NCBI RefSeq assembly: GCF_037042905.1
Contig: NC_087251.1
Span: 9,178,001 to 9,242,000, forward strand
Direction: 5' to 3'
Length of the DNA stretch: 64,000 nucleotides
From: Lytechinus pictus
Lineage: Eukaryota
Made by a program: the position numbers and the translations under genes. This document shows, in pieces, positions 1 to 64,000 of this stretch. The notes under the pieces were generated by a model. It searched no databases, had not been told where the DNA came from, and worked only from the letters and a program-made list of their open reading frames with translations. Positions within the stretch are counted from its first letter, which is position 1. Each line of letters begins with the position of its first letter.

Positions 1-47
1 TATGTATAACCTATTTACTACTTTGATAATGTTTAATCGGTACTCAC

Positions 48-126
48 CAGTTCTTTCGATGTATTTTCTCAAGAATTCCCACGGATTTGTCCCAAATCTT
101 GCGACAAACCACGTCGCGGTAGACAT
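48..126 (-). CDS. Possible first coding exon of an unidentified divergent gene continuing beyond the left edge (MSTATWFVARFGTNPWEFLRKYIERT-)
   Basis: ATG at 126-124 opens 26 codons +1 nt, followed by a consensus donor G|GTGAGT (47-42). CpG-containing context. No homology recognised. Confidence 0.4.
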
Positions 127-409
127 CTGTACATTCTTTTTTATTTATGAATAGAGCGCCCCTTACGATAGTTGTTAACAACGCGGCCAAATCGTTAGGT
201 TTTTTGCACTGTGTCCATGGTGTTTTTATTTTGTTTTATTTTTTAATAAATATTTTGTTGAATAGCGATTTTTACGTCAAATATTAAATTTATATCACAA
301 AATATTTTTATTTGTAGAGATATATATAATATCATGCAATTATTTATTCTATATATATTTTATAATAAAATTTATAATTGTTGCGGTCTTTAAAAAAGGA
401 TAGTCGATA

Positions 410-530
410 GATCAGGTGATGACTACACGTATCACGTGATCTGAAAATCAGCTTCATACCGCTTTGATCGCACTCGACGGCGACTGGTCTGACTGCCAAG
501 AAAAGATCGAAAAAGGACTCAAATGTAAGT
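410..530 (+). promoter_or_regulatory. Candidate bidirectional promoter / non-coding first exon
   Basis: Palindromic E-box ATCACGTGAT at 431-440, a CpG-rich patch and donor AAT|GTAAGT at 525-530. A second strong donor GAG|GTAAGT lies at 1415. Confidence 0.3.
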
Positions 531-761
531 TTCCCTTTATTTTATTATATTCTAAGTAGAAATAAGATGATATTTAATGGGCAATCTTTTAATAAATGAT
601 AAACAAACGAGAAAAAAAAATCGTATTTAGGGAGTAATATCATACTTTGGTGCAGGAAACAGTAACGGTTCTACTTCTAACCTGTTTTTAACGCATTGTC
701 GCCTATGAGGTCCATACATGCTAATGTTTGGACCTCATTGGTACTAGGAGTGGTCAGAATA

Positions 762-1219
762 CAGTAGAGGCGCACGGCCAATATTGGAGACTGTCTCCAA
801 TGTGGGAGATTATCTCCAATATCAGAGACTTTTGTAAAGAATTTGGGTATCCAATTTCAGAGACAGTCTCCAGTTTTGGAGTCCAATTTCCTTTGTTTAC
901 ATTTGCTGCAAAAGGATTACCTTGGCGGCAAATAAAAATGTGATAAGCAGATTCCTGATGAAAAATTACCCCTTTTCACCGTCTACTTTAAATATTTACC
1001 GTCTACTTTTGTTTTGGTAAGGATTTTTGTTGTCAATCACACATGCACACAAAACAAATGGGCTTCTGACCTCGGTGAGACAAAATTTTGGGTGGAAAAA
1101 ATCATGCTTTTGTTGGTGTTGTTTCTTTTGTCCTTTTGCAAAGCAAGTCTCCAATGTGGGAGATTGTCTCCCCTATTGTATTGGAGAGAGTCTCCCATAT
1201 TGGCCGTGCGCCTCTACTG
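762..1219. mobile_element. Non-autonomous DNA transposon (MITE), CAG termini, 5-bp TSD (hAT5-like)
   Basis: TIR CAGTAGAGGCGCACGGCCAATAT at both ends. TSD GAATA at 757-761 and 1220-1224. Subterminal GGAGA/TCTCC motifs. Confidence 0.8.
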
Positions 1220-2243
1220 GAATATGGCATATTTCGATCTAGACCAAAAGCTTCGGTCTCTGTTATGTTGGTTGTTCAGCTGAACTCCGTTGGCTTCACT
1301 CACCAAATACAGAGACCGAAGTTCTAGCGCGATCTGTACAGGGGACTCAATGGCCATATGTTTATGTACTTAAGATCGGATAAAACGGGGAAGTGAATTT
1401 GCACGACAGCCGAGGTAAGTCACTGTTTTTGTTCCTTTTAACTTGATTTTTCTCCGTTTTTTGGCAATTAATGCCAAGAGGGAATATTAATTTGCATTTT
1501 GGTCGCGTTAATTTTCAAAATTTTTATTCATTAAAGACAAAAATTGAAGAGCCCCGACGGGGGGATTTTGCATTGCAAGTCCCCTAATGGTGGCTGCACG
1601 CTAGCGAGCCGTCTGTGTACGAGGAGAAATTTAAAAAAAAAAAAAAAGTTAAAAAACTCCTCGAAACAGACGGCTGCCAGCTGTCTAATTTCGATCGCAA
1701 TATTTTTCACACTTTTTAAAAACTATACTGCATCCTCAATTGTATGTTGTGCAATTAAAAAAGGAAAATATTGCATCACATCTGTAAGATGATTCATACA
1801 TGTGGCTAACGTTAGATCACAGAGTTAGATCTATCTAGACTCTATCTGTAAAAAAAATCTCGGGGGAAAAAATCACAAACACGAAAATACATTCGTGGGA
1901 CACCCAAATAAGACAAACGCAAACGACCATGGTACGCAAACGTTGGTCATTCAGCCAGAAAATTATCATCAGAAAATAGTAACATCCACATACCGTTGTC
2001 ATTTTTCCCATCAGGCTCGGTTTGAGGAACGAATACAAAGTCGTTTGGTGGTACTGAGCCTGAATTCGACATGTTTCGGGATTGTGGTCTAAACTTCAAA
2101 AGAAAATCTTCGGAGTCTCAGAGTTAAAATCCTCCACGTTTACATAACTAAAGAGGGCGGAAATCTAGTATTCTGTGAATTGAGACCACTGATCAGTTTT
2201 TGAGACAGTGCTTCTTTTGAGCTCCCCAAATCATAGACGTTAA

Positions 2244-2852
2244 AGGTCAAGTCCACCTTAAAAAAATGTTGATTTAAATCAATAAAAGAAAAATCAGACA
2301 AGCATAATGCTGAAAATTTCATCTAAATAGGATCTAAAATAAGAAAGTTATGACATTCTAAATTTTCGCTTAATTTTCACAAAATAGTTATAGCACAATA
2401 TACATGCAAAAGAGAGAATCGATGATGATGATGTCCCTCACTCATTAATTTCTTTTGTTTATTAATGTTTGAATTGTACAATACTTCAATTCTTACAATA
2501 TAGACATTAAGGACCAACTTGTCTGAACTATAAAATGTTACACAATGGGATTCTACTGTGTTCAGGGATAAATAAAACTTTGTTTCACAGGACACTTTGA
2601 ATGAAGAGAAAATTAGAATTTCATATAGGCCCTAATAAAATATAAAGAAATATTGAGTGAGTGATGTCATCAGTTCTCTCAATTGCATACCAACCGGGAT
2701 GTGCATATAACTGTTTTGTGAAATTAAGCGAAACTTAAAAGTGTCATAACTTTCTTATTTAACATCCCGTTTTTTTGATGATTTTTTTAGTGTTATGCTT
2801 GTTGGATTTTTCTCTAATTCAAATCAACTTTTTGGTAGGGTGAACTTGTCGT
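2244..2852. mobile_element. Kolobok-like MITE
   Basis: TTAA flanks; ends AGGTCAAGTCCACC...GGTGAACTTGTCGT. Related copies at ~25895-26225, ~30535-31072 and 53675-55562. Confidence 0.65.
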
Positions 2853-3096
2853 TTAAGAGCCAAAGGGGAAGAGCCAAAGGGGAATAAAATTATTTTGAGG
2901 GCACCCTACATCAAAACCAAGGGCTATGTCTCCTTGGCAACCGGGGACAAAGGGGGAGCTAGCGGGTCCTTAACCCCCGAGTTTCCACTTAATAGGGAAA
3001 GAAAACTCAGAAAAGGAAAGTGAAAAGGATAAAATATGGTAGGCAGGTAGGGCCTATCATTTTCTCTGAATAAAAAAACTTTAAAAAATACAAATA

Positions 3097-3950
3097 TTTG
3101 ATTTGATTTGATTTATTTATTTCCACATTCCAATAACACAATTATATACAAGTGTAATCATTTTTTCTTAGCATAACATAATAAGCAAATTACATAATGA
3201 ATAACATATGCATACATATATTCTAACAATCTGAATGAAATATATTTATACCTGATGATTTTTTTTTTTAATTATTAAAACAAATAGCAGAAAAAAAATA
3301 TATATACATATATCGACATAATACATTTTGAAATGTGGGAGACCTCCATCTTAAGCTTAGAGCTTGAAATTGATAAAGGCCTCGAAAGGAAAGGGGAAGG
3401 AAAACCAGACAAACAGTGCAATAAAAGAGACTTATCTTTTATTGCACAAAATATTAGGAATATTACCAAAAAAGTAGATAGATAAAGAAAAATTCAAATG
3501 AGAAAGTTATAATCATGTTGATAAAAGTGAAAGTGCAAGTGTGCAGCCTTTGAATGAATAAAGTGTAAAGCGTAACTTAATGTCAGGTGATAAATTATTC
3601 CATAAATCTGCACTGTATATATTGTGTCTAATTGATTTGTGTGCTATTATTAGTTTTGGATTTGTCAAATGAAATTTTGCAGAATTTCGTGTGGGATAAG
3701 AGTGGATGGTGTTGTTGATTGTGAACATATTTTGAAAGGAAGGGGGAAGTATCCCCTTTTTGTATTTGAACATAAAGATGGCAGCTTGAAATGTATTTAT
3801 ATCTGAACTTTTTAATGTTCTTAATTTAAACAATAAAGGACTGGATTTAGCAAGATATTGCGATCCTGTAAAAATACGAACTGCTCATTTTGTAACAAGA
3901 AAATTGGATTAAGTTTTGTATATAACCGCAAGTATCCCAAAATATCAACC
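3097..3950 (-). mobile_element. 5'-truncated CR1/L2-type LINE 3' end
   Basis: ORF 3513-3833 resembles a LINE ORF2 C-terminus (HSYPTRNS..., LWNNL). AATAAA and a (TCAAA)n tail at ~3097-3120 on the minus strand. Confidence 0.75.
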
Positions 3951-5674
3951 AACCAACCAGATAAACAGATTTTTGTAAATATTAATAAGGGGATTACCGA
4001 AAGACTGACGCTTTATCGAGTGCAATAGATATGACTTTATAGGCAAGGCTTAGGCCTAATGAGCTTTCCTAAAAGAACTTGCACATATTGATGCAAATAG
4101 AGGGGCAAATAGCAAGGAGAAGATTCGTGAAGAAGTTTATAAAAGATATGTTGGTTAATCTTTGAGAATTTTTATATATTCACAGATGATGCAACATTCA
4201 AATTCTGAACAAAAGATCATTCACATTCTCTACATTACTATGTTAATGTCTTAAAAAAAAACCTATTATACCATACAATATTGCATTCCTGGCTGTGTTT
4301 AACTGCATAATGGGTGCATATTAAAATAACACTTTCAATATGACTTTATATCATGACCATAACAAAAGAAAGTACAATCATAAGGTCAACTTTCATTTCT
4401 AAATATTACTTTCCCAGTTTCATAACTTGCAATGAGAGAAATTAAATTTTATTCTGCACAGCAAAAGAATACATAGGCCTACATTTTGATAGCAAAAAGT
4501 AAAATTATTACATTTAGTAGGCATAAATGCACACGGTGTGACGTTTTTAATTCATAAGTAAGTCTAATTGTTATAAGGCCTTAAATTGGGTGTAAAATAA
4601 AGAAGAGCTTGATTCCAAAAGGGCTAAATCCACTTTTGACCAAAATAGGCCTATGTATCTTCGACGTATAAGTTAGGAAGGTTGGTAAAAAATAATTGCA
4701 AATTCGAGTTTTATTCCTAAAGGAGCTAAATCAAAAACAGTTTTATTCCAAAAGGGGATCCACTTTAGGGTATATAATTTGAAATTGATTAATTTTACTA
4801 CTTTACATAAAGTAATGCATTCAAATTTTTAGAAACATGTTGTAAATAAAGGTTTACACCCTCAGTGCAAATTATGATGAAAATAACAGAATTTTACTAT
4901 TTTATTTATCGATTTAGCTCCATTTGGAATAGTACGTCAAAAACTTCCCGTCCTTAAGAAAAGATGAAAAATATCGTTTTTTTTCCAATGGGGCAATTCC
5001 AAAAATTGACCCCATTCTCATAACAATTGAACTATGACTGTGTGCACCTTTTTTTTATGTTTGTGATCTTGAACAAAATGCGTATTAACAAATGATTAAT
5101 TTTTATCATACGTTCTGGCCATATCGAAAATGGACCTGAAAACTGAACATTCTAAGCACTTTGTAACCATAGTATGCAAACTTATATAATAAGCTAGGTC
5201 GAAGGTCAATTTTAGTAGTCTAAAAATTATCACTAATCATCAGAACAAAAGAAAGAGAGAGAGAGAAAGAGATGGAGAGAGATCAGTGCATTCCTGGCTG
5301 TGTTTAACTGCATAATGGATCAGTGGAATATTCTTATTCGAATCTCTTTGTTTTTTCACATAATTCAGGATGACTTTATAATCTGCATTTCTTCCCAATA
5401 ATGTTGCTAGATCTGATATTGGCTTGTTAATTTCAAGCTTCTTTGCATAATTCTTCTTTCTCTTTCATATTTCTTACATTGTAGTAAAAAATGTTCTATT
5501 GTCTCAGGAACCTGACAAGTGAATACTGAATGAATTGTAATAATATTTACATCAAATTAATGAAAGTGAATGAAATTTTCATATTCCTACCAATCTGGTG
5601 TAAGATTATTAATAATTATAAAGAAATACCCTGATTTTTGCAATATTATGCTCGTGAAAACGACTGTTCCCTGC

Positions 5675-5958
5675 CATAGGCGGCGGAAGCGGGGGGGGGG
5701 GCACGTGTCCCCCCTAAATTTTAGGTGGGGGGACGGTCCCCCCCCTAAATTTTTTGTTGATAACTTTTTTTTTTTTTTTTTTTTTTTTGCTTGTCAATTT
5801 TTTTTCCGGCGTCCCCCCTAACATTTTTTGTTGATAACCTTTTTTTTTTTTTGCTTTTTTTGCTTTTTTCCGGCGTCCCCCCTAAAATATTTGGTTGATA
5901 ACCTTTTTTTTTTTTTTTTGTGGTCCCCCCCTAAAATTTTTGGCTTCCGCCGCCAATG
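5675..5958. mobile_element. MITE with 8-bp TSD (hAT/P-like)
   Basis: TIR CATWGGCGGCGGAAGC. TSD TTCCCTGC at 5667-5674 and 5959-5966. Internal CCCCCCTAAA repeats. Confidence 0.8.
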
Positions 5959-6229
5959 TTCCCTGCATGAAGATGTGTGTGTGTGGACTTTCGGACACTC
6001 AAATGCGCGCGTCTAACCATAATTATGGTTAATAAATGGTTTGGAAATAATTTGGCCAGGCGCGCGTGTGTACAGCAAATACTGTACATTGACTGGCCCC
6101 CGGGGGATGAGAAATTGGGGTTTTTCCTACACTATTCATGCGACAGCTTTTTTATATATATATATATTCTGATCTGAAACTGGATAATTTAAGCTGTAAA
6201 TAAAGAACAAGCTGCGTTTCTCAAAAGCC

Positions 6230-8359
6230 TCGGGGGGGGGGAGCACTTTCATTGACGAGTAGAACTACCCTTGGAATATTCATTGATTTTAAAAAAGCTT
6301 TTGACACAATCGATTACAATATTTTGATATTATAAAGTCAAAAAGGGGCCTAAGCTTTCGATCCTAGCAGAATCTTCGTCGGAGGCAAAATGACAAATTT
6401 CAGTATTAGGGCCTACATTATTTTTATTATGCATAAATGATCTTCCATCCGTTTCAATTTTTTTTTAAAGATTATTTGCTATATTTTGATATAGAAGCTT
6501 TTCCACTATGGTGTGAGAGGGCTTCCTTTAAACTGGTTTAAAGACTATCTTGCTTGCAGATATCAGTTTGTTCAACATGGGGAAATATATTCAAAGAAAA
6601 TGAAAATAAGATGCGGTGTACGTCCCTCAAGGCTCAGTATTAGGGCCTACATTATTTTTATTATGCATAAATGATCTTCCATCCGTTTCAATTTTTTTTT
6701 AAAGATTATTTGCTGACGACTCTAATCTTTTTCACACCTTTCCACTGGAAAGGATGAGATCGATACCAATGAGATAAATACTAATATAAATAAAGTGCAA
6801 AAGTGGTGTGTTGCAATATACTATCAACTCTCTGAAAACAAAATTTATGTTAATTAGCAGTAAAGAAGGAATATTAAGTTGCGTGGTAATATTACACTAG
6901 ATGGAGAGGAATTGGAAGAAGTTGATGAAGCAACTTTTGTAGCTGTAACAATTGATAAGCATCTGTCATGGAAAGGTCATATACGGACTATTAACTCAAA
7001 TATACGTAAGAAAATATGAATTTTGTTTCGGTTACGACATTTTGTACCCACATTTACTTTGATATTGTTATACAAAGCTTCTATAGAGCCACATCTCACT
7101 TATGACATTGAGGTGTGGGGGATACAAGAGCAGCCTGAATTGTATATATCTTTCCCCAAAAATGGCAGTGCGAGCAATTACCTTTAGTCACTGGTAAGCT
7201 CATTCTCGCCCTTTATTTAATGATTTAAAGATTCTTAATGTTTATGATTTGCATAATCTATCAGTATGTATACCTTCATGTATGATCTGCGTAATAATAA
7301 CCTACCTCACTCCTTTACAGCAGATTATTGTAACCTAATTGAGCACAATTATCCTACTAGACAGAAGAAATGCCAACAAGTAAATCTTCCAAAACTAAAA
7401 ACAACTCAAGGCCAATTTTCACTTTCTTTTCTAGGTAGCAATTTCTGGAATAAAGTACCAGTTGAAATCAAATTGAAGAAATCAAGAAAAGGTTTTAGGA
7501 ATTCTCTAAAAAGTTATTTGTCTTCTTAAATTCACACCATCAACGTGTAAGTCTACAGTAGATAATTAATACAATTAATATACTTTAAAAATGTTGATGA
7601 TAACCCTTTACAACGAATATATTGTAATCTCAATTTTAGTTTTGTTTTGTTTTTCCTTCTTAAATGTGCATTTTGTAATAGTTGTGGGGCCAGGCTCGAT
7701 TAGCACTTGTTTTTTGGTCTTATTTACCATCGTATTTTTATACATGTGTAACTGTAATTTGTTTTATAACCTGTAAACATGTGAATATTGTTGGTAAACG
7801 AATAAATCAAATCAAATACCATGCATGCGGGACCATGGGGTCTCGAAGAGCACCCTAAACACGTACTTTCCATATTCTGAAAATGCACCCCTTAACAAGT
7901 ATTGGCGTGTGCAACGAAACGATACTCTTGGCAAGTATTCCCTGAATTGAACCCCTAAACAAGTATATACAGCGATATTTTTATTGTTATGTCACGACAG
8001 ACGTCGGTCGTCGGTTTTACCTTTACCTACATTGGATTAAATACGACCCCACCTCCCACACCTCGCGCAAATCGTACTCTAAACACGTAGCGTTGACTCT
8101 TGGGGCAAAAAGTGCATCGAACATTTTAGTCTTAGATTTTTAGACCCTCGCAAATTTGACCCTAAACACGTAGCTTTCCTAGCGAAAATAGATACCCTTT
8201 TTTCAATATTTTAGTGTTTTTGACACCCTTATTACGTTACGTATGTAACGTGCCATATCTTGAAAGGCATCCTTTTTACGTGTTTTTTTTTTTTTTTTTT
8301 TGGGGGGGGGGGGGTCGTGCATGGTATCCACTCGTCAATGTAAGTGCCCCCCCCCCGGG
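6230..8359. mobile_element. MITE with G-tract TIRs, interrupted by a LINE
   Basis: Left end CGGGGGGGGG..GCACTTTCATTGACGAGT matches right end ACTCGTCAATGTAAGTGCCCCCCCCCCGGG. The body (7819-8359) has repeated CCCTAAACACGTA motifs. Confidence 0.6.
6270..7818 (+). mobile_element. Degenerate CR1/L2 LINE reverse-transcriptase fragment with 3' tail
   Basis: RT motifs DFKKAFDTID (~6285), VPQGSVLGPTLFLLCINDL (~6622) and LFADDS (~6706). ORF2 C-terminus 7266-7529. Ends AATAAATCAAATCAAA. Frameshifted. Confidence 0.85.
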
Positions 8360-8826
8360 TCTCTCCCATATGGATGTAGACATGACGAGATCCGAGATCT
8401 CGTCATGTTATCCTTTTACCTACAGATGTCCCGGGTAACGTTAAGGCGACCGCACACCTTACGCAGGAGCCGCGGAACGGTTTTTAAAGTGGGGGGGGGG
8501 GGGGCTGACCATGCAAAAAATTACAATCCTATGGTAATTTTTACGTTTTTATACACAGTTTTGGAAAAAAGTGGGTGGGGGGCTGGGGGCTGAAGCCCCC
8601 CCCCCCCCCCCCCCCCGCTTCTGCGGCCCCTAGCTCATTACGATTATTCTGCGAACCGATTTTGGAATAACGTAGTAGAATTTGATGCTAATATTGAGAC
8701 TTGGAATATCTTACTGTGTAATGTTTGAAATCAACGTACGAATACCTATGTTCAAATATGTGACTATCCTATCATCCTTATCAGAATAAAAGCAAATTTA
8801 ATATCTAGTCGTAATGACGTCATAGC

Positions 8827-11800
8827 ATGAATGAATGAATGAATGAATGAACTTTATTGATCCTCCTTGAAAAAGTAACATATAACAAGATACATGTACA
8901 ATTATATGCTAATGCATATGTTGAAAACGTTTAAAAGCAACGAATATCGATAATCAAAGGAAAGTAATATAAAGACAAGGAAGACGAGGAGACCTTTGGA
9001 AGCCAGGCTTGTTATACGGTCCCTCAGTATTGAAACAATACGTTATTTGTTTGTTTAAAGCAAAACTTGATTCTAGCTAAACTGGTTGATAATACTAAAA
9101 AAGAAAGAAATCGGTTGTACTAAGGTTATACAAGGATACATATGTGGTTAAAAACTATTTACAGAAGAATAATGGATATGTTGAAGGAAAAAAAAGTAGG
9201 TATAAATAAAATAGATAGATAGACAAATAGATAGATAGAATAACGGGGGGAGCACGAAGTTACAAGATAGAAAATGGCAAGAGATAAGAGATTTGTAACA
9301 AAAACTATAATTGAAATAACTACTTGTACCTAATGACAGGAGTACATGTACATGTACCAGTTGGTCATCGAGACATTTTACATATTAATTTATATTGCTA
9401 ATCACATAGTTCTGCATGTATTTAAAATAAAAACAATTATACATCATAAATGTACTTATTCAAAAATGAATGTTTCAATTTCCTTTTAAAAACAAAAATA
9501 CTAACAGACCCGGTAATGTTGGAGTTCAAAGAATTCCATAACTTTGGCTTTGTACAGATCAGTGTTTTCTGAGCAAATATTGTCCTTGCATGAGGAATAC
9601 GCAGTGCAGTAGCATTTCTTGTTGGGTAATTATGAAATTGGTTGTTCCTATGAAATAAATATGCATGCTAACGTCAATGGCAAATTACCTCTATGAAAAT
9701 TATACATGAGCGACCCCAATTGCAGAAGATAAACATCTTCCAACTTCAAAACATGATGTTCATAAAACAAAGGAGAAGTGTGAGCTAGAAAGTCAGCATT
9801 ACTAACCGCTCGTATAGCTCTCTTTTGGACCAGAAATAATTTATTCAGCTGTGTCTTAAGAGAGTTACCCCATGCAAGGATCCCATAATTTATGTAAGGA
9901 AGAATCAAAGTTGAATATAGAATTTTCAGAATATGTGTTGGGAGATACAATTTAAGCCTGTTTAGAACACCTACATTCTTTGACAACAGCTTACATAATA
10001 TGTTGATATGAGTTTTCCAATTTAGATTCTCATCAATATGAAGACCCAGAAATTTAGTTGTAACCACTCTGTCAATTAAAACACCATCGAAAGAGATATC
10101 ACCAGGCAGAGTTTTGATTGTTTTGCTAAATAACATGTATAGTCTTCTTGAGATTGAGGGACAATTTGTTTGCATGAATCCAGGTTGTTATTTTTTGCAA
10201 CTCAATATTGACGGTATTCAGGAGATATTGAGGATCTTTATGGGAAAAAATATATTGGAATCATCTGCAAAAAGTAAAAAAGATAACAGTTTAGATGAAT
10301 ACTGGAAGTCATTAATGTACAATATAAACAAGAGGGGTCCTAAAAGTGATCCCTGTGGGACACCACATGTTACACTAGTAATTCCGAATCCACACCATTT
10401 AAAGAAACAAAAGTGTTTCCTCTCTGCCAAATAACTTCTGAACCAGTGAAGGGCTGTGCCTCTCATTCCATAATATTCCAGTTTACTCAACAGAATATTA
10501 TGATCTACAGTATCAAATGTCTTAGAGTAGTCCAGAAGAATTCCAATCGTGTGGGTGTGGTTATAAAGGGCATTTGCAATTTTATTAAAGTTGAATTAAG
10601 AAGGGGGTGAGTTTCCATAACAATGAATATAGGTTCTACATACAATATATAGTATATATAAGATGTTCAAACACATAGCATGTCACAATAATCCTCTGCC
10701 TTCTCGATATTTTGCTTTGAAAGTCTATGAAATTAGCCACCTGTCAGAGCCCGAGAGACGAGTGTACAGAAAAGTCACTCGGAGTGTGACGTCACCGGGG
10801 GGAATTTAGTATAAGAGGTGCCTGAATGTCATACAGAAATGCTATGCAGAGAGAGAAAGATATTTTACAATTTTTTTTCAAAGCAACTCAAATCAAACAA
10901 ATGGGACTGATATGTATACAAATCTTTACTTTCCCTGTATAAAAAACAGTATGAATAACCACCATGAACTCTTCAATCATGATGTAAGATAGCAAACAGT
11001 GAGTTATTGAATGATATTTTCACTATTTCTCATTTATTTTATCACGATGTTCAATCAAGTGAGTAGCTGGAAAGTAATTCCGGCGGCTAGCTCAGCGCGC
11101 GCTGAACGCATAATACTAGTACACACAACACCCAGGCATTGAGTGTACTGTTATGGTCTGGTAAGTCGACTTAGTTCATGGCCGTGCAGCGATCCCCTGG
11201 CGTTTTTTCTTCTTTTCTTTTGTCTTTGACTCCACTTTTATATCCTCTGGATCATTTCCACTCATAGCTCATTCCACAGAACAATCTTGAACCAAACGTA
11301 TAGTATTCTTTCTCGGCCTTCTGAGTTGTTTTCTATATTTAATTACGCTAGGGGTCACCGTCACACATACAAACGCAATTCGGAAGTGAGTTGAAGACAG
11401 AAAGATATATAGTAATTAGTATACATCTCTATGGTTGAAGACAACAAGAACGGTACGGTAGCTCGACAGCTAGCTGCGCCGGAGCGGGCGGCCGGTCGGC
11501 ACAAAGCAATTCCGCAACCAACTGTGTTTTTTTGCAAGAGCCGCGTCACACGCGGATAAATATGTCATAATAACACGTCTGCTACGTTATCGACTGGTGA
11601 GAAGATCTCGATCAAATTTCATATTATTCACCTTGAAATTATTCCTTTAGGGTCTATGGTATCATTCTGAGGGAATTCACATATTTGGAATAATAGTACG
11701 GCCACAAATATTTTAATCATTTCCTCTTTGCAAGTTCTATGGCTCGCAGATACAACTTCAACTGCAGTTATTCCATATGAAGGAGTACGTGCATAGTACA

Positions 11801-13415
11801 CAAAACGGCACTGCCTTGTTTTCTACACCGGGACCGAATACCCCCCGGTGACGTCACACTCAAAGAACACCCGTCTCGGTAGGCATTGCAGGAGCGAACT
11901 CAGGGGAAATGGGGAGGGATAAATCGTTCAAATTCACTATTTTGAAAAAAGAAAATGGGGGGTCGAATCACCTATTAGTGTTTGGGGGGTTGTAAGGTTG
12001 CTATTAATGTAAATATCTCAATATTTGGAATCGTCTTCTTAATTCAACTTTAACAAAATGCAAAACAGCATGGCTTGTTTTTCTCTGAAACCGAATTGGA
12101 ATTGAGAGAACACATTACTCTCATTCAAAAACTTTACATGTCGTACGTATATACTTACTAGCTTTTCTAAAAGCTTAGAAAAGGTTATTAATAGAGAAAT
12201 TGGACGATAATTTGTTAATAATTTTGCATTCCCTTGCACTAATTTAGCAATTTTCATCCTCAAAGGCACAGCCCCATTTAACAAAGACAGGTTAAAGATG
12301 TGAGCAAGAGGTTTCAATATGCCATCAACACTTAACTAAACCATTTCCAATACTATCACACACTTGGATTTTCCTTTTCTTTAAGGCACCTATTAAATCA
12401 AGAAGTTGCTTCTCTTTTATGGGCGAGAGGAAAATACTTTGCTCGTTTGGTGACTTAAGATAATGACGAAATTGTTGTTGAAAGTCTGGTATTTCCCTTG
12501 ACAAATTAAGGCCAATATTACAAAAATAAGTATTAAATTTCTCCACAATAATCTTTCGATCATTGATCAAGTTGCCATCAACCTCCAACTCATTTATAAA
12601 AAGTCTATTTTTCTTATTAATTGATCTCAGTGAAGAATGCGTAATCCATGGCATTTTAGGCAATTTCTTATGACTAGGACAGTCCACAGATCGAAATGGG
12701 ACATTATCATTAAACAATAGCATGAATTTATCAAAAAAAAGTATTAAATGAACTATCTACATCATGATCTGAGAGGACATCATCCCATGTAGTTGCCATT
12801 AAAGCATTCTTAAACTTGGCAATGTTTTCAGGGCTATTTACCCGAGACCGTTTATTTGTAGTATCAATAAATGGACGCCTGAGCAAAGTCATTCTGCAAT
12901 ATACAGGAAAATGATCTGAAAGATCGGAAATGACTATACCAGATTCTGGTAAAGGATGAACATTGCAGAAAATGTTATCGATAAGGGTAGCAGACGTGTT
13001 TGTTATTCTTGTTGGTTTAGTAATCAGTGGAACAAAAGAAGATGAAATAAACATATTCACAATTTCATTAGCCTTATCATCTGAATCACAATTAAGCAAA
13101 TTAATATCAAAATCACCCATTAAAAACACACGTTTGTTGTTCAGTAAATTGTTAGTAATTATTGTCTGTATCTGTTCGGAAAATGACTTCAGATTACTAT
13201 GAGGAGGCCTAAGGCTATCTCCTATAATAACATTTTTCCTGCCTGGAAGTAATAGCTCAACAAATAAAGTTTCTAAACTTTCATTCATAATAGTGATATC
13301 TGGACAAATGTTAAAATCAAATCTGGATGGGACATAGACAGCCAAACCACCACCTCTTTTCTTATCCCTGTTATTAGTAACTAAACTAAAACCAGGAATA
13401 TTATACAGACTTGTG
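8827..13415 (-). mobile_element. CR1/L2 LINE ORF2 pseudogene (APE endonuclease + RT), interrupted
   Basis: Endonuclease motifs GGGLAVYV, MGDFDINL, TLIDNIF and SDHFPV (12731-13525). RT motifs [26 protein letters not shown] and FADD. (TTCA)n tail at 8827-8850. The reading frame joins across the insertion at 10589-12049. Confidence 0.9.
10589..12049. mobile_element. Kolobok-like non-autonomous element inside the LINE
   Basis: Perfect 15-bp TIR AGTTGAATTAAGAAG. TTAA TSD at 10585-10588 and 12050-12053. Internal inverted GTGTGACGTCACCGGGGGG motifs. Confidence 0.85.
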
Positions 13416-13533
13416 AGTGTGTCGTATGATTGGCTACGATTTGAAACTAATTTGGCCTTTACTCTGGCTTGCAATCTTTCAAAAATGAGATATTCTTTAA
13501 ATTGATTTTGACATGTTCCATTCACATCTTCAA

Positions 13534-14476
13534 CAGCGGTGTAACAGGGGTCGGTGGCCAGGGGGGGGGGGGGGCAAGAGCCAGAAATTTCCCGGTCATA
13601 AATATCATGGTATGAACAGGCGTAATGGTGTAATTTTGCGACTATTTTGAGAGGGCCAGATATTGCCTTTCGGGCAGGATTTATTTTTTTTTTAATTGCG
13701 AGCGAGCGAAGCGAGCTAGCAAAATTTTTGACCTTTTTAATACAAAAATCCGATTATGTGATAGATTTTGACATGATATCCAGAGAATGATATATTTCAC
13801 TTTTCTCTCTTTCCATTCCTTTTTTGTGGTCTGTACGCCACTGTGGACAGGATTTTTTGCGGCAGTAGCGTGAAGAGCAAAAAAAAACGAGGGGTGCAGT
13901 ATGGCACATGTGCAAAAATGCTGCTTAATAGAAGCCCCGAGCGAGCGAAGCGAGCGAGAAAAAAAATCACCTTTTCATTATCTAACTTTGAGATATTTTT
14001 TGACATTATATTCAGTAAATAAAATCGTATCCTACACTTTTCCTTTGCTTTTCTTTCCTCCTTTTTGTTGTTCTTGTTTGTAGAACTTTTGGGGGCCATG
14101 GCCCAACCGTTCCATACTCATATACGGCAGTGTTGTGCGGTCCGGGGCGGAGCCCCCGGAACTTCTTGAAAGCAAAGCCATTTAAACCTCGCAGATTGCC
14201 GCTATTTTAATCAAATCGCGGGTATATACAGAATATAGCTTTTACACAACACATTTATTCAACCCCAGTTGCGTATAATGAATTAAATTTATTTCCCATC
14301 ATGCTATTGCATTACAGTCCTATTTCGGAATGATTTGTTCTTTTGAAATGTTCTACAGTACATTTTCCCGCTTTCCTTCCTTTTCCATAAAAAAATATTT
14401 TTCTTAGTTTTCTTTTCACTTTTCCCTTTCCTTTTCCTCCTTAATTCCTTTCCCACTTTTCTTCCCCTTTCCCTTT

Positions 14477-14510
<34 letters not shown>

Positions 14511-14606
14511 TTTTTCTTTTTCCCGTTTTTTTTATTTTCCCGGTGAAATCCGCCAGGGGGCAGCTTGCCCCCCTGCCCCCCCCCCCCCCCGCCTGTTACG
14601 CCACTG
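13534..14606. mobile_element. hAT-like non-autonomous element with G/C-tract ends
   Basis: Ends CAGCGGTGTAACAGG...CCTGTTACGCCACTG. Internal GCGAGCGAAGCGAGC motifs. TSD not clear. Confidence 0.6.
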
Positions 14607-14739
14607 ACCGCTTTCAAAATTGAGCAAAATTTGTTCCAAAAATCGGGTCGCGAACGATCGAACAGTCAGTCAGTCGTAAGGTGTGCCGAGATGATTCTCA
14701 CACATCGACAGCTAGCTAGCTTTGTGCTTGTCATATTTT

Positions 14740-15130
14740 GTGCATAAAAAATATCGCGCGCGCGCTATTAATCGCACGTGGTATACGATCGGTACAGTAT
14801 ATACGGTATATACGGTATATATGCGCAGAGACAAGCCTCAGGTCAGGAGACTCAATTAGGAAAGAAGTTTCACAGGTGAAAAGTACGAATTTTACATTAT
14901 TGCTATTAATTTAAGGTATCAGAATCATTTCCTTTTATTACCTACAACATTATTAATTATTGGTCACGTTGATTCTTTGTGGATATTACCCTGGTTTTAG
15001 TCGTCAGTCAGCTCGGTTCTCCGTGGCGTGGCGCGGACGTGACGTTGAGTGGGCACGCAAGCCATATCGGTCATCGTTCCCATTGCCGACACAAGCAATT
15101 CTTGTGCACGTATGTTCCATGTTGGAAATC
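14740..15130 (+). promoter_or_regulatory. CpG-rich unique segment; candidate PRPF39 promoter / non-coding exon 1
   Basis: CGCGCGCGCG, CACGTG and TGCGCA motifs, possible donor CAG|GTGAAA at 14876. One of the few non-TE segments upstream of the first coding exon. Confidence 0.3.
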
Positions 15131-15277
15131 ACGATTCTGTGACACAGTAATTCGATTTGTACAGGAGCTAATTTATTTTAGGTACGTACCGTAATGGTAC
15201 TAGTATTCAACCTGTTTGGAGAGTTTCTTCAAATATACAGAAATATGGAATTTACCTGAATTTCAGACCTGTCTTAT

Positions 15278-15959
15278 TAGGGTGTCTGGAGAAAAAAATT
15301 ATTTTTCTTATTTCACGAAAATATCACATTTTCTTTGTGAATTTGAAGAGAAATGACCTTCAGACTGACAGAAATGTAACATTTTTGAAAAAAATCCAAT
15401 TATTGGCTGCAAAAAAGAAGAATGAAATTAGGTAAATTTTCAGCATTTCTCTGCCATAGACTGTGTAGTTAAGAAATGGACACACACAAATCCAAATTTT
15501 TAGCTTCCGAGAGCTGTTATAAATTTATTATTAATGCCAAAAACTTGTCCATAAAGAGTCCAATAGGATTTTTTATGCTCTATCTGATAGTATGATTTTT
15601 ATAAAGATTTGGAAACCAGATCACAATGAAAACTTGCGACAAAGTGAAAAAAATTGTGCAAAACAGAAATTTCATTTTCCCATAGAAAACGCATGGAGAA
15701 ATGGCAATCTCAACACACACAAAAATAAGGGTTTGCAATTTATCTCTAAATCCTTATTTAAAATGATCCTATAAACTTGTCCTTACTGTCAAAAGAAGCC
15801 CCTGAATGTTCTCTTTCCATACATGTCAAACACAAGTTAATAATCAATTCAGATCACATTTTTCTAGTAGCCTGAACTTCCCCGAAAAAATGTGCCATAT
15901 TTTTCCCTAAATCAGCCTGTTTTATGCTGACACTTTTCAGTGTGGCTTCAGACACCCTA
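15278..15959. mobile_element. Nested MITE (TAGGG termini, hAT/P-like)
   Basis: TIR TAGGGTGTCTG. Direct repeat GTCTTAT at 15271-77 and 15960-66. Confidence 0.75.
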
Positions 15960-16437
15960 GTCTTATTTCAAAGAGCAAATGCTGGTTATTCTTTTCCCGT
16001 TATTTTTTTCTTCAACCCGTCAACTGCGTGCGCGGGCGATCGAATTTTACGGCGACGGTTTTTGGTACTAGTATTCAATCCGTCGGTACTAGTATTCAAC
16101 CTAGTGATGAAAGATGGTCCTGTCTCTCAATCTGCCCTTGTCCCATCCGACTATGGACTAGACCATTTGAGATGAGACCAAAAAAGTGGCAAACAGGGAA
16201 TTAATCAAAGCCAGAGACTTACATAGATCTAGATCTAATTTAGCAATCTAGACCTTTTTAAGATTTGCTATCAATCCTCACTAGGTTGAATACTAGTACC
16301 ATTCAGTGCAAAAGGCCATCGCCGCATAATTCGATCCTCTGCGCACACAGTCGACAGATTGATAAAGAAAATACTGACAACAGATTACCCTGGAAATAAC
16401 AAAGGTATGAAATTAAGATAAATTCCCTATTTCTAGA

Positions 16438-19400
16438 TAATGTTGTAAATCGGATCAAAAATCAGATCGAAAATCGGATCGGCAGTTAAGCTTCTAAAAT
16501 CGAAATCGAATCGAAAATCGAATCGGCGATGTTTAAAAACAAAGGAATACATCAAAATGTTGTTCGCGGTCGTGCGCATCTTCCTTACAAAGTCACAAAG
16601 ACGAATGCATTGGAATGGAAGTCGCCAACATGCGCGATCGTTTGGAACATGTTTTAAAGCCAGGGGTTTTGAGGTGTTATTGCTTTAAAATAAACCGAGT
16701 GATTTTTATTAGAATGATAAACGAAAGACGCATCTTCCGAGCAAAGGCGCAAAGGAAAATAAAATGAAAATATTTCTCATAGATCACAGGTTAATGAACG
16801 ATCGGCGGGACATCTTTTAGAAGTATTTTTAGGTGCTAGCGATTTAGAATTATTGGAATGATCTCTTACGACGCATCATCTTAAAGTCGCAAGTGCAATT
16901 AAAATGAAGTAGACGACGCAAGCACGCACGATGATTTGAAATATGTTATTAAAATGTTTTGGGTAGCTAGCGTTTTCAAATCAATTTGAAGTTCACGGCG
17001 GGGTCCGCTATCACCACGAGGTTGAAGAGAAGATGTCTATCATCATAAAGGGGGTAAGAGAGTAGCGCAGTGAGCTCCGTCGGTAATACGACCTTTCAAA
17101 GTTCACGGCGGCTTCCGCCATCACCACGAGGTTGAAAATAAAATGAATATCATCATAAACGATGTAAGAGAGTAACGCAATAAGCTCCGTCAGTAGCACG
17201 ATCTTTAAAAGTTCACGGCGGGGTCCGCTATCACCACGAGGTTGAAAATAAAATGTAAATCATCATAAACGATGTAAGAGAGTAACGCAATGAGCTCCGT
17301 CAATAGTACGACCTTTCAAAGTTCACGGCGGCATCCGCTATCACCACGAGGTTGAAAATAAAATGTATATCATTATAAACGATGTAAGAGAGTAGCGCAG
17401 TGAGCTCCGTCGGTAATACGACCTTTCAAAGTTCACGGCGGCTTCCGCTATCACCACGAGGTTGAAAATAAAATGAATATCATCATAAATGATGTAAGAG
17501 AGTAACGCAATAAGCTCCGTCAATAGTACAGTCTTTAAAAGTTTCTGGCGGGGTCCGCTATCACCACGAGGTTGAAGAGAAGATTTATATCATTATAAAC
17601 GATGTAAGAGAGTAGCGCAGTGAGCTCCGTCGGTAATACGACCTTTCAAAGTTCCCGCGGCTTCCGCCATCACCACGAGGTTGAAAATAAAATGAATATC
17701 ATCATAAACGATGTAAGAGAGTAACGCAATAAGCTCCGTCAGTAGCACGATCTTTAAAAGTTCACGGCGGGGTCCGCTATCACCACGAGGTTGAAAATAA
17801 AATGTAAATCATCATAAACGATGTAAGAGAGTAACGCAATGAGCTCCGTCAATAGTACGACCTTTCAAAGTTCACGGCGGCATCCGCTATCACCACGAGG
17901 TTGAAAATAAAATGTATATCATCATAAACGATGTAAGAGAGTAACGCAATAAGCTCCGTCAGTAGCACGATCTTTAAAAGTTCACGGCGGGGTCCGCTAT
18001 CACCACGAGGTTGAAAATAAAATGTATATCATCATAAACGATGTAAGAGAGTAACGCAATAAGCTCCGTTAATAGTACAGTCTTTAAAAGTTTCTGGCGG
18101 GGTCCGCTATCACCACGAGGTTGAAGAGAAGATTTATATCATTATAAACGATGTAAGAGAGTAGCGCAGTGAGCTCCGTCGGTAATACGACCTTTCAAAG
18201 TTCACGGCGGCTTCCGCCATCACCACGAGGTTGAAAATAAAATGAATATCATCATAAACGATGTAAGAGAGTAACGCAATAAGCTCCGTCAGTAGCACGA
18301 TCTTTAAAAGTTCACGGCGGGGTCCGCTATCACCACGAGGTTGAAAATAAAATGTAAATCATCATAAACTATGTAAGAGAGTAACGCAATGAGCTCCGTC
18401 AATAGTACGACCTTTCAAAGTTCACGGCGGCATCCGCTATCACCACGAGGTTGAAAATAAAATGTATATCATCATAAACGATGTAAGAGAGTAACGCAAT
18501 GAGCTCCGTCAATAGTACGACCTTTCAAAGTTCACGGCGGCATCCGCTATCACCACGAGGTTGAAAATAAAATGTATATCATCATAAACGATGTAAGAGA
18601 GTAACGCAATAAGCTCCGTCAGTAGCACGATCTTTAAAAGTTCACGGCGGGGTCCGCTATCACCACGAGGTTGAAAATAAAATGTAAATCATCATAAACG
18701 ATGTAAGAGAGTAACGCAATGAGCTCCGTCAATAGTACGACCTTTCAAAGTTCACGGCGGCATCCGCTATCACCACGAGGTTGAAAATAAAATGTATATC
18801 ATCATAAACGATGTAAGAGAGTAACGCAATAAGCTCCGTTAATAGTACAGTCTTTAAAAGTTTCTGGCGGGGTCCGCTATCACCACGAGGTTGAAGAGAA
18901 GATTTATATCATTATAAACGATGTAAGAGAGTAGCGCAGTGAGCTCCGTCGGTAATACGACCTTTCAAAGTTCACGGCGGCTTCCGCCATCACCACGAGG
19001 TTGAAAATAAAATGAATATCATCATAAACGATGTAAGAGAGTAACGCAATAAGCTCCGTCAGTAGCACGATCTTTAAAAGTTCACGGCGGGGTCCGCTAT
19101 CACCACGAGGTTGAAAATAAAATGTAAATCATCATAAACGATGTAAGAGAGTAACGCAATGAGCTCCGTCAATAGTACGACCTTTCAAAGTTCACGGCGG
19201 CATCCGCTATCACCACGAGGTTGAAAATAAAATGTATATCATCATAAACGATGTAAGAGAGTAACGCAATGAGCTCCGTCAATAGTACGACCTTTCAAAG
19301 TTCACGGCGGCATCCGCTATCACCACGAGGTTGAAAATAAAATGTATATCATCATAAACGATGTAAGAGAGTAACGCAATAAGCTCCGTCAGTAGCACGA

Positions 19401-20807
19401 TCTTTAAAAGTTCACGGCGGGGTCCGCTATCACCACGAGGTTGAAAATAAAATGTAAATCATCATAAACGATGTAAGAGAGTAACGCAATGAGCTCCGTC
19501 AATAGTAAGACCTTTCAAAGTTCACGGCGGCATCCGCTTTCACCACGAGGTTGAAAATAAAATGTATATCATCATAAACGATGTAAGAGAGTAACGCAAT
19601 AAGCTCCGTTAATAGTACAGTCTTTAAAAGTTTCTGGCGGGGTCCGCTATCACCACGAGGTTGAAGAGAAGATTTATATCATTATAAACGATGTAAGAGA
19701 GTAGCGCAGTGAGCTCCGTCGGTAATACGACCTTTCAAAGTTCACGGCGGCTTCCGCTATCACCACGAGGTTGAAAATAAAATGAATATCATCATAAATG
19801 ATGTAAGAGAGTAACGCAATTAGCTCCGTCAATAGTACAGTCTTTAAAAGTTTCTGGCGGGGTCCGCTATCACCACGAGGTTGAAGAGAAGATTTATATC
19901 ATTATAAACGATGTAAGAGAGTAGCGCAGTGAGCTCCGTCGGTAATACGACCTTTCAAAGTTCACGGCGGCATCCGCTATCACCACGAGGTTGAAAATAA
20001 AATGTATATCATCATAAACGATGTAAGAGAGTAACGCAATAAGCTCCGTCAATAGTACAGTCTTTAAAAGTTTCTGGCGGGGTCCGCTATCACCACGAGG
20101 TTGAAGAGAAGATTTATATCATTATAAACGATGTAAGAGAGTAGCGCAGTGAGCTCCGTCGGTAATACGACATTTCAAAGTTCACGGCGGCTTCCGCTAT
20201 CACCACGAGGTTGAAAATAAAATGAATATCATCATAAACGATGTAAGAGAGCAACGCAATAAGCTCCGTCAATAGTACAGTCTTTAAAAGTTAATGGCGG
20301 GGTCCGCTATCACCACGAGGTTGAAGAGAAGATTTATATCATTATAAAGGGGGTAAGAGAGTAGCGCAGTGAGCTCCGTCGGTAATACGACCTTTCAAAG
20401 TTCACGGCGGCATCCGCTATCACCACGAGGTTGAAAATAAAATGTATATAATCATAAACGATGTAAGAGAGTAACGCAGCGAGCTCCGTCGGTAATACGA
20501 CCTTTCAAAGTTCACGGCGGCATCCGCTATCACCATGAGTTGGAAGAGAAGATATCTATCCCCTTAAACATTGCCATAGATAATACCGCGACTTTCTCCC
20601 TGAATAATGCGACCTCTAAATAGCTAGCACCTCAAAAACAATCTTGAAATATGTTCTGAGCGATCACGCACTGTAACCAGATCTACGCCGATTTTTTATT
20701 TTCGATTTTTTCCTTCAAGGGGCATGATCGAAGATCGGCAAGTGATTGCCGATTGTGGTGAAATCGAATGGAATCGGTTGCCGATTGCAAAATCGGTTAC
20801 AAGCTTA
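16438..20807. mobile_element. hAT-like element carrying a satellite array
   Basis: 8-bp TSD TTTCTAGA at 16430-37 and 20808-15. Imperfect TIR TAA(T)GYTTGTAA. Clustered AATCG(G/A) subterminal motifs at both ends. Confidence 0.7.
16991..20560. repeat. 110-bp tandem satellite, ~32 units plus a partial unit
   Basis: Unit GTTCACGGCGG..TCCGCTATCACCACGAGGTTGAA... starts at 16991, 17101, 17211 and so on to 20510, with one 109-bp unit at 17651. Confidence 0.97.
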
Positions 20808-20948
20808 TTTCTAGATATTTTGGGGAATATGTCAAAATCTTTGAATTATGCCGGGTTGAATACTAGTACCCATACGGTATGCATGTGAAGTGTCAATGGC
20901 ATAAGACTACATTACGCGTTACGTGACAGTTTGAATCTAGTACCACTC

Positions 20949-22841
20949 TAACCCAGGGAGCTCCCGCCCGCGCAGGGGCTTACCGTGTGTTTGACCATAG
21001 TCACCGGACTAACTATTAGGGTGATTTATGGTCTAATTATTTCTCCAAATGAATTGTGAAAACAGAAAGTATACAATTACCACGATTATATGGATGAAGG
21101 TCTAACGAGTGGCAGTTTCCTGAGATCTGGGCACAGACTGGAACCTCAAAAAAACAAAAAGTTCTCTCCTCTACCCCAGTCTCGATCGGCCATTTTGTTA
21201 CGATTTTTAACAAAAATGGCCGATCGAAACGGGGGTATAAGGAGAGAACTTTTCGTTTTTTTGAGGTTCCAGTCTGTGCTAGCCTGGAGGCGTCTGGGGA
21301 GTGAAAATCATAGTACTAACGTACGCTCACTCCCCACTGACGCCTGGCTTCCTTGAGCATTGGTCTACACACACACTTGATTTTCCCACGGTCAGAGTGG
21401 ACCTAAATTATAACTTAGGCCCTTAGGGTTAGGATTTTTACCCCAAACTACTGTACATGGGCCAAAACTAAGTTTTCCCCCCAAATTTACTATATTTTTA
21501 TTTATATTCCTTCATAGATATTATAAATATGAAAAATAATTAAGAGCACGGAGCGTTGACTTACCAAGTCTGTTTTGGTCGCCATCTTGATCTCTTTGTT
21601 ATCGATACCTAGATACCACACTTGTGTATAGCTGCCAATTTAAATTTAAAAAATACTTGCATCGGCCGATAAATATTTTTGATCGCAAAATACTTGCCTC
21701 GCTTGATAAATATCATGAAGCATGGTGCACAGTGGCAAATTGTATGGAACGGATACCGGTGCGTTCAACGCTAGCGGGCGTGTACATTTTGCTTATTACT
21801 ATTAGTATTAGTATACATGACGTCATCCAGCCACTGCCGAGAGCCAAAATATGAATGAAAATGTAGTAAGCATACGCAGTGCAAGCCTTCCATTGCCCCA
21901 CACAGTATTCCATACACCAAAACAAGTGTGCAATTCTCTAATCTATCACCTCGTACCAAAATCAACTTAGAATTTCACTTTCCTATATTTTGGTCGCCAT
22001 CTTGATCTCTTTGTTATCGATACCTAGATACCACACGTGTGTATAGCTGCCAATTTAAATTTAAAAAATACTTTCATCGGCCGATAAATATTTTTGATCG
22101 CAAAATACCTGCCTCGCTTGATAAATATCATGAAGCAATTTTAAAATATTTATCAACCGAGACAAGTATTTTACGTTCAAAAATATTTATCGGCCGATGC
22201 AAGTATTTTTAAATTTTAATTGGCAGCTATACACACGTGTGGTATCTAGGTATCGATAACAAAGATATCAAGATGGCGACCAAAACAGACTTGGTAAGTC
22301 AACGCTCGTGCTCTTAATTATTTTTCATATTTATAATATCTATGAAGGAATATAAATAAAAATATAGTAAATTTGGGGGGAAAACTTAGTTTTGGCCCAT
22401 GTACAGTAGTTTGGGGTAAAAATCCTAACCCTAAGTTATAATTTAGGTCCACTCTGACTGGGAAAATCAAGTGTGTGTGTAGACCAATGCTCAAGGAAGC
22501 CAGGCGTCAGTGGGTAGTGAGCGTACGTTAGTACTATGATTTTCACTCCCCAGACGCCTCCAGGCTAGTCTGTGCCCAGATCTCAGGAAACTGCCACTCG
22601 TTAGACCTTCATCCACAAAATCGTGGTAATTGTATACTTTCTGTTGTCACAATTCATTTGGAGAAATATTTAGACCATAAATCACCCTAGTCCGGTGACT
22701 ATGGTCAAATACACGGTAAGCTCTCTCCTACCCCAGTCTCGATCGGCCATTTTGTTACAATTCATAACAAAAATGGCCGATCAAATACACGGTAAGCTCC
22801 TGGGCTTCCGCCCGCACAGCGGGCGAGATTTCCCTGGGTTA
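20949..22841. mobile_element. Foldback / Mutator-like palindromic element with 9-bp TSD
   Basis: Ends TAACCCAGGGA...TCCCTGGGTTA. TSD GTACCACTC at 20940-48 and 22842-50. Roughly 700-bp near-identical inverted arms. Confidence 0.88.
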
Positions 22842-23528
22842 GTACCACTCATTCAATGAACAAGGTTATGATATAACCTTGTTCTCAGTTATATCTCCAT
22901 GTGTGGCAAAATAAGGGTGGCAATGTTAGGCTTATTTTCTCTTTTTCTTTGGGACAAATGCTTGATTTTTTTACACTGAAAGTTTCCATTACACCTATTC
23001 ATCATACAACTTGGCTCTTTAAGTAAATTTGATTCTTTAAATTATTTTTTCTTAATTAAAAATAGAGATCAAAAAATGAAAATTTTCTTGCCATATTACT
23101 TTCCACCAATAGAGGGCGTACACAAAAATATGCCCAAAAATCAAGGTTTTGAGCGCTCTGGTGAATACAAAAATTATTCCCAAGTTACTAAGGCCAAGTA
23201 AAAAAAGATAGTAGTTGATCGTCCGGGTTTTCCGAGAGCAATGATGAGGGAGGGCCTTACTATTTGCTATCTTGCTATTTTTTTTTAAAAACAAGGAGGC
23301 ATTTTCTCGGCCCGTTTTTTGACATCAGTGATGAGGGAGGTCCTTACTATTTACTATTTTTTTTGCTATTTTTTATTCAAATGATTGTCAGGCCATGTCA
23401 AGCTCGAATCTTGTAATTTTTTTTCGCTATTCAGCAGCCATAAAAATAGTAAATATCAAGAAAATTGATGCTGCAATCAAAAAGGAAAGCAGGCACGGAG
23501 GAGAAACATCACTTTTTTTTTTTTTTAA

Positions 23529-26500
23529 AGTATACATCCAAAGAAAATTCACGAAAGTGATGATTATAGACAAATTATATATGAATGGAAAGGTCTTGTA
23601 TTTTTATACACAAATATGTCACTAAAAAGTCTTATTGATGTCGTGGAAATGCAAGAAATGAAATTATTAGAGACCCTTCTCAGCCCCCCCAGCCGCCCCC
23701 AGACAGACAATAACGCGATCAAATACAGTCGAGAATAATGACGTCACATGATGATCGACTCACTCAGCCGCTCTCTAGCTCTGTGCAAGCCAGCAGTACA
23801 CTGATAGCTGATTCACCTTCCTGGTCTCTATTTTTCTTCGAATTTACCGTTTTCTTCATGTATTGTGATATCCGAATTCTGTTTTCGACAACTTCAGACT
23901 ATAAGGGAACCAGAACTGTGTTATTTTGCCCGGTTTTTATTGAATTGTGAACTGGAAAGATCGATTTTGTCCACTCGACAGTCTTCGTTGTGTTGCTCTA
24001 CTAACTATTGAAAAACTCCAAGCTGCACGGTCCCATTCACTTGCTCCCGATGCATGTTGCAGGTTACGCTGTTTGATCCAGTCAAAAGTCAAGGTAAGCA
24101 TGTTTGGAAACTCTACTTGTTCTGACGATGCATTCAGGTCAGATGACAGATACAGATCTGATATAAGTTTAGAATCATGCATTTTGGCGTATACTATTAA
24201 AATTAAAAAGTCTTTATTTTATAAATAATGTTTTTGCACAATTCCAGCAGATTTTTTCTTCAGATTTCTAAAACTGGTCAGGACTCAGGCAGGCGATTAA
24301 ATTATTTAGGAGCACTGGTATGGACCATGGCTGAAAATCTGCTGTTTCAGAGGAATGTTTAAGTTTTTATTATACACAGAATTATATCACCATGATGCCG
24401 ATGTCATGAAGCCAGACAAATTTTCAGCAGTGATTACCCTGATTCCTGGCCAAAATCACTCACACGTATTGCGAGGTTAGTATTAGTATACTAACCTCGC
24501 ACCACGAACCGCGTTTGGCAGTGGATTTCTAACTAGTGGGTCGCGCGTGCTGGGATCTCACTTCTTGGGTCCACAACACACGACTTCTATGGCTTGAATT
24601 TTCTGTGCGCGGCGGCATGTAATGAACCCTTGGGTGGGCCAAAATTAGAGTCTGGTGTTTCTTTCTGATTAGAGTGTTGCTGCATATATGCATGCGTAAT
24701 GCCTTCAACAATGAAGATAAATGCAATCTTTGTAATGAAACAGAGACTCAGAGAGCACCGTACCTCAAGTGATGTTCGTGTAGTCTCCACTTCACTACTG
24801 CTACAGCCTACACTACGCTACACACCTACCCGGGTAGGTGTGGCGTACATGTACGGTAGTGTAGCGGTAGTGAAGTGGAGTGGGGCCTACACAAACATCA
24901 CTTGAGGTAGAGCACCAGTGTTCTGAGTGGAACTTTTCAGGTGTCTTAACCTACTATCATTTGTTGTTGACCGGGAATTACATGCCACCGCACGTCATCA
25001 ATCATCACGATAATTAAATTCATACTTTGATTTGATTATTTAAACTATTTCTTTTTTTCTCTCTTCTACACACAGATCTGCACACTTGCTGACTCTGGTG
25101 ACTTCTGGTCTCTGCTTGCTACCTCAATCTGGGAGATTCCATCATGTCCTTTTACTATGATTTGGATATAGCCATTTTTTTCTTCACTCTTTCCAGGACC
25201 TACGGTTTGCAAGTTGTCGACTGATAATGATACAAAAGAAAAATTTTCTTTATCAATCTTGGAAACAATTTTGAGCACAGTTTTGGAGAGAACTAAGAAA
25301 TTTGACTTGGACAGAAATACAGCTTGTCAAAAATAATAACACACAATTTAAAACGAAAGAACAATTTTAATGTTACTAGGGCATTTTGCGAGAAATGTAA
25401 TACTCAATCACACGTCCCAAATCAAGGGTAAGTCCTTTGATTAAACATGTAGTTGAATTGCGATTGCAACTCGACCTTATTACGCTTGAATTTGAATTTA
25501 AGACTTACGCTTGATTTGCAATTGAACATAAGTTTCTTGCAGTGCCCCATAATTATGTTTTGTTATCAGATATTTAACGTGCTGATTTTTCTCGAAAGGT
25601 ATAATATATTTGTCCTTTTAAACGGTATTTGAATATGGGTACGCCTTTTATTTGTTTTCCACAATATTTATTGCATGTATGAACAGAAGTGAAATATTTA
25701 TTGTGAAGCACTGTGAATGTTGTGTGCTGTTGTGTGATGTTCATCATTTTTGTTATAAGACTGAAAGCCTGGTGGATGTGAGGAAGTGGCCTGGATGAAA
25801 GAAAAGTGAACATGTGTCCAATTACTGATTTGCATATTCTAAGACAATTTTGTTTCTGGATAAATTTTGCTATGCATTCCCTACATTAAGAGTAAAGGAG
25901 AAGTCCACGCAATCAAAAATTCATTTGAATTTAAAGAAAAATAACAAGATATTGCAGGAAATTTCATTAAAACTTTGATTCAAATTTATATAATTACTAT
26001 TTTAACAGTTCCGTAAATATAACCTATTGTGATCAGATGAAGAGTTTCCTATCGTCAAATCTGCAAAGAATAAAAAACAAAATGCCACAAAAATAGAAAC
26101 GAATGTGATGTGAGTGACAACTCTAATTTGCATATCATTGTTTTGTGTATATGACTGTTTTGAGTAAAAACAACAAGGGAAATTACTCTATTCAAATAAT
26201 TTTTAGTTGATGTGGACTTGACTTTTAACTCTACCCCTCCCATCCCAAATAAGAGTAGAAATAATCTAATCAAGAACTTGAAAATCAAAAGCAGCAATTA
26301 ATAAGCAAGATTTGATAAATACAGGTCTGAATAGAATTTCACAAGAAAATAAAAAGAGAAAAAAAGATGGGTAGGGACGGGGAAGGAATATAAAAAAAAT
26401 GCCCAGAAAAAAAATCCGAGTTTCGAACCAGGGTCCTCGCACATGACAAAACAATGGCCAACGCATTTGGCCACAGACCATTGCCCTACCGGAAAGGCAT

Positions 26501-27139
26501 TTTTAAAATATATGTAATGCTTCGGCAATTCAACTGCAATTTCAGTCATTTCGCGATGGATATTGCCGTGTTTTTTTTGTGGTTCCTGACTTTGCTACTT
26601 AATGAAATTTCATAATTTTTGTTCAGTCATAAAGAAGAATGTCTATGCTTTATATTGATTATAATATTAATGTGACGCAAGTGTGATTTCTACGTGAAAA
26701 TATGCTTTGTTTATTCACATATATTTCTTGAAAAAAAAAAATTCTAAGCTAAATATCGGTTACCAAAATACGTTAAATGTGCACTTTTTTTCACTGTTCA
26801 GTAAATTCAAACTTTTATCTATATAACAAGACCAATATTAAGAGCAATAAACAATTCTAAGAGCAAAAAACGCTGATTGGAAAGATTGTCTCCAATGGGC
26901 TGCTGTCAGCTCAGCTGCTCACTGCTCATTGTGTGACGTCACTCAGCTGGAGCTCGCAAGAGGACCGGTGGAAGGCAGAAATATGGCATGAAAATAAATC
27001 ATTTTTGAGAGCTGATTTCTGCAAACTCTGATCACTATTTTGAAAAGTGAAGTTATATATCTGATTAGTATACTTCCCCTTTACAATGATGACCACATAA
27101 AGTCATTATAAAATACTTTTGATTCTTTGGATGTATACT
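23529..27139. mobile_element. Kolobok-like 3.6-kb non-autonomous element
   Basis: 17-bp TIR AGTATACATCCAAAGAA. TTAA TSD at 23525-28 and 27140-43. Confidence 0.8.
24761..24909. mobile_element. Small palindromic MITE
   Basis: TIR TACCTCAAGTGATGTT, loopless central palindrome CACCTACCCGGGTAGGTG, flanking GAGCACC duplication. Confidence 0.7.
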
Positions 27140-27492
27140 TTAAGCCAATTTTTGAAAATAGTAAATAGTAAAAATTTTCATGCGGCGGCCAAAATAGATG
27201 CGCGCGAGGACGATCAACTATCTTTTTTTACTTGGCCTAATGAAAAATAAATTGCAACTGTATGGAAATTAGTAATATTGGTCACAAAAGTGATATTTTA
27301 ATGATTTTTTAAAGTGTGTGCTCTGTACAACATTGGCATACCATACTCCATAGTCCTACCTGCTGTAGATTCCCCACAGGCAGGATGGTTGCAGTGAACA
27401 AGTGTCTAGTACATGTATATATTACATGTACATCAATCAATATTGGGTATGATTATCATTTGGCCCTACTTTTTAGGATAACAGATACAGAG

Positions 27493-27658
27493 ATGGCAAG
27501 GGGAAGAAGAGGCAGAGGCCGTGGTGGGAAAGCCAAAGTTGATGAGAATGTGGGTGTGGCTGATGAAGCTGGCAATGCAGAACAAGAACAGGTTGAAGAC
27601 ATTGTCATTGACGAGTTCGAAGTTGACGAAAATGGTGAAGATGATGATGGTAAAATCG
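27493..27658 (+). CDS. PRPF39: PRPF39 coding exon 1 (RG-rich then acidic N-terminus)
   Basis: Acceptor AG at 27475-76, ATG at 27493 (MARGRRGRGRGGK...), donor G|GTATGT. An in-frame alternative donor follows 27649. Phase 1 fits the next exon. Confidence 0.75.
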
Positions 27659-27718
27659 GTATGTATAGAACATGTGGAATTCTTTAACTACATGCCCATA
27701 ATTTTTATTAGTGTGGTG

Positions 27719-28383
27719 CACAGTGGCAAATTGTATGGAACGGATAGCGGTGCGTTCAACGCTAGCGGGCGTGTACATTTTGCTTATTAGTATACATGAC
27801 GTCATCCAGCCACTGCCGAGAGCCAATTTATGAATGAAAATGTAGTAAGCATACGCAGTGCAAGCCTTCCATTGCCCCACACAGTATTCCATGCACCAAA
27901 ACAAGTGTGCAATTCTCTAATCTATCACCTCGTACCAAAATCGACCTAGAATTTCACTTTCCTATATTTTGTATGAATTATGAAAGGTATTTTCGGAGGA
28001 TCTATTTTCTCACCGATACCGCACAGGTAAGCGAATTGGCATCGTGTTCGTTGGAGTTTGTAGAGTCTATCGCAACGTGTACAAAGTCAATTGATTTTCG
28101 GGTTTTGGAGCGTCGCGTGAATATGCATGAAATTGCCGAGTCTCGATAATTTTCGATTGATACTGGAGCTGGAGCGATCCGATCACGAACCAAGACCATT
28201 TCCCCGCGTAGACAATGTGACCGGTTATCGCTATCGATACTTTCGCACGCAGTTCGAAGGAATTATTTTGGCGACCACGTAGTCATGACGTGATCTGCCC
28301 GATTGGCCAATCAGCGGTCTCCGATTCGCTGAGCCGAGACGGTCTATCCGTTGTACACAGTCTATGGACAATTTGCCACTGTG
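27719..28383. mobile_element. Non-autonomous Transib/RAG-like element with RSS-like ends
   Basis: 16-bp TIR CACAGTGGCAAATTGT. 5-bp TSD TGGTG at 27714-18 and 28384-88. Motif SAACGGATAG lies 12 bp (left) and 23 bp (right) after the heptamer. Confidence 0.85.
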
Positions 28384-28712
28384 TGGTGCTCAATCTTTAA
28401 TCTTTTCTTGCTTTCATCCTGTAAGCTGATTGTAATTGATTTTAGCATAATCTATTGCTCTTGCTGTCTTGCATGTTTCAATGATTATTAAAAGTAGGAT
28501 TTATTACGACATGTATATAAATGTAAATGATATAAATAAATGTATATAAATATTAATTTGAATTTATTGAAATTAAATAAGTATTTCATACTTAAATGTA
28601 TTTAAATGTAATTCTCATTGAAACATAACAGAATGCAATGTGACTTCAGATGAGCTGTTGATTGATAATCAGTAATGTTACGCCCTTTTAACATGTATCC
28701 TGTTTACTGCAG

Positions 28713-29143
28713 ATGATTCTATACTAGAAGAAGAGGAAGTAGAAGGAGGAGCGATAGATGACGGAGCTGACAAATCTGAAGCAAAGGAAGCCAAAGGTGA
28801 TGATGTCCAACCGTCAGAAGAAATGCCAATGGAAATACAAGAAGCCACAAAGGAATCCGAAGTAGAAGAGAAAACAGAGGATAAACCAGCAGAACAGGCA
28901 TCTGAAAAAGCAGCAGAAAAGCCTGCTGAAGAGGAAAGGGAAGCTATCCAAGAAGAGGCTATGGAAGACACGAAAGAGAAATCATCTGCAAGTGAAGAAT
29001 CTAAGAAGGAAGGCGGATCAAGGAAGAGGAAGAAGAAGGAACGTACCAGACCATATGAGCTTGAGAAATACTGGAAGGCAGTGAAGACGAATCCTGCAGA
29101 CTTCACTGGTTGGACGTACCTGCTGCAATATGTGGAGCAAGAG
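28713..29143 (+). CDS. PRPF39: PRPF39 coding exon 2
   Basis: Acidic region, then [27 protein letters not shown], matching the start of the PRPF39 HAT repeats. AG/GT junctions. Confidence 0.93.
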
Positions 29144-29466
29144 GTTGGTAGTAATATCTTCTGTGAATAGACCTTGTGTATTTACATCATCGCACAGCCA
29201 TCTAGATCTGCAATTGGCCCATCTCTGAAAACTCCATTTATGCATATTTCTATGTCATCTGAAGGAGGGCGCTATGAGTTTATAGCGTCCTATGTACAGA
29301 CTAATTTCAATAAATCATAATGCTACATTCACAGTTTTACACACCATTGAAATCAACTCCAAACCAAATGATGGTATATCATTGGTAATGATATAATATT
29401 TTTTGGATTTGGCTCTGTTTCGCTGTTTTGACTATGGCATTGGGAGTAAGTTTGTCAGCCTGTATC

Positions 29467-31409
29467 GGCCGCACAGAAACGCTGTTAGCATAACATTGCG
29501 CTAACAAAGGACCCTGTTACAACCGGTAATCTCTCCGCGATACCTAATGTCAAAGTAATGCATTACTTACATCTGGAATCAACGCTTGACATTATTCATT
29601 AACAAATCAGCTACTAACAACATGGGTAGAATGATCGCACAGAAGGCACAGAAAGCACTGTTAGGGCGCCGTTAGGCGTGAGTGTTGTTAGGGGATTTGA
29701 GTTAGGCAAAATCTATAATTTGTGCGTAGTGATCTAGATTTAACTTAAGATTGAGTTATGATTATTTGCACACCCTACAAGTTTAAAATCTTGTCGAGGA
29801 AAGGGTTAAGAATGTAATTATATAGGCATACCAAAATTTCCTTATTACATTTTAAACATGAAATGACAGCAAGTAGTAAATATATATTTACTAATTTAAG
29901 CTTTAAAAAGATCAAGAAAATTAGCCTATCATATTACGTTGGAGATTCTGTACCAACAGAAAATGCAGTCCCACGTTTCATCAGTTTCTTTTGTTTGAAA
30001 ATGCTGTTCACAGACTTCACTCATGCTCATGATGGGTATTTGCCAATGATGATTATCATGCGATAAATTTCATCAGCTATTCTTTCTAATGTAGGGTCTA
30101 TTCTTAAAAATGTCTTCAAACACTTTAAAAAATGATATATCTTGATAGAAACAAAAATCTTGATGAAAAGGATCATATCTTGGCACTAATCAACATCCCC
30201 CGCTATATACCCATTCTTTCAATTCAATTCTTTATTCCATTTCCAATCAAAACAAAATACAAAGTAATGTAAAGTAATACAAATCAAGTACAATTTTACA
30301 GACGAGCATTCTTACTTCGTAAAACAAAAAACAATATTATATTGAGCATAAATGGAAATGAGGGGGTCCACTAAAAAGCAAAGCTTGTGAAGTGTGGATC
30401 CCCCTTTGAAATGAAGAAAATATAGTCGACTTTAATGCGTATATATAAAGGAAAGAAAAAAGAGAAGGAACTAAAAGGTCTAAATCATATTGATGTAAAC
30501 ATAATTACTGAACAAATGCAAAGCTATTTACACAAAGAGGGGTACTCCAGGCTGAAGAAAATAATACAGTTTGAACAGGGCAGTGAGACAAACAAAACAC
30601 TGACAAATTGATAAGAATTGAAAATGAATACAAAAAATTATGCTATCTTAAAATTTTGCATTAGGCCCTATTTCGGTGAAATTTATATTCATGTCTTCAG
30701 GAATGTGCAATGAGGGTCTGTTGTATCATACAAAATTAGGTTTATTTAAATTTTGTCTCCCCAGAATATTGCTTCAAAGATGATCATTTTGTTACTCGGG
30801 TGACATACACACATTTGACACAATTACGAGTTCATATCAATAAAATCAGAAAAGGGGGAAAGAGCTAGAGGATATGGCATCATCGTTCCATCTATTGAAT
30901 ATTCATGGCCACATGCTGCTCAGTAATATCATTTGCAAAATACAGAGTTAAATTTTTAATATTCAAGAATTTTGTTATTTTTTATCAGATTTTGATGAAA
31001 TTTTCAGCAATGCGCTCATCTAATTTTACTCCATTTATTCATATATTTGTTGTGTGGGCCCGGAATACCCCTTTAATTCGGTCGAGGTCTATTTTAGATT
31101 ACTTGGTATAAGAAAGGGAGACAAGTTTTAAGGGAGAAATTATTCACTAACATCGCCACTATTGGTGCCCTTGGCACTGTTAGCGATTTGTATTAACATT
31201 AGCGCCACTGTTAGCTTCTGCTGGGCTATTTATTGTTAGATTATTAGGAATTCGGCTACGCTTCTGTGAGTTTATCGATACCGATAGGCCTCCTGTTAGT
31301 GCTCTGTTAGTGAAAACAATGCGTCTAGGCAGTGGTCGCCTGTAGGATGTGACTGGCCCTACTGTTAGCGTTCTGTTACGCTAACAACGCTCCTGTGTGG
31401 CCGCCACTG
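29467..31409. mobile_element. Old TIR element with CTGTTAG subterminal repeats, containing a LINE tail and a Kolobok-like MITE
   Basis: GGCCGCACAGAAACGCTGTTAGCATAAC versus GTTACGCTAACAACGCTCCTGTGTGGCC are inverted. Confidence 0.55.
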
Positions 31410-31682
31410 GTCTTTTGATTGAAAAAACAAACTAAAAAAGTGTCTATTAGAATAGTCATCAACCTGGCACTGTCAAAATGCAACTCCATATTTGTACTCT
31501 AGTTATCAGTTATATACTTGAATTCATGATTGCCAGAGGCATTGTGTTATGGGGTTGTACATTCATGTGTTATATATTTCTGATAATGTAGAGACCTGTG
31601 TAAATTTTGACTGCCTGTAACGTCCATCTAGTTTTTCTTAAAGCATTAAAATGTTTGAAAATGTATATTTTTTTTCCTGCAG

Positions 31683-31808
31683 GATTACATGCCATTTTAC
31701 CGCGAAGCTTTTGATGCTTTCTTCAAGTGCTATCCATATTGTTATGGTTACTGGAAGAAGTATGCAGACTCCGAGAGAAAGAAGGGTACCATCGAGAAGT
31801 GCTGGGAG
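31683..31808 (+). CDS. PRPF39: PRPF39 coding exon 3
   Basis: DYMPFYREAFDAFFKCYPYCYGYWKKYADSERKKGTIEKCWE, with the conserved YPYCYGYWKKYAD. Phase 0/0. Confidence 0.96.
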
Positions 31809-31962
31809 GTAAAGTCCCTATTTTATGTTTTCAATATAATTTGTTGGAAGTAAAGAATAAATGAAATATTCTATTCTAAACCATCCTGTATCTATCTACT
31901 TCCTGTATATGGATAATGTTTGTTAGTTTTTTACAAATTAATTTTTAGAAAGCAGATCTTAA

Positions 31963-32724
31963 CCCTAAAAAGACTGGGGGGGGGGGCTGATTCAGCCCCC
32001 CTCGACATTTTTCGCGATAAATCTGTAACGTGAAAAGCTGGCGCCGCGCTGTTCCATGACTTTTTTCTTTCAAATCTTGTGCAACTTTTGAGACCAAATT
32101 TGCGACGCCCGAGTACGTGGTTCCGAAATTACGCAACATTTCGTAAGTGCATGTTGACCCAAAATTGCTCAAAAACGCGAATTTGTGTACAAATCCAATG
32201 CAAATTGTGTTTTTAGCCAAAATTCATAAATGTATCATTATTTTCAATTTTACTGATCAAACTCAATTAATTTCATCTTGTTTATGGTCAGAATAAAGTC
32301 CCGGACAATTTCCATTGAAAAAACAATATGAAACAAGAAGTCGAAAAACATAGAAATACATAAGAAATTTTAAAAACAATAAAATACATAAGAAAAGAAT
32401 TGTGATATTGAATTTTTTTTAAATATACATTTGATCAGAATCCTACAAAGAGTCTCTGAATAAAAAATTAGCAGTTTAGAGGCCTTATTTAGTTAATTAG
32501 AGCAAATCTTTGATTTTACACATAAATTAGCATAATAAATGAATTATGAGATTTTTCGGAAAATTTGATCCTACAGTCTTGGAGATTATGCCATGGGTAA
32601 CGCACGTGCCAATTTTCGTCGCGATCGTGCGGTCGACGGCCGAGATCATAGGGGGGGCTGAATCAGCCCCCCCCCCCCCTTCCCCAGTCTTCATAGGCAT
32701 CAAAATAGCCCAGTCTATTTAGGG
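31963..32724. mobile_element. piggyBac-like MITE
   Basis: TTAA|CCCT...AGGG|TTAA with inverted GGGGCTGAWTCAGCCCC motifs. Related to 52300-53062. Confidence 0.85.
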
Positions 32725-34308
32725 TTAAGGGAACCCCTCTTGCATTGAAAAAATATTTTTAAAAAACCTCTCAGCTTTCTGACATGAAAATGTTGTTATT
32801 CTGGACCTATTTTATTTATTAGTTTTTGTTATTTATTTTATATCCACACAAAGAGAGGATGTTGCATGCATGGTATTGAAAAAAACACTTCATATTGATA
32901 AAGATAAATGTACCAGTGTGTGTCCTTTCAAATGGAAAGTTGTAATAGTAATACCTCGAACTTTGCTCATATTTCATTGATTTATCTGTTTGAATAGTAG
33001 GTATATTAACAATGTGTCTGAAGTTTTTAGTACCTCTTACCAATTGATACAACAACAAAAAACTGCTTTTTTTTCTGTAGTCACATATTCCATCAAGGTT
33101 ATTGAATGATGGAACAATATTAAAAATGTGTGTTTGTCAATGCTTACTGGCCTTGTCTGATAATGCACTACATTATTTTGTTGAACCTTGCTACACCAAT
33201 GTCATCATGGACATTGTGCTTGTGTTACCGACGTGCTGTCACTTTTGTTTCACAGGTCTACAACTGAAAGGAAGGTAGATTTTTTTTTAAACAATTTAAA
33301 CAAAAAAAGGAAAATAAAATAAAAGGACTTTCATTATATCTCAAATGCTGACTTTTTTCCACAAACATTCAGTGTTCATGAAGTATTGATATTGTGTGCG
33401 ATATAATAGCGCGCTCTTCCTGGCAATTGGAATTGTCACCGAGTATATGTGTAATATGGTTTCGTGTTTATGACTTTTCGAAGGTATTTCAAACTTCAAA
33501 GTAGGATTGTTTGAATCCTACTTTAATATAAGAAGGTAAGTGCGGTCACTTTTGTTTTACTCATTAAAATTGCAATGTGTAGACCTATTTATTGCAATTA
33601 ATGGCTTCAGAGATAACAATGTGTTGCTTATATTTGCGTTATTATTTACAAAGTATCAATTTATTTGCAACTCTTTCTCATGGAGATGTTGAATACCATG
33701 AGAACAGATCATTAATGTCTGTTAAAACACTATGTACTAATTTGGTTTGTATTATGAGTCTTGAAAATTGTTTTGTATGAATTGAAAACTCGCATGCATA
33801 AAATGAGCACCGATTGTTTTGTGGAAAAGTTCATTTGAGATTCTGAGTCAAACTTTTGAAGAAAAAAAAGTCTTTGGGCCTAGTAAAATTTAAGAAAGAG
33901 TAAATAAAGAAGAGCTGAGCATCAAAGGATTGGAAAATCACAAGGAACAGGAGAAGTCCTCATCTTGTCAGCTGATCCACTTCTTCACATCAAGAAGGTT
34001 GCCTAATCAGTTTATGAAATTATATTAAATATTCGGTTTTGAGCCCATTATTGATTATTAACTACCGTGAATGTGATATTATTTGTTTTCTTATTGCTAT
34101 TATTATTATAATTGATCTTAAGTGAATTCTTTGTTTGGAACTGGCACTGCAATGTCACAAGTGAGCCTACATATTGATGGCTTGTAGGTGTTGAATTGGA
34201 TGTGTTGTATTTGTTGATATGAATGTGGATGTATGAGGAGGCAGTGCCATTCCTACACATCTTGTACATGTTGTAATACTAGTTCTTTGGAATGTTGTAT
34301 TTGGTTAG

Positions 34309-34427
34309 GTCTTTGAGCGTGGATTGAAGGCTATTCCTCTGAGCTCTGATCTCTGGCTACATTACATCAGTGTAATGGGTCAACATATTCCTCGGTCGGA
34401 TGAAACCAGGGCTGACAAGCTTAGAGC
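34309..34427 (+). CDS. PRPF39: PRPF39 coding exon 4
   Basis: VFERGLKAIPLSSDLWLHYI...; donor GC|GTAAGT. Confidence 0.95.
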
Positions 34428-34995
34428 GTAAGTAATACTTTCCTCTGCACAATCATTGGAAGCTGTCCTGACAAAGCTTTTTTTGTGTTTGTTTTTAAAG
34501 CTGTACCCAATCAAGTTCTATCATTGGTTTATATTCTAAAGAACATATTGTACTGTTAAATTTGTCATATGTACAATGCAATGTATAGAATTGCATCTAA
34601 TGTATATATATATGATTTTAGTGTTTTGTTATTTTTGTATATGATAGATGGAATCTGAATAAAGTAATCTTGAATATTCAATCAGTGACTGTTGATTAAA
34701 TCTATATGAAAGATTATCTATTAATTACAGATAAAGTATTGCACTGAGTTAACGCATGTAAGATAGCAACTTCCTGTATGAATTACTTGATTGAAATAAT
34801 GGAGAATAGCTGTGCTAATGTTGTTATTTCTTTTAAATCTCCTTAACATTGTTAATTAATGTTAATACAAATTTGTTGCTTAACACTAATTAAGAGTGGG
34901 ATCACAATGCTGCCAAGTCTTTTCACAATTAAATCGTATTGAGCCTGCACTGGATTTGTGCACATAGGCTAAGTGTTATATTCTTGTCTTTGTAG

Positions 34996-35166
34996 TTTGT
35001 ATGAAAGGGCACTTGCAGTTGCTGGAATGGACTTCAGATCAGATAAACTTTGGGATCAGTATATCAACTTTGAGAAGAAAGAACAGAAGGATTGGAAGAG
35101 AGTCATGCAGCTTTATGATAGAATCCTCAAGATACCAACCCAACTATACAGACATCACTTTGACAA
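34996..35166 (+). CDS. PRPF39: PRPF39 coding exon 5
   Basis: LYERALAVAGMDFRSDKLWDQYINFE...IPTQLYRHHFD. Phase 2/2. Confidence 0.96.
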
Positions 35167-35654
35167 GTATGTTCACAGTCAAATTTATTTCAATATTTTG
35201 GGGGGAATTTCTTGTTATTCATTTGTTTTTGCATTCTCTGGTTCTTCAATTTCATCTGCAAACTCCTCTAATCTTACATTGTTTGATTTTTCTGTAAATT
35301 GCATAGCCCTATTAATAATATGCTGTAAGATTATTTGTTGTAAGAATGTCTGCTAATCAACCAGATTTAATTGATCGATCTATTCTCACTTAAGAATTGG
35401 GTAAGTTATTAAAAAAAGTAATATTTAATTTGATTTTAGTAGCGACAGCAGCTATGTTTACTGCAGTAGCAGTAGTAGGTTACCATATCTGTACTTAGAT
35501 ATGCTGTCTCTCTTTATCCCTGAAACCAATTCTTAAGTCTCTCTCCTCTATCTCTAACACTCAAAGCTAGGATTTGAAAAATAACATTTCAGCCCTCTTA
35601 TCTTAAGCAAGAAGTACTTAAGTTTTTTTTTTTTTTTTTGTCCACTTCCAATAG

Positions 35655-35853
35655 ACTGAAAGAGTTTATCCAAGCCCATCTTCCCAAGCAGTACCTGGAC
35701 TTTGATGAGTTCCTGAACTTTCGTGAACAGGTGGTAGCAGAGGCTTGTACAGGAGATATGGATGATGATATACCTGGTGAAGATGCTCCTCCTGGAGAGG
35801 AAGCACCCCCTGGTGAAGAAGGACCTCCGGGTGTTGGTCCACCATCTACAAAG
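35655..35853 (+). CDS. PRPF39: PRPF39 coding exon 6
   Basis: LKEFIQAHLPKQYL...PPGEEAPPGEE...PSTK. Phase 2/0. Confidence 0.92.
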
Positions 35854-36387
35854 GTATATATAAAGTTCTTTATATTTACCAAAGGATGCTTAACTCCCCC
35901 CCCAAAAAAAAAAAGAAAAAAGGGGGAGAATGAGGAAGGTTGAAACAAATATAGGTTAAAATGAGAAGGAGAGCCTACATTTTGAAAAATGCAAGCTAGT
36001 TTTAACTATTTTTCTTTCATTAGATTATAAAACTTCATTACCATCCAATGCTTCAGGTAATGCTAATGGATTTTAGTTGATGAAGATATGTGACATTTTT
36101 GGTGTAAGTATTGCAATAAAAACAATATGATCTTTAATATTTATTAATTAAAATCAGATATAACAACATGAAGCTGATTAATGTTAAGCTTAATGATGGT
36201 GGTAGAAAAAAAAACAGTAAGGTATTTGGCTTTATACCTTCATCTTTACAATTTATTTTCATGATAGTAGATATTGAATAACTTGTTGTCATAGTCCTTG
36301 TATTATTACATTTTCTTTTGAGATTGTAGTTCACTTCATCTCATTGGCTAATGTTTTAATTATGTTCTAATGTGCTTAATTTTGCAG

Positions 36388-36498
36388 GTCATAGAGGGAG
36401 AAAACAAGCTTATTCAAGAGAAAGTAGTAGAATCTCGCCGAGCCATTTTCAGGAAGACTGAACAAGAGGTCAGCAAGCGTTGGGCCTATGAAGAAGCA
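36388..36498 (+). CDS. PRPF39: PRPF39 coding exon 7
   Basis: VIEGENKLIQEKVVESRRAIFRKTEQEVSKRWAYEEA; donor GTGAGT. Confidence 0.95.
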
Positions 36499-36959
36499 GT
36501 GAGTTGATAGTTATATTGGCAGCTTTATTTGTCTTAGGCTTGATTACCAGATATTCTGCTTTACATTCTACTCTGTGACTTCCTGGTGATTGTTCAGCTT
36601 TAGATAACATCATGTTGGGATGATTTTTAAACAATTTGTTTGACGAGCCAGCTCAATTATTTTTAAGAATCACCTGAACAAACAATCTTCGCTCTGTTAT
36701 TTGCAAGCTAACTTTTTTTTATCTTTTTCATGTCTATCTCACATGGTTGTTAACATAGTTGCACAGTGAAATAGAAAGAAATGATGTGAAATTGTCAATT
36801 TCATTTGAGCTTTTGAAATAAATTATATGAGAATGGAAAGAAATAGAAACATTGCCGATTTATTACATGTAGCTCACAGAAAGCTGCAGAATCATCTCAA
36901 ATTGAAGCAATTTGCTTCAAAATAAAGCTAAAGTTGTATTGCTGAATTGTCGTTGTTAG

Positions 36960-37124
36960 ATCCGTCGTCCTTACTTCCATGCCAAGCCGCTGGAGAAGGG
37001 ACAGCTGAAGACATGGAGGGAATACTTGGAATTTGAAGAAAGCATTGGTATTCATGATAGGACAGTACTGCTTTATGAGAGATGCCTGATTGCATGTGCA
37101 CTCTATGAAGAGTTCTGGATCAAA
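36960..37124 (+). CDS. PRPF39: PRPF39 coding exon 8
   Basis: [27 protein letters not shown]...[16 protein letters not shown], a hallmark Prp39 motif. Confidence 0.97.
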
Positions 37125-37231
37125 GTAAGTAAATTATCCCTTCATAACAGAAAATGATATTGCATTAGTTGCAAAGTGAGTTTGTTTAGTTTTATGATAA
37201 TCTGCATGTTGATTGAAAGTAATGAAATTTA

Positions 37232-40200
37232 CAGTGCGTATCAATAAAAACGGGACAGATTTTGAAGTCTATAAAAAAAAAAATCAAATTATGATGTCTA
37301 TATTTTGGTGTTAATAGGTGCTCTGAAGTCTTATCTTTCAAATGCCATTTAAAAAATTTAGTTTCGTTCATGCTTGAGCGAAGACGGAATGTTTTTGTCT
37401 GGGGTTAAAAAGAAGGCTTGCGCCAAAATGGCATAAAATGATAAATATGATGATCGACTTCTTGCTAATCAGCAGACTTCCTCTTAACCTTTTCATTATC
37501 TTTGCCATAATTTTCAAATTATGCGGTCAAAATTCAATTTTAAATCTATTTATTTGCTTAAATTGTTCTGTTGTTTCTTTTTAATGTGTTCTCTTTTAGC
37601 TTTGAATATTCCTTCTTCAGGCAAAACAATTTTTTTTTCAACCGAAGTATGGGAGAGCGTGTATATTTTTTTTCAAATCCTTTCATTGTGTGCTACAAAT
37701 GTTATGGTGCCTTTTGGACAGTGCCATACAGATGGGCGGGGGCTCGGGGATGCTCCCCCCCCCCCCCTCAATAAAAAAAAAATCATGACCAAGAAAAAAG
37801 TGGAAAGGAAATAAAAGGAAAGATAGAAAGTAAAATATGATATTATTTTCTGAATATTATGTCAAAATCTATCACAAAATTTGATATTGTAATAAAAAAG
37901 TGGGAATATTTGCGTGCTCGCTTCGTTCGCTCACAATTTTTAAAATACATTTTACCCGATCTGCGGTATCTAGCTCCTTCAAAATTGACTCAATACACCA
38001 TTGCCATTGAAAGACATGAATCCCTTCCTTTTTGTCTTGTCAAGCATATTATAAAACTTGGTCAAGGAATCAATAACCCCTTGAAAATTGGATTTATGTC
38101 TTTTAAAGGTACCATAACATAATTTGTTTCACAATAAAAGGATTTGAATAATTACAAGTTTTCCCAATTATTATTTATTTATTTATTTTGTTTTATTTAT
38201 TTTATACTGCAGGGTAGGCCTGTTCAGTTCTTAAAACTGCTTTACAAAGGCGCCCTACAGTTTAAAATACATGTCAAGATAACTATGAACAACAACAACA
38301 AACAACATCAAAAATACAAAATATCTAACATCAGAAACAATTAACACCAAAATATAGAGTGGGAAGTGACAATTTAAACATACATAGCATTGTAAATCAA
38401 TGGAATATCATTTCGCTCTTTATCAATTCGTATGAAAGGCTTTGCATAATTTTTTAAAAACTAACAAGGAGGTACAAACTTGTAAATTTGAAGGAAGTGC
38501 ATTAAATAATTTGGGTCCGACATATCAGGGCCTGACCTTAACTTTTTTCTTAGGGAGCCTGCCGGGCTCCTCAAGCACTTTTTTATAGGGAGCCCTCAAG
38601 GGTTTTAAGGAGCCCAAGTTTATCACATTTATTTTTGTATAATACTGGTCATTTAACTATTTCAAAAATTAAAACGCACTATCACGATATGTTTTTTTTT
38701 TAATAATCATTAACACCAGGTCAGATTTTAAGTGTTTAAGTGTATTTTGATACCCCATCACCCTTACACACCAGTATACAACTTCACAAACACACTGGCT
38801 TTTTTTTTTAATGACCCCCCCCCTCCAAAATAGATAAATAAATAAACAAAAATGAATAAAATAAATAAACAAGATGAATAAATATATATAAAAATATAGG
38901 GAGAGAGTCTGATCTACTAATAATAAATTATGAAAGATCTAGAACTCTAAATTATTTGTTAAAAAATATTTTTTTCATGCTCAGAATCATGGGTGTGGGT
39001 TAGTGTGTGTTTGTGTGGGTGTGACTGTGAGGTGGACTTGGATATACAAGTATGTATAAGTAAAGGAAATTAATAATTATGTAATTTCTACTCCATAATG
39101 TCCTTTTTATATCAGTCCAAAACCACACAGGCTAAGTATGTCACATGTAGGCACATGTTTATGTACATGTACGTGTACCCTAACTTTTCCTGCAGTTCTT
39201 TGAAAATGCAGATCTCCACGGAAATTGCATTTCTCTATGAGGGAGTCTAAATTTGGTGAAAAAGTATTTATTAATAACTTAAATATACATCACAATGAAG
39301 AAATCATCCAACTTTATCGGTTGTTTTAAAAAAATTGACCTGAAATGTACACTCTATCTGAAACAGAAAATCACCATCATTGAGGCCTTTACTGACCTAA
39401 TCGTCCCCCAGAGCTCTGGCAGAGAGAGAGAGAGCTCAGACTTGCTCAAGTGTCAGTGCGTGCGTAATTAAATCCGGCGGCCCTTAAATCAGATGGTGCC
39501 TTAATTGTTTGATGATTTACTGTCTGATATTTACCCCTCCCTTAGAACACAATGAAACAAATGATTTTTCAGTTATAATTCACAACCGAGGTAAGTTATT
39601 TTGGATGTTAATAATAGGCTCCGTTTTGCGAGCAGAGCAGAAGTCTACACAGCGACAGACTCACCAATGCGAGGTTATAATTAGAATTCTGGGATTTATC
39701 TCATGTCCAATTCAAACTCCTATATCACAGAATCGTGTTATCCATAGGGAAAATGTGTGCATTAGAAATTACACACGGCGGTAATGATAATGGAACCGTT
39801 TTTGTGGCTGGTACTAGAAAAAAGTTAGGGAGCCCGCCGGGCTTTTTCAATTACTTTCTAAGGAGCCCGCAGAGGTTTTGTAGGGAGCCATTTGCCACCG
39901 GGCTCCCGCTAAAATCGAGCCCTGCATATGCGAAAGATTTTCTTTTATGTTCAATTCTAGCTTTGGGAAGCTGAAGGGGGCATCGTAAAGAAAACCGTGT
40001 CCTGTATTTCACGGGCCGTTTACATACTAAAGGTTTTAAATAATTTGGAACTAAATCATTCATTATTTTATATACAAGAACACAATACTGATATTTTATA
40101 TGCTGATCTACTGATTGCCACTTCAGTGACTGCAGCAAAGAAATTTGTGATGTATTATAATCTTTTTTCAAAAGCATTCTGGCATATTTATTTTGGCATA

Positions 40201-40666
40201 TTTATTTCGAAGTTTTTGTATCTTAATAATTAATAATGCAAATCTTCTTGCTTGGGTTGACAAAAAAAGTCTTCTTTTCTTATTAAGGAAAATTCAAAGG
40301 TAAAAGAAGTTTAAATGGGAAAAACAAAATAATTCGAGTAAATAAATAAATTTGTAAATAAATTTGACAGCATAATTCGAAAATGATGGCACAGATAATG
40401 AAAAGGTTATGAGGAAGTTTGCTGATTAGCAAGAAGTCTGATCATCATATTGCTCATATTCTGCCATTCTGGCGCAAGCCTCTTTTTGGTCCCCCGACAA
40501 AAACGTTCCGTGTTCGCTCAAGCATGAAAAAAATTTATTTTTTTAAATTGCATTTCGAAGATAAGATTTCAGAGCATCTATTAACATCAAAATATAGATA
40601 TCATAATTTGAAACAAATTTTGTATAGACTTTTCAAAACTGTCCCGTTTTTTTTATATACGCACTG
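37232..40666. mobile_element. Tc1/mariner-like non-autonomous element with long TIRs and nested insertions
   Basis: TA|CAGTGCGTAT...ATACGCACTG|TA with roughly 270-bp diverged TIRs. Contains a LINE 3' fragment (minus strand, ~38165-40200). Confidence 0.8.
38526..39924. mobile_element. CAGGG-ended element with 5-bp TSD (hAT5-like) splitting a LINE fragment
   Basis: TSD CATAT at 38521-25 and 39925-29. Removing it restores LINE reading ...SFAY|VGPKLF. GGAGCCC subterminal repeats. Confidence 0.75.
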
Positions 40667-41026
40667 TAGATTATCTTTAATTATTAAGATAATCTATTCC
40701 AAACCCATTGAATACTAAGCAATTCTCTTATCTGCATGTTTAAAGTGACATTGCTAATTACCTCTAGCTTTGAATAAATATCCCTTATCTTCTGCTTTCA
40801 AAGTGCAAGTATGTTTTTATGAAGTCATGTTCTGAAGAAAAAAATATATTGATAGCATACAAAATGAGGCTGTGTCCCTAGTAAGATTTTCATTTTTTGT
40901 GGAGAAAATTTCACCCATTTTAAATTGGTAAGCTTGCTGATTTGCTGCAAATTAATTTTTGTAATCAATTTGGCGTACAGGTTCATAAGAACTGATTGAA
41001 TATCTGAAATTCTTGCCATATTGGTG

Positions 41027-43446
41027 TTTTTGTCTCACCTGCATAGCAGAGTGAGACTATAGGCGCCGCTTTTCCGGCGGCGGCGGCGTCAACACCAAAT
41101 CTTAACCTGAGGTTAAGTTTTTGAAATGACAGCATAACTTAGAAAGTATATGGACCTAGTTCATGAAACTTGGCCATAAGGTTAATCAAGTATTACTGAA
41201 CATCCTGCCTGAGTTTCATGTCACATGACCAAGGTCAAAGGTCATTTAGGGTCAATGAACTTAGACCATGTTGGGGGAATCAACATCAAAATCTTAACCT
41301 AAGGTTAAGTTTTTGAAATGTCATCATAACTTAGAAAATATATGGACCTAGTTCATGAAACTTATACATAAGGTTAATCAAGTATCACTGAACATCCTGC
41401 ATGAGTTTCACATCACATGACCAAGGTCAAAGGTCATTTAGGGTCAATGAACTTTGGCCGAATTGGGGGTATCTGTTGAATTACCATCATAACTTTGAAA
41501 GTTTATGGATCTGATTCATGAAACTTGGACATAATAGTAATCAAGTATTACTGAACATCCTGTGCAAGTTTCAGGTCACATGATCAAGGTCAAAGGTCAT
41601 TTAGGGTCAATGAACTTTGGCCAAATTGGGGTATTTGTTGAATTACAGCCATAAATTTGAAAGTGTGTTGGTCTAGTTCATAAAACTTGGACATAATAGT
41701 AATCAAGTATCACTGAACATCCTGTGCGAGTTTCAGGTCACATGATCAAGGTCAAACAGGCGCGTAGCCAGGGGGGGGCGGTGGGGGCGGTCGCCCCCCA
41801 AAAAAAACGTCCCAAAAAAGAAAAAAAGGAAGGGGAAAAAGAGAGGAGAAAAGGAAAGCAAAGGGAGGAAGGGGAAGAAAGGTAGCTTTGTGGGTTTTTC
41901 TTTTCATTCTTTATTTTTCTCTCAAAAGAATTAGTACCTTAACGAAACTCCTTCACTCTCGCTCTAAATTTATATATATATGAATTTTGCTTCCGCGCTT
42001 TGCGCGGTCAAATGACAATATTGCAGTTCTCCTTTCCCTCACCCTTTCTTTAACCCTGTCTTTCCACCTCGGTTATAGGGCTAGTGCGTTCCTTGCTACT
42101 TAAAGTTAAAATGTATACATTAGGGCATGGAATTAGAGTAAGATTAGGCCGAATTATATGAGGTTGTCTTTTTTTTCTTCAAATTGATCACGCAACATTC
42201 CGCACTTCTGGTCGGGTCGGCTCCGGGCGGGTAAAATCTTTATATCAAATGTTGCCGTCACCCCCATATAGGCAACTTCTCCCGCTTTAGCTTGTTAATA
42301 AACATTCATAATTTTGGGGTAAACAGGTTCCTAATTGAAAAAGAGGAAGGTATAAAATTTGTGTCGTATTAAATAAAAAAGTACAATATTTTTATCAAAT
42401 TCGATGAAACTTCATGTCATTTCCCTGCACATTTCATCTCCTGTCTTGTTTTGCGCCCTCAGTTTGAAATTTTGAAAGACACTTAAGTTTCTTAATTGTT
42501 CAAATGCGAGCGCTTCAGGATGAGTCAAAGAAATTATTATTTTTATAATATAATTTCAATAAATCACAGAAGCTTCAACTTTTTGCGCTCTATTTTCCTT
42601 GTAATGAAGTTCAATAATCTTAGAAAATCAATAGAGCCGATGGGGGTATTGGAGATATCTGCATTTGACGTAACGTCCGCCCTTAGAAATTTCAGAGTTT
42701 CATTGCTCTGCGCGTGGAGGAATGTCTTCCTCCCGGCACCCTTCTTCTTCTCTGTTTTGCGAGTTAAAAATATGCACTGTCGCTAAATTGTTTGTAATCA
42801 AACTTTCCACGGGAATTCAATATACATGATATAACTAACTTGATACCCTTTTCCCGGGACCCTTTTCTTAAAAAACAATTGATAAAACGCTTTAGCTTCC
42901 GCGCTTCGCGCGGGGTAATTGTTATTTTAATTTCCTCCATTTATCCCTTTTAGTGCGTTCGAACATATCACAATCACTTTTGAAATCAATGTTCAAAATC
43001 AGAATATAGTCAACTGAATTAGAGCTGACGACAAGAGAGACGGCTCCTTTTCATTTTAATTTATGAAACACCGAAAGCTCCGCGCTTCGCGCGGGAGGGG
43101 AAAACTCCCCCTCCCTGCACCCACCCCCTAGGGAGCGCGCTTCGCGCGCTCTGTAAGTGTTGGCACGCTTCGCGTGCATTTACCGCCCCCTCCAAAATGA
43201 AATCCTGGCTACGCGGTTGAGGTCAAAGGTCATGTAAGGTCAAAGAACTTTGGCCACGTTGGGGGTATTTGTTGAATTGCCATCATATCTCTATAAGTGT
43301 ATTGGTCTAGTTCATAAAACGTGGAAATAAGAGTAACCAAGTATCACTGAACATCTTGTGCGAGTTATAGTAGTTTTCAAAATCAGCACTGCTGCTATAT
43401 TGAATCGCGTGATGCAGGTGAGACGGCCAGAGGCATTCCACTTGTT
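41027..43446 (+). mobile_element. Helentron-associated (HINE/DINE-1/pearl-like) element, copy 1
   Basis: Subterminal IR GTCTCACCTGCAT/ATGCAGGTGAGAC, a (GGC)n tract, ~160-190-bp core tandem repeats and T-rich flanks. Near-identical to 47405-48523. Confidence 0.75.
41757..43219. mobile_element. hAT-like element nested in HINE copy 1
   Basis: Ends CAGGCGCGTAGCCAGG...CCTGGCTACGCGGTTG. 8-bp TSD AGGTCAAA at 41749-56 and 43220-27. Confidence 0.85.
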
Positions 43447-43473
43447 ATGTTATTAATCTACTTTTGATTGTAG

Positions 43474-43600
43474 TATGCTCGTTATATGGAGAAGACAGGT
43501 CAGGAAGCTGCATCAGAAGTATTCAAGAGAGCATGTGGGACCCATCTACCATCTAAACCAGCTATTAACATTCAATGGGCAGCATTTGAAGAAAAATATG
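43474..43600 (+). CDS. PRPF39: PRPF39 coding exon 9
   Basis: YARYMEKTGQEAASEVFKRACGTHLPSKPAINIQWAAFEEKY. Phase 0/1. Confidence 0.95.
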
Positions 43601-43738
43601 GTGAGGCTATACATATTGCTTGTGAATTTTCTTCCTAATACAACACAAAACAGAATTTCAGTTGATAAAAAAATATAATAGGCTGGGTATCCTCTGTTTT
43701 CCCCTACCTGAATTCTGCCACGGACTGTTAGATTCTAA

Positions 43739-44042
43739 GGCCCGTATTCTGAAGTTAGGTTTAACTTAGACCACGCTCTAACTCTGTGCTAAAATTATTG
43801 GGAGCCAAAAATCAAAATATTCTGTTTTTATTGTATATTTCTTATGTTTACTATTTGGTTTCATTTTGCTTTCATAACAAAGAAAAACGGTTATCATTCC
43901 CAGACAATTATGAACAATTGGGTGTCGTATGAGTTAATAAATTGAATGTACTGTTAGGGAATCGTGCCCCAATTTGCTCTCCATAGTTCAACTACAACTT
44001 TAAAGCAGGGTTTAATGTAAACCTGAGTTCAGAATACGGGCC
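43739..44042. mobile_element. Harbinger-like MITE
   Basis: TIR GGCCCGTATTCTGAA; TAA TSD. Confidence 0.8.
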
Positions 44043-44258
44043 TAATAATGTAAGTTTATTACATCTTTTCATGCATATCAATCAGCGAGTACAATGAGAA
44101 CTGCTTGGGGAAACAAGATATTATTTTTTGTCATGTTCAGTATATTCAGAGAGAATTTCAGGGCGATAGACCTTGATTTACATGGTTTTAGGAAGAGGGG
44201 GTAGGGAGTAGACAATGTTCATCGTGTTCCTTCTGCATAATATTCTCCATCATTACAG

Positions 44259-44467
44259 GAAACATTGATCGCGCTAGAGAGATCCTTGAGCAGCTTCAAA
44301 CCAAGCAGCAAGACTCTGTCATGATCCGTTTAGAACGCATCAACTTTGAACGTAGAGCTGGCAATAATGATGAGGTCATTAAGCTCTACGAGGGTTGCAT
44401 TGATGATGCTAAAACAGCCACCGGACAGTCTTTCTTTGCAGGAAAGCTAGCAAGGTTTTATCAAAAG
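44259..44467 (+). CDS. PRPF39: PRPF39 coding exon 10
   Basis: GNIDRAREILEQ...MIRLERINFERRAGN...KLARFYQK. Phase 1/0. Confidence 0.95.
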
Positions 44468-45179
44468 GTTAGTATTGGATTATTTTATTGGTTTTACCCA
44501 ATCCAAAAGAAAACTAGATAAGAACCATGGAGACAGTATTCACTTTAGATTTAGCATCAAACCAAACTTTGCCACTGAAGACAATCCATCAGTGTGATGG
44601 ATAATTTTGCACTGGTCATGGGCCAAATCGTCCCTAGAATTCCCAAAATTGAATGCTTTGGGGTTATAATCTTTTCTAGAGTCACCCAAAGACTCTGGTG
44701 TCTTATTGAATAGGTAAACATTCTAGTGTTCACCTTTATTATTTTGAATGCCAAAAATATGTTGAGAGATTTCATATTTACTGTTTGGTCAATTGATTCT
44801 AACAATTTTATCTTGTGTTTATGTAGGGCCATTTGTGCTTTTACTGTCCAAATTTTTTGTATCAACAAATGATATTGAAATGATTTACAGAACACTAGGT
44901 AATACACAAAAGAATCTCTGATCAACTCTATCAAATATCACATGCATCATTATTAGGTAATACACAAAAGAATTGTTGATATTAACTATCAAACAAATTA
45001 CATGCATCACTGTTCTATTATTGTGATTTGCTTGTGTGTAATTTACCAATTAACTACTGTCATAGGCTTTACTAAGTATGATCAGAATATCACCTTAATC
45101 ATACTTCAATGCACTGAATGTGTGTTGATTATACATTAAATGTTTAAAGTGGGTTTGTTTGATTGTGTATTTTTTGTAG

Positions 45180-45239
45180 ATTCTAGGAGATACTGATACT
45201 GCCATCAAGGTGCTGGAGAAAGTCTTAGTTCAAAAACAG
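45180..45239 (+). CDS. PRPF39: PRPF39 coding exon 11
   Basis: ILGDTDTAIKVLEKVLVQKQ; 60 nt, phase 0/0, TAG/GT junctions. Confidence 0.85.
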
Positions 45240-46100
45240 GTGAAGTATTTCATTACCTTCCCCTGATGGTATTTGGGGTAAATATATGGAAAAGAGGAAT
45301 CAGAATGCATATAAAAGTAGAAGTGTGTTTGATTGAAAAACAATCCATTGCGGTTTATGTATCGTAATAAATATTCAAGCCTTTGATAAGAAGTGTCTGA
45401 GTGTTATTTTTTTTTGGGGGGGAGGGGTAACTTACAGTTTGTAAATTACTTGAATCAGAACCAAATCGCTTAATTTAATATATATTACTTTCTAGTTCAA
45501 GTTCTTGTGTGATAATGGAAACATTTAGAGTTCATTGTTTTGAAACAATATATTTTACAGTTTTCAAAGATTTAATGCCTTCATAAAGATGTTCCTAAAG
45601 TTCTGCTACCTTACAAAATGGCAGGAATATGAAGTGCAGAGATGCCAGGCCAAAGATTCTTTTTACATCCTAGCATTTCACGAAGTATGAAGCTATGTCA
45701 AGTAATTTGATTTATACTATCAAGATAATATGCTGCTCACTAAAAATGTATGTTTCAAAGTAATTATAATAATGAACATGATTATGTGCATACAATATTT
45801 AAGATTTCAGCTGATGTAATTGAAAGTGATTGAGAAACCTATTTGGATTTTCATATATAATGAAACATCCCCTGTAGGGCATTTCATAAAGCTGTGTGAA
45901 TAATTTTACGCACCGCTAACGACCTTGTTACTGAATTGAATTTAATGTAATTGTGCTAAATGATTTATCACTACATAGCACCTAAGAACATGTTCCATTC
46001 ATGCATTAAGTTGGCTTAACTTTATGAACAGCTTTATAAACACCACCCAGGTAAGGCTGAGGTCACTCTCATTACCAATGAATATTCTTGTACACTTCAG

Positions 46101-46294
46101 GTGAGTCCTGTACTGAAAGAGCAGATCTATACACTGATGATGGATGTGGAATATCAACGGTCACCACTCAATGAAGAGAAAATGACTGCCATCTTTGATA
46201 CGGTCATCTCAAGCAACGTACCTCAAGATGTCAAGATACAGTTTGCACAGCGCAAGATACAGTTTCTACAGGACTTTGGTAACAACCCTGCAGC
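46101..46294 (+). CDS. PRPF39: PRPF39 coding exon 12
   Basis: VSPVLKEQIYTLMMDVEY...FAQRKIQFLQDFGNNPA; donor GC|GTAAGT. Confidence 0.92.
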
Positions 46295-46642
46295 GTAAGT
46301 TGGTGTGACTTCCTTTTTAATATGCAAAGTTTCAATTAAAGTGAAAACATCAGTAGCGATGTGCTGTTTGTATAAGAGATATTGTTTTTTACATAAATTT
46401 CCTCCTTCAGAATAACACTATATTTGGAAAGTAAAAGGATTGCTGGGGAAGTTTAATCAAGTCAGTACATTTCTGGCTTGCAACCAGGAAATTAGATTGT
46501 ATATTCGATCTGAACAATATAAGACACAATATTATATAGGCAAGTAGGAGTTGGATGGATTGATATGCATTCTGTTGACTAGCATTGGTTCAAGTATTTT
46601 TTTTGGTATAACTTCAATGTTGATTTATATCTTTCATCGTAG

Positions 46643-46720
46643 AACCCATGATGCTGTAGATGAACATCAGAAGTTGGTCAAGAACATCTCATCTAGCAAG
46701 AAACGTTCAGCAGATTCCAG
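46643..46720 (+). CDS. PRPF39: PRPF39 coding exon 13
   Basis: THDAVDEHQKLVKNISSSKKRSADS. Phase 2/2. Confidence 0.9.
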
Positions 46721-47404
46721 GTAGGTGCAAGCTTTACGCCCCTCTATTAACACTAGTTTGGGAATGACCAAAAGTAGAAAAGTTATCTTATCAGTTTTTT
46801 TTTTTATATCACTTTATGAAAATTGGTGTGCTTTGTCTGGGACTGAGTCATGAGACTTTTCATAATTATCAGAAAAATGAATTTCATGATATCAGAGTAG
46901 AATTGGATTTTTATTATTTTGCGTCCGATTGCCTGTTTACCCAAACCATGCAATCACTCAGACACACAGAACAGCAGGTGTTCTAGTGATAGGACAGCGC
47001 GAATATTATTTATGCTGATTGCAGTTTTCTTTTCACAACAGGTCAGTAGTAATCAGCACAATGAAATGCAATTTGATCTGAATCATAAACTTACTGAAAA
47101 CAAAGATAATTGTGAAATTGCTTCTTGCTTGCTTATGATAAATCTTAATGGTGAAAATAAAATTGATTGCCATCATCTGATTATCAAGAGTTATGGGTTG
47201 CACGGTTTCATTCAGCAAAGTTTGTGAACAAAATGAGTGAAGCCTGCAAGCAGCTGCCGTGCAAACAGATGTAGGCTAGTTGGTTAGCAGCCACTTGCAG
47301 CCTATCCGGCTGAGGGTCAGCTTTATCCTGGGCATCTAATGTCAACCAAAAACACCCTAATGGAAGAAATGCAAAGAAATCTTTCTTAGCATAAGTGATG
47401 TTTG

Positions 47405-48523
47405 TTTTTGTCTCACCTGCATAGCAGAGTGAGACTATAGGCGCCGCTTTTCCGACGGCGGCGGCGGCGGCGACGGCGGCGGCGTCAACACCAAATCTTA
47501 ACCTGAGGTTAAGTTTTTGAAATGACAGCATAACTTAATATGTATATGGACCTAGTTCATGAAACTTGGCCATAAGGTTAATCAAGTATTACTGAACATC
47601 CTGCATGAGTTTCACGTCACATGACCAAGGTCAATGGTCATTTAGGGTCAATGAACTTAGACCATGTTGGGGGAATCAACATCAAAATCTTAACCTAAGG
47701 TTAAGTTTTTGAAATGTCATCATAACTTAGAAAATATATGGACCTAGTTCATGAAACTTATACATAAGGTTAATCAAGTATCACTGAACATCCTGCATGA
47801 GTTTCACGTCACATGACCAAGGTCAATGGTCATTTAGGGTCAATGAACTTTGGCCGAATTGGGGGTATCTGTAGATTTACCATCATAACTTTAAAAGTTT
47901 ATGGATCTGATTCATGAAACTTGGACATAATAGTAATCAAGTATTACTGAACATCCTGTGCAAGTTTCAGGTCACATGATCAAGGTCAAAGGTCATTTAG
48001 GGTCAATGAACTTTGGTCAAATTGGGGTATTTGTTGAATTACCGCCATAACTTTGAAAGTGTGTTGGTCTAGTTCATAAAACTTGGACATAAGAGTAATC
48101 AAGTATCACTGAACATCCTTTGCGCATTTTAGGTCACATGACCAAGGTCAAAGGTCAATGAACTTTGGCTTAATGGGGGTATCTGTTGAATTACCATCAT
48201 AACTTGGAAAGTTGATGGATCTTTCTCTTGAAACTTGGACATAAGAGTAATCAAGTATCACTGAACATCCTGTACGAGTTTCAGGTCACATGATCAAGGT
48301 CAAAGGTCATGTAAGGTCAATGAACTTTGGCCACGTTGGGGGTATTTGTTGAATTACCATCATATCTCTATAAGTGTATGGGTCTAGTTCATAAAACGTA
48401 GAAATAAGAGTAACCAAGTATCACTGAACATCTTGTGCGAGTTATAGTAGTTTTCAAAATCAGCACTGCTGCTATATTGAATCGCGTGATGCAGGTGAGA
48501 CGGCCAGAGGCATTCATCTTGTT
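47405..48523 (+). mobile_element. Helentron-associated (HINE-like) element, copy 2 (uninterrupted)
   Basis: Same ends and core repeats as 41027-43446. Confidence 0.75.
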
Positions 48524-48665
48524 AATATTATCAGTCTGCATTAAACTGAACACTTAACTGTCATGATTCTTTTATGTGATTCATCTAGTCAGCTTTGCAC
48601 AAGTTGAATCTATTGTTGCTGAGCTGCAACAAAACTTCTTGCATGGGTATAAATATATTAGACTA

Positions 48666-49005
48666 CAGGGTTCCCAGCCCATCAGGGTTATTTTACTTTT
48701 TTTCCAGTCAGGGAAAATCAGGGAATTTGATTTTTTTTAAATACCTCAAATGAGGGAAAAATCAGGAAATTTTGATCAGCCGAAAAGTCGAAAGCATTGT
48801 AGTCAGACTGTTATATTTTGTTGCGTATCAAATATAACATCCATTGAATGACTGGTTATGGTGGTACTAATACATAATTGTTTTTATACTAAAAATACAT
48901 GTAATTCACTGTAACAACTTAGAAAACATGAGAAACTGGGAATGGGTTTAAATTTTTAAACTTCATCAGGGAAAAATCGGGGAATTTTGTTTTCCCTCAA
49001 CCCTG
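48666..49005. mobile_element. hAT-like MITE
   Basis: CAGGGTT...AACCCTG ends with repeated TCAGGGAA subterminal motifs. Confidence 0.55.
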
Positions 49006-49153
49006 GACCTCCAATGTATCTTATCTTGTCCCAAACAAAATCTGTTGTAATACACATATAACATCGCATCATAATCATTGGGTTTCAAATTCAAATAAAT
49101 TTAGACAATGGAAATTAATGGAGAATTTCAATTCTGTTTATTTTATATTTAAG

Positions 49154-49367
49154 TGGGGATGCCCCTTCTACACCAAACACCACCAGCCAGACGTCGAATG
49201 ATACCAAGGCACCGGAGAAGAAGAAAGCTAAGACAACCAACAACCAGAATGATAACAATTCAAGTGGTTCAGGGTATAACTACAACAGTGGATATAACTA
49301 TAACCAGCAGTCTGGAGGAACAGCAACAACAACAACATCAGCAGCAGCAGCTAACACAGGAATGGGG
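49154..49367 (+). CDS. PRPF39: PRPF39 coding exon 14 (low-complexity tail)
   Basis: GDAPSTP...PEKKKAKT...GYNYNSGYNYNQQ...GMG. Phase 2/0; donor GTAAGG. Confidence 0.8.
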
Positions 49368-49958
49368 GTAAGGGACCATACCAATCACTTTATCACATTC
49401 TTTGTCTTAATAATCCACTGAAGGTTTAGTCATGATAAATATAACATAGTGAATAAATCAAATTTTCACTTTATTTTCATTTTTTTCTTTTAAAAAACCC
49501 CAAAACAACAGATATACATGAAATGTAGAAACAGAGTATTGTCACAACACGCAAAACATAATGCAGAACATATACTTATGACAAAGCTTCAGAGTATTGA
49601 TCGTACAATTTTGCCCAATTATATGTCTATGGCAATCAAAGAATAACAAGTTGAAATTTGCTGTAAATATTTATTGTATGTAACAGGACCAAGATGTACT
49701 TTTCCAAATGCATCTCTGTATTATGTTTTGAATTCCCCCCCCCCCCCTCGAAAAATAAAAAGTAAATAAATAGAATAAAATAAAGTAAAGTAAAATAAAA
49801 GGGTGTGTTTTACACTAAACACCATTACGATTGCATGTTTTGTTTTTGGCTTCACAACAAAGTAGAAATCATCACTGGCACTGTCTTCAAAAATATCTTT
49901 TTACATTTACTATGGGATTAAATGTTCTTTATGAAACATTTTGCCCTTTCTTCCACAG

Positions 49959-50012
49959 GGAGCTGAAATGAGCTGGGATAGCTGGGGTGCCTGGGGTGCT
50001 GCCCAACAATAA
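49959..50012 (+). CDS. PRPF39: PRPF39 last coding exon
   Basis: Strong acceptor TTTCTTCCACAG, then GAEMSWDSWGAWGAAQQ and stop TAA at 50010-12. Confidence 0.72.
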   Translation, partial: GAEMSWDSWGAWGAAQQ

Positions 50013-52197
50013 TCAACAACAGGTTTCAGATTGTATTCTCAACACAGCATTGATAATGACATTATACAATGTCAGTTTCATCAGGACAACATCTTAGTAC
50101 TGGAACTCTTCATGAGATGTAGAAGAAACAGAACATTGGTGGAAAGTTACCATTTCTTTGTGTTTTGTTTTTTATCCTTCAGAAGATCATAGATAATCAA
50201 AGCTGCATAATCCCAAGCTTAAAAATGTATTTGATTTGGTAATTGTTATAAGTGTCACTGTTTTCTAATTGTTCATTGATGCATTTCAGATGAATTATTG
50301 CATTCTTATTGAAGGTGGATCTTTTTTAACTTTATCATTCATGTTTTGAAATTAGGAGCTGATTGTGAAGTAGTTTTTTTTTTTTTTTGTTCTTGTAATA
50401 TCTATATCATTGAACTGCATTTCTGAATTGGGTTTAAATCAATGAATCCTATGTATTTTTACATATGTGTATCATTCTCATAAACCTCCTAAAATTGAAT
50501 TCATGTAAGATTCTTGATGTTTCAGTTTTAAAAATCTTTTCATAAACTCAAACCTTGACATATTTGTATTCATTCTTTTTAAATGAAACAAAAAAGTTAA
50601 CGAGAGATGTTGGTCCAAATACTGTAAGGAAAATGTGTCATGGGCAGGGAACCTACAAGAGAAGGACAGTGCAAACTATGAAGTGATATAAATTAAGACC
50701 AACCTACAAGACAAGCAGTCCTTACAAACAGGTGATGTTGGTGGGCAACTTCCACTAATACGTGTTGATAAGAATTGTGACTTTTTTTTCAATAGGAACT
50801 CAATTTTTGGTCTTTATAGACAGGTGGTCTTCCATACAGATGGACACTCTTTTTGGCCCAATGTCATCTTTATTGATTGAATCAAGATAAACACAGCAAT
50901 TACTTTCTATGCAAGGCTATCTCTCACAGGTACAGTGCTATTATCAAAGCATCAATCAACCAAGTCCCATTTCAAGGCAGGAGATTCAATTGTCGCTAAG
51001 CAAGGTGAAAAACTAGACCATCATAATAAACAATACTGAGGTTATCTTGATCATTGTGAAATGATCATGAACCTTGAGAATAGTAATGCTTATCTAATAT
51101 CAAGTCCAACTTCTGAATATCTTCAGGTACTTACTGTTCGACTAATCTGGCTCCTAAATTGATTTTTTTTTTTTTTCTTGGGATCATATAACTTATAAGA
51201 TCCCAAGATAGCAAAATTTAGATATACAGTAAGCTATTCAAAGTTCACATATGTCATAAAGATTTGAATTTTTTAGGGGTTGTTTGTTATATTGAACTAA
51301 CTGAAGGAATATTTTAGAAATCGCTCTGTGATTTTGATGATCCTGTAGTTGAATCACTTGTTGGCATTTTAATTTAGAATGATTTAGGTTAACGGATGCA
51401 TTTCCTTTTTTTTTTTAATCTTTGGAGCTTTATTACATTACTTTATTTTCTGCTGGAAAAATGTTGTTTTGAAAATTTGGTGTGTTTATTAATGTCTCTT
51501 ATTATGATGAAAGCCCTGTAAAAATACCCTCTAAATGTAAATATGCACACTATCTGGCAAATAGCCTTCTAAAAAGCATAGAACAGTACAAAATGGCATT
51601 TTTACCAAACTAATAGTAATTATTGGTTTAGCTTGGCATTTCAGCATTTTAATTGTCCACTTGTAAGTTTTTGCAGATGTATTGGTCAAATATGATTATT
51701 AAAGTCAGCCAACCTTCAATATGACCATTTAAAAAATGTGACCCAGAACATGGCATGATTTATTGATATCTGAATCAATTTGAATTTTCCACTTAGACTG
51801 CAGGCACATGCCACATTGTCCAGTTAAAGATTCTTAACGGCTATCTCAAGAGTAAATGTGCGATTATTATCCATGCCCATCATGCACTAAAATATGGAAG
51901 TTCATAGAGTTTGAATATCGTGAATTCTGCAAATACAAAAACAAATATTTAAAAAAATGTACACTTTTCATTTAGATTGTCACATTTTGCAAATACTATT
52001 GGTCAATAAATGTACATGCTCATTGTTCATGAATTCTTGTACTTACCCTTTCATTTCAGTTATAAAATCATTGTAAATATTCTTGTCATTTGTAAATCAT
52101 TGTTTTACATTTGAAGTACATCACTTTGCTCAGCAGCCTTTGGTAGTTAGCACTTGATGTTGATCGTTATTGTTTGCTCACTTTGTGATCATGAAAA

Positions 52198-52207
52198 AAT
52201 AAATAAA
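52198..52207 (+). promoter_or_regulatory. Candidate polyadenylation signal ending a ~2.2-kb 3' UTR
   Basis: Overlapping AATAAA hexamers followed by a T-rich tract. The UTR region is largely free of recognisable TEs. Other AATAAA at ~51025 and ~52005. Confidence 0.4.
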
Positions 52208-52299
52208 TTTTGTAAAGAACATCACTGACATGCATTTCTCTTTTATTTATATTCATGTATGCATTATTGTAACCAAAATCTGTCTGAAAGGCCCCTTAA

Positions 52300-53062
52300 C
52301 CCTTATTAAACTGGGGGGGGGGGGTCAAATTGACCCCCCCCCCTCGACAAATTTCGTCACTACGCCATCGCGCCAATTTTTTTTACCGCACCGCTCTCTG
52401 ACTTTTTACTTTCAAGTCTTGCGCATCTTTTGAGACCAAATTTGCGACGCCCGGGTACGTGGTTCCGAAATTACGCAACATTTTGTAAGAGCATGTCAGA
52501 CCCGAAATTGCTCAAAAACTTGATTCCGTGTACAAAGTCAATGCAAATTGTGTTTTTCAACCAAAAATCATATATGTATGATTATTTTCACTTTTGTTGG
52601 TTTTAATGGATTTATTTTATGCTATTTATGATCGCAAAAGAGTCCCTGACAAAGTTCATCGGAAAAAACAAAGAAATACAAAGAATTAAAAAAACCAATA
52701 AAATACATAAGAAATTAATCATATTTTTGCAATTTTTTGTAGATATTTGTAAGAAATGTTATGATTGATACTCCCACCAAAAATTAGCCTTCTTCTAGCT
52801 ATATAAATTGAGTTAAAGGCAAAAATATACACAAAAAAGCCCAAATTTAGGGCAAATTTTATACGCTTATTTTCATAATTAATAAAAATATATAAACAAT
52901 TAATATTTTGAATTTTTTTCTATACAGTCTTGTAGTTTACATCCGGCTCTACGTGTGTGCAAATTTTCGCGGCGATCGCGCAATCAGCGGCCGAGATATG
53001 AGGGGGGGGGGGTCCCCCCCCCCCCGTATATACTGGTCCGAAATAGCCCAGTTAAGATAGGG
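52300..53062. mobile_element. piggyBac-like MITE
   Basis: TTAA|CCCT...AGGG|TTAA; homologous to 31963-32724. Confidence 0.85.
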
Positions 53063-53674
53063 TTAAGTGTAGTGCAAAAAGGAAATTTAATTCATTTGAT
53101 AAATCCATCCGAACATAATCTTCAACTTTTCAAACAGTTTAAAATGCAATGCCAGGTTTAGCATGTCCTTTAATTATAAGTGAAAAGTTTGCTTGCTTTT
53201 GGGAACATTCAACTTAATCTGACTGATTTTTAATCACTCCAGGGGAACATTTCATTCTGAGTTGTGATTGGTTCAGAACCATGTGCCTAACTGTTTCTAT
53301 GGCAACTATTGGGTAATTGCAATTTGTCAGTTCTGACAACTTCATGAAATGGTGACAGTACCAAGCATGGACAATGTGTTATTTTCTCTGTACAGCTAAA
53401 AAAAAGTATGTTTGTGTGAAGTAGTGTGTAATTCTTGGCTACATCTACCAGTATTTTATTCTTATCAAGTGTTAAAATAATGTCTCAATGAACTGGTGTC
53501 GGTGCACATACAAATAAAGGTAATACAATCTTAGGAAGCTTAATACTAAAAACCCCACAATATTAGAATATAAATTTAATACCAGAATATGAAAGAGCAA
53601 TTAATCTTTTAATTAATAGCTTACTATGGACTGATGCAATGTATTATTCAATATGATAATCCAAGAGGAATTAA

Positions 53675-55562
53675 AGGGATGGTCCAGGCTGGAAATATTT
53701 ATATCTCAATAAATAGAATAGAATTCACAGAGCAAAATGCTCAAAATTTGATCAAAATCGAATATTCATTAAATGCGCTAATGATGTCATATCCCCACTT
53801 GTTCTTTTGTATTTTATTTATTATATTTTTTTTCTATTTATCCTCAATTGAGGTACTTTATTGTCCATAAAAATATCAAAAGATACAAGTTTTTACATCA
53901 ACAAAATTCATATCGTATCACACAACAATATTTTACAAAAAGTACAACAAATACAGTAAAATATGTTACTTACACCACCAGTCACAATTCCTCGGCCCGC
54001 CGTCACGCGTTGAGAACCAGAGAACAATAGATTCACAGTGGACTGAATCCATTGTTCTCCGGCTCCAACAGGCCAGCCAACAGCGAACCCCAAAAAACCG
54101 TGACTGGTACTGGTAGTGTATTCACTCAAAGTAAAAACGTATCTTTTGCAACTCATTTTCATTAAATCTTTTCTGATTATACTTCAAACTTATGTGAAAT
54201 CTTATTTCTGCTTTCAAATCTTTCAATAGATAGTTTCCATGTAACACATGTTTCTTTTTATCATTACATTCTTTGACATAATTCTTATATACAGTATATT
54301 GGGCATAATTAAGGATGAAATTGACGAGTTTTGTTTTTCGGTTGCCTATATCATATCCTATAATAATCGTTTTTTCAATAATGTCAATAGCAAGGTCAAA
54401 AATATTCCGAATAAGACACGAAACTATTTTCCAAAATATCCTGACTTTTTTGCATGTCAATAAAAAATGACATATAGTTTCCTTGCAATTGCAAGTACGA
54501 CATAAATTATCATTCGAAATTCCCCATTTGCATAAATTGTCTTTACTGGGCAATATTCTGTGAAAAAGTTTAAAATTGAATTGTTTTATTTTATTGTCAT
54601 TAATTTGCTGAAATTTGAATTTAAATACTTCACTCCAATTAAATTCGTTTGATAAGTCTAAACGATCTTGCCAAAAATGTAAACAAACGGGTTCTTCTTT
54701 ATATTTATCCACGAACAAACTATAATAGTGTTTAGCTGACATTTTCTCGACATTTATTGAGTCACCTGTTGCTAACTCAATCACATTTGGTTCTTCTGTT
54801 TGTAGCCGTTGTGGGGTTCTTGTATTACGTAATTTCTCTAACCAGAAGTGTGGGAATGCCTTTTTGAGTTTTGACAATTCGAAAGAAGTAAGCAATTGTC
54901 TGCGTTTAAAATAGTTGCTAATACATGAAAAATCTTTCCAATTCCCATCTTTTATAATCTGTCCCACTTTATAAATCCCCTCTTTGATCCAGTTTTGAAA
55001 AAATAACGTTTCTTTCTCATGTTTTATATTGCTATTATACCAGATAATTTCTTGGTTTATATCGAAAACATTAAACATGTGAATATACTTTATTTCAGAC
55101 CACGATCTAAAAAGGTCAATGTAAAACACAGGTAATTGTTTTCTTTTGCATATTCTTATTATATCATTTTTTGGCAGTTAAATCTTATTTATTATATGAA
55201 ATTAGGTCTATTAAAAAAAAATTCTACCAAGAACTTAAACAATTGGATTGACAACTGATTAAGTGCATTAGTTATTTATTGCCGCAAATTATTTCATCAT
55301 AATGGAGACACATCATTTACACATGTATGAAAAAATGAAACATTTATGATTTCATGTAATAATATTTAAAAAAGGAAAGTGGAGATGTGACATCATCAGC
55401 CCACCTAATGAATGTTCATGATGATGTGCATATAACTTTTCACAAAATATTGATAAACTTTACAATTCAATAACTTCGTTATTTGTTATCTGATTTTGAT
55501 GAAATTTCCAGCATTTTACTCTATTTATTTAGATATAAGTATTTTCAGCCCGGACCATCCCT
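53675..55562. mobile_element. Kolobok-like MITE interrupted by a LINE
   Basis: TTAA|AGGGATGGTCC...GGACCATCCC|TTAA. Confidence 0.7.
53827..55184 (-). mobile_element. 5'-truncated L1/Tx1-type LINE (ORF2 C-terminus with CCHC zinc-binding region)
   Basis: 335-aa ORF 54122-55129 with FNFKLFHRILP...CRTC..ETICHFLLTC...FW. AATAAA near 53860. 13-bp TSD TTATTTATTATAT at 53814-26 and 55185-97. Confidence 0.88.
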
Positions 55563-58500
55563 TAAATACAGGTTTCATTCTTCCATAGTGATCATTTATT
55601 GTGACAAAATAAAACTGCTGAGGTGGTGAATCTTTCAGTTCTGCCTTGGTCAAACTTGTTTTGAAATTTCATTCCTGTTTTGACATATGTGTAGTGAGAG
55701 TTGAGTTTCTCTTCCATATTTTGGTATAATTTCGGTAATTATCTTTGAATATTAGCCCTCTAAATTTGGATTTTAGTTGAGCCGGTTCGTAAGAAATCTA
55801 AATACGCTCTTATTCTTCAAATAAAACGAATTTTGATCTGAAATTTGGCAAATCAGTAGAGTGAATCACGGGCTTTCAGAATATTCCAAAAAAAAAACTA
55901 AAATTTGACTGAAAATTAGTTTTGAGCCGGTTCGTAAAATCACTGACGATTTCAGTATTAGGAAGTGAAATGGGATCAGATTAAGAGAGAGTGGGGGGGG
56001 TGAAGAAAGTGTGTGTGTGTGGGATGTATGGGAAGGCGAATATAATTTAAGAATAATCAACCATGTCAACTGAATTGTTAATAGATAACGGATTTTCTTT
56101 TTCCAAATTCCGACTTTAAATTCAATGCACCACTTAAAGCTCGATAACCAGCCTTTATAGGTTTGTTTCCCTTATAAAGGATGGGGAGTCAATAATGTTA
56201 ATCAATACGTGGTCAAGACAATATTCTTTTCAGCTCGGCGTCTAACTGTATTTTGGTTATAGATTTTATTGAGTTCATGATCAACTTCCCATCAGACAGA
56301 CCCAATCAATGCGGCTATCGCTCCAGTTATATAAGTATATGAATATAGCCGCCTGTAAATTATGAGACAGTTTGATTTTGACTGGAAAAGGGTGAAACTA
56401 CTACAAACAATAACTTTATAATAATGATAATTCTTATTTACCCAGGGTAGTCACTTCAGCTCCTATAAATTGTTTCCCATTTCTTGCATAAACATTACTT
56501 TATTAATACCCTTCTCAATTGTAATAAGTGTAGCGCCTGACAAGAAGGCGGAATGTTATATGACTCAGCCAAAGATCGAACTCGTGACCTCCCATTTCAT
56601 GAAACGAGATCTCTACCATTAGCCACGATGTCCGGTATACTTCCAGACGTGAAAATATTATTTATCATAGATTCATTTTACAATGATCAACTCATTTGTA
56701 CCTGACTGGCAGAGGTGGGGAAAATTATATTTGCTCGAGGTGAAAAATTCATGCACAATTTTAATGGGATATTTGTGTTTTAAATGTGAAAGGAAGAATG
56801 AAAATTTATGAATTGACATGAAACGGGATTATTAAGAAAGGGGATGTTTATAAAAGAAGCTGAAATAAGAATGGTATCCTGCCAGTCTACCATGGGCTGA
56901 ACTTCGAGGAATGGAATGGGATGATGAAAAGCCTATAGAGATGGACCGAAGCCAGCTACCCTAAGTCATTTTGTCAATCATGGTGAAGTTTATTTACTAA
57001 ATCAATGTATAATTGCTTTCTCTTCAAGGGTGTTACCCTGTGCTTATATCTTCTATTAATGATCTAATCAAAGCATGTACCTGGGTTTTATTACGATCGA
57101 TGTTACCACTAAGTCGTAAAACTTGCAGTTTCAAAGACTTCACCTCGATCGGAGGAGAGCGAGGTAAAAATTTCAAACCACATGAAAGAAAAATCACCGC
57201 GACAGAGCCATGTAGATGATGTCTCCTTCCTCGTGTTCGAGAATAAAATTAGTAGGCTCAATTCGGAGTATTCAAATGTAATAGTCTGAAATTAATCATT
57301 AATAGCACCCATTTGTAGTAAATATCTACATGAGGAAAATAATCTTACAAATCGGCCAAAGTTACTTGGTATCACAAAGATTGAATAATCCTATAAGGTG
57401 GAACTAAAAAGTATTAAGATACAAAAGGTGACAAAACCTAACATGAATTCAACAATTTTTGGTAAATAATATGAGAGGATCCCGAAGAGGATGGAGTAAG
57501 TGCTATACACGTTGCTTAAAACACTAACATTGCATTACATTACATTACATTTCATTACATTATATTACAGAGTATACCTATAACAAAGAAAAGAAAATGT
57601 ATGATGACATAGCAACGCACCCGGTGGGTGATTCATATCTGTTAGCATAGAGGTATTCTATACCTCCATGCTGTTAGTAAGTTAAGAGCGACTTGAAGAG
57701 CGACTTGAAGAGCGACTGGTACAGCAAAATGTTCAATGGCGATGGTTAAGAAAGGTTCACCGGTCGTTCTTATAAAGTCGCTCTTAACTTAGTTACGAAC
57801 AACTTTATGAAACAGCCCCAGGCTATTGCATAACGTTTTGAAAAAAAAGCTTTTATTCTTCCTTAGAAGCTTCCCAGTTATGGTGTGTTCTGAAGGTTGT
57901 TCATTGTCATTTGTTCTAAAAAAACGGTTATCTCTTATGGAACATGAATGGTGTATTGTTGCGTAATGCAACAGGAACGGTAACCACACTGAACAACCTG
58001 CGCGAATGCTTACTATCTTATTGAAACACATCGCTTTTTACGTTTCTAAGATTAAAAACCCATTTTCTTTCGTATTCGAATTTAACCAAATTAAAAGTGC
58101 AGGAAAATATACATTTTTCGAATTGGGTGGTTAATTTGGCATGCTTTTGCCTACGATCAGAACAATCATTATTTTCTTATCTGACTTAATCTATCAATGT
58201 TTTCAACAATAAGAATGATCGAATTGACGGACGAAGACTATATCGAATGTGGTGTCATATGATAACTGATTATCGATTTCATGTCAGTAATCCTATTAAG
58301 GGATTACTTTTAATTGGAAAGGATTAGCAAGCAGATCGAACGTTCATGATTCCAGGGATTCCATGGAACTCATTTTCTTGTAAGTAAGCTGGCTCACATT
58401 CAACATTTGCCAATACAATAAAACCGTTATCACCACTACAAAATATGATGCATAGGGGCATAATCATAAATAAATTATTGTAAGTGGAAGTAATTGGGAA

Positions 58501-60029
58501 GGAAGAAGGATCCAATATTATGATGACCAAGTATAATCATGAAAGTAAAATAATTGAATACGATGTGATTTTTGAGATGGTGAAAAGTCTATTGTGACAG
58601 GTAGGAGGAGAGTAAGAGGTCATTGACATTTATTTTATAAAACATGATGATATCTAAGCGGAATAATCGTGTCCCATAAAAGTGTTTAATCAATTATTGT
58701 AAATTAAAATGAGAATCCTCAATTTTTTATTTTTTGTTGCTACTACACTTTAGAAAGATCACCAACACTTTTGAACATAAACTGAGGCCGAGAAAACTAA
58801 ATGATTTGATATTTTTTTAATATCAATTTGAGTAAAAACAATAATAATCTTCCCCAGATATCGTTCACGAGAGTATATCAATAATGTGAAGAAAATCTGG
58901 CAATAAAATTCAAGTTTTACAATTTTGTAGTGACCGTTCTACATGTTCAATCGTGCTAATTGGTACTTAGTGGAAATTTTTTTTTTTTTCTTAGACTTAT
59001 AATATATTTTAGGAAAATGAATTCAAACTTTGGCGATGAATAATCTTTAAATACACCGAAACTAAATTGTATCACAAGTAAAGAGAACAGAGCGGAAAAG
59101 AAAAAAAGGCCTTTGTATCGTCAATAAAAAAACACACACGACGCTGATTGAAAGCATTGAATAAAGACATCGCGTGCCTTTGAAATAAATCCTGAATTGA
59201 AAATGTTTTTTTGCTCGACAAAAATAGTAACATCGCACTTGCTCACAATCAGTAGCATCCCATTTGAAATGGGTTACACAATTACAACACAATCTAGGTC
59301 ATATTTTTAGACACAATACGGGTGAGGACGGTATTTTTACCCCCCCCCCCCCCTCCAACTCAAACTACTTTAGGACCGTATTCGGGTCTCTATACAGTCA
59401 TGTAAAATGTGTAAATACCTTTTTTTCTGAACAAAAATACATATTTTCGGTGCGAAGTTTCTCGAGAGAGAAAAAAAGACTTGAAAATGAGGGGTCTAGT
59501 GAACATTATTGTGGATTGAAGATAATACCTGAAGAGGATAAGATAGCATTTGAGGTACTAATTTATATATCATTATTTCCAATGTTGGCCTGTAGTAGGC
59601 CTATATGGGTTTTATATTTCATGAAATCGTTATTGTTAATGTTTTAACTTCAGTTAACCACCAGCCGATTCGTACTTGGGTTTTATTGGGGTGAGATATC
59701 AACGACAAATTTTAGCCTGGCTATTGGTTGTTATTACCTATCATTAAAAAATCATAATTCATTTAGTGTATCGATTGACTAATTTGTTTGTGTTAACTGT
59801 CTGTCTAAATGGGGGAGTTATTTGCACTAAGTAGCTGGTATATAAATTGAGATAAATTTGGTTATATTTTGATCGACTCTTTCATGATCAGTCATCACAA
59901 AAAGTAGGCCCTAATGCTAAACCAGGATGAAACTTTGAATTGCGGGTATCTGCAATCAGGGAGTTGGGAGGTAAACTCTGCCCCAATCAACTCATCGCCA
60001 GTTCAAATCAGATCTCTGCCATCCATCGA

Positions 60030-60208
60030 GTCTGGGCGTTGTGGCGTGCGCCTGTAATCCAAGTGGGGAAGTTACAAATTGATGCAGTGGATCGAGGTTC
60101 GAGCCCTGGTCACGTCTTTCGGATGGTGACGTTAAAGGTCGGTCCAGACGTAAATAATCATATCTGATTGATACACGTCTGACAAAACTCAAATACACAC
60201 ACACACAA
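60030..60208 (+). mobile_element. SINE-like element with 7SL(SRP)-like head, Deu-like core and (CA)n tail
   Basis: GGGCGTTGTGGCGTGCGCCTGTAATCCAAG resembles the 7SL 5' end. B-box GGTTCGAGCC. TTCGGATGGTGACGTTAAA resembles the Deu domain. Confidence 0.6.
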
Positions 60209-61098
60209 GTCGAGTCGAGTCTTTTATCTTCCTGAACCTGTTTCTCTCCTGAATCGACAATCTTGAACGATTAGATGCTTGAATGGCTTGACTTGACATC
60301 ATACGTATTGTGTGGCTAGAGTGTCTGTCATGACAATGAATAAGATCTCACAATCTTTCAGCCTATTTTTGGATGGACCCACGAATCAAGTGAATTGCAA
60401 TTATTGTCATCATCGGCTGTCATTATTCTTTGTTAAATGAAAAATTATTTGGACATGCATGACTGTCATAATCTATAATGCGCGTTATTGATGTGAGCAT
60501 AAATTTCTCGAGGCAATGAAATTTTGGCATGATAGAGCAGAGACTCATCTCGACCCAACCTCCATTGACTATTACTCAGCAAGGGACACAAAAGTAATGT
60601 AACACTCTAAAGAATATGGGGGATATCATGGATTTTCTCTCTGTGTAGTGTGGTATAGCATGGTATAGGGCGAGTATTAACTCAACTTAAGTGGCTCCAG
60701 CTCGATATATCTCCTAATAAACATTCATTATAGATGGTTAAAGATACATAAATATACATAGGCCGTGTTACAACCGATAATGTCGCAGCAACGCATAATG
60801 TCACACCAACGCATAATGTCGCATATTGCGACATTATGCCAAGAGCGTCCAACGCATAATGTCGTAACTTTTCTAACGCACTCATGTCGCTACGCATAAT
60901 GTCGCTGCAAATTTCTAACGCATAACGTCACACGTCGCAACGCATAATGTCGCAGCGGTATTTTCTTCAAGACTCGAGTTAAGATAAATATAAAATAAAA
61001 TATATCTACAATCAGTATTTTGTGTTCAAGTTCTCTCAGTCATCAGAACGATTTTAAAGTGTGTGTGAGTGTGTGTTGAAATGTGCGATTGTGTGTAT

Positions 61099-61115
61099 TT
61101 AGAGTCGGGAGATAT

Positions 61116-61180
<65 letters not shown>

Positions 61181-61192
61181 CCACAGCATGTG

Positions 61193-61224
<32 letters not shown>
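61099..61224. repeat. (AT)n and (GT)n microsatellites
   Basis: Directly visible dinucleotide runs. Confidence 0.95.
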
Positions 61225-62167
61225 ACGATATATTTTACTTCAACATATTTCAAAACATTTTTTTTTTTATTCAATTGACAAAAAGTGAGTACTCTATAGT
61301 TTCACCCCTCCTGTGCATCGGACGGCCGATTGTACCTAATACATATTTCATTCTCTGTTCCATGCTTCAAGTGGTGGAATAATTGTCTGTAATTCCAATA
61401 TAATTCTTTTTCTCAACTGGGGACTATTATTGATAATGATGTATTATGTGTATTTTAACGTCAATAGGGGGGCGCAATTTTTTTTACCCATATTTTCCCA
61501 GATCGGCAGCTCAAAGGTGATCTTCTTTGAAAGGGTAGTTCTAACAGTCACTTCTTAGCTTTATTCTTTTAACATCAATATGTAGTAATCTCAATACCCC
61601 TATTTAAATATTGCGAGCGAGATGTGCGAGCTATAATTTTTTTTTTTATTTCATGTATTTTGTACAGAAAATGGAATATTCTGAGCAATGTTTTTTATCA
61701 TGTACAAGATGCGTATGTAACTAGATAATTACTGCGAGCTCGAAGCTGGAGTAGAAATGTTTAATATAAGTTCTGGCCTGATTGAAAAGGGACCTTTAAA
61801 CTGCAGTTAACCATGAGGAAGATAAATATTTCAACAATTAAATTTAAAAAATTATATTTAGACCTGAAAAATTGACATTCTAAGCACTTTTTGTACGGTA
61901 ATCATGAACCACCGGAATAGGTATATAACTAAACAATTTGACGGCGAAAAAATAGATTTCTAAGGACAGGACACTCTATTAATGTTTTGTAAATCATGAA
62001 AAGGATGGGTAACTGGGTATCTTCCTCCATTAATGTTAATAATGCGAGCAGAAGTTTTTTGATATCCTGATCTGAAACTGCAAAATTCAAGCACGTTATG
62101 AATATAGAATAAGCTGCGTATCTCAATAAACTTGCGTGCGCGTTTTTTTTTTAGATTTAGACCTAGA

Positions 62168-62425
62168 TTTGAAACAGAGGGTCGTGGGTTCGAATCCCAG
62201 CCATGGCGTAATTTCCTTCGGCAAGAAACTGATCCACAATGTGCTGCACTCAACCCAGGTGAGGTAAATGGGTACCGGTAGGAAGTAATTCCTTAAAAAG
62301 CTGTGTGCGCTATGAACGCCTAGCTTTGCCGGGTAATATAGGAGCGCCTTGAGCACCTAACAAGGTGGACATGTGCGCAATATAAATACCCTATATTATT
62401 ATATATATTATATTATTATCATTAT
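62168..62425 (+). mobile_element. 5'-truncated tRNA-derived SINE with L2-like tail
   Basis: B-box GGTTCGAATCCC, core CACTCAACCCAGGTGAGGTAAATGGGTACC, tail GCGCCTTGAGCACC...ATATAAAT (ATT)n. Confidence 0.8.
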
Positions 62426-63011
62426 TAGATTTTAGGCATTTTAAATACATGTTTTGATCATTTCATTTATGTACTGTTTTCCGTTTCACAATGTTGTATA
62501 TGATATAATAAACATAGCATAAAAATAAAGAATATAACAAAACAAAAAATCATATGAAACATAATTAGGCCTATATATTTGATAAACACAGTTAATAACA
62601 TTAAGCTGCCTTAAATGAGTTTTTTTTAGAGTAAAACGGAGGGAGCTTGCCGAAAAAAAACAAAGCTTGAATGAGAGTCCAGCACCTAAGCTTAGTTTCA
62701 TTACCTTATTTCACACACATGCATAAATATAACTTCGTAACAATAATGATAATAGGAATAGTAATAATTATCGATGTACACTTTGCAAAACAATCATAAC
62801 TGAAAATATAAAGCGAGAGGGAAGCGCGAGCTAAAAATACTTGATATTCCAGTCAGAAAAGGGGTAAATTTAAGCACTTTTTCAAGCACTATGTATGAAA
62901 ATTGTGAAGTAGATGTGGATGCGAGCGCGAAGCGCGAGCGAAAATTCTAGCCAATATAGTACATGGTACATGGTGATTTTTTACCCGATTGCTAAGAAAG
63001 CATGAATGCTT

Positions 63012-63166
63012 GTAAGCAAGCAACAAGAGGAACCACTGCTTAAGGTCCTCTCCGAGGGACCTGGTAGGTGTAATGACTATTTAAATGCCTTACCAAAGGG
63101 CACTAACGCACCCCGGGTCACCGGAATCAGAAACCCCCGCTCTACTGACTGAGCTATCGCGCCTCC
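63012..63166 (-). mobile_element. tRNA-derived SINE (internally deleted)
   Basis: The minus strand begins GGAGGCGCGATAGCTCAGTCAGTAGAGCG (A-box) and ends with a (TTGC)n tail. Confidence 0.6.
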
Positions 63167-63519
63167 TTGTGACATGAAACATTTACAAAAAATATTTTTC
63201 AAGTCTTATTTCATTCACTCGTCTGTCTCCTCTTATTCTTCCTCTTAATTCTTTTTTCCTCCTCTCTTTCCCCTTCTTTTCCTTTTTCTTTCTTTCTCCC
63301 CCTTTTTTCATGCGCCAGTAAGGAGAGGGGGACGGGCCTTTCCCTGGATCCGCCTATGCCCTGTCGGCGGATGGAAGAGGGTTTTTTTCACGCGAGCTGA
63401 TATGAACCACAAATCAGGAGTAGTATACTACAACAAGTCGGTAATGATACATAGAGTCACTGTCGGGGCCTCGTGCCAGTAGACCATTATGGTTATAAGA
63501 TGAAATGAATATGCCTATA

Positions 63520-63845
63520 TTGGACGAAATGATGACTGGACGAGATGATGATTGGACCTATTGGTGATTGGACAAAATAATGGCAATGATATATACCAAC
63601 ATAATGATTATTAGCCGAAATGGGTTTAGACAAAGTGTAGTGGACCAACTGCAGTTAGACCAAATGGAACATGGACGAAATGAAAGTAGACCAATTGGCT
63701 ATTAGACCAAAAGGTAATAGACGTAATGAAATTGGACAAAATGGTTATTGGACTATGTTGATAGTTGACTAACTAATGGTAGACGAAATGATATTAGGCC
63801 ATGTGATAGTGGGCAAAATGGCAGTAGACGAAATGGCAATAAACT
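63520..63845. repeat. Degenerate ~15-bp minisatellite (TRGACSAAATG..)
   Basis: Recurrent TTGGACGAAATG / TAGACCAAATG units. Confidence 0.7.
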
Positions 63846-64000
63846 GATAAATATACATTCAAAGAGTAATCCTGATTTCCATATCACTTTCTCGTGTCTC
63901 AAAATACTTAGTGAAAGCATATGTTACATCTTATCTTTAACTCGAGTCCTGAAGAATATACCGCTGCGACAATATGCGTTGCGACGTGTGACGTTATGCG

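Follow-up and report, generated by a model that had tools for sequence, protein, structure and literature searches.

The window analysed here, 64,000 nucleotides of the Lytechinus pictus contig NC_087251.1, contains a PRPF39-like gene, with transposon blocks and a foldback element of ~1.9 kb (20949–22841) lying upstream of its first coding exon (Table 1). HAT_PRP39_N was matched above cut-off in two of the five exon pieces of this gene, and the best of 115 homologues was PRP39-like from the sea urchin Diadema setosum. Since this homologue begins like the open reading frame at 27493, the ATG at that position is taken as the native start.

Most of the sequence between the foldback element and the first coding exon belongs to a single block (23191–27238), which contains the splice donors 24094 and 25428 and the acceptor 25076. 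The 3.6-kb element nested in it has a TTAA duplication and AG..CT ends and is of Kolobok type (features as given in PMC9587614). The motif TGACGTCA is found near both ends of this nested element, which holds the two strong donors; these are possibly relics of leader exons of the element itself, or an alternative PRPF39 leader. The intervals 23750–24093 and 25076–25427 were considered as native leader exons of PRPF39 and rejected, both being inside the nested transposon. On the other side of the foldback element, the block at 15187–20879 has an apparent TA duplication and contains 32 copies of a 110-bp satellite. Further upstream, a TIR-bounded element (10573–12064; 31-bp ends, 94%) within a LINE-like reverse-transcriptase remnant also carries TGACGTCA close to each end, and a strong donor lies within it at 11161. 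The introns of PRPF39 carry a pair of related elements, whose tandem units measure 163/192 bp, together with a fragment (41025–41756, 43220–43459 and 47403–48537). A MITE ending in TTAA-CCC, which we take to be of piggyBac type, is present twice, at 31958–32730 and 52295–52940, and its copies are 76% alike.

Table 1. Positions in the window of the foldback element, its parts and the neighbouring features
Feature	Position	Strand	Remarks
CpG-rich stretch, candidate native PRPF39 promoter/first exon	14620..15186	+	possible donors 15110, 15182
TIR-bounded block	15187..20879	.	5.7 kb; 26-bp ends, 92%
Target-site duplication, left copy	20940..20948	+	GTACCACTC
Left arm, long imperfect inverted repeat	20949..21722	.	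starts TAACCC
Internal hairpin	21131..21279	.	149 bp; left arm only
Left promoter/first-exon-like module	21558..21722	-	points outward; E-box mutated, other features (donor, DRE-like motif, YY1-type motif with ATG) intact
TGGTG	21723..21727	+	equals the target duplication of the intron MITE
Copy of left (12-bp-spacer) end of intron MITE	21728..21992	+	final five bases TTTTG shared with arm
Middle promoter/first-exon-like module	21988..22137	-	150-bp re-copy of inner end of left arm; ends before splice donor
17-nt loop of inferred original palindrome	22129..22145	.
Right arm	22146..22841	.	terminates GGGTTA
Right promoter/first-exon-like module	22146..22299	+	E-box 22234, DRE-like 22251, YY1-type 22269, ATG 22273, donor 22294
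Second scar, same insert-between-duplication layout	22705..22799	+	57-nt insert, flanked on each side by a copy of the same 19-bp stretch of arm
Target-site duplication, right copy	22842..22850	+	GTACCACTC
Separate transposon block, MITE with 34-bp inverted ends	23191..27238	.	holds nested 3.6-kb element
First coding exon of PRPF39-like gene	27477..27658	+	ATG 27493
Likely donor region of central insert	27714..28388	+	in PRPF39 intron; includes both copies of TGGTG

Anatomy of the foldback element

The first-pass annotation of this locus had proposed a foldback-type DNA transposon insertion with a 9-bp target-site duplication and long inverted arms. Perfect direct repeats of GTACCACTC were confirmed at both ends of the element; this sequence occurs in the window at just these two sites, and a 9-bp match is expected by chance at ~6e-6 given the local base composition. 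The final base of the left repeat can pair with the initial base of its right counterpart, so that extending each end of the element by one base, and shortening the duplication to 7 bp, gives an equally good fit. The arms were likewise confirmed as ~700–770 bp long and pairing with each other in blocks, and together with the direct repeats they support the proposed insertion. Substitutions between the arms amount to 4/123 in the outer block, 1/283 in the middle block and 7/140 in the inner module, an unevenness (1/283 vs 7/140, p = 0.002) which implies further steps in the history of the foldback.

Tandem repeats do not form an array anywhere in the element (20949–22841), where only a two-unit 37-bp repeat and hairpins were found. 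Rfam gave no match on 20880–22900, and none of the three open reading frames of the element that were compared with Pfam had a match; with four reading frames of the neighbouring block included, none reached the cut-off, the one weak match having an E-value of 0.012. The arms (22489–22800 and its mirror) look as if hairpin units of the form TAG...CTA had been strung together at CTAG, possibly representing Academ-type MITE ends. Three tandem duplications of 7–9 bp (21010–21017, 21416–21425 and 21794–21811) distinguish the left arm and the central insert from their counterparts, and appear to be more minor scars of repair or slippage. The target site (20929–20945) falls within a degenerate copy of a motif with the core TACTAGTACC, also seen at 15196, 16064, 16085, 16285 and 20855, where it forms the inverted ends of the satellite block and of the nested pairs 15193–16303 and 16085–16300; its presence at the foldback target site may reflect chance or target preference.

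Promoter-like modules and the start of PRPF39

Each arm ends inwardly in a module that resembles a promoter followed by a first exon. In the right arm, the E-box, the DRE-like motif TATCGATA, the YY1-type motif AAGATGGCG (~22269–22270) and the donor TTG/GTAAGT were all recovered where the first-pass annotation had placed them. The mirror copy that it described in the left arm has lost the E-box and retains the other three features, namely DRE-like motif, YY1-type motif and donor. Where only two modules had been counted, the element has three: the middle one repeats 21573–21722 with 3 substitutions relative to the left copy, and at the 10 module columns that differ it agrees with the left arm at 7 and goes against it at 1.

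To gauge the clustering of the motifs, which were picked after they had been seen, the right arm was dinucleotide-shuffled 20,000 times. The YY1-type motif and the donor co-occurred in 14/20,000 shuffles, and with the DRE-like motif added in 0/20,000, figures that apply to motifs chosen post hoc. The YY1-type sequence AANATGGCG occurs three times in the element and not at all in the remaining 62 kb of the window. Because the cluster is non-random and AANATGGCG is restricted to the element, an origin of the module from a real gene start, of the host or of a transposon, is favoured. The module is most likely a passenger that corresponds to the beginning of a gene, either one carried by the parent transposon or a host gene other than PRPF39, and it would have been doubled through the foldback geometry and then tripled by repair. 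Promoter-like modules close to genes can thus be transposon passengers.

Scored with an approximate matrix, the right-arm donor reaches 4.4, compared to 1.9–3.3 for three real PRPF39 donors. It is outscored by the best six plus-strand donors in 1–27476, and since four of these six lie inside TIR-bounded blocks, donor modules inside transposons are ordinary in this window. Splicing of the right arm from 22293 to 27477 would, as the earlier annotation had stated, leave its ATG out of frame, in a 28-codon reading frame that overlaps the main ATG. The strong potential for long double-stranded RNA that it had also put forward is borne out by the predicted fold, which has 596 long-range pairs and a longest unbroken helix of 127 bp; if the element is intronic and folds in the pre-mRNA, its likeliest molecular effect would be a long RNA hairpin within the intron.

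A candidate for the native promoter and first exon is the stretch at 14620–15186, which contains 38 CpG, compared to a median of 10 and a maximum of 35 in 61 equal windows of the gene body. Outside the transposon blocks, the interval 15187–27476 comprises only 656 bp with 5 CpG. A native first exon at ~14.6–15.2 kb would make the foldback intronic, and in the simplest model suggested by the sequence, the CpG-rich stretch may hold the first exon, with the foldback inside the PRPF39 leader intron. This stretch could itself be transposon DNA, as the transposons of the window are also CpG-rich, and another candidate upstream donor for the native first exon is located at 1415.

The foldback arms are probably not the main start of PRPF39. 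It is unlikely that the right arm provides a promoter and first exon of this gene, main or alternative, which would yield a uORF-repressed isoform while the left arm fires antisense. What makes the right arm plausible as a first exon is the restriction of AANATGGCG to the element, together with a usable donor that outscores the three real ones; the motif cluster is non-random, and there is a precedent in worm, where a Pack-TIR is reported to give rpb-4 an alternative 5′ UTR (PMC8277862). However, a reading frame opened at the right-arm ATG would run across the conserved start in a different frame, the module sits within a long hairpin, the acceptor at 25076 is inside the nested transposon block, two further transposon blocks in the window hold similar donor modules, and a candidate native first exon lies farther upstream. 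Correspondingly doubtful is the idea that the arms act as a divergent promoter, carried by a transposon, within the leader intron of PRPF39. To be called portable, as in the first-pass annotation, such a promoter would need a second copy, and none turned up in metagenome and viral contigs. We consider it highly improbable that no transposon was involved, with the native promoter and first exon in the right arm and a left arm that arose by inverted duplication in situ. The right arm does face the gene in the order promoter, exon and intron-like sequence, and no other copy of the element was found in metagenome and viral contigs, but these collections do not include animal genomes. Inverted duplication in situ would not leave the element flanked by 9-bp direct repeats, and the first ATG would again be out of frame.

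The central insert and its likely history

The centre of the element, missed in the first-pass annotation, is not a plain spacer. Comparison of the window with itself showed that 21723–21992 is a copy of 27714–27971, with 6 substitutions over 258 aligned bases (2.3% divergence) and one 9-bp duplication. The likely donor is a MITE of 665 bp (27719–28383) with CACAGTG ends and a 5-bp duplication, TGGTG, and a second motif shared by its two ends stands at a spacing of 12 bp at one end and 23 bp at the other, the insert holding the 12-spacer end. A 5-bp duplication, CAC ends and 12/23 spacing are features described for the Transib family (PMC1131882). All three are present in the donor MITE, which can be provisionally assigned to the RAG/Transib type. 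A hAT assignment of this MITE was rejected, as its flanks with symmetric ends form a 5-bp and not an 8-bp duplication.

The first five bases of the insert, TGGTG, belong to the flank of the MITE and not to the MITE itself, and are absent from the corresponding place in the middle and right modules; a 5/5 match is expected by chance at ~0.0006–0.001, assuming no target preference. The left-arm copy of the 17-nt loop is interrupted by the insert after its base 9, at the symmetry axis of the palindrome. Insert and arm have 5 nt of microhomology at the return junction (P = 0.006, from 200,000 random pairings), compared to 0 nt at the entry junction. When the insert and the re-copied repeat are subtracted, a palindrome with a 17-nt loop results. 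Donor and insert are 5.6 kb apart, or 1.5 kb without the intervening transposon block, the distance that would apply had this block arrived later. The divergence between left and middle modules (3/150) does not differ from that between insert and donor (6/258) (Fisher p = 1, with small counts). The two internal clocks of the capture event therefore agree, and their equality suits a single event, though few sites are involved. A 57-nt insert in the second scar is 91% like the inner part of the left-arm hairpin, a source that is less certain than that of the central insert.

What is observed is the duplication and the two arms, together with the junctions and the relatedness of the copies; from these we infer an order of events, the enzymes involved and the intronic position. 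We think it probable that the element is a non-coding foldback whose tip broke and was repaired from a nearby MITE, the modules in its arms being passengers and not the main start of PRPF39. The foldback, with its 17-nt loop, would have been inserted, probably within the PRPF39 leader intron, by a transposase that acted in trans and produced the 9-bp duplication; its mobility and family are presumed. The tip of the near-perfect palindrome would later have broken or stalled a replication fork, palindromes with short spacers being described as fragile (PMC7999016). Repair synthesis would then have jumped to the RAG/Transib-type MITE, copying 270 bp that include the five flank bases, and would have come back through the 5-nt microhomology to the intact left arm, of which 150 bp would have been re-copied. 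One point is left over by plain repair, namely the entry exactly at the outer edge of the TGGTG of the donor, where no microhomology is present.

Other accounts of the insert were weighed against repair from the intron copy. It is quite improbable that the insert came from a far-off copy of the same MITE family with an identical 5-bp flank. Another copy could carry TGGTG because some Transib families are reported to be strongly selective for particular targets (PMC1131882), and the insert has diverged by 2.3% from the intron copy. The 5/5 match of TGGTG, with its chance expectation of ~0.001, speaks against a distant source, as do the equal divergence of the co-duplicated module and the reported bias of fillers towards cis sources (PMC8277862). 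There is a very slim chance that a RAG-like transposase was involved, which either targeted the hairpin tip or left a fresh integration site in the intron that supplied the captured broken end. The start of the insert coincides both with the symmetry axis and with the outer edge of the duplication of the donor, the captured end is the 12-spacer end, and RAG is reported to transpose preferentially at hairpin or cruciform tips in vitro (PMC1618415). However, direct insertion would duplicate host bases, and TGGTG is absent from the loop preserved in the middle copy; just one end of the MITE is present, and the exact start is the only point that ordinary repair leaves over. It would be similarly surprising if the palindrome break and a RAG-like integration had been one coupled event on a natural germ-line hairpin, which would account for a start exactly at both the axis and the duplication edge. 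If true, this would be genomic evidence for targeting of hairpin tips by the invertebrate transposon relatives of RAG. The finding would be weightier if RAG-like elements were enriched at palindrome axes, or if the right arm started PRPF39 transcripts. Chimeric reads are a known source of long palindromes, but a fold-back chimera of assembly or library is scarcely credible here, as structured indels and substitutions distinguish the two arms, the insert departs from its donor at 6 sites and by the 9-bp duplication, and the ends of the element carry a target duplication.

Comparison with known elements

The arms of classical FB elements consist of tandem subrepeats, while the terminal bases are GR..YC in MULE/MuDR elements and YR..YR in Academ elements. 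The foldback described here has no tandem subrepeats in its arms (20949–22841), and its termini, TA..TA, depart from GR..YC; they would fit Academ better than MuDR, a weak pointer drawn from two bases. Its duplication of 9 bp (7 bp also being possible) and its TIRs of ~700–770 bp are as in MULE/Foldback elements, which have duplications of 8–10 bp and long TIRs, and a 9-bp duplication also falls within the 9–10 bp of AcademH. PiggyBac was rejected for the foldback, as its terminal CTAA/TTAG is an inverted and not a direct duplication. In exact-pattern scans, the module had no match in metagenome contigs and the terminus none in metagenome and viral contigs, collections of other than animal genomes. 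Non-autonomous elements are classed in Repbase by their ends and duplication (PMC4455052), and on these features MULE/Foldback and AcademH are the candidate superfamilies, with membership of Mutator judged by target-site duplication and TIR length only.

Single-copy, gap-filled elements known as Pack-TIRs offer a close parallel to the central insert. According to Tan et al. 2021 (PMC8277862), 160/281 (57%) of animal Pack-TIR fillers come from ≤15 kb away, with a median length of 224 bp, and microhomology and internal breakpoints are reported, the former at 190/281 fillers. Here, too, the filler is a few hundred bases long, has its source within 15 kb and an internal breakpoint, and no transposition is needed; the parental copy is nearby (5.6 kb, with its flank), and microhomology (5 nt) is present at one breakpoint. 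In contrast, Pack-TIR fillers as defined in that study are non-transposon sequence (PMC8277862), whereas the present one is a transposon end with five flank bases, starts at the symmetry axis and is accompanied by 150 bp of arm that were re-copied rather than deleted. Since 265 of the 270 insert bases are MITE, the element is a gap-filled Pack-TIR in its workings yet outside the strict definition.

Drosophila FB4 and Ssk-FB4 are described as non-autonomous and prone to rearrangement, with 9–10-bp duplications, arms of ~700 bp and sequence captured by template switching (PMC8277862), in all of which they are like the present element. However, the FB4 arms are described as repetitive, and Ssk-FB4 is multicopy, expressed and coding (PMC8277862). 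In root-knot nematodes, the Tm1 Mutator/Foldback elements likewise have 9-bp duplications and long TIRs of composite build, the two arms being ~93% alike (PMC3169594). They are tied to a MULE transposase (PMC3169594), and none is tied to the present foldback; both FB4 (PMC8277862) and Tm1 (PMC3169594) have been placed with Mutator. AcademH shares the 9–10-bp duplications (PMC10045372, citing Kojima 2020). Its parent elements have a transposase and a helicase, neither of which was seen in the element here.

In long engineered palindromes, Cunningham et al. reportedly found in 2003 that repair of a break at the axis increases central asymmetry. The present case differs in being a natural transposon with an identifiable donor, and stabilisation of its palindrome is only partial, because a 140-bp hairpin with a 17-nt loop persists. 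Local capture by gap filling is a known process, of which this element is an instructive and well-preserved example: it makes the gain of neighbouring DNA by a foldback unusually legible, down to single bases, with donor, breakpoint, microhomology and re-copied arm in one window.

Follow-up and report, generated by a model that had tools for sequence, protein, structure and literature searches.

Results

A 665-bp insert with two-part ends in an intron

The window, a stretch of 64,000 nucleotides from the sea urchin Lytechinus pictus, contains a 665-bp insert (27719..28383, + strand) that has no long open frame. The insert lies in a host intron with GT..AG ends (27658..28711, + strand), which was defined by transcript contigs. 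One contig each in runs X1 and X5, from two studies with the same organism label, joined 27657 to 28712 with 1054 bases skipped, and there were no other letters on the flanks. In runs X9 and X10, which carry another organism label, contigs covered 27444-27710 and 28556-28800, and none of the contigs listed bridged the element.

As read directly from the letters, the layout of the locus is TGGTG, CACAGTG, 12 nt, GAACGGATAG ... CTATCCGTTG, 23 nt, CACTGTG and TGGTG. The left, 12-type end begins with the heptamer CACAGTG (27719..27725, + strand), and the 12-bp spacer GCAAATTGTATG (27726..27737, + strand) separates it from the distal decamer GAACGGATAG (27738..27747, + strand). A TR2-like block, GCAAATTGT (27726..27734, + strand), adjoins the heptamer and completes the perfect 16-bp inverted repeat CACAGTGGCAAATTGT at the ends of the insert. 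At the right, 23-type end, the heptamer CACAGTG (28377..28383, - strand; CACTGTG on the + strand) is followed inward by a 23-bp spacer (28354..28376, - strand), which consists of the TR2-like block in its first 9 bases and then the 14 bases CCATAGACTGTGTA. The distal decamer of this end (28344..28353, - strand) reads CTATCCGTTG on the + strand and CAACGGATAG inward. The flanking TGGTG at 27714..27718 has the same letters as that at 28384..28388. The heptamers, the 12- and 23-bp spacers, the distal motif and the TGGTG flanks had all been described in the initial annotation, and its description is exact to the base.

A second, partial copy is present at 21723..21992 (+ strand). It comprises TGGTG and the initial ~265 bp of the element with the same ATG spacer variant, and on both sides of it lies a direct repeat, 150 bp long, from another hairpin element. 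This copy is probably a templated duplicate of the sequence from 27714 onward, flank included, rather than the product of transposition. As TGGTG is also found there, we considered that these letters might be part of the element, and this was rejected on the basis of 17 other copies with different flanks.

The insert belongs to a mobile family

The insert is a member of a real mobile family. When the 811-Mb assembly was searched with the 16-mer end at up to one mismatch, 220 matches (107 + 113) were obtained, as compared with 11 (6 + 5) for the reversed control. The 28-nt 12-type end at up to two mismatches gave 65 matches in the whole assembly against 0 for the control, and the 16-mer followed by N{1,30} and SAACNNATAG gave 101 against 0. 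The spacer lengths were bimodal: among 100 listed ends, the spacer was 12 bp in 39 and 23 bp in 55, and the remaining 6 were insertion variants of 19, 20, 29, 30, 30 and 37 bp. Conservation of the spacer lengths in the family, which had been proposed as a check, was thus observed in 94 of the 100 listed ends. The raw count of 484 candidates is inflated because passenger copies of one old insertion were counted. Of the 55 listed ends of the 23 type, at least 37 have the decamer variant CAACGAATAG (counted by eye) and derive from one old insertion, which lost its 12-type end and was later multiplied as a passenger in a different element of ~1.08 kb with 8-bp duplications.

For the analysis of target sites, 24 distinct pairs of ends were kept from 30 rows. 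The six dropped rows were four spurious end combinations (the outer pairs of L004, L043 and L071, and L023), one row with a doubtful partner (L053) and one representing the same insertion as L005 (L006). The 5-bp flanks were perfect duplications in 17 of the 24 pairs, had one mismatch in one, and showed no duplication in six. The letters of the perfect duplications vary from copy to copy, and TGGTG is accordingly a true 5-bp target-site duplication, as had been supposed. All 18 duplication-bearing pairs were 12/23, and the sole 12/12 pair, L073, had no duplication. However, the lack of duplication-bearing 12/12 or 23/23 copies is weak evidence on a pairing rule, because all copies share one 12/23 ancestor; for the same reason, the common layout of the miniatures reflects inheritance and is not replicated evidence.

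Among 19 aligned copies, the left spacer was 12 bp in all 19, and the right spacer was 23 bp in 17. Two copies with altered 23-bp spacers, L052 (-2) and L076 (+6), both lacked duplications. The divergence of the aligned copies from the majority ranged from 1.6 to 12.4%. The window copy shows 1.7% substitutions against the majority of the 19, and has a ~30-bp internal deletion relative to copies of 685-706 bp. When the window element with 1-kb flanks was compared with the assembly, 40 candidates other than the window were scored, and every one of them was a copy of another young repeat at query positions 1 to ~427; no empty site was found for any miniature copy.

An apparently intact parent with the same ends

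A 20-kb region of contig C182 was scanned for CAC...GTG ends, and a single pair with identical 5-bp flanks (CGGAG) was found, at C182:10626-24199. This pair bounds a 13,574-bp RAG1L-RAG2L transposon, and a longer copy with the same ends that encodes both proteins, one of the things to look for according to the initial annotation, is therefore present in the genome. Its 5' end reads CACAATG-GCAAATCACGTA-GAACGTATAG, with a spacer of 12 bp, and its 3' end reads CACAGTG-GCAAATGCCCCATTGACTGTGTA-CAACAGATAG, with a spacer of 23 bp. The 12/23 spacing and the shared distal motif thus characterise the entire family as well as its autonomous partner, although conservation of the spacing is documented for just two lineages, namely the miniatures and a single parent. 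The decamer pattern occurs once per end in the miniature copy and in the 13.6-kb parent alike, and nowhere else within the parent.

The 12-type (left) end of the window element corresponds to the 5' end of the parent. On this side the two are collinear for ~130 bp; on the 3' side, 40 bp align with 87.5% identity. The proximal 13 bp are identical at 12 of 13 and 13 of 13 positions at the two ends, and the distal decamers at 9 of 10 positions each. In the 12-bp spacer, only two of the six bases just 5' of the decamer are identical; past the 5' decamer about half of the positions agree, with indels that occur only beyond position ~40. The 23-bp spacer beyond GCAAAT is identical at 13 of 17 positions. 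GCAAAT, the first six bases of the TR2-like block, is common to both miniature ends and both parent ends. The whole block is GCAAATTGT in the miniature and GCAAATCAC and GCAAATGCC in the parent, and from this difference the present C182 enzyme may not have been the one that moved the miniature.

The chromosome contig C10 matches the 1-kb flanks of the parent with 100% identity, and the two matches share exactly 5 bp. The sequence of this empty site is ...GTAAGCGGAGCGCGG..., with CGGAG present once, and C292 shows the same 5-bp overlap of the parent flanks. The C182 parent is apparently intact and still polymorphic. The search for empty-site alleles, which had been recommended, was hence successful for the parent but not for the miniatures. 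C233 carries a second RAGL copy, which matches the first at 100% identity along 4,659 bp and has different flanks. Those flanks are mismatched (CCTCG versus CGCAA), and its 3' end carries a 1-bp deletion. Its 5' flank matches C20 at 98% identity and the 3' flank consists of a repeat in high copy number; an empty site was sought on C20, where the sequence upstream of the site was unlike the 3' flank of C233. A rearrangement, a neighbouring insertion or a misassembly may account for the structure of this copy. The genome contains 17 matches to PF12940, mostly fragmentary. Other RAG1L loci lie on C4, C2, C5, C10 and C13, and at the one inspected for ends (L085) no end of the miniature/C182 type was found.

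RAG1L and RAG2L of the parent

The RAG1L of the parent matches PF12940 with an E value of 8e-75. Its model, P0001, has 828 aa and scores 534 bits to amphioxus RAG1L (6b40_A) versus 248 bits to mouse RAG1. The four catalytic acidic residues, equivalent to mouse D600, E662, D708 and E962, are kept, and Met occupies the position equivalent to mouse R848. The C-terminus carries a CX2CX3GHX4C knuckle, CSKCQKLGHSAIHC. Where the alignment with the mouse nonamer-binding domain begins, GRPR/K is absent and the sequence, read by eye, is ...DGAKRVWSAKTS... RAG2L has kelch and PHD regions and lies on the opposite strand, convergent with RAG1L. It is open over its full length in three open exons, corresponding to residues 1 to ~107, 108-188 and 193-478 of the 478-aa sea star RAG2L. 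Exons A and B alone gave no match to PDB sequences, and they were identified because they matched sea star RAG2L.

From its sequence features, the parent would be classed as RAGL-B, not RAGL-A: it is nearer to amphioxus RAG1L, has the C-terminal knuckle and lacks GRPR/K. The suggestion that the distal motif, SAACNNATAG, which is unlike the nonamer, implies a nonamer specificity different from that of RAG is consistent with the protein, in which GRPR/K is missing.

Discussion

The insert is very probably a gene-less deletion derivative of a RAGL-B transposon, that is, a miniature, MITE-like element with two-part 12/23 ends that is, or was, mobilised in trans. The 5-bp duplications and the RSS-type heptamer support its initial description as a non-autonomous element of the RAG/Transib superfamily. 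The partner named there, a RAG/Transib-like transposase, holds at the level of the superfamily and can now be sharpened to a RAG1L plus RAG2L (RAGL, ProtoRAG-like B type) rather than a RAG2-less Transib.

We propose that the miniature moves, or moved, by cut and paste through the action of RAG1L/RAG2L from full-length copies such as C182, and that integration staggered by 5 bp would have produced the TGGTG duplication. Each end would be a two-part signal made of a 13-bp proximal block (CACAGTG + GCAAAT) and the distal decamer SAACNNATAG, whose distance from the heptamer is 12 bp in the 5' end and 23 bp in the 3' end. The proximal block may be read by the RAG1L core and the C-terminal zinc knuckle, by analogy with amphioxus BbRAGL, and the decamer by a putative dimeric NBD*-type domain. 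The offset of 11 bp, or one helical turn, would have the two decamers face the same side of the helix, at distances that are not equal, and the synaptic complex would then be asymmetric and might prefer a 5'/3' (12/23) pair. The amphioxus element, ProtoRAG or BbRAGL-B, was reportedly described by Huang in 2016.

The best-surviving alternative accepts the same RAGL miniature, with the 12/23 layout as an inherited accident: the enzyme would need only the heptamer and TR2, and the decamer would be neutral. We regard this as a serious possibility, though the less probable view of the layout. It agrees with the accessible text of Martin et al. 2020 (PMC7204232), where RAGL-B recognition is argued to depend chiefly on the terminal ~15-17 bp and on the C-terminal tail, and to be affected comparatively little by asymmetry of the TIRs, and the RAG1L described here has the motif of the C-terminal tail and no GRPR/K. 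In addition, the decamer decays like neutral DNA after insertion, with CpG changed to TG or CA in several copies, and the agreement at 13 of 17 positions of the 23-bp spacer means that limited divergence could partly explain the conservation. Against a neutral decamer, 9 of 10 positions of the 5' decamer are kept between miniature and parent, whereas two of six are kept just before it and about half, with indels, after it. The restriction of the decamer to one occurrence per end in 13.6 kb also speaks against it, as does the lack of duplications in the two copies with altered 23-bp spacers, which are two cases only. Furthermore, in the available parts of Tao 2019 (PMC8289069), the activity of amphioxus ProtoRAG depends on asymmetric two-part ends and spacer length, and there the distal element and the spacer length matter experimentally.

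It is very improbable that the element is a non-autonomous Transib moved by a RAG2-less RAG1-like transposase, as in insects. Transibs share the 5-bp duplications and the CAC heptamer, 12/23-like ends are known in some of them according to the text available of PMC8355894 (citing Kapitonov and Jurka 2005), and the genome has 17 PF12940 matches, mostly fragmentary. Nevertheless, the same end architecture was found only in the RAG1L-RAG2L copies of C182 and C233, the homology to the ends of these copies extends well past the signals, and the RAG1L of the parent resembles amphioxus RAG1L much more closely than any other protein of solved structure. An inverted repeat and a 5-bp flank match that both arose by chance, with no mobile element, are refuted by the genome-wide counts and by 17 independent copies each with its own 5-bp duplication, even though within the window alone the 16-mer at up to three mismatches gave 3 matches against a shuffle mean of 0.87, a number reached by 3 of 100 shuffles.

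The deletion derivative of a RAGL-B transposon, as we interpret the insert, resembles amphioxus ProtoRAG in its 5-bp duplications, its CAC-starting ends, the convergent RAG1L and RAG2L of its parent and its two-part asymmetric ends. The likeness extends to the score of the parent RAG1L to 6b40_A and its Met at the equivalent of mouse R848, and to a conserved block beside the heptamer, for which reading by the zinc knuckle is predicted here by analogy. The spacers of ProtoRAG are 27/31, with an offset of 4 bp, in contrast to 12/23 here, with an offset of 11 bp and the lengths of the RSS. The amphioxus RAG2L has no PHD finger according to the accessible part of PMC7204232, while the sea urchin RAG2L has one, and a sizeable miniature family is a further difference. 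PflRAGL-A of Ptychodera flava (Martin 2023, PMC10462144/PMC10629977), as far as the available text describes it, shares the order of heptamer, TR2, asymmetric spacer and distal element, the 5-bp duplications and polymorphic insertions, and its offset of 10 bp is, like the 11 bp here, about one turn. Its distal element is A/T-rich and nonamer-like and its RAG1L-A NBD has GRPR/K, whereas the sea urchin element has SAACNNATAG and a B-like protein in which no GRPR/K was seen.

The 12RSS and 23RSS of V(D)J recombination have the identical heptamer CACAGTG and identical spacers of 12 and 23 bp. Their distal nonamer, ACAAAAACC, is A/T-rich and unlike SAACNNATAG; the first 6-9 bases of the spacer are conserved (TR2) in the sea urchin element, unlike in the RSS, and the two sea urchin signals terminate a single mobile element that has a target duplication, whereas RSS adjoin gene segments. 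Transib5 of Drosophila and Transib2 and N1-N3 of Anopheles have 5-bp duplications, a CAC heptamer and 12/23 (+/-1) spacers, and, in the portion of PMC8355894 that was accessible, Transibs have no RAG2-like protein and a nonamer-like, A-rich distal element, while the partner of the sea urchin element carries RAG2L. The RAGL structures of Patiria miniata and others (Morales Poole 2017, 10.1101/100735; Martin 2020, PMC7204232) include 5'TIR-3'TIR elements without RAG genes, some with 5-bp duplications. These echinoderm and deuterostome structures are described, in the accessible text, as fossilised and without an oligomer equivalent to the nonamer, in contrast to the two-part ends and the polymorphic, intact-looking parent found here. 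AanRAGL of the alga Aureococcus (Tao 2022, PMC9435367) has, in the part available, conserved elements of the same block sizes, 13 and 10 bp, and unequal spacers. Its spacers after the 13-bp block are 4/13 versus 6/17 here, its genes are ordered differently, and the host is only very distantly related.

The novelty claimed in the initial annotation was overstated, since asymmetric two-part ends and gene-less RAGL derivatives are already in print. The accessible text of PMC8355894, PMC10462144/PMC10629977, PMC9435367, PMC8289069 and PMC7204232 already describes Transib and RAGL ends with 12/23-like asymmetry, as well as ends in two parts and RAGL elements that are non-autonomous. As for sea urchins, RAGL loci were reported without ends in the available parts of 10.1101/100735 and PMC7204232, and papers up to 2023 state that neither a transposition-competent RAGL in echinoderms nor ends around sea urchin RAGL genes had come to light. 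Our literature search found no publication on a Lytechinus pictus RAG1 transposon. A search of main texts with CACAGTGGCAAA, which covers text and not sequences given only in figures, gave, among the matches listed, no paper on RAGL ends, and CACAGTGGCAAA and CACAATGGCAAA are absent from the available supplements of PMC7204232, PMC9435367 and PMC10629977.

A complete TSD-TIR-RAG1L-RAG2L-TIR-TSD element is present in the sea urchin assembly together with its empty allele on a chromosome, and this bears on whether all sea urchin RAG-like genes are domesticated. The same assembly contains a miniature family with the same ends, and spacers of exactly the RSS lengths here go together with a protein of the B type and a non-A/T motif in the distal position. 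With this predicted cognate pair of enzyme and substrate, from an animal used as a laboratory model, it can be asked whether an enzyme that has no nonamer-binding domain of the GRPR type still reads spacer asymmetry. The finding is relevant to the origin and timing of the 12/23 rule, a question within the evolution of V(D)J recombination. We put forward only tentatively, and think rather doubtful, the stronger proposal that a RAGL-B transposon is active now or was very recently, and enforces 12/23 pairing through a non-A/T decamer despite having no GRPR/K. If it were true, the miniature family would supply dozens of natural substrates, and the one-turn 12/23 geometry would be older than both the RSS nonamer and the lineage of RAGL-A.

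Anatomy of the miniature element in the window

The miniature element (27719-28383) is flanked by the target-site duplication TGGTG at 27714-27718 and 28384-28388. On the + strand, its 12-type end consists of the heptamer CACAGTG (27719-27725), the 12-nt spacer GCAAATTGTATG between 27725 and 27738, and the decamer GAACGGATAG (27738-27747). The right end contains the decamer, CTATCCGTTG as read on the + strand (28344-28353), a 23-nt spacer on the - strand (28354-28376), and the heptamer, seen on the + strand as CACTGTG (28377-28383). All of these features were read directly from the window, and the initial annotation of the ends, the spacers and the TGGTG flanks was exact. The outer 16 bp of both ends form a perfect inverted repeat, CACAGTGGCAAATTGT, beyond which the ends differ solely in that the right one has 11 more bases ahead of the common decamer. 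No long open frame was found in the 665-bp body. Because contigs from two sequencing runs (two studies, same organism label, 0 flank mismatches) pass straight from 27657 to 28712, skipping a stretch that begins with GT and ends with AG, the copy lies within an intron of a + strand gene.

Other repeats are present in the window. A long hairpin element (21457-22400), with arms at 21457-21652 and 22206-22400 that are 97-100% complementary, contains a 415-bp tandem-like unit, in which a 150-bp stretch of the hairpin arm (21573-21722 = 21988-22137, 98%) is joined by TGGTG and by ~265 bp from the start of the miniature element. The unit looks like the product of templated repair, which would have copied 27714 onward from 6 kb away. 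At 26719-27145 there is a very abundant young repeat: 40 of 2,406 candidates were scored, and at least 39 of these are copies that match it at 97-100% over ~425 bp. The very high summed depth of the run contigs at 27300-27401 suggests a further repeat there.

The miniature family and its spacers

The 811-Mb, 368-contig assembly, in which the window lies on contig C7, was searched with end patterns, using reversed patterns as controls. The 16-mer with up to one mismatch gave 220 matches (11 in the control), the 28-nt 12-type end with up to two mismatches gave 65 (0), and the 16-mer followed by N{1,30} and SAACNNATAG gave 101 (0). End pairing over 73 fetched loci (L001-L060 and L071-L083) yielded 30 rows, six of which were dropped (four spurious combinations, one doubtful partner and one repeat of the same insertion), leaving 24 distinct elements. 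As the initial annotation had anticipated, 5-bp duplications accompany other copies: identical flanks were present in 17 of the 24, with a different sequence each time (TGGTG, CTGTA, CTTCA, AAATA, CTATG, CAAAC, CCTTC, CCAAG, TCCCA, CACAC, CAGTG, ACAAC, TTCCC, CTCGA, CCTCG, GAAAG and TCCTG), while one had a single mismatch and six had no duplication. Two longer copies (2,081 and 2,965 bp) contained no RAG-like frame. Since the substitution distance of 19 aligned copies to the majority ranges over 1.6-12.4% (1.7% for the window copy), the family must have spread over a long period.

The expected spacing was also retained across the family, the 12-bp spacer being intact in 19/19 aligned copies and the 23-bp spacer in 17/19; the altered ones, in L052 (-2) and L076 (+6), belong to copies without duplications. 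Among 100 listed ends (of 101), 39 spacers were 12 bp and 55 were 23 bp, and the other six (19, 20, 29, 30, 30 and 37 bp) are insertion variants. All 18 pairs carrying a duplication, including the one with a mismatch, combined a 12-type with a 23-type end, and the sole 12/12 pair (L073) had no duplication. This pattern is compatible with a pairing rule without demonstrating one, because all copies descend from one ancestor.

Some fairly young paired copies without duplications were also observed (L002 and L076, both ~2% from the majority, and L034 and L052), two of them with altered 23-spacers; they may reflect either ordinary rearrangement or a failed excision after which the flanks were joined again. 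In two runs with a second organism label (X9 and X10), contigs over 27300-28800 match the unique flanks at ~90-95% identity, and the summed depth of the miniature body, which is not a copy number, is 100 to 10,000 times the flank depth. This excess suggests that the family is repeated in a related species too.

Of the whole-element matches, the majority (L007-L030) are missing the first 28 bp and have one common right flank. They represent a single insertion into another transposon, with later deletion of the 12-type end; the founding duplication, AAATA, is still intact in L005 and L006. The composite repeat of ~1.08 kb (e.g. L008:1225-2307) is bounded by inverted ends different from those of RAGL, CAACCAAAAAATTAC..., and carries the miniature element minus its 12-type end. 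Its copies are 97.6-99.8% alike, with 8-bp duplications around 7/7 inspected. The passenger's decamer variant occurs in 37 of the 55 23-type ends among 100 of the 101 matches listed (counted by hand). Most 23-type ends in the genome come from this composite, and the passenger copies were dispersed by a mechanism other than RAGL, a hAT-like one, the label being our assumption from the 8-bp duplications.

An autonomous parent with homologous ends

The Pfam RAG1 profile (PF12940) matched the genome at 17 places, three of which, on contigs C182, C233 and C4, show open frames 612-624 aa long. A convergent kelch+PHD gene comes after the RAG1L exons on C182, and when 20 kb were scanned for CAC...GTG ends, one pair with identical 5-bp flanks emerged. 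The parent element is C182:10626-24199 (13,574 bp; loci L087, L084 and L086), with the duplication CGGAG and the complete order TSD-TIR-RAG1L-RAG2L-TIR-TSD. Its 5' end consists of CACAATG, the 12-bp spacer GCAAATCACGTA and the decamer GAACGTATAG, to be compared with CACAGTG, GCAAATTGTATG and GAACGGATAG in the window copy; its 3' end consists of CACAGTG, the 23-bp spacer GCAAATGCCCCATTGACTGTGTA and CAACAGATAG, to be compared with CACAGTG, GCAAATTGTCCATAGACTGTGTA and CAACGGATAG. Because these sequences correspond, we identify the 12-type end with the parent 5' end and the 23-type end with the 3' end. Homology extends for ~130 bp, with indels, on the 5' side, and the first 40 bp on the 3' side are 87.5% identical. 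The proximal 13 bp (12/13 and 13/13) and the decamers (9/10 and 9/10) are conserved between the two lineages, the rest of the 12-bp spacer is identical at 2/6 positions, and no indels separate the lineages in the first 29 bp (5') or 40 bp (3'). The decamer pattern occurs once per parent end and is absent elsewhere in the 13.6 kb. The proposed non-autonomous RAG/Transib-like identity was borne out, and sharpened to a RAGL-B parent with homologous 12/23 ends; the sought autonomous element with the same ends carries RAG1L (PF12940) and a kelch/PHD RAG2L.

The C182 RAG1L is identical to an 828-aa database model named by NCBI 'V(D)J recombination-activating protein 1-like [Lytechinus pictus]', and scores 534 bits to amphioxus RAG1L (6b40_A) and 248 bits to mouse RAG1. 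The mouse alignment shows conservation at the positions corresponding to D600, E662, D708 and E962, with Met at that of R848 and Val at that of E649; these residue numbers and roles are established for mouse RAG1. CX2CX3GHX4C is present at the C-terminus, and no GRPR/K motif was seen by eye upstream of the aligned NBD. RAG2L has three open exons on the strand opposite to RAG1L, matching residues 1 to ~107, 108-188 and 193-478 of a 478-aa sea star RAG2L with 51-52% identity; the last exon, which terminates in a PHD finger, also aligns with residues 158-361 of amphioxus RAG2L. Both proteins look intact.

A second full-length RAG1L (C4:15674907-15676589, L085; protein P0006; 804 aa) is 51% identical to the C182 protein, and no end of the 12/23 decamer type was found in the 10 kb examined at this locus. 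Many of the 14 further PF12940 matches are RAG1-like fragments with stops. The C4 gene and the fragments are possibly domesticated or fossil copies.

Filled and empty sites of the parent

The empty-site comparison, made on the parent, revealed an exact empty allele. Both 1-kb flanks of the C182 element are 100% identical to chromosome contig C10, where they overlap by exactly 5 bp; C10 reads ...GTAAGCGGAGCGCGGTC..., with a single CGGAG and no element (C10:2975887-2975891, L091). Contig C292 has the same 5-bp overlap. The single intact target at C10 has the look of a site that was never occupied. After excision by enzymes of this class, hairpin-end repair would be expected to leave a footprint. 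The C182 parent is polymorphic. On C292, the left flank is interrupted ~665 bp upstream by a ~14.5-kb insertion (C292:1364-15892), and the matches on either side of it overlap by 4 bp.

A second RAGL copy (C233:12609-26181; L062, L088 and L089) shares 4,659 bp with the C182 copy at 100% identity and lies in other flanks, the 5' flank matching C20 at 98% and the 3' flank being a high-copy repeat. Its flanks are mismatched (CCTCG vs CGCAA), and its 3' end has a 1-bp deletion. Rearrangement, misassembly or an insertion next to it could each account for this structure.

A possible mechanism and significance

The data show the element's anatomy and its family, target duplications, the parent's homologous ends, its intact-looking genes and its empty site, and a mechanism may be proposed beside them. 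If amphioxus BbRAGL is a guide, recognition of the heptamer and the GCAAAT block would fall to the RAG1L core and its C-terminal knuckle. The decamers would be read by a dimeric NBD*-type domain, and the one-turn offset would force an asymmetric complex favouring the 5'/3' pair. A CTT*-TR2 contact is reported in PMC10462144, and ProtoRAG needs, for activity, two-part ends that are asymmetric and a spacer of specific length (PMC8289069). Alternatively, the distal part of the ends may be neutral, in line with what Martin et al. 2020 argue for RAGL-B (PMC7204232); we consider this possible, though less likely than not.

The novelty seen by the initial annotation is reduced. This kind of element is already known, because published work describes Transib ends of 12/23-like layout (PMC8355894), AanRAGL ends with 13-bp and 10-bp blocks and 4/13 spacers (PMC9435367), PflRAGL-A ends with a heptamer-TR2-spacer order, a 10-bp asymmetry and an A/T-rich element (PMC10462144), and non-autonomous RAGL elements in deuterostomes (PMC7204232; 10.1101/100735). 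Outside subscription papers, we found no published report of an intact or polymorphic echinoderm RAGL, or of ends around sea urchin RAGL genes; PMC10629977 knows of no such echinoderm element, according to PMC9885083 no such ends have been identified, and 10.1101/100735 describes the Lytechinus variegatus and Eucidaris copies as lacking them. The end sequence described here was not found in the literature, where sequences in figures are not searchable. The unexpected result, beside the miniature copy, is that a sea urchin carries a complete RAG-like transposon which is polymorphic, apparently competent, and exact in its 12/23 geometry.
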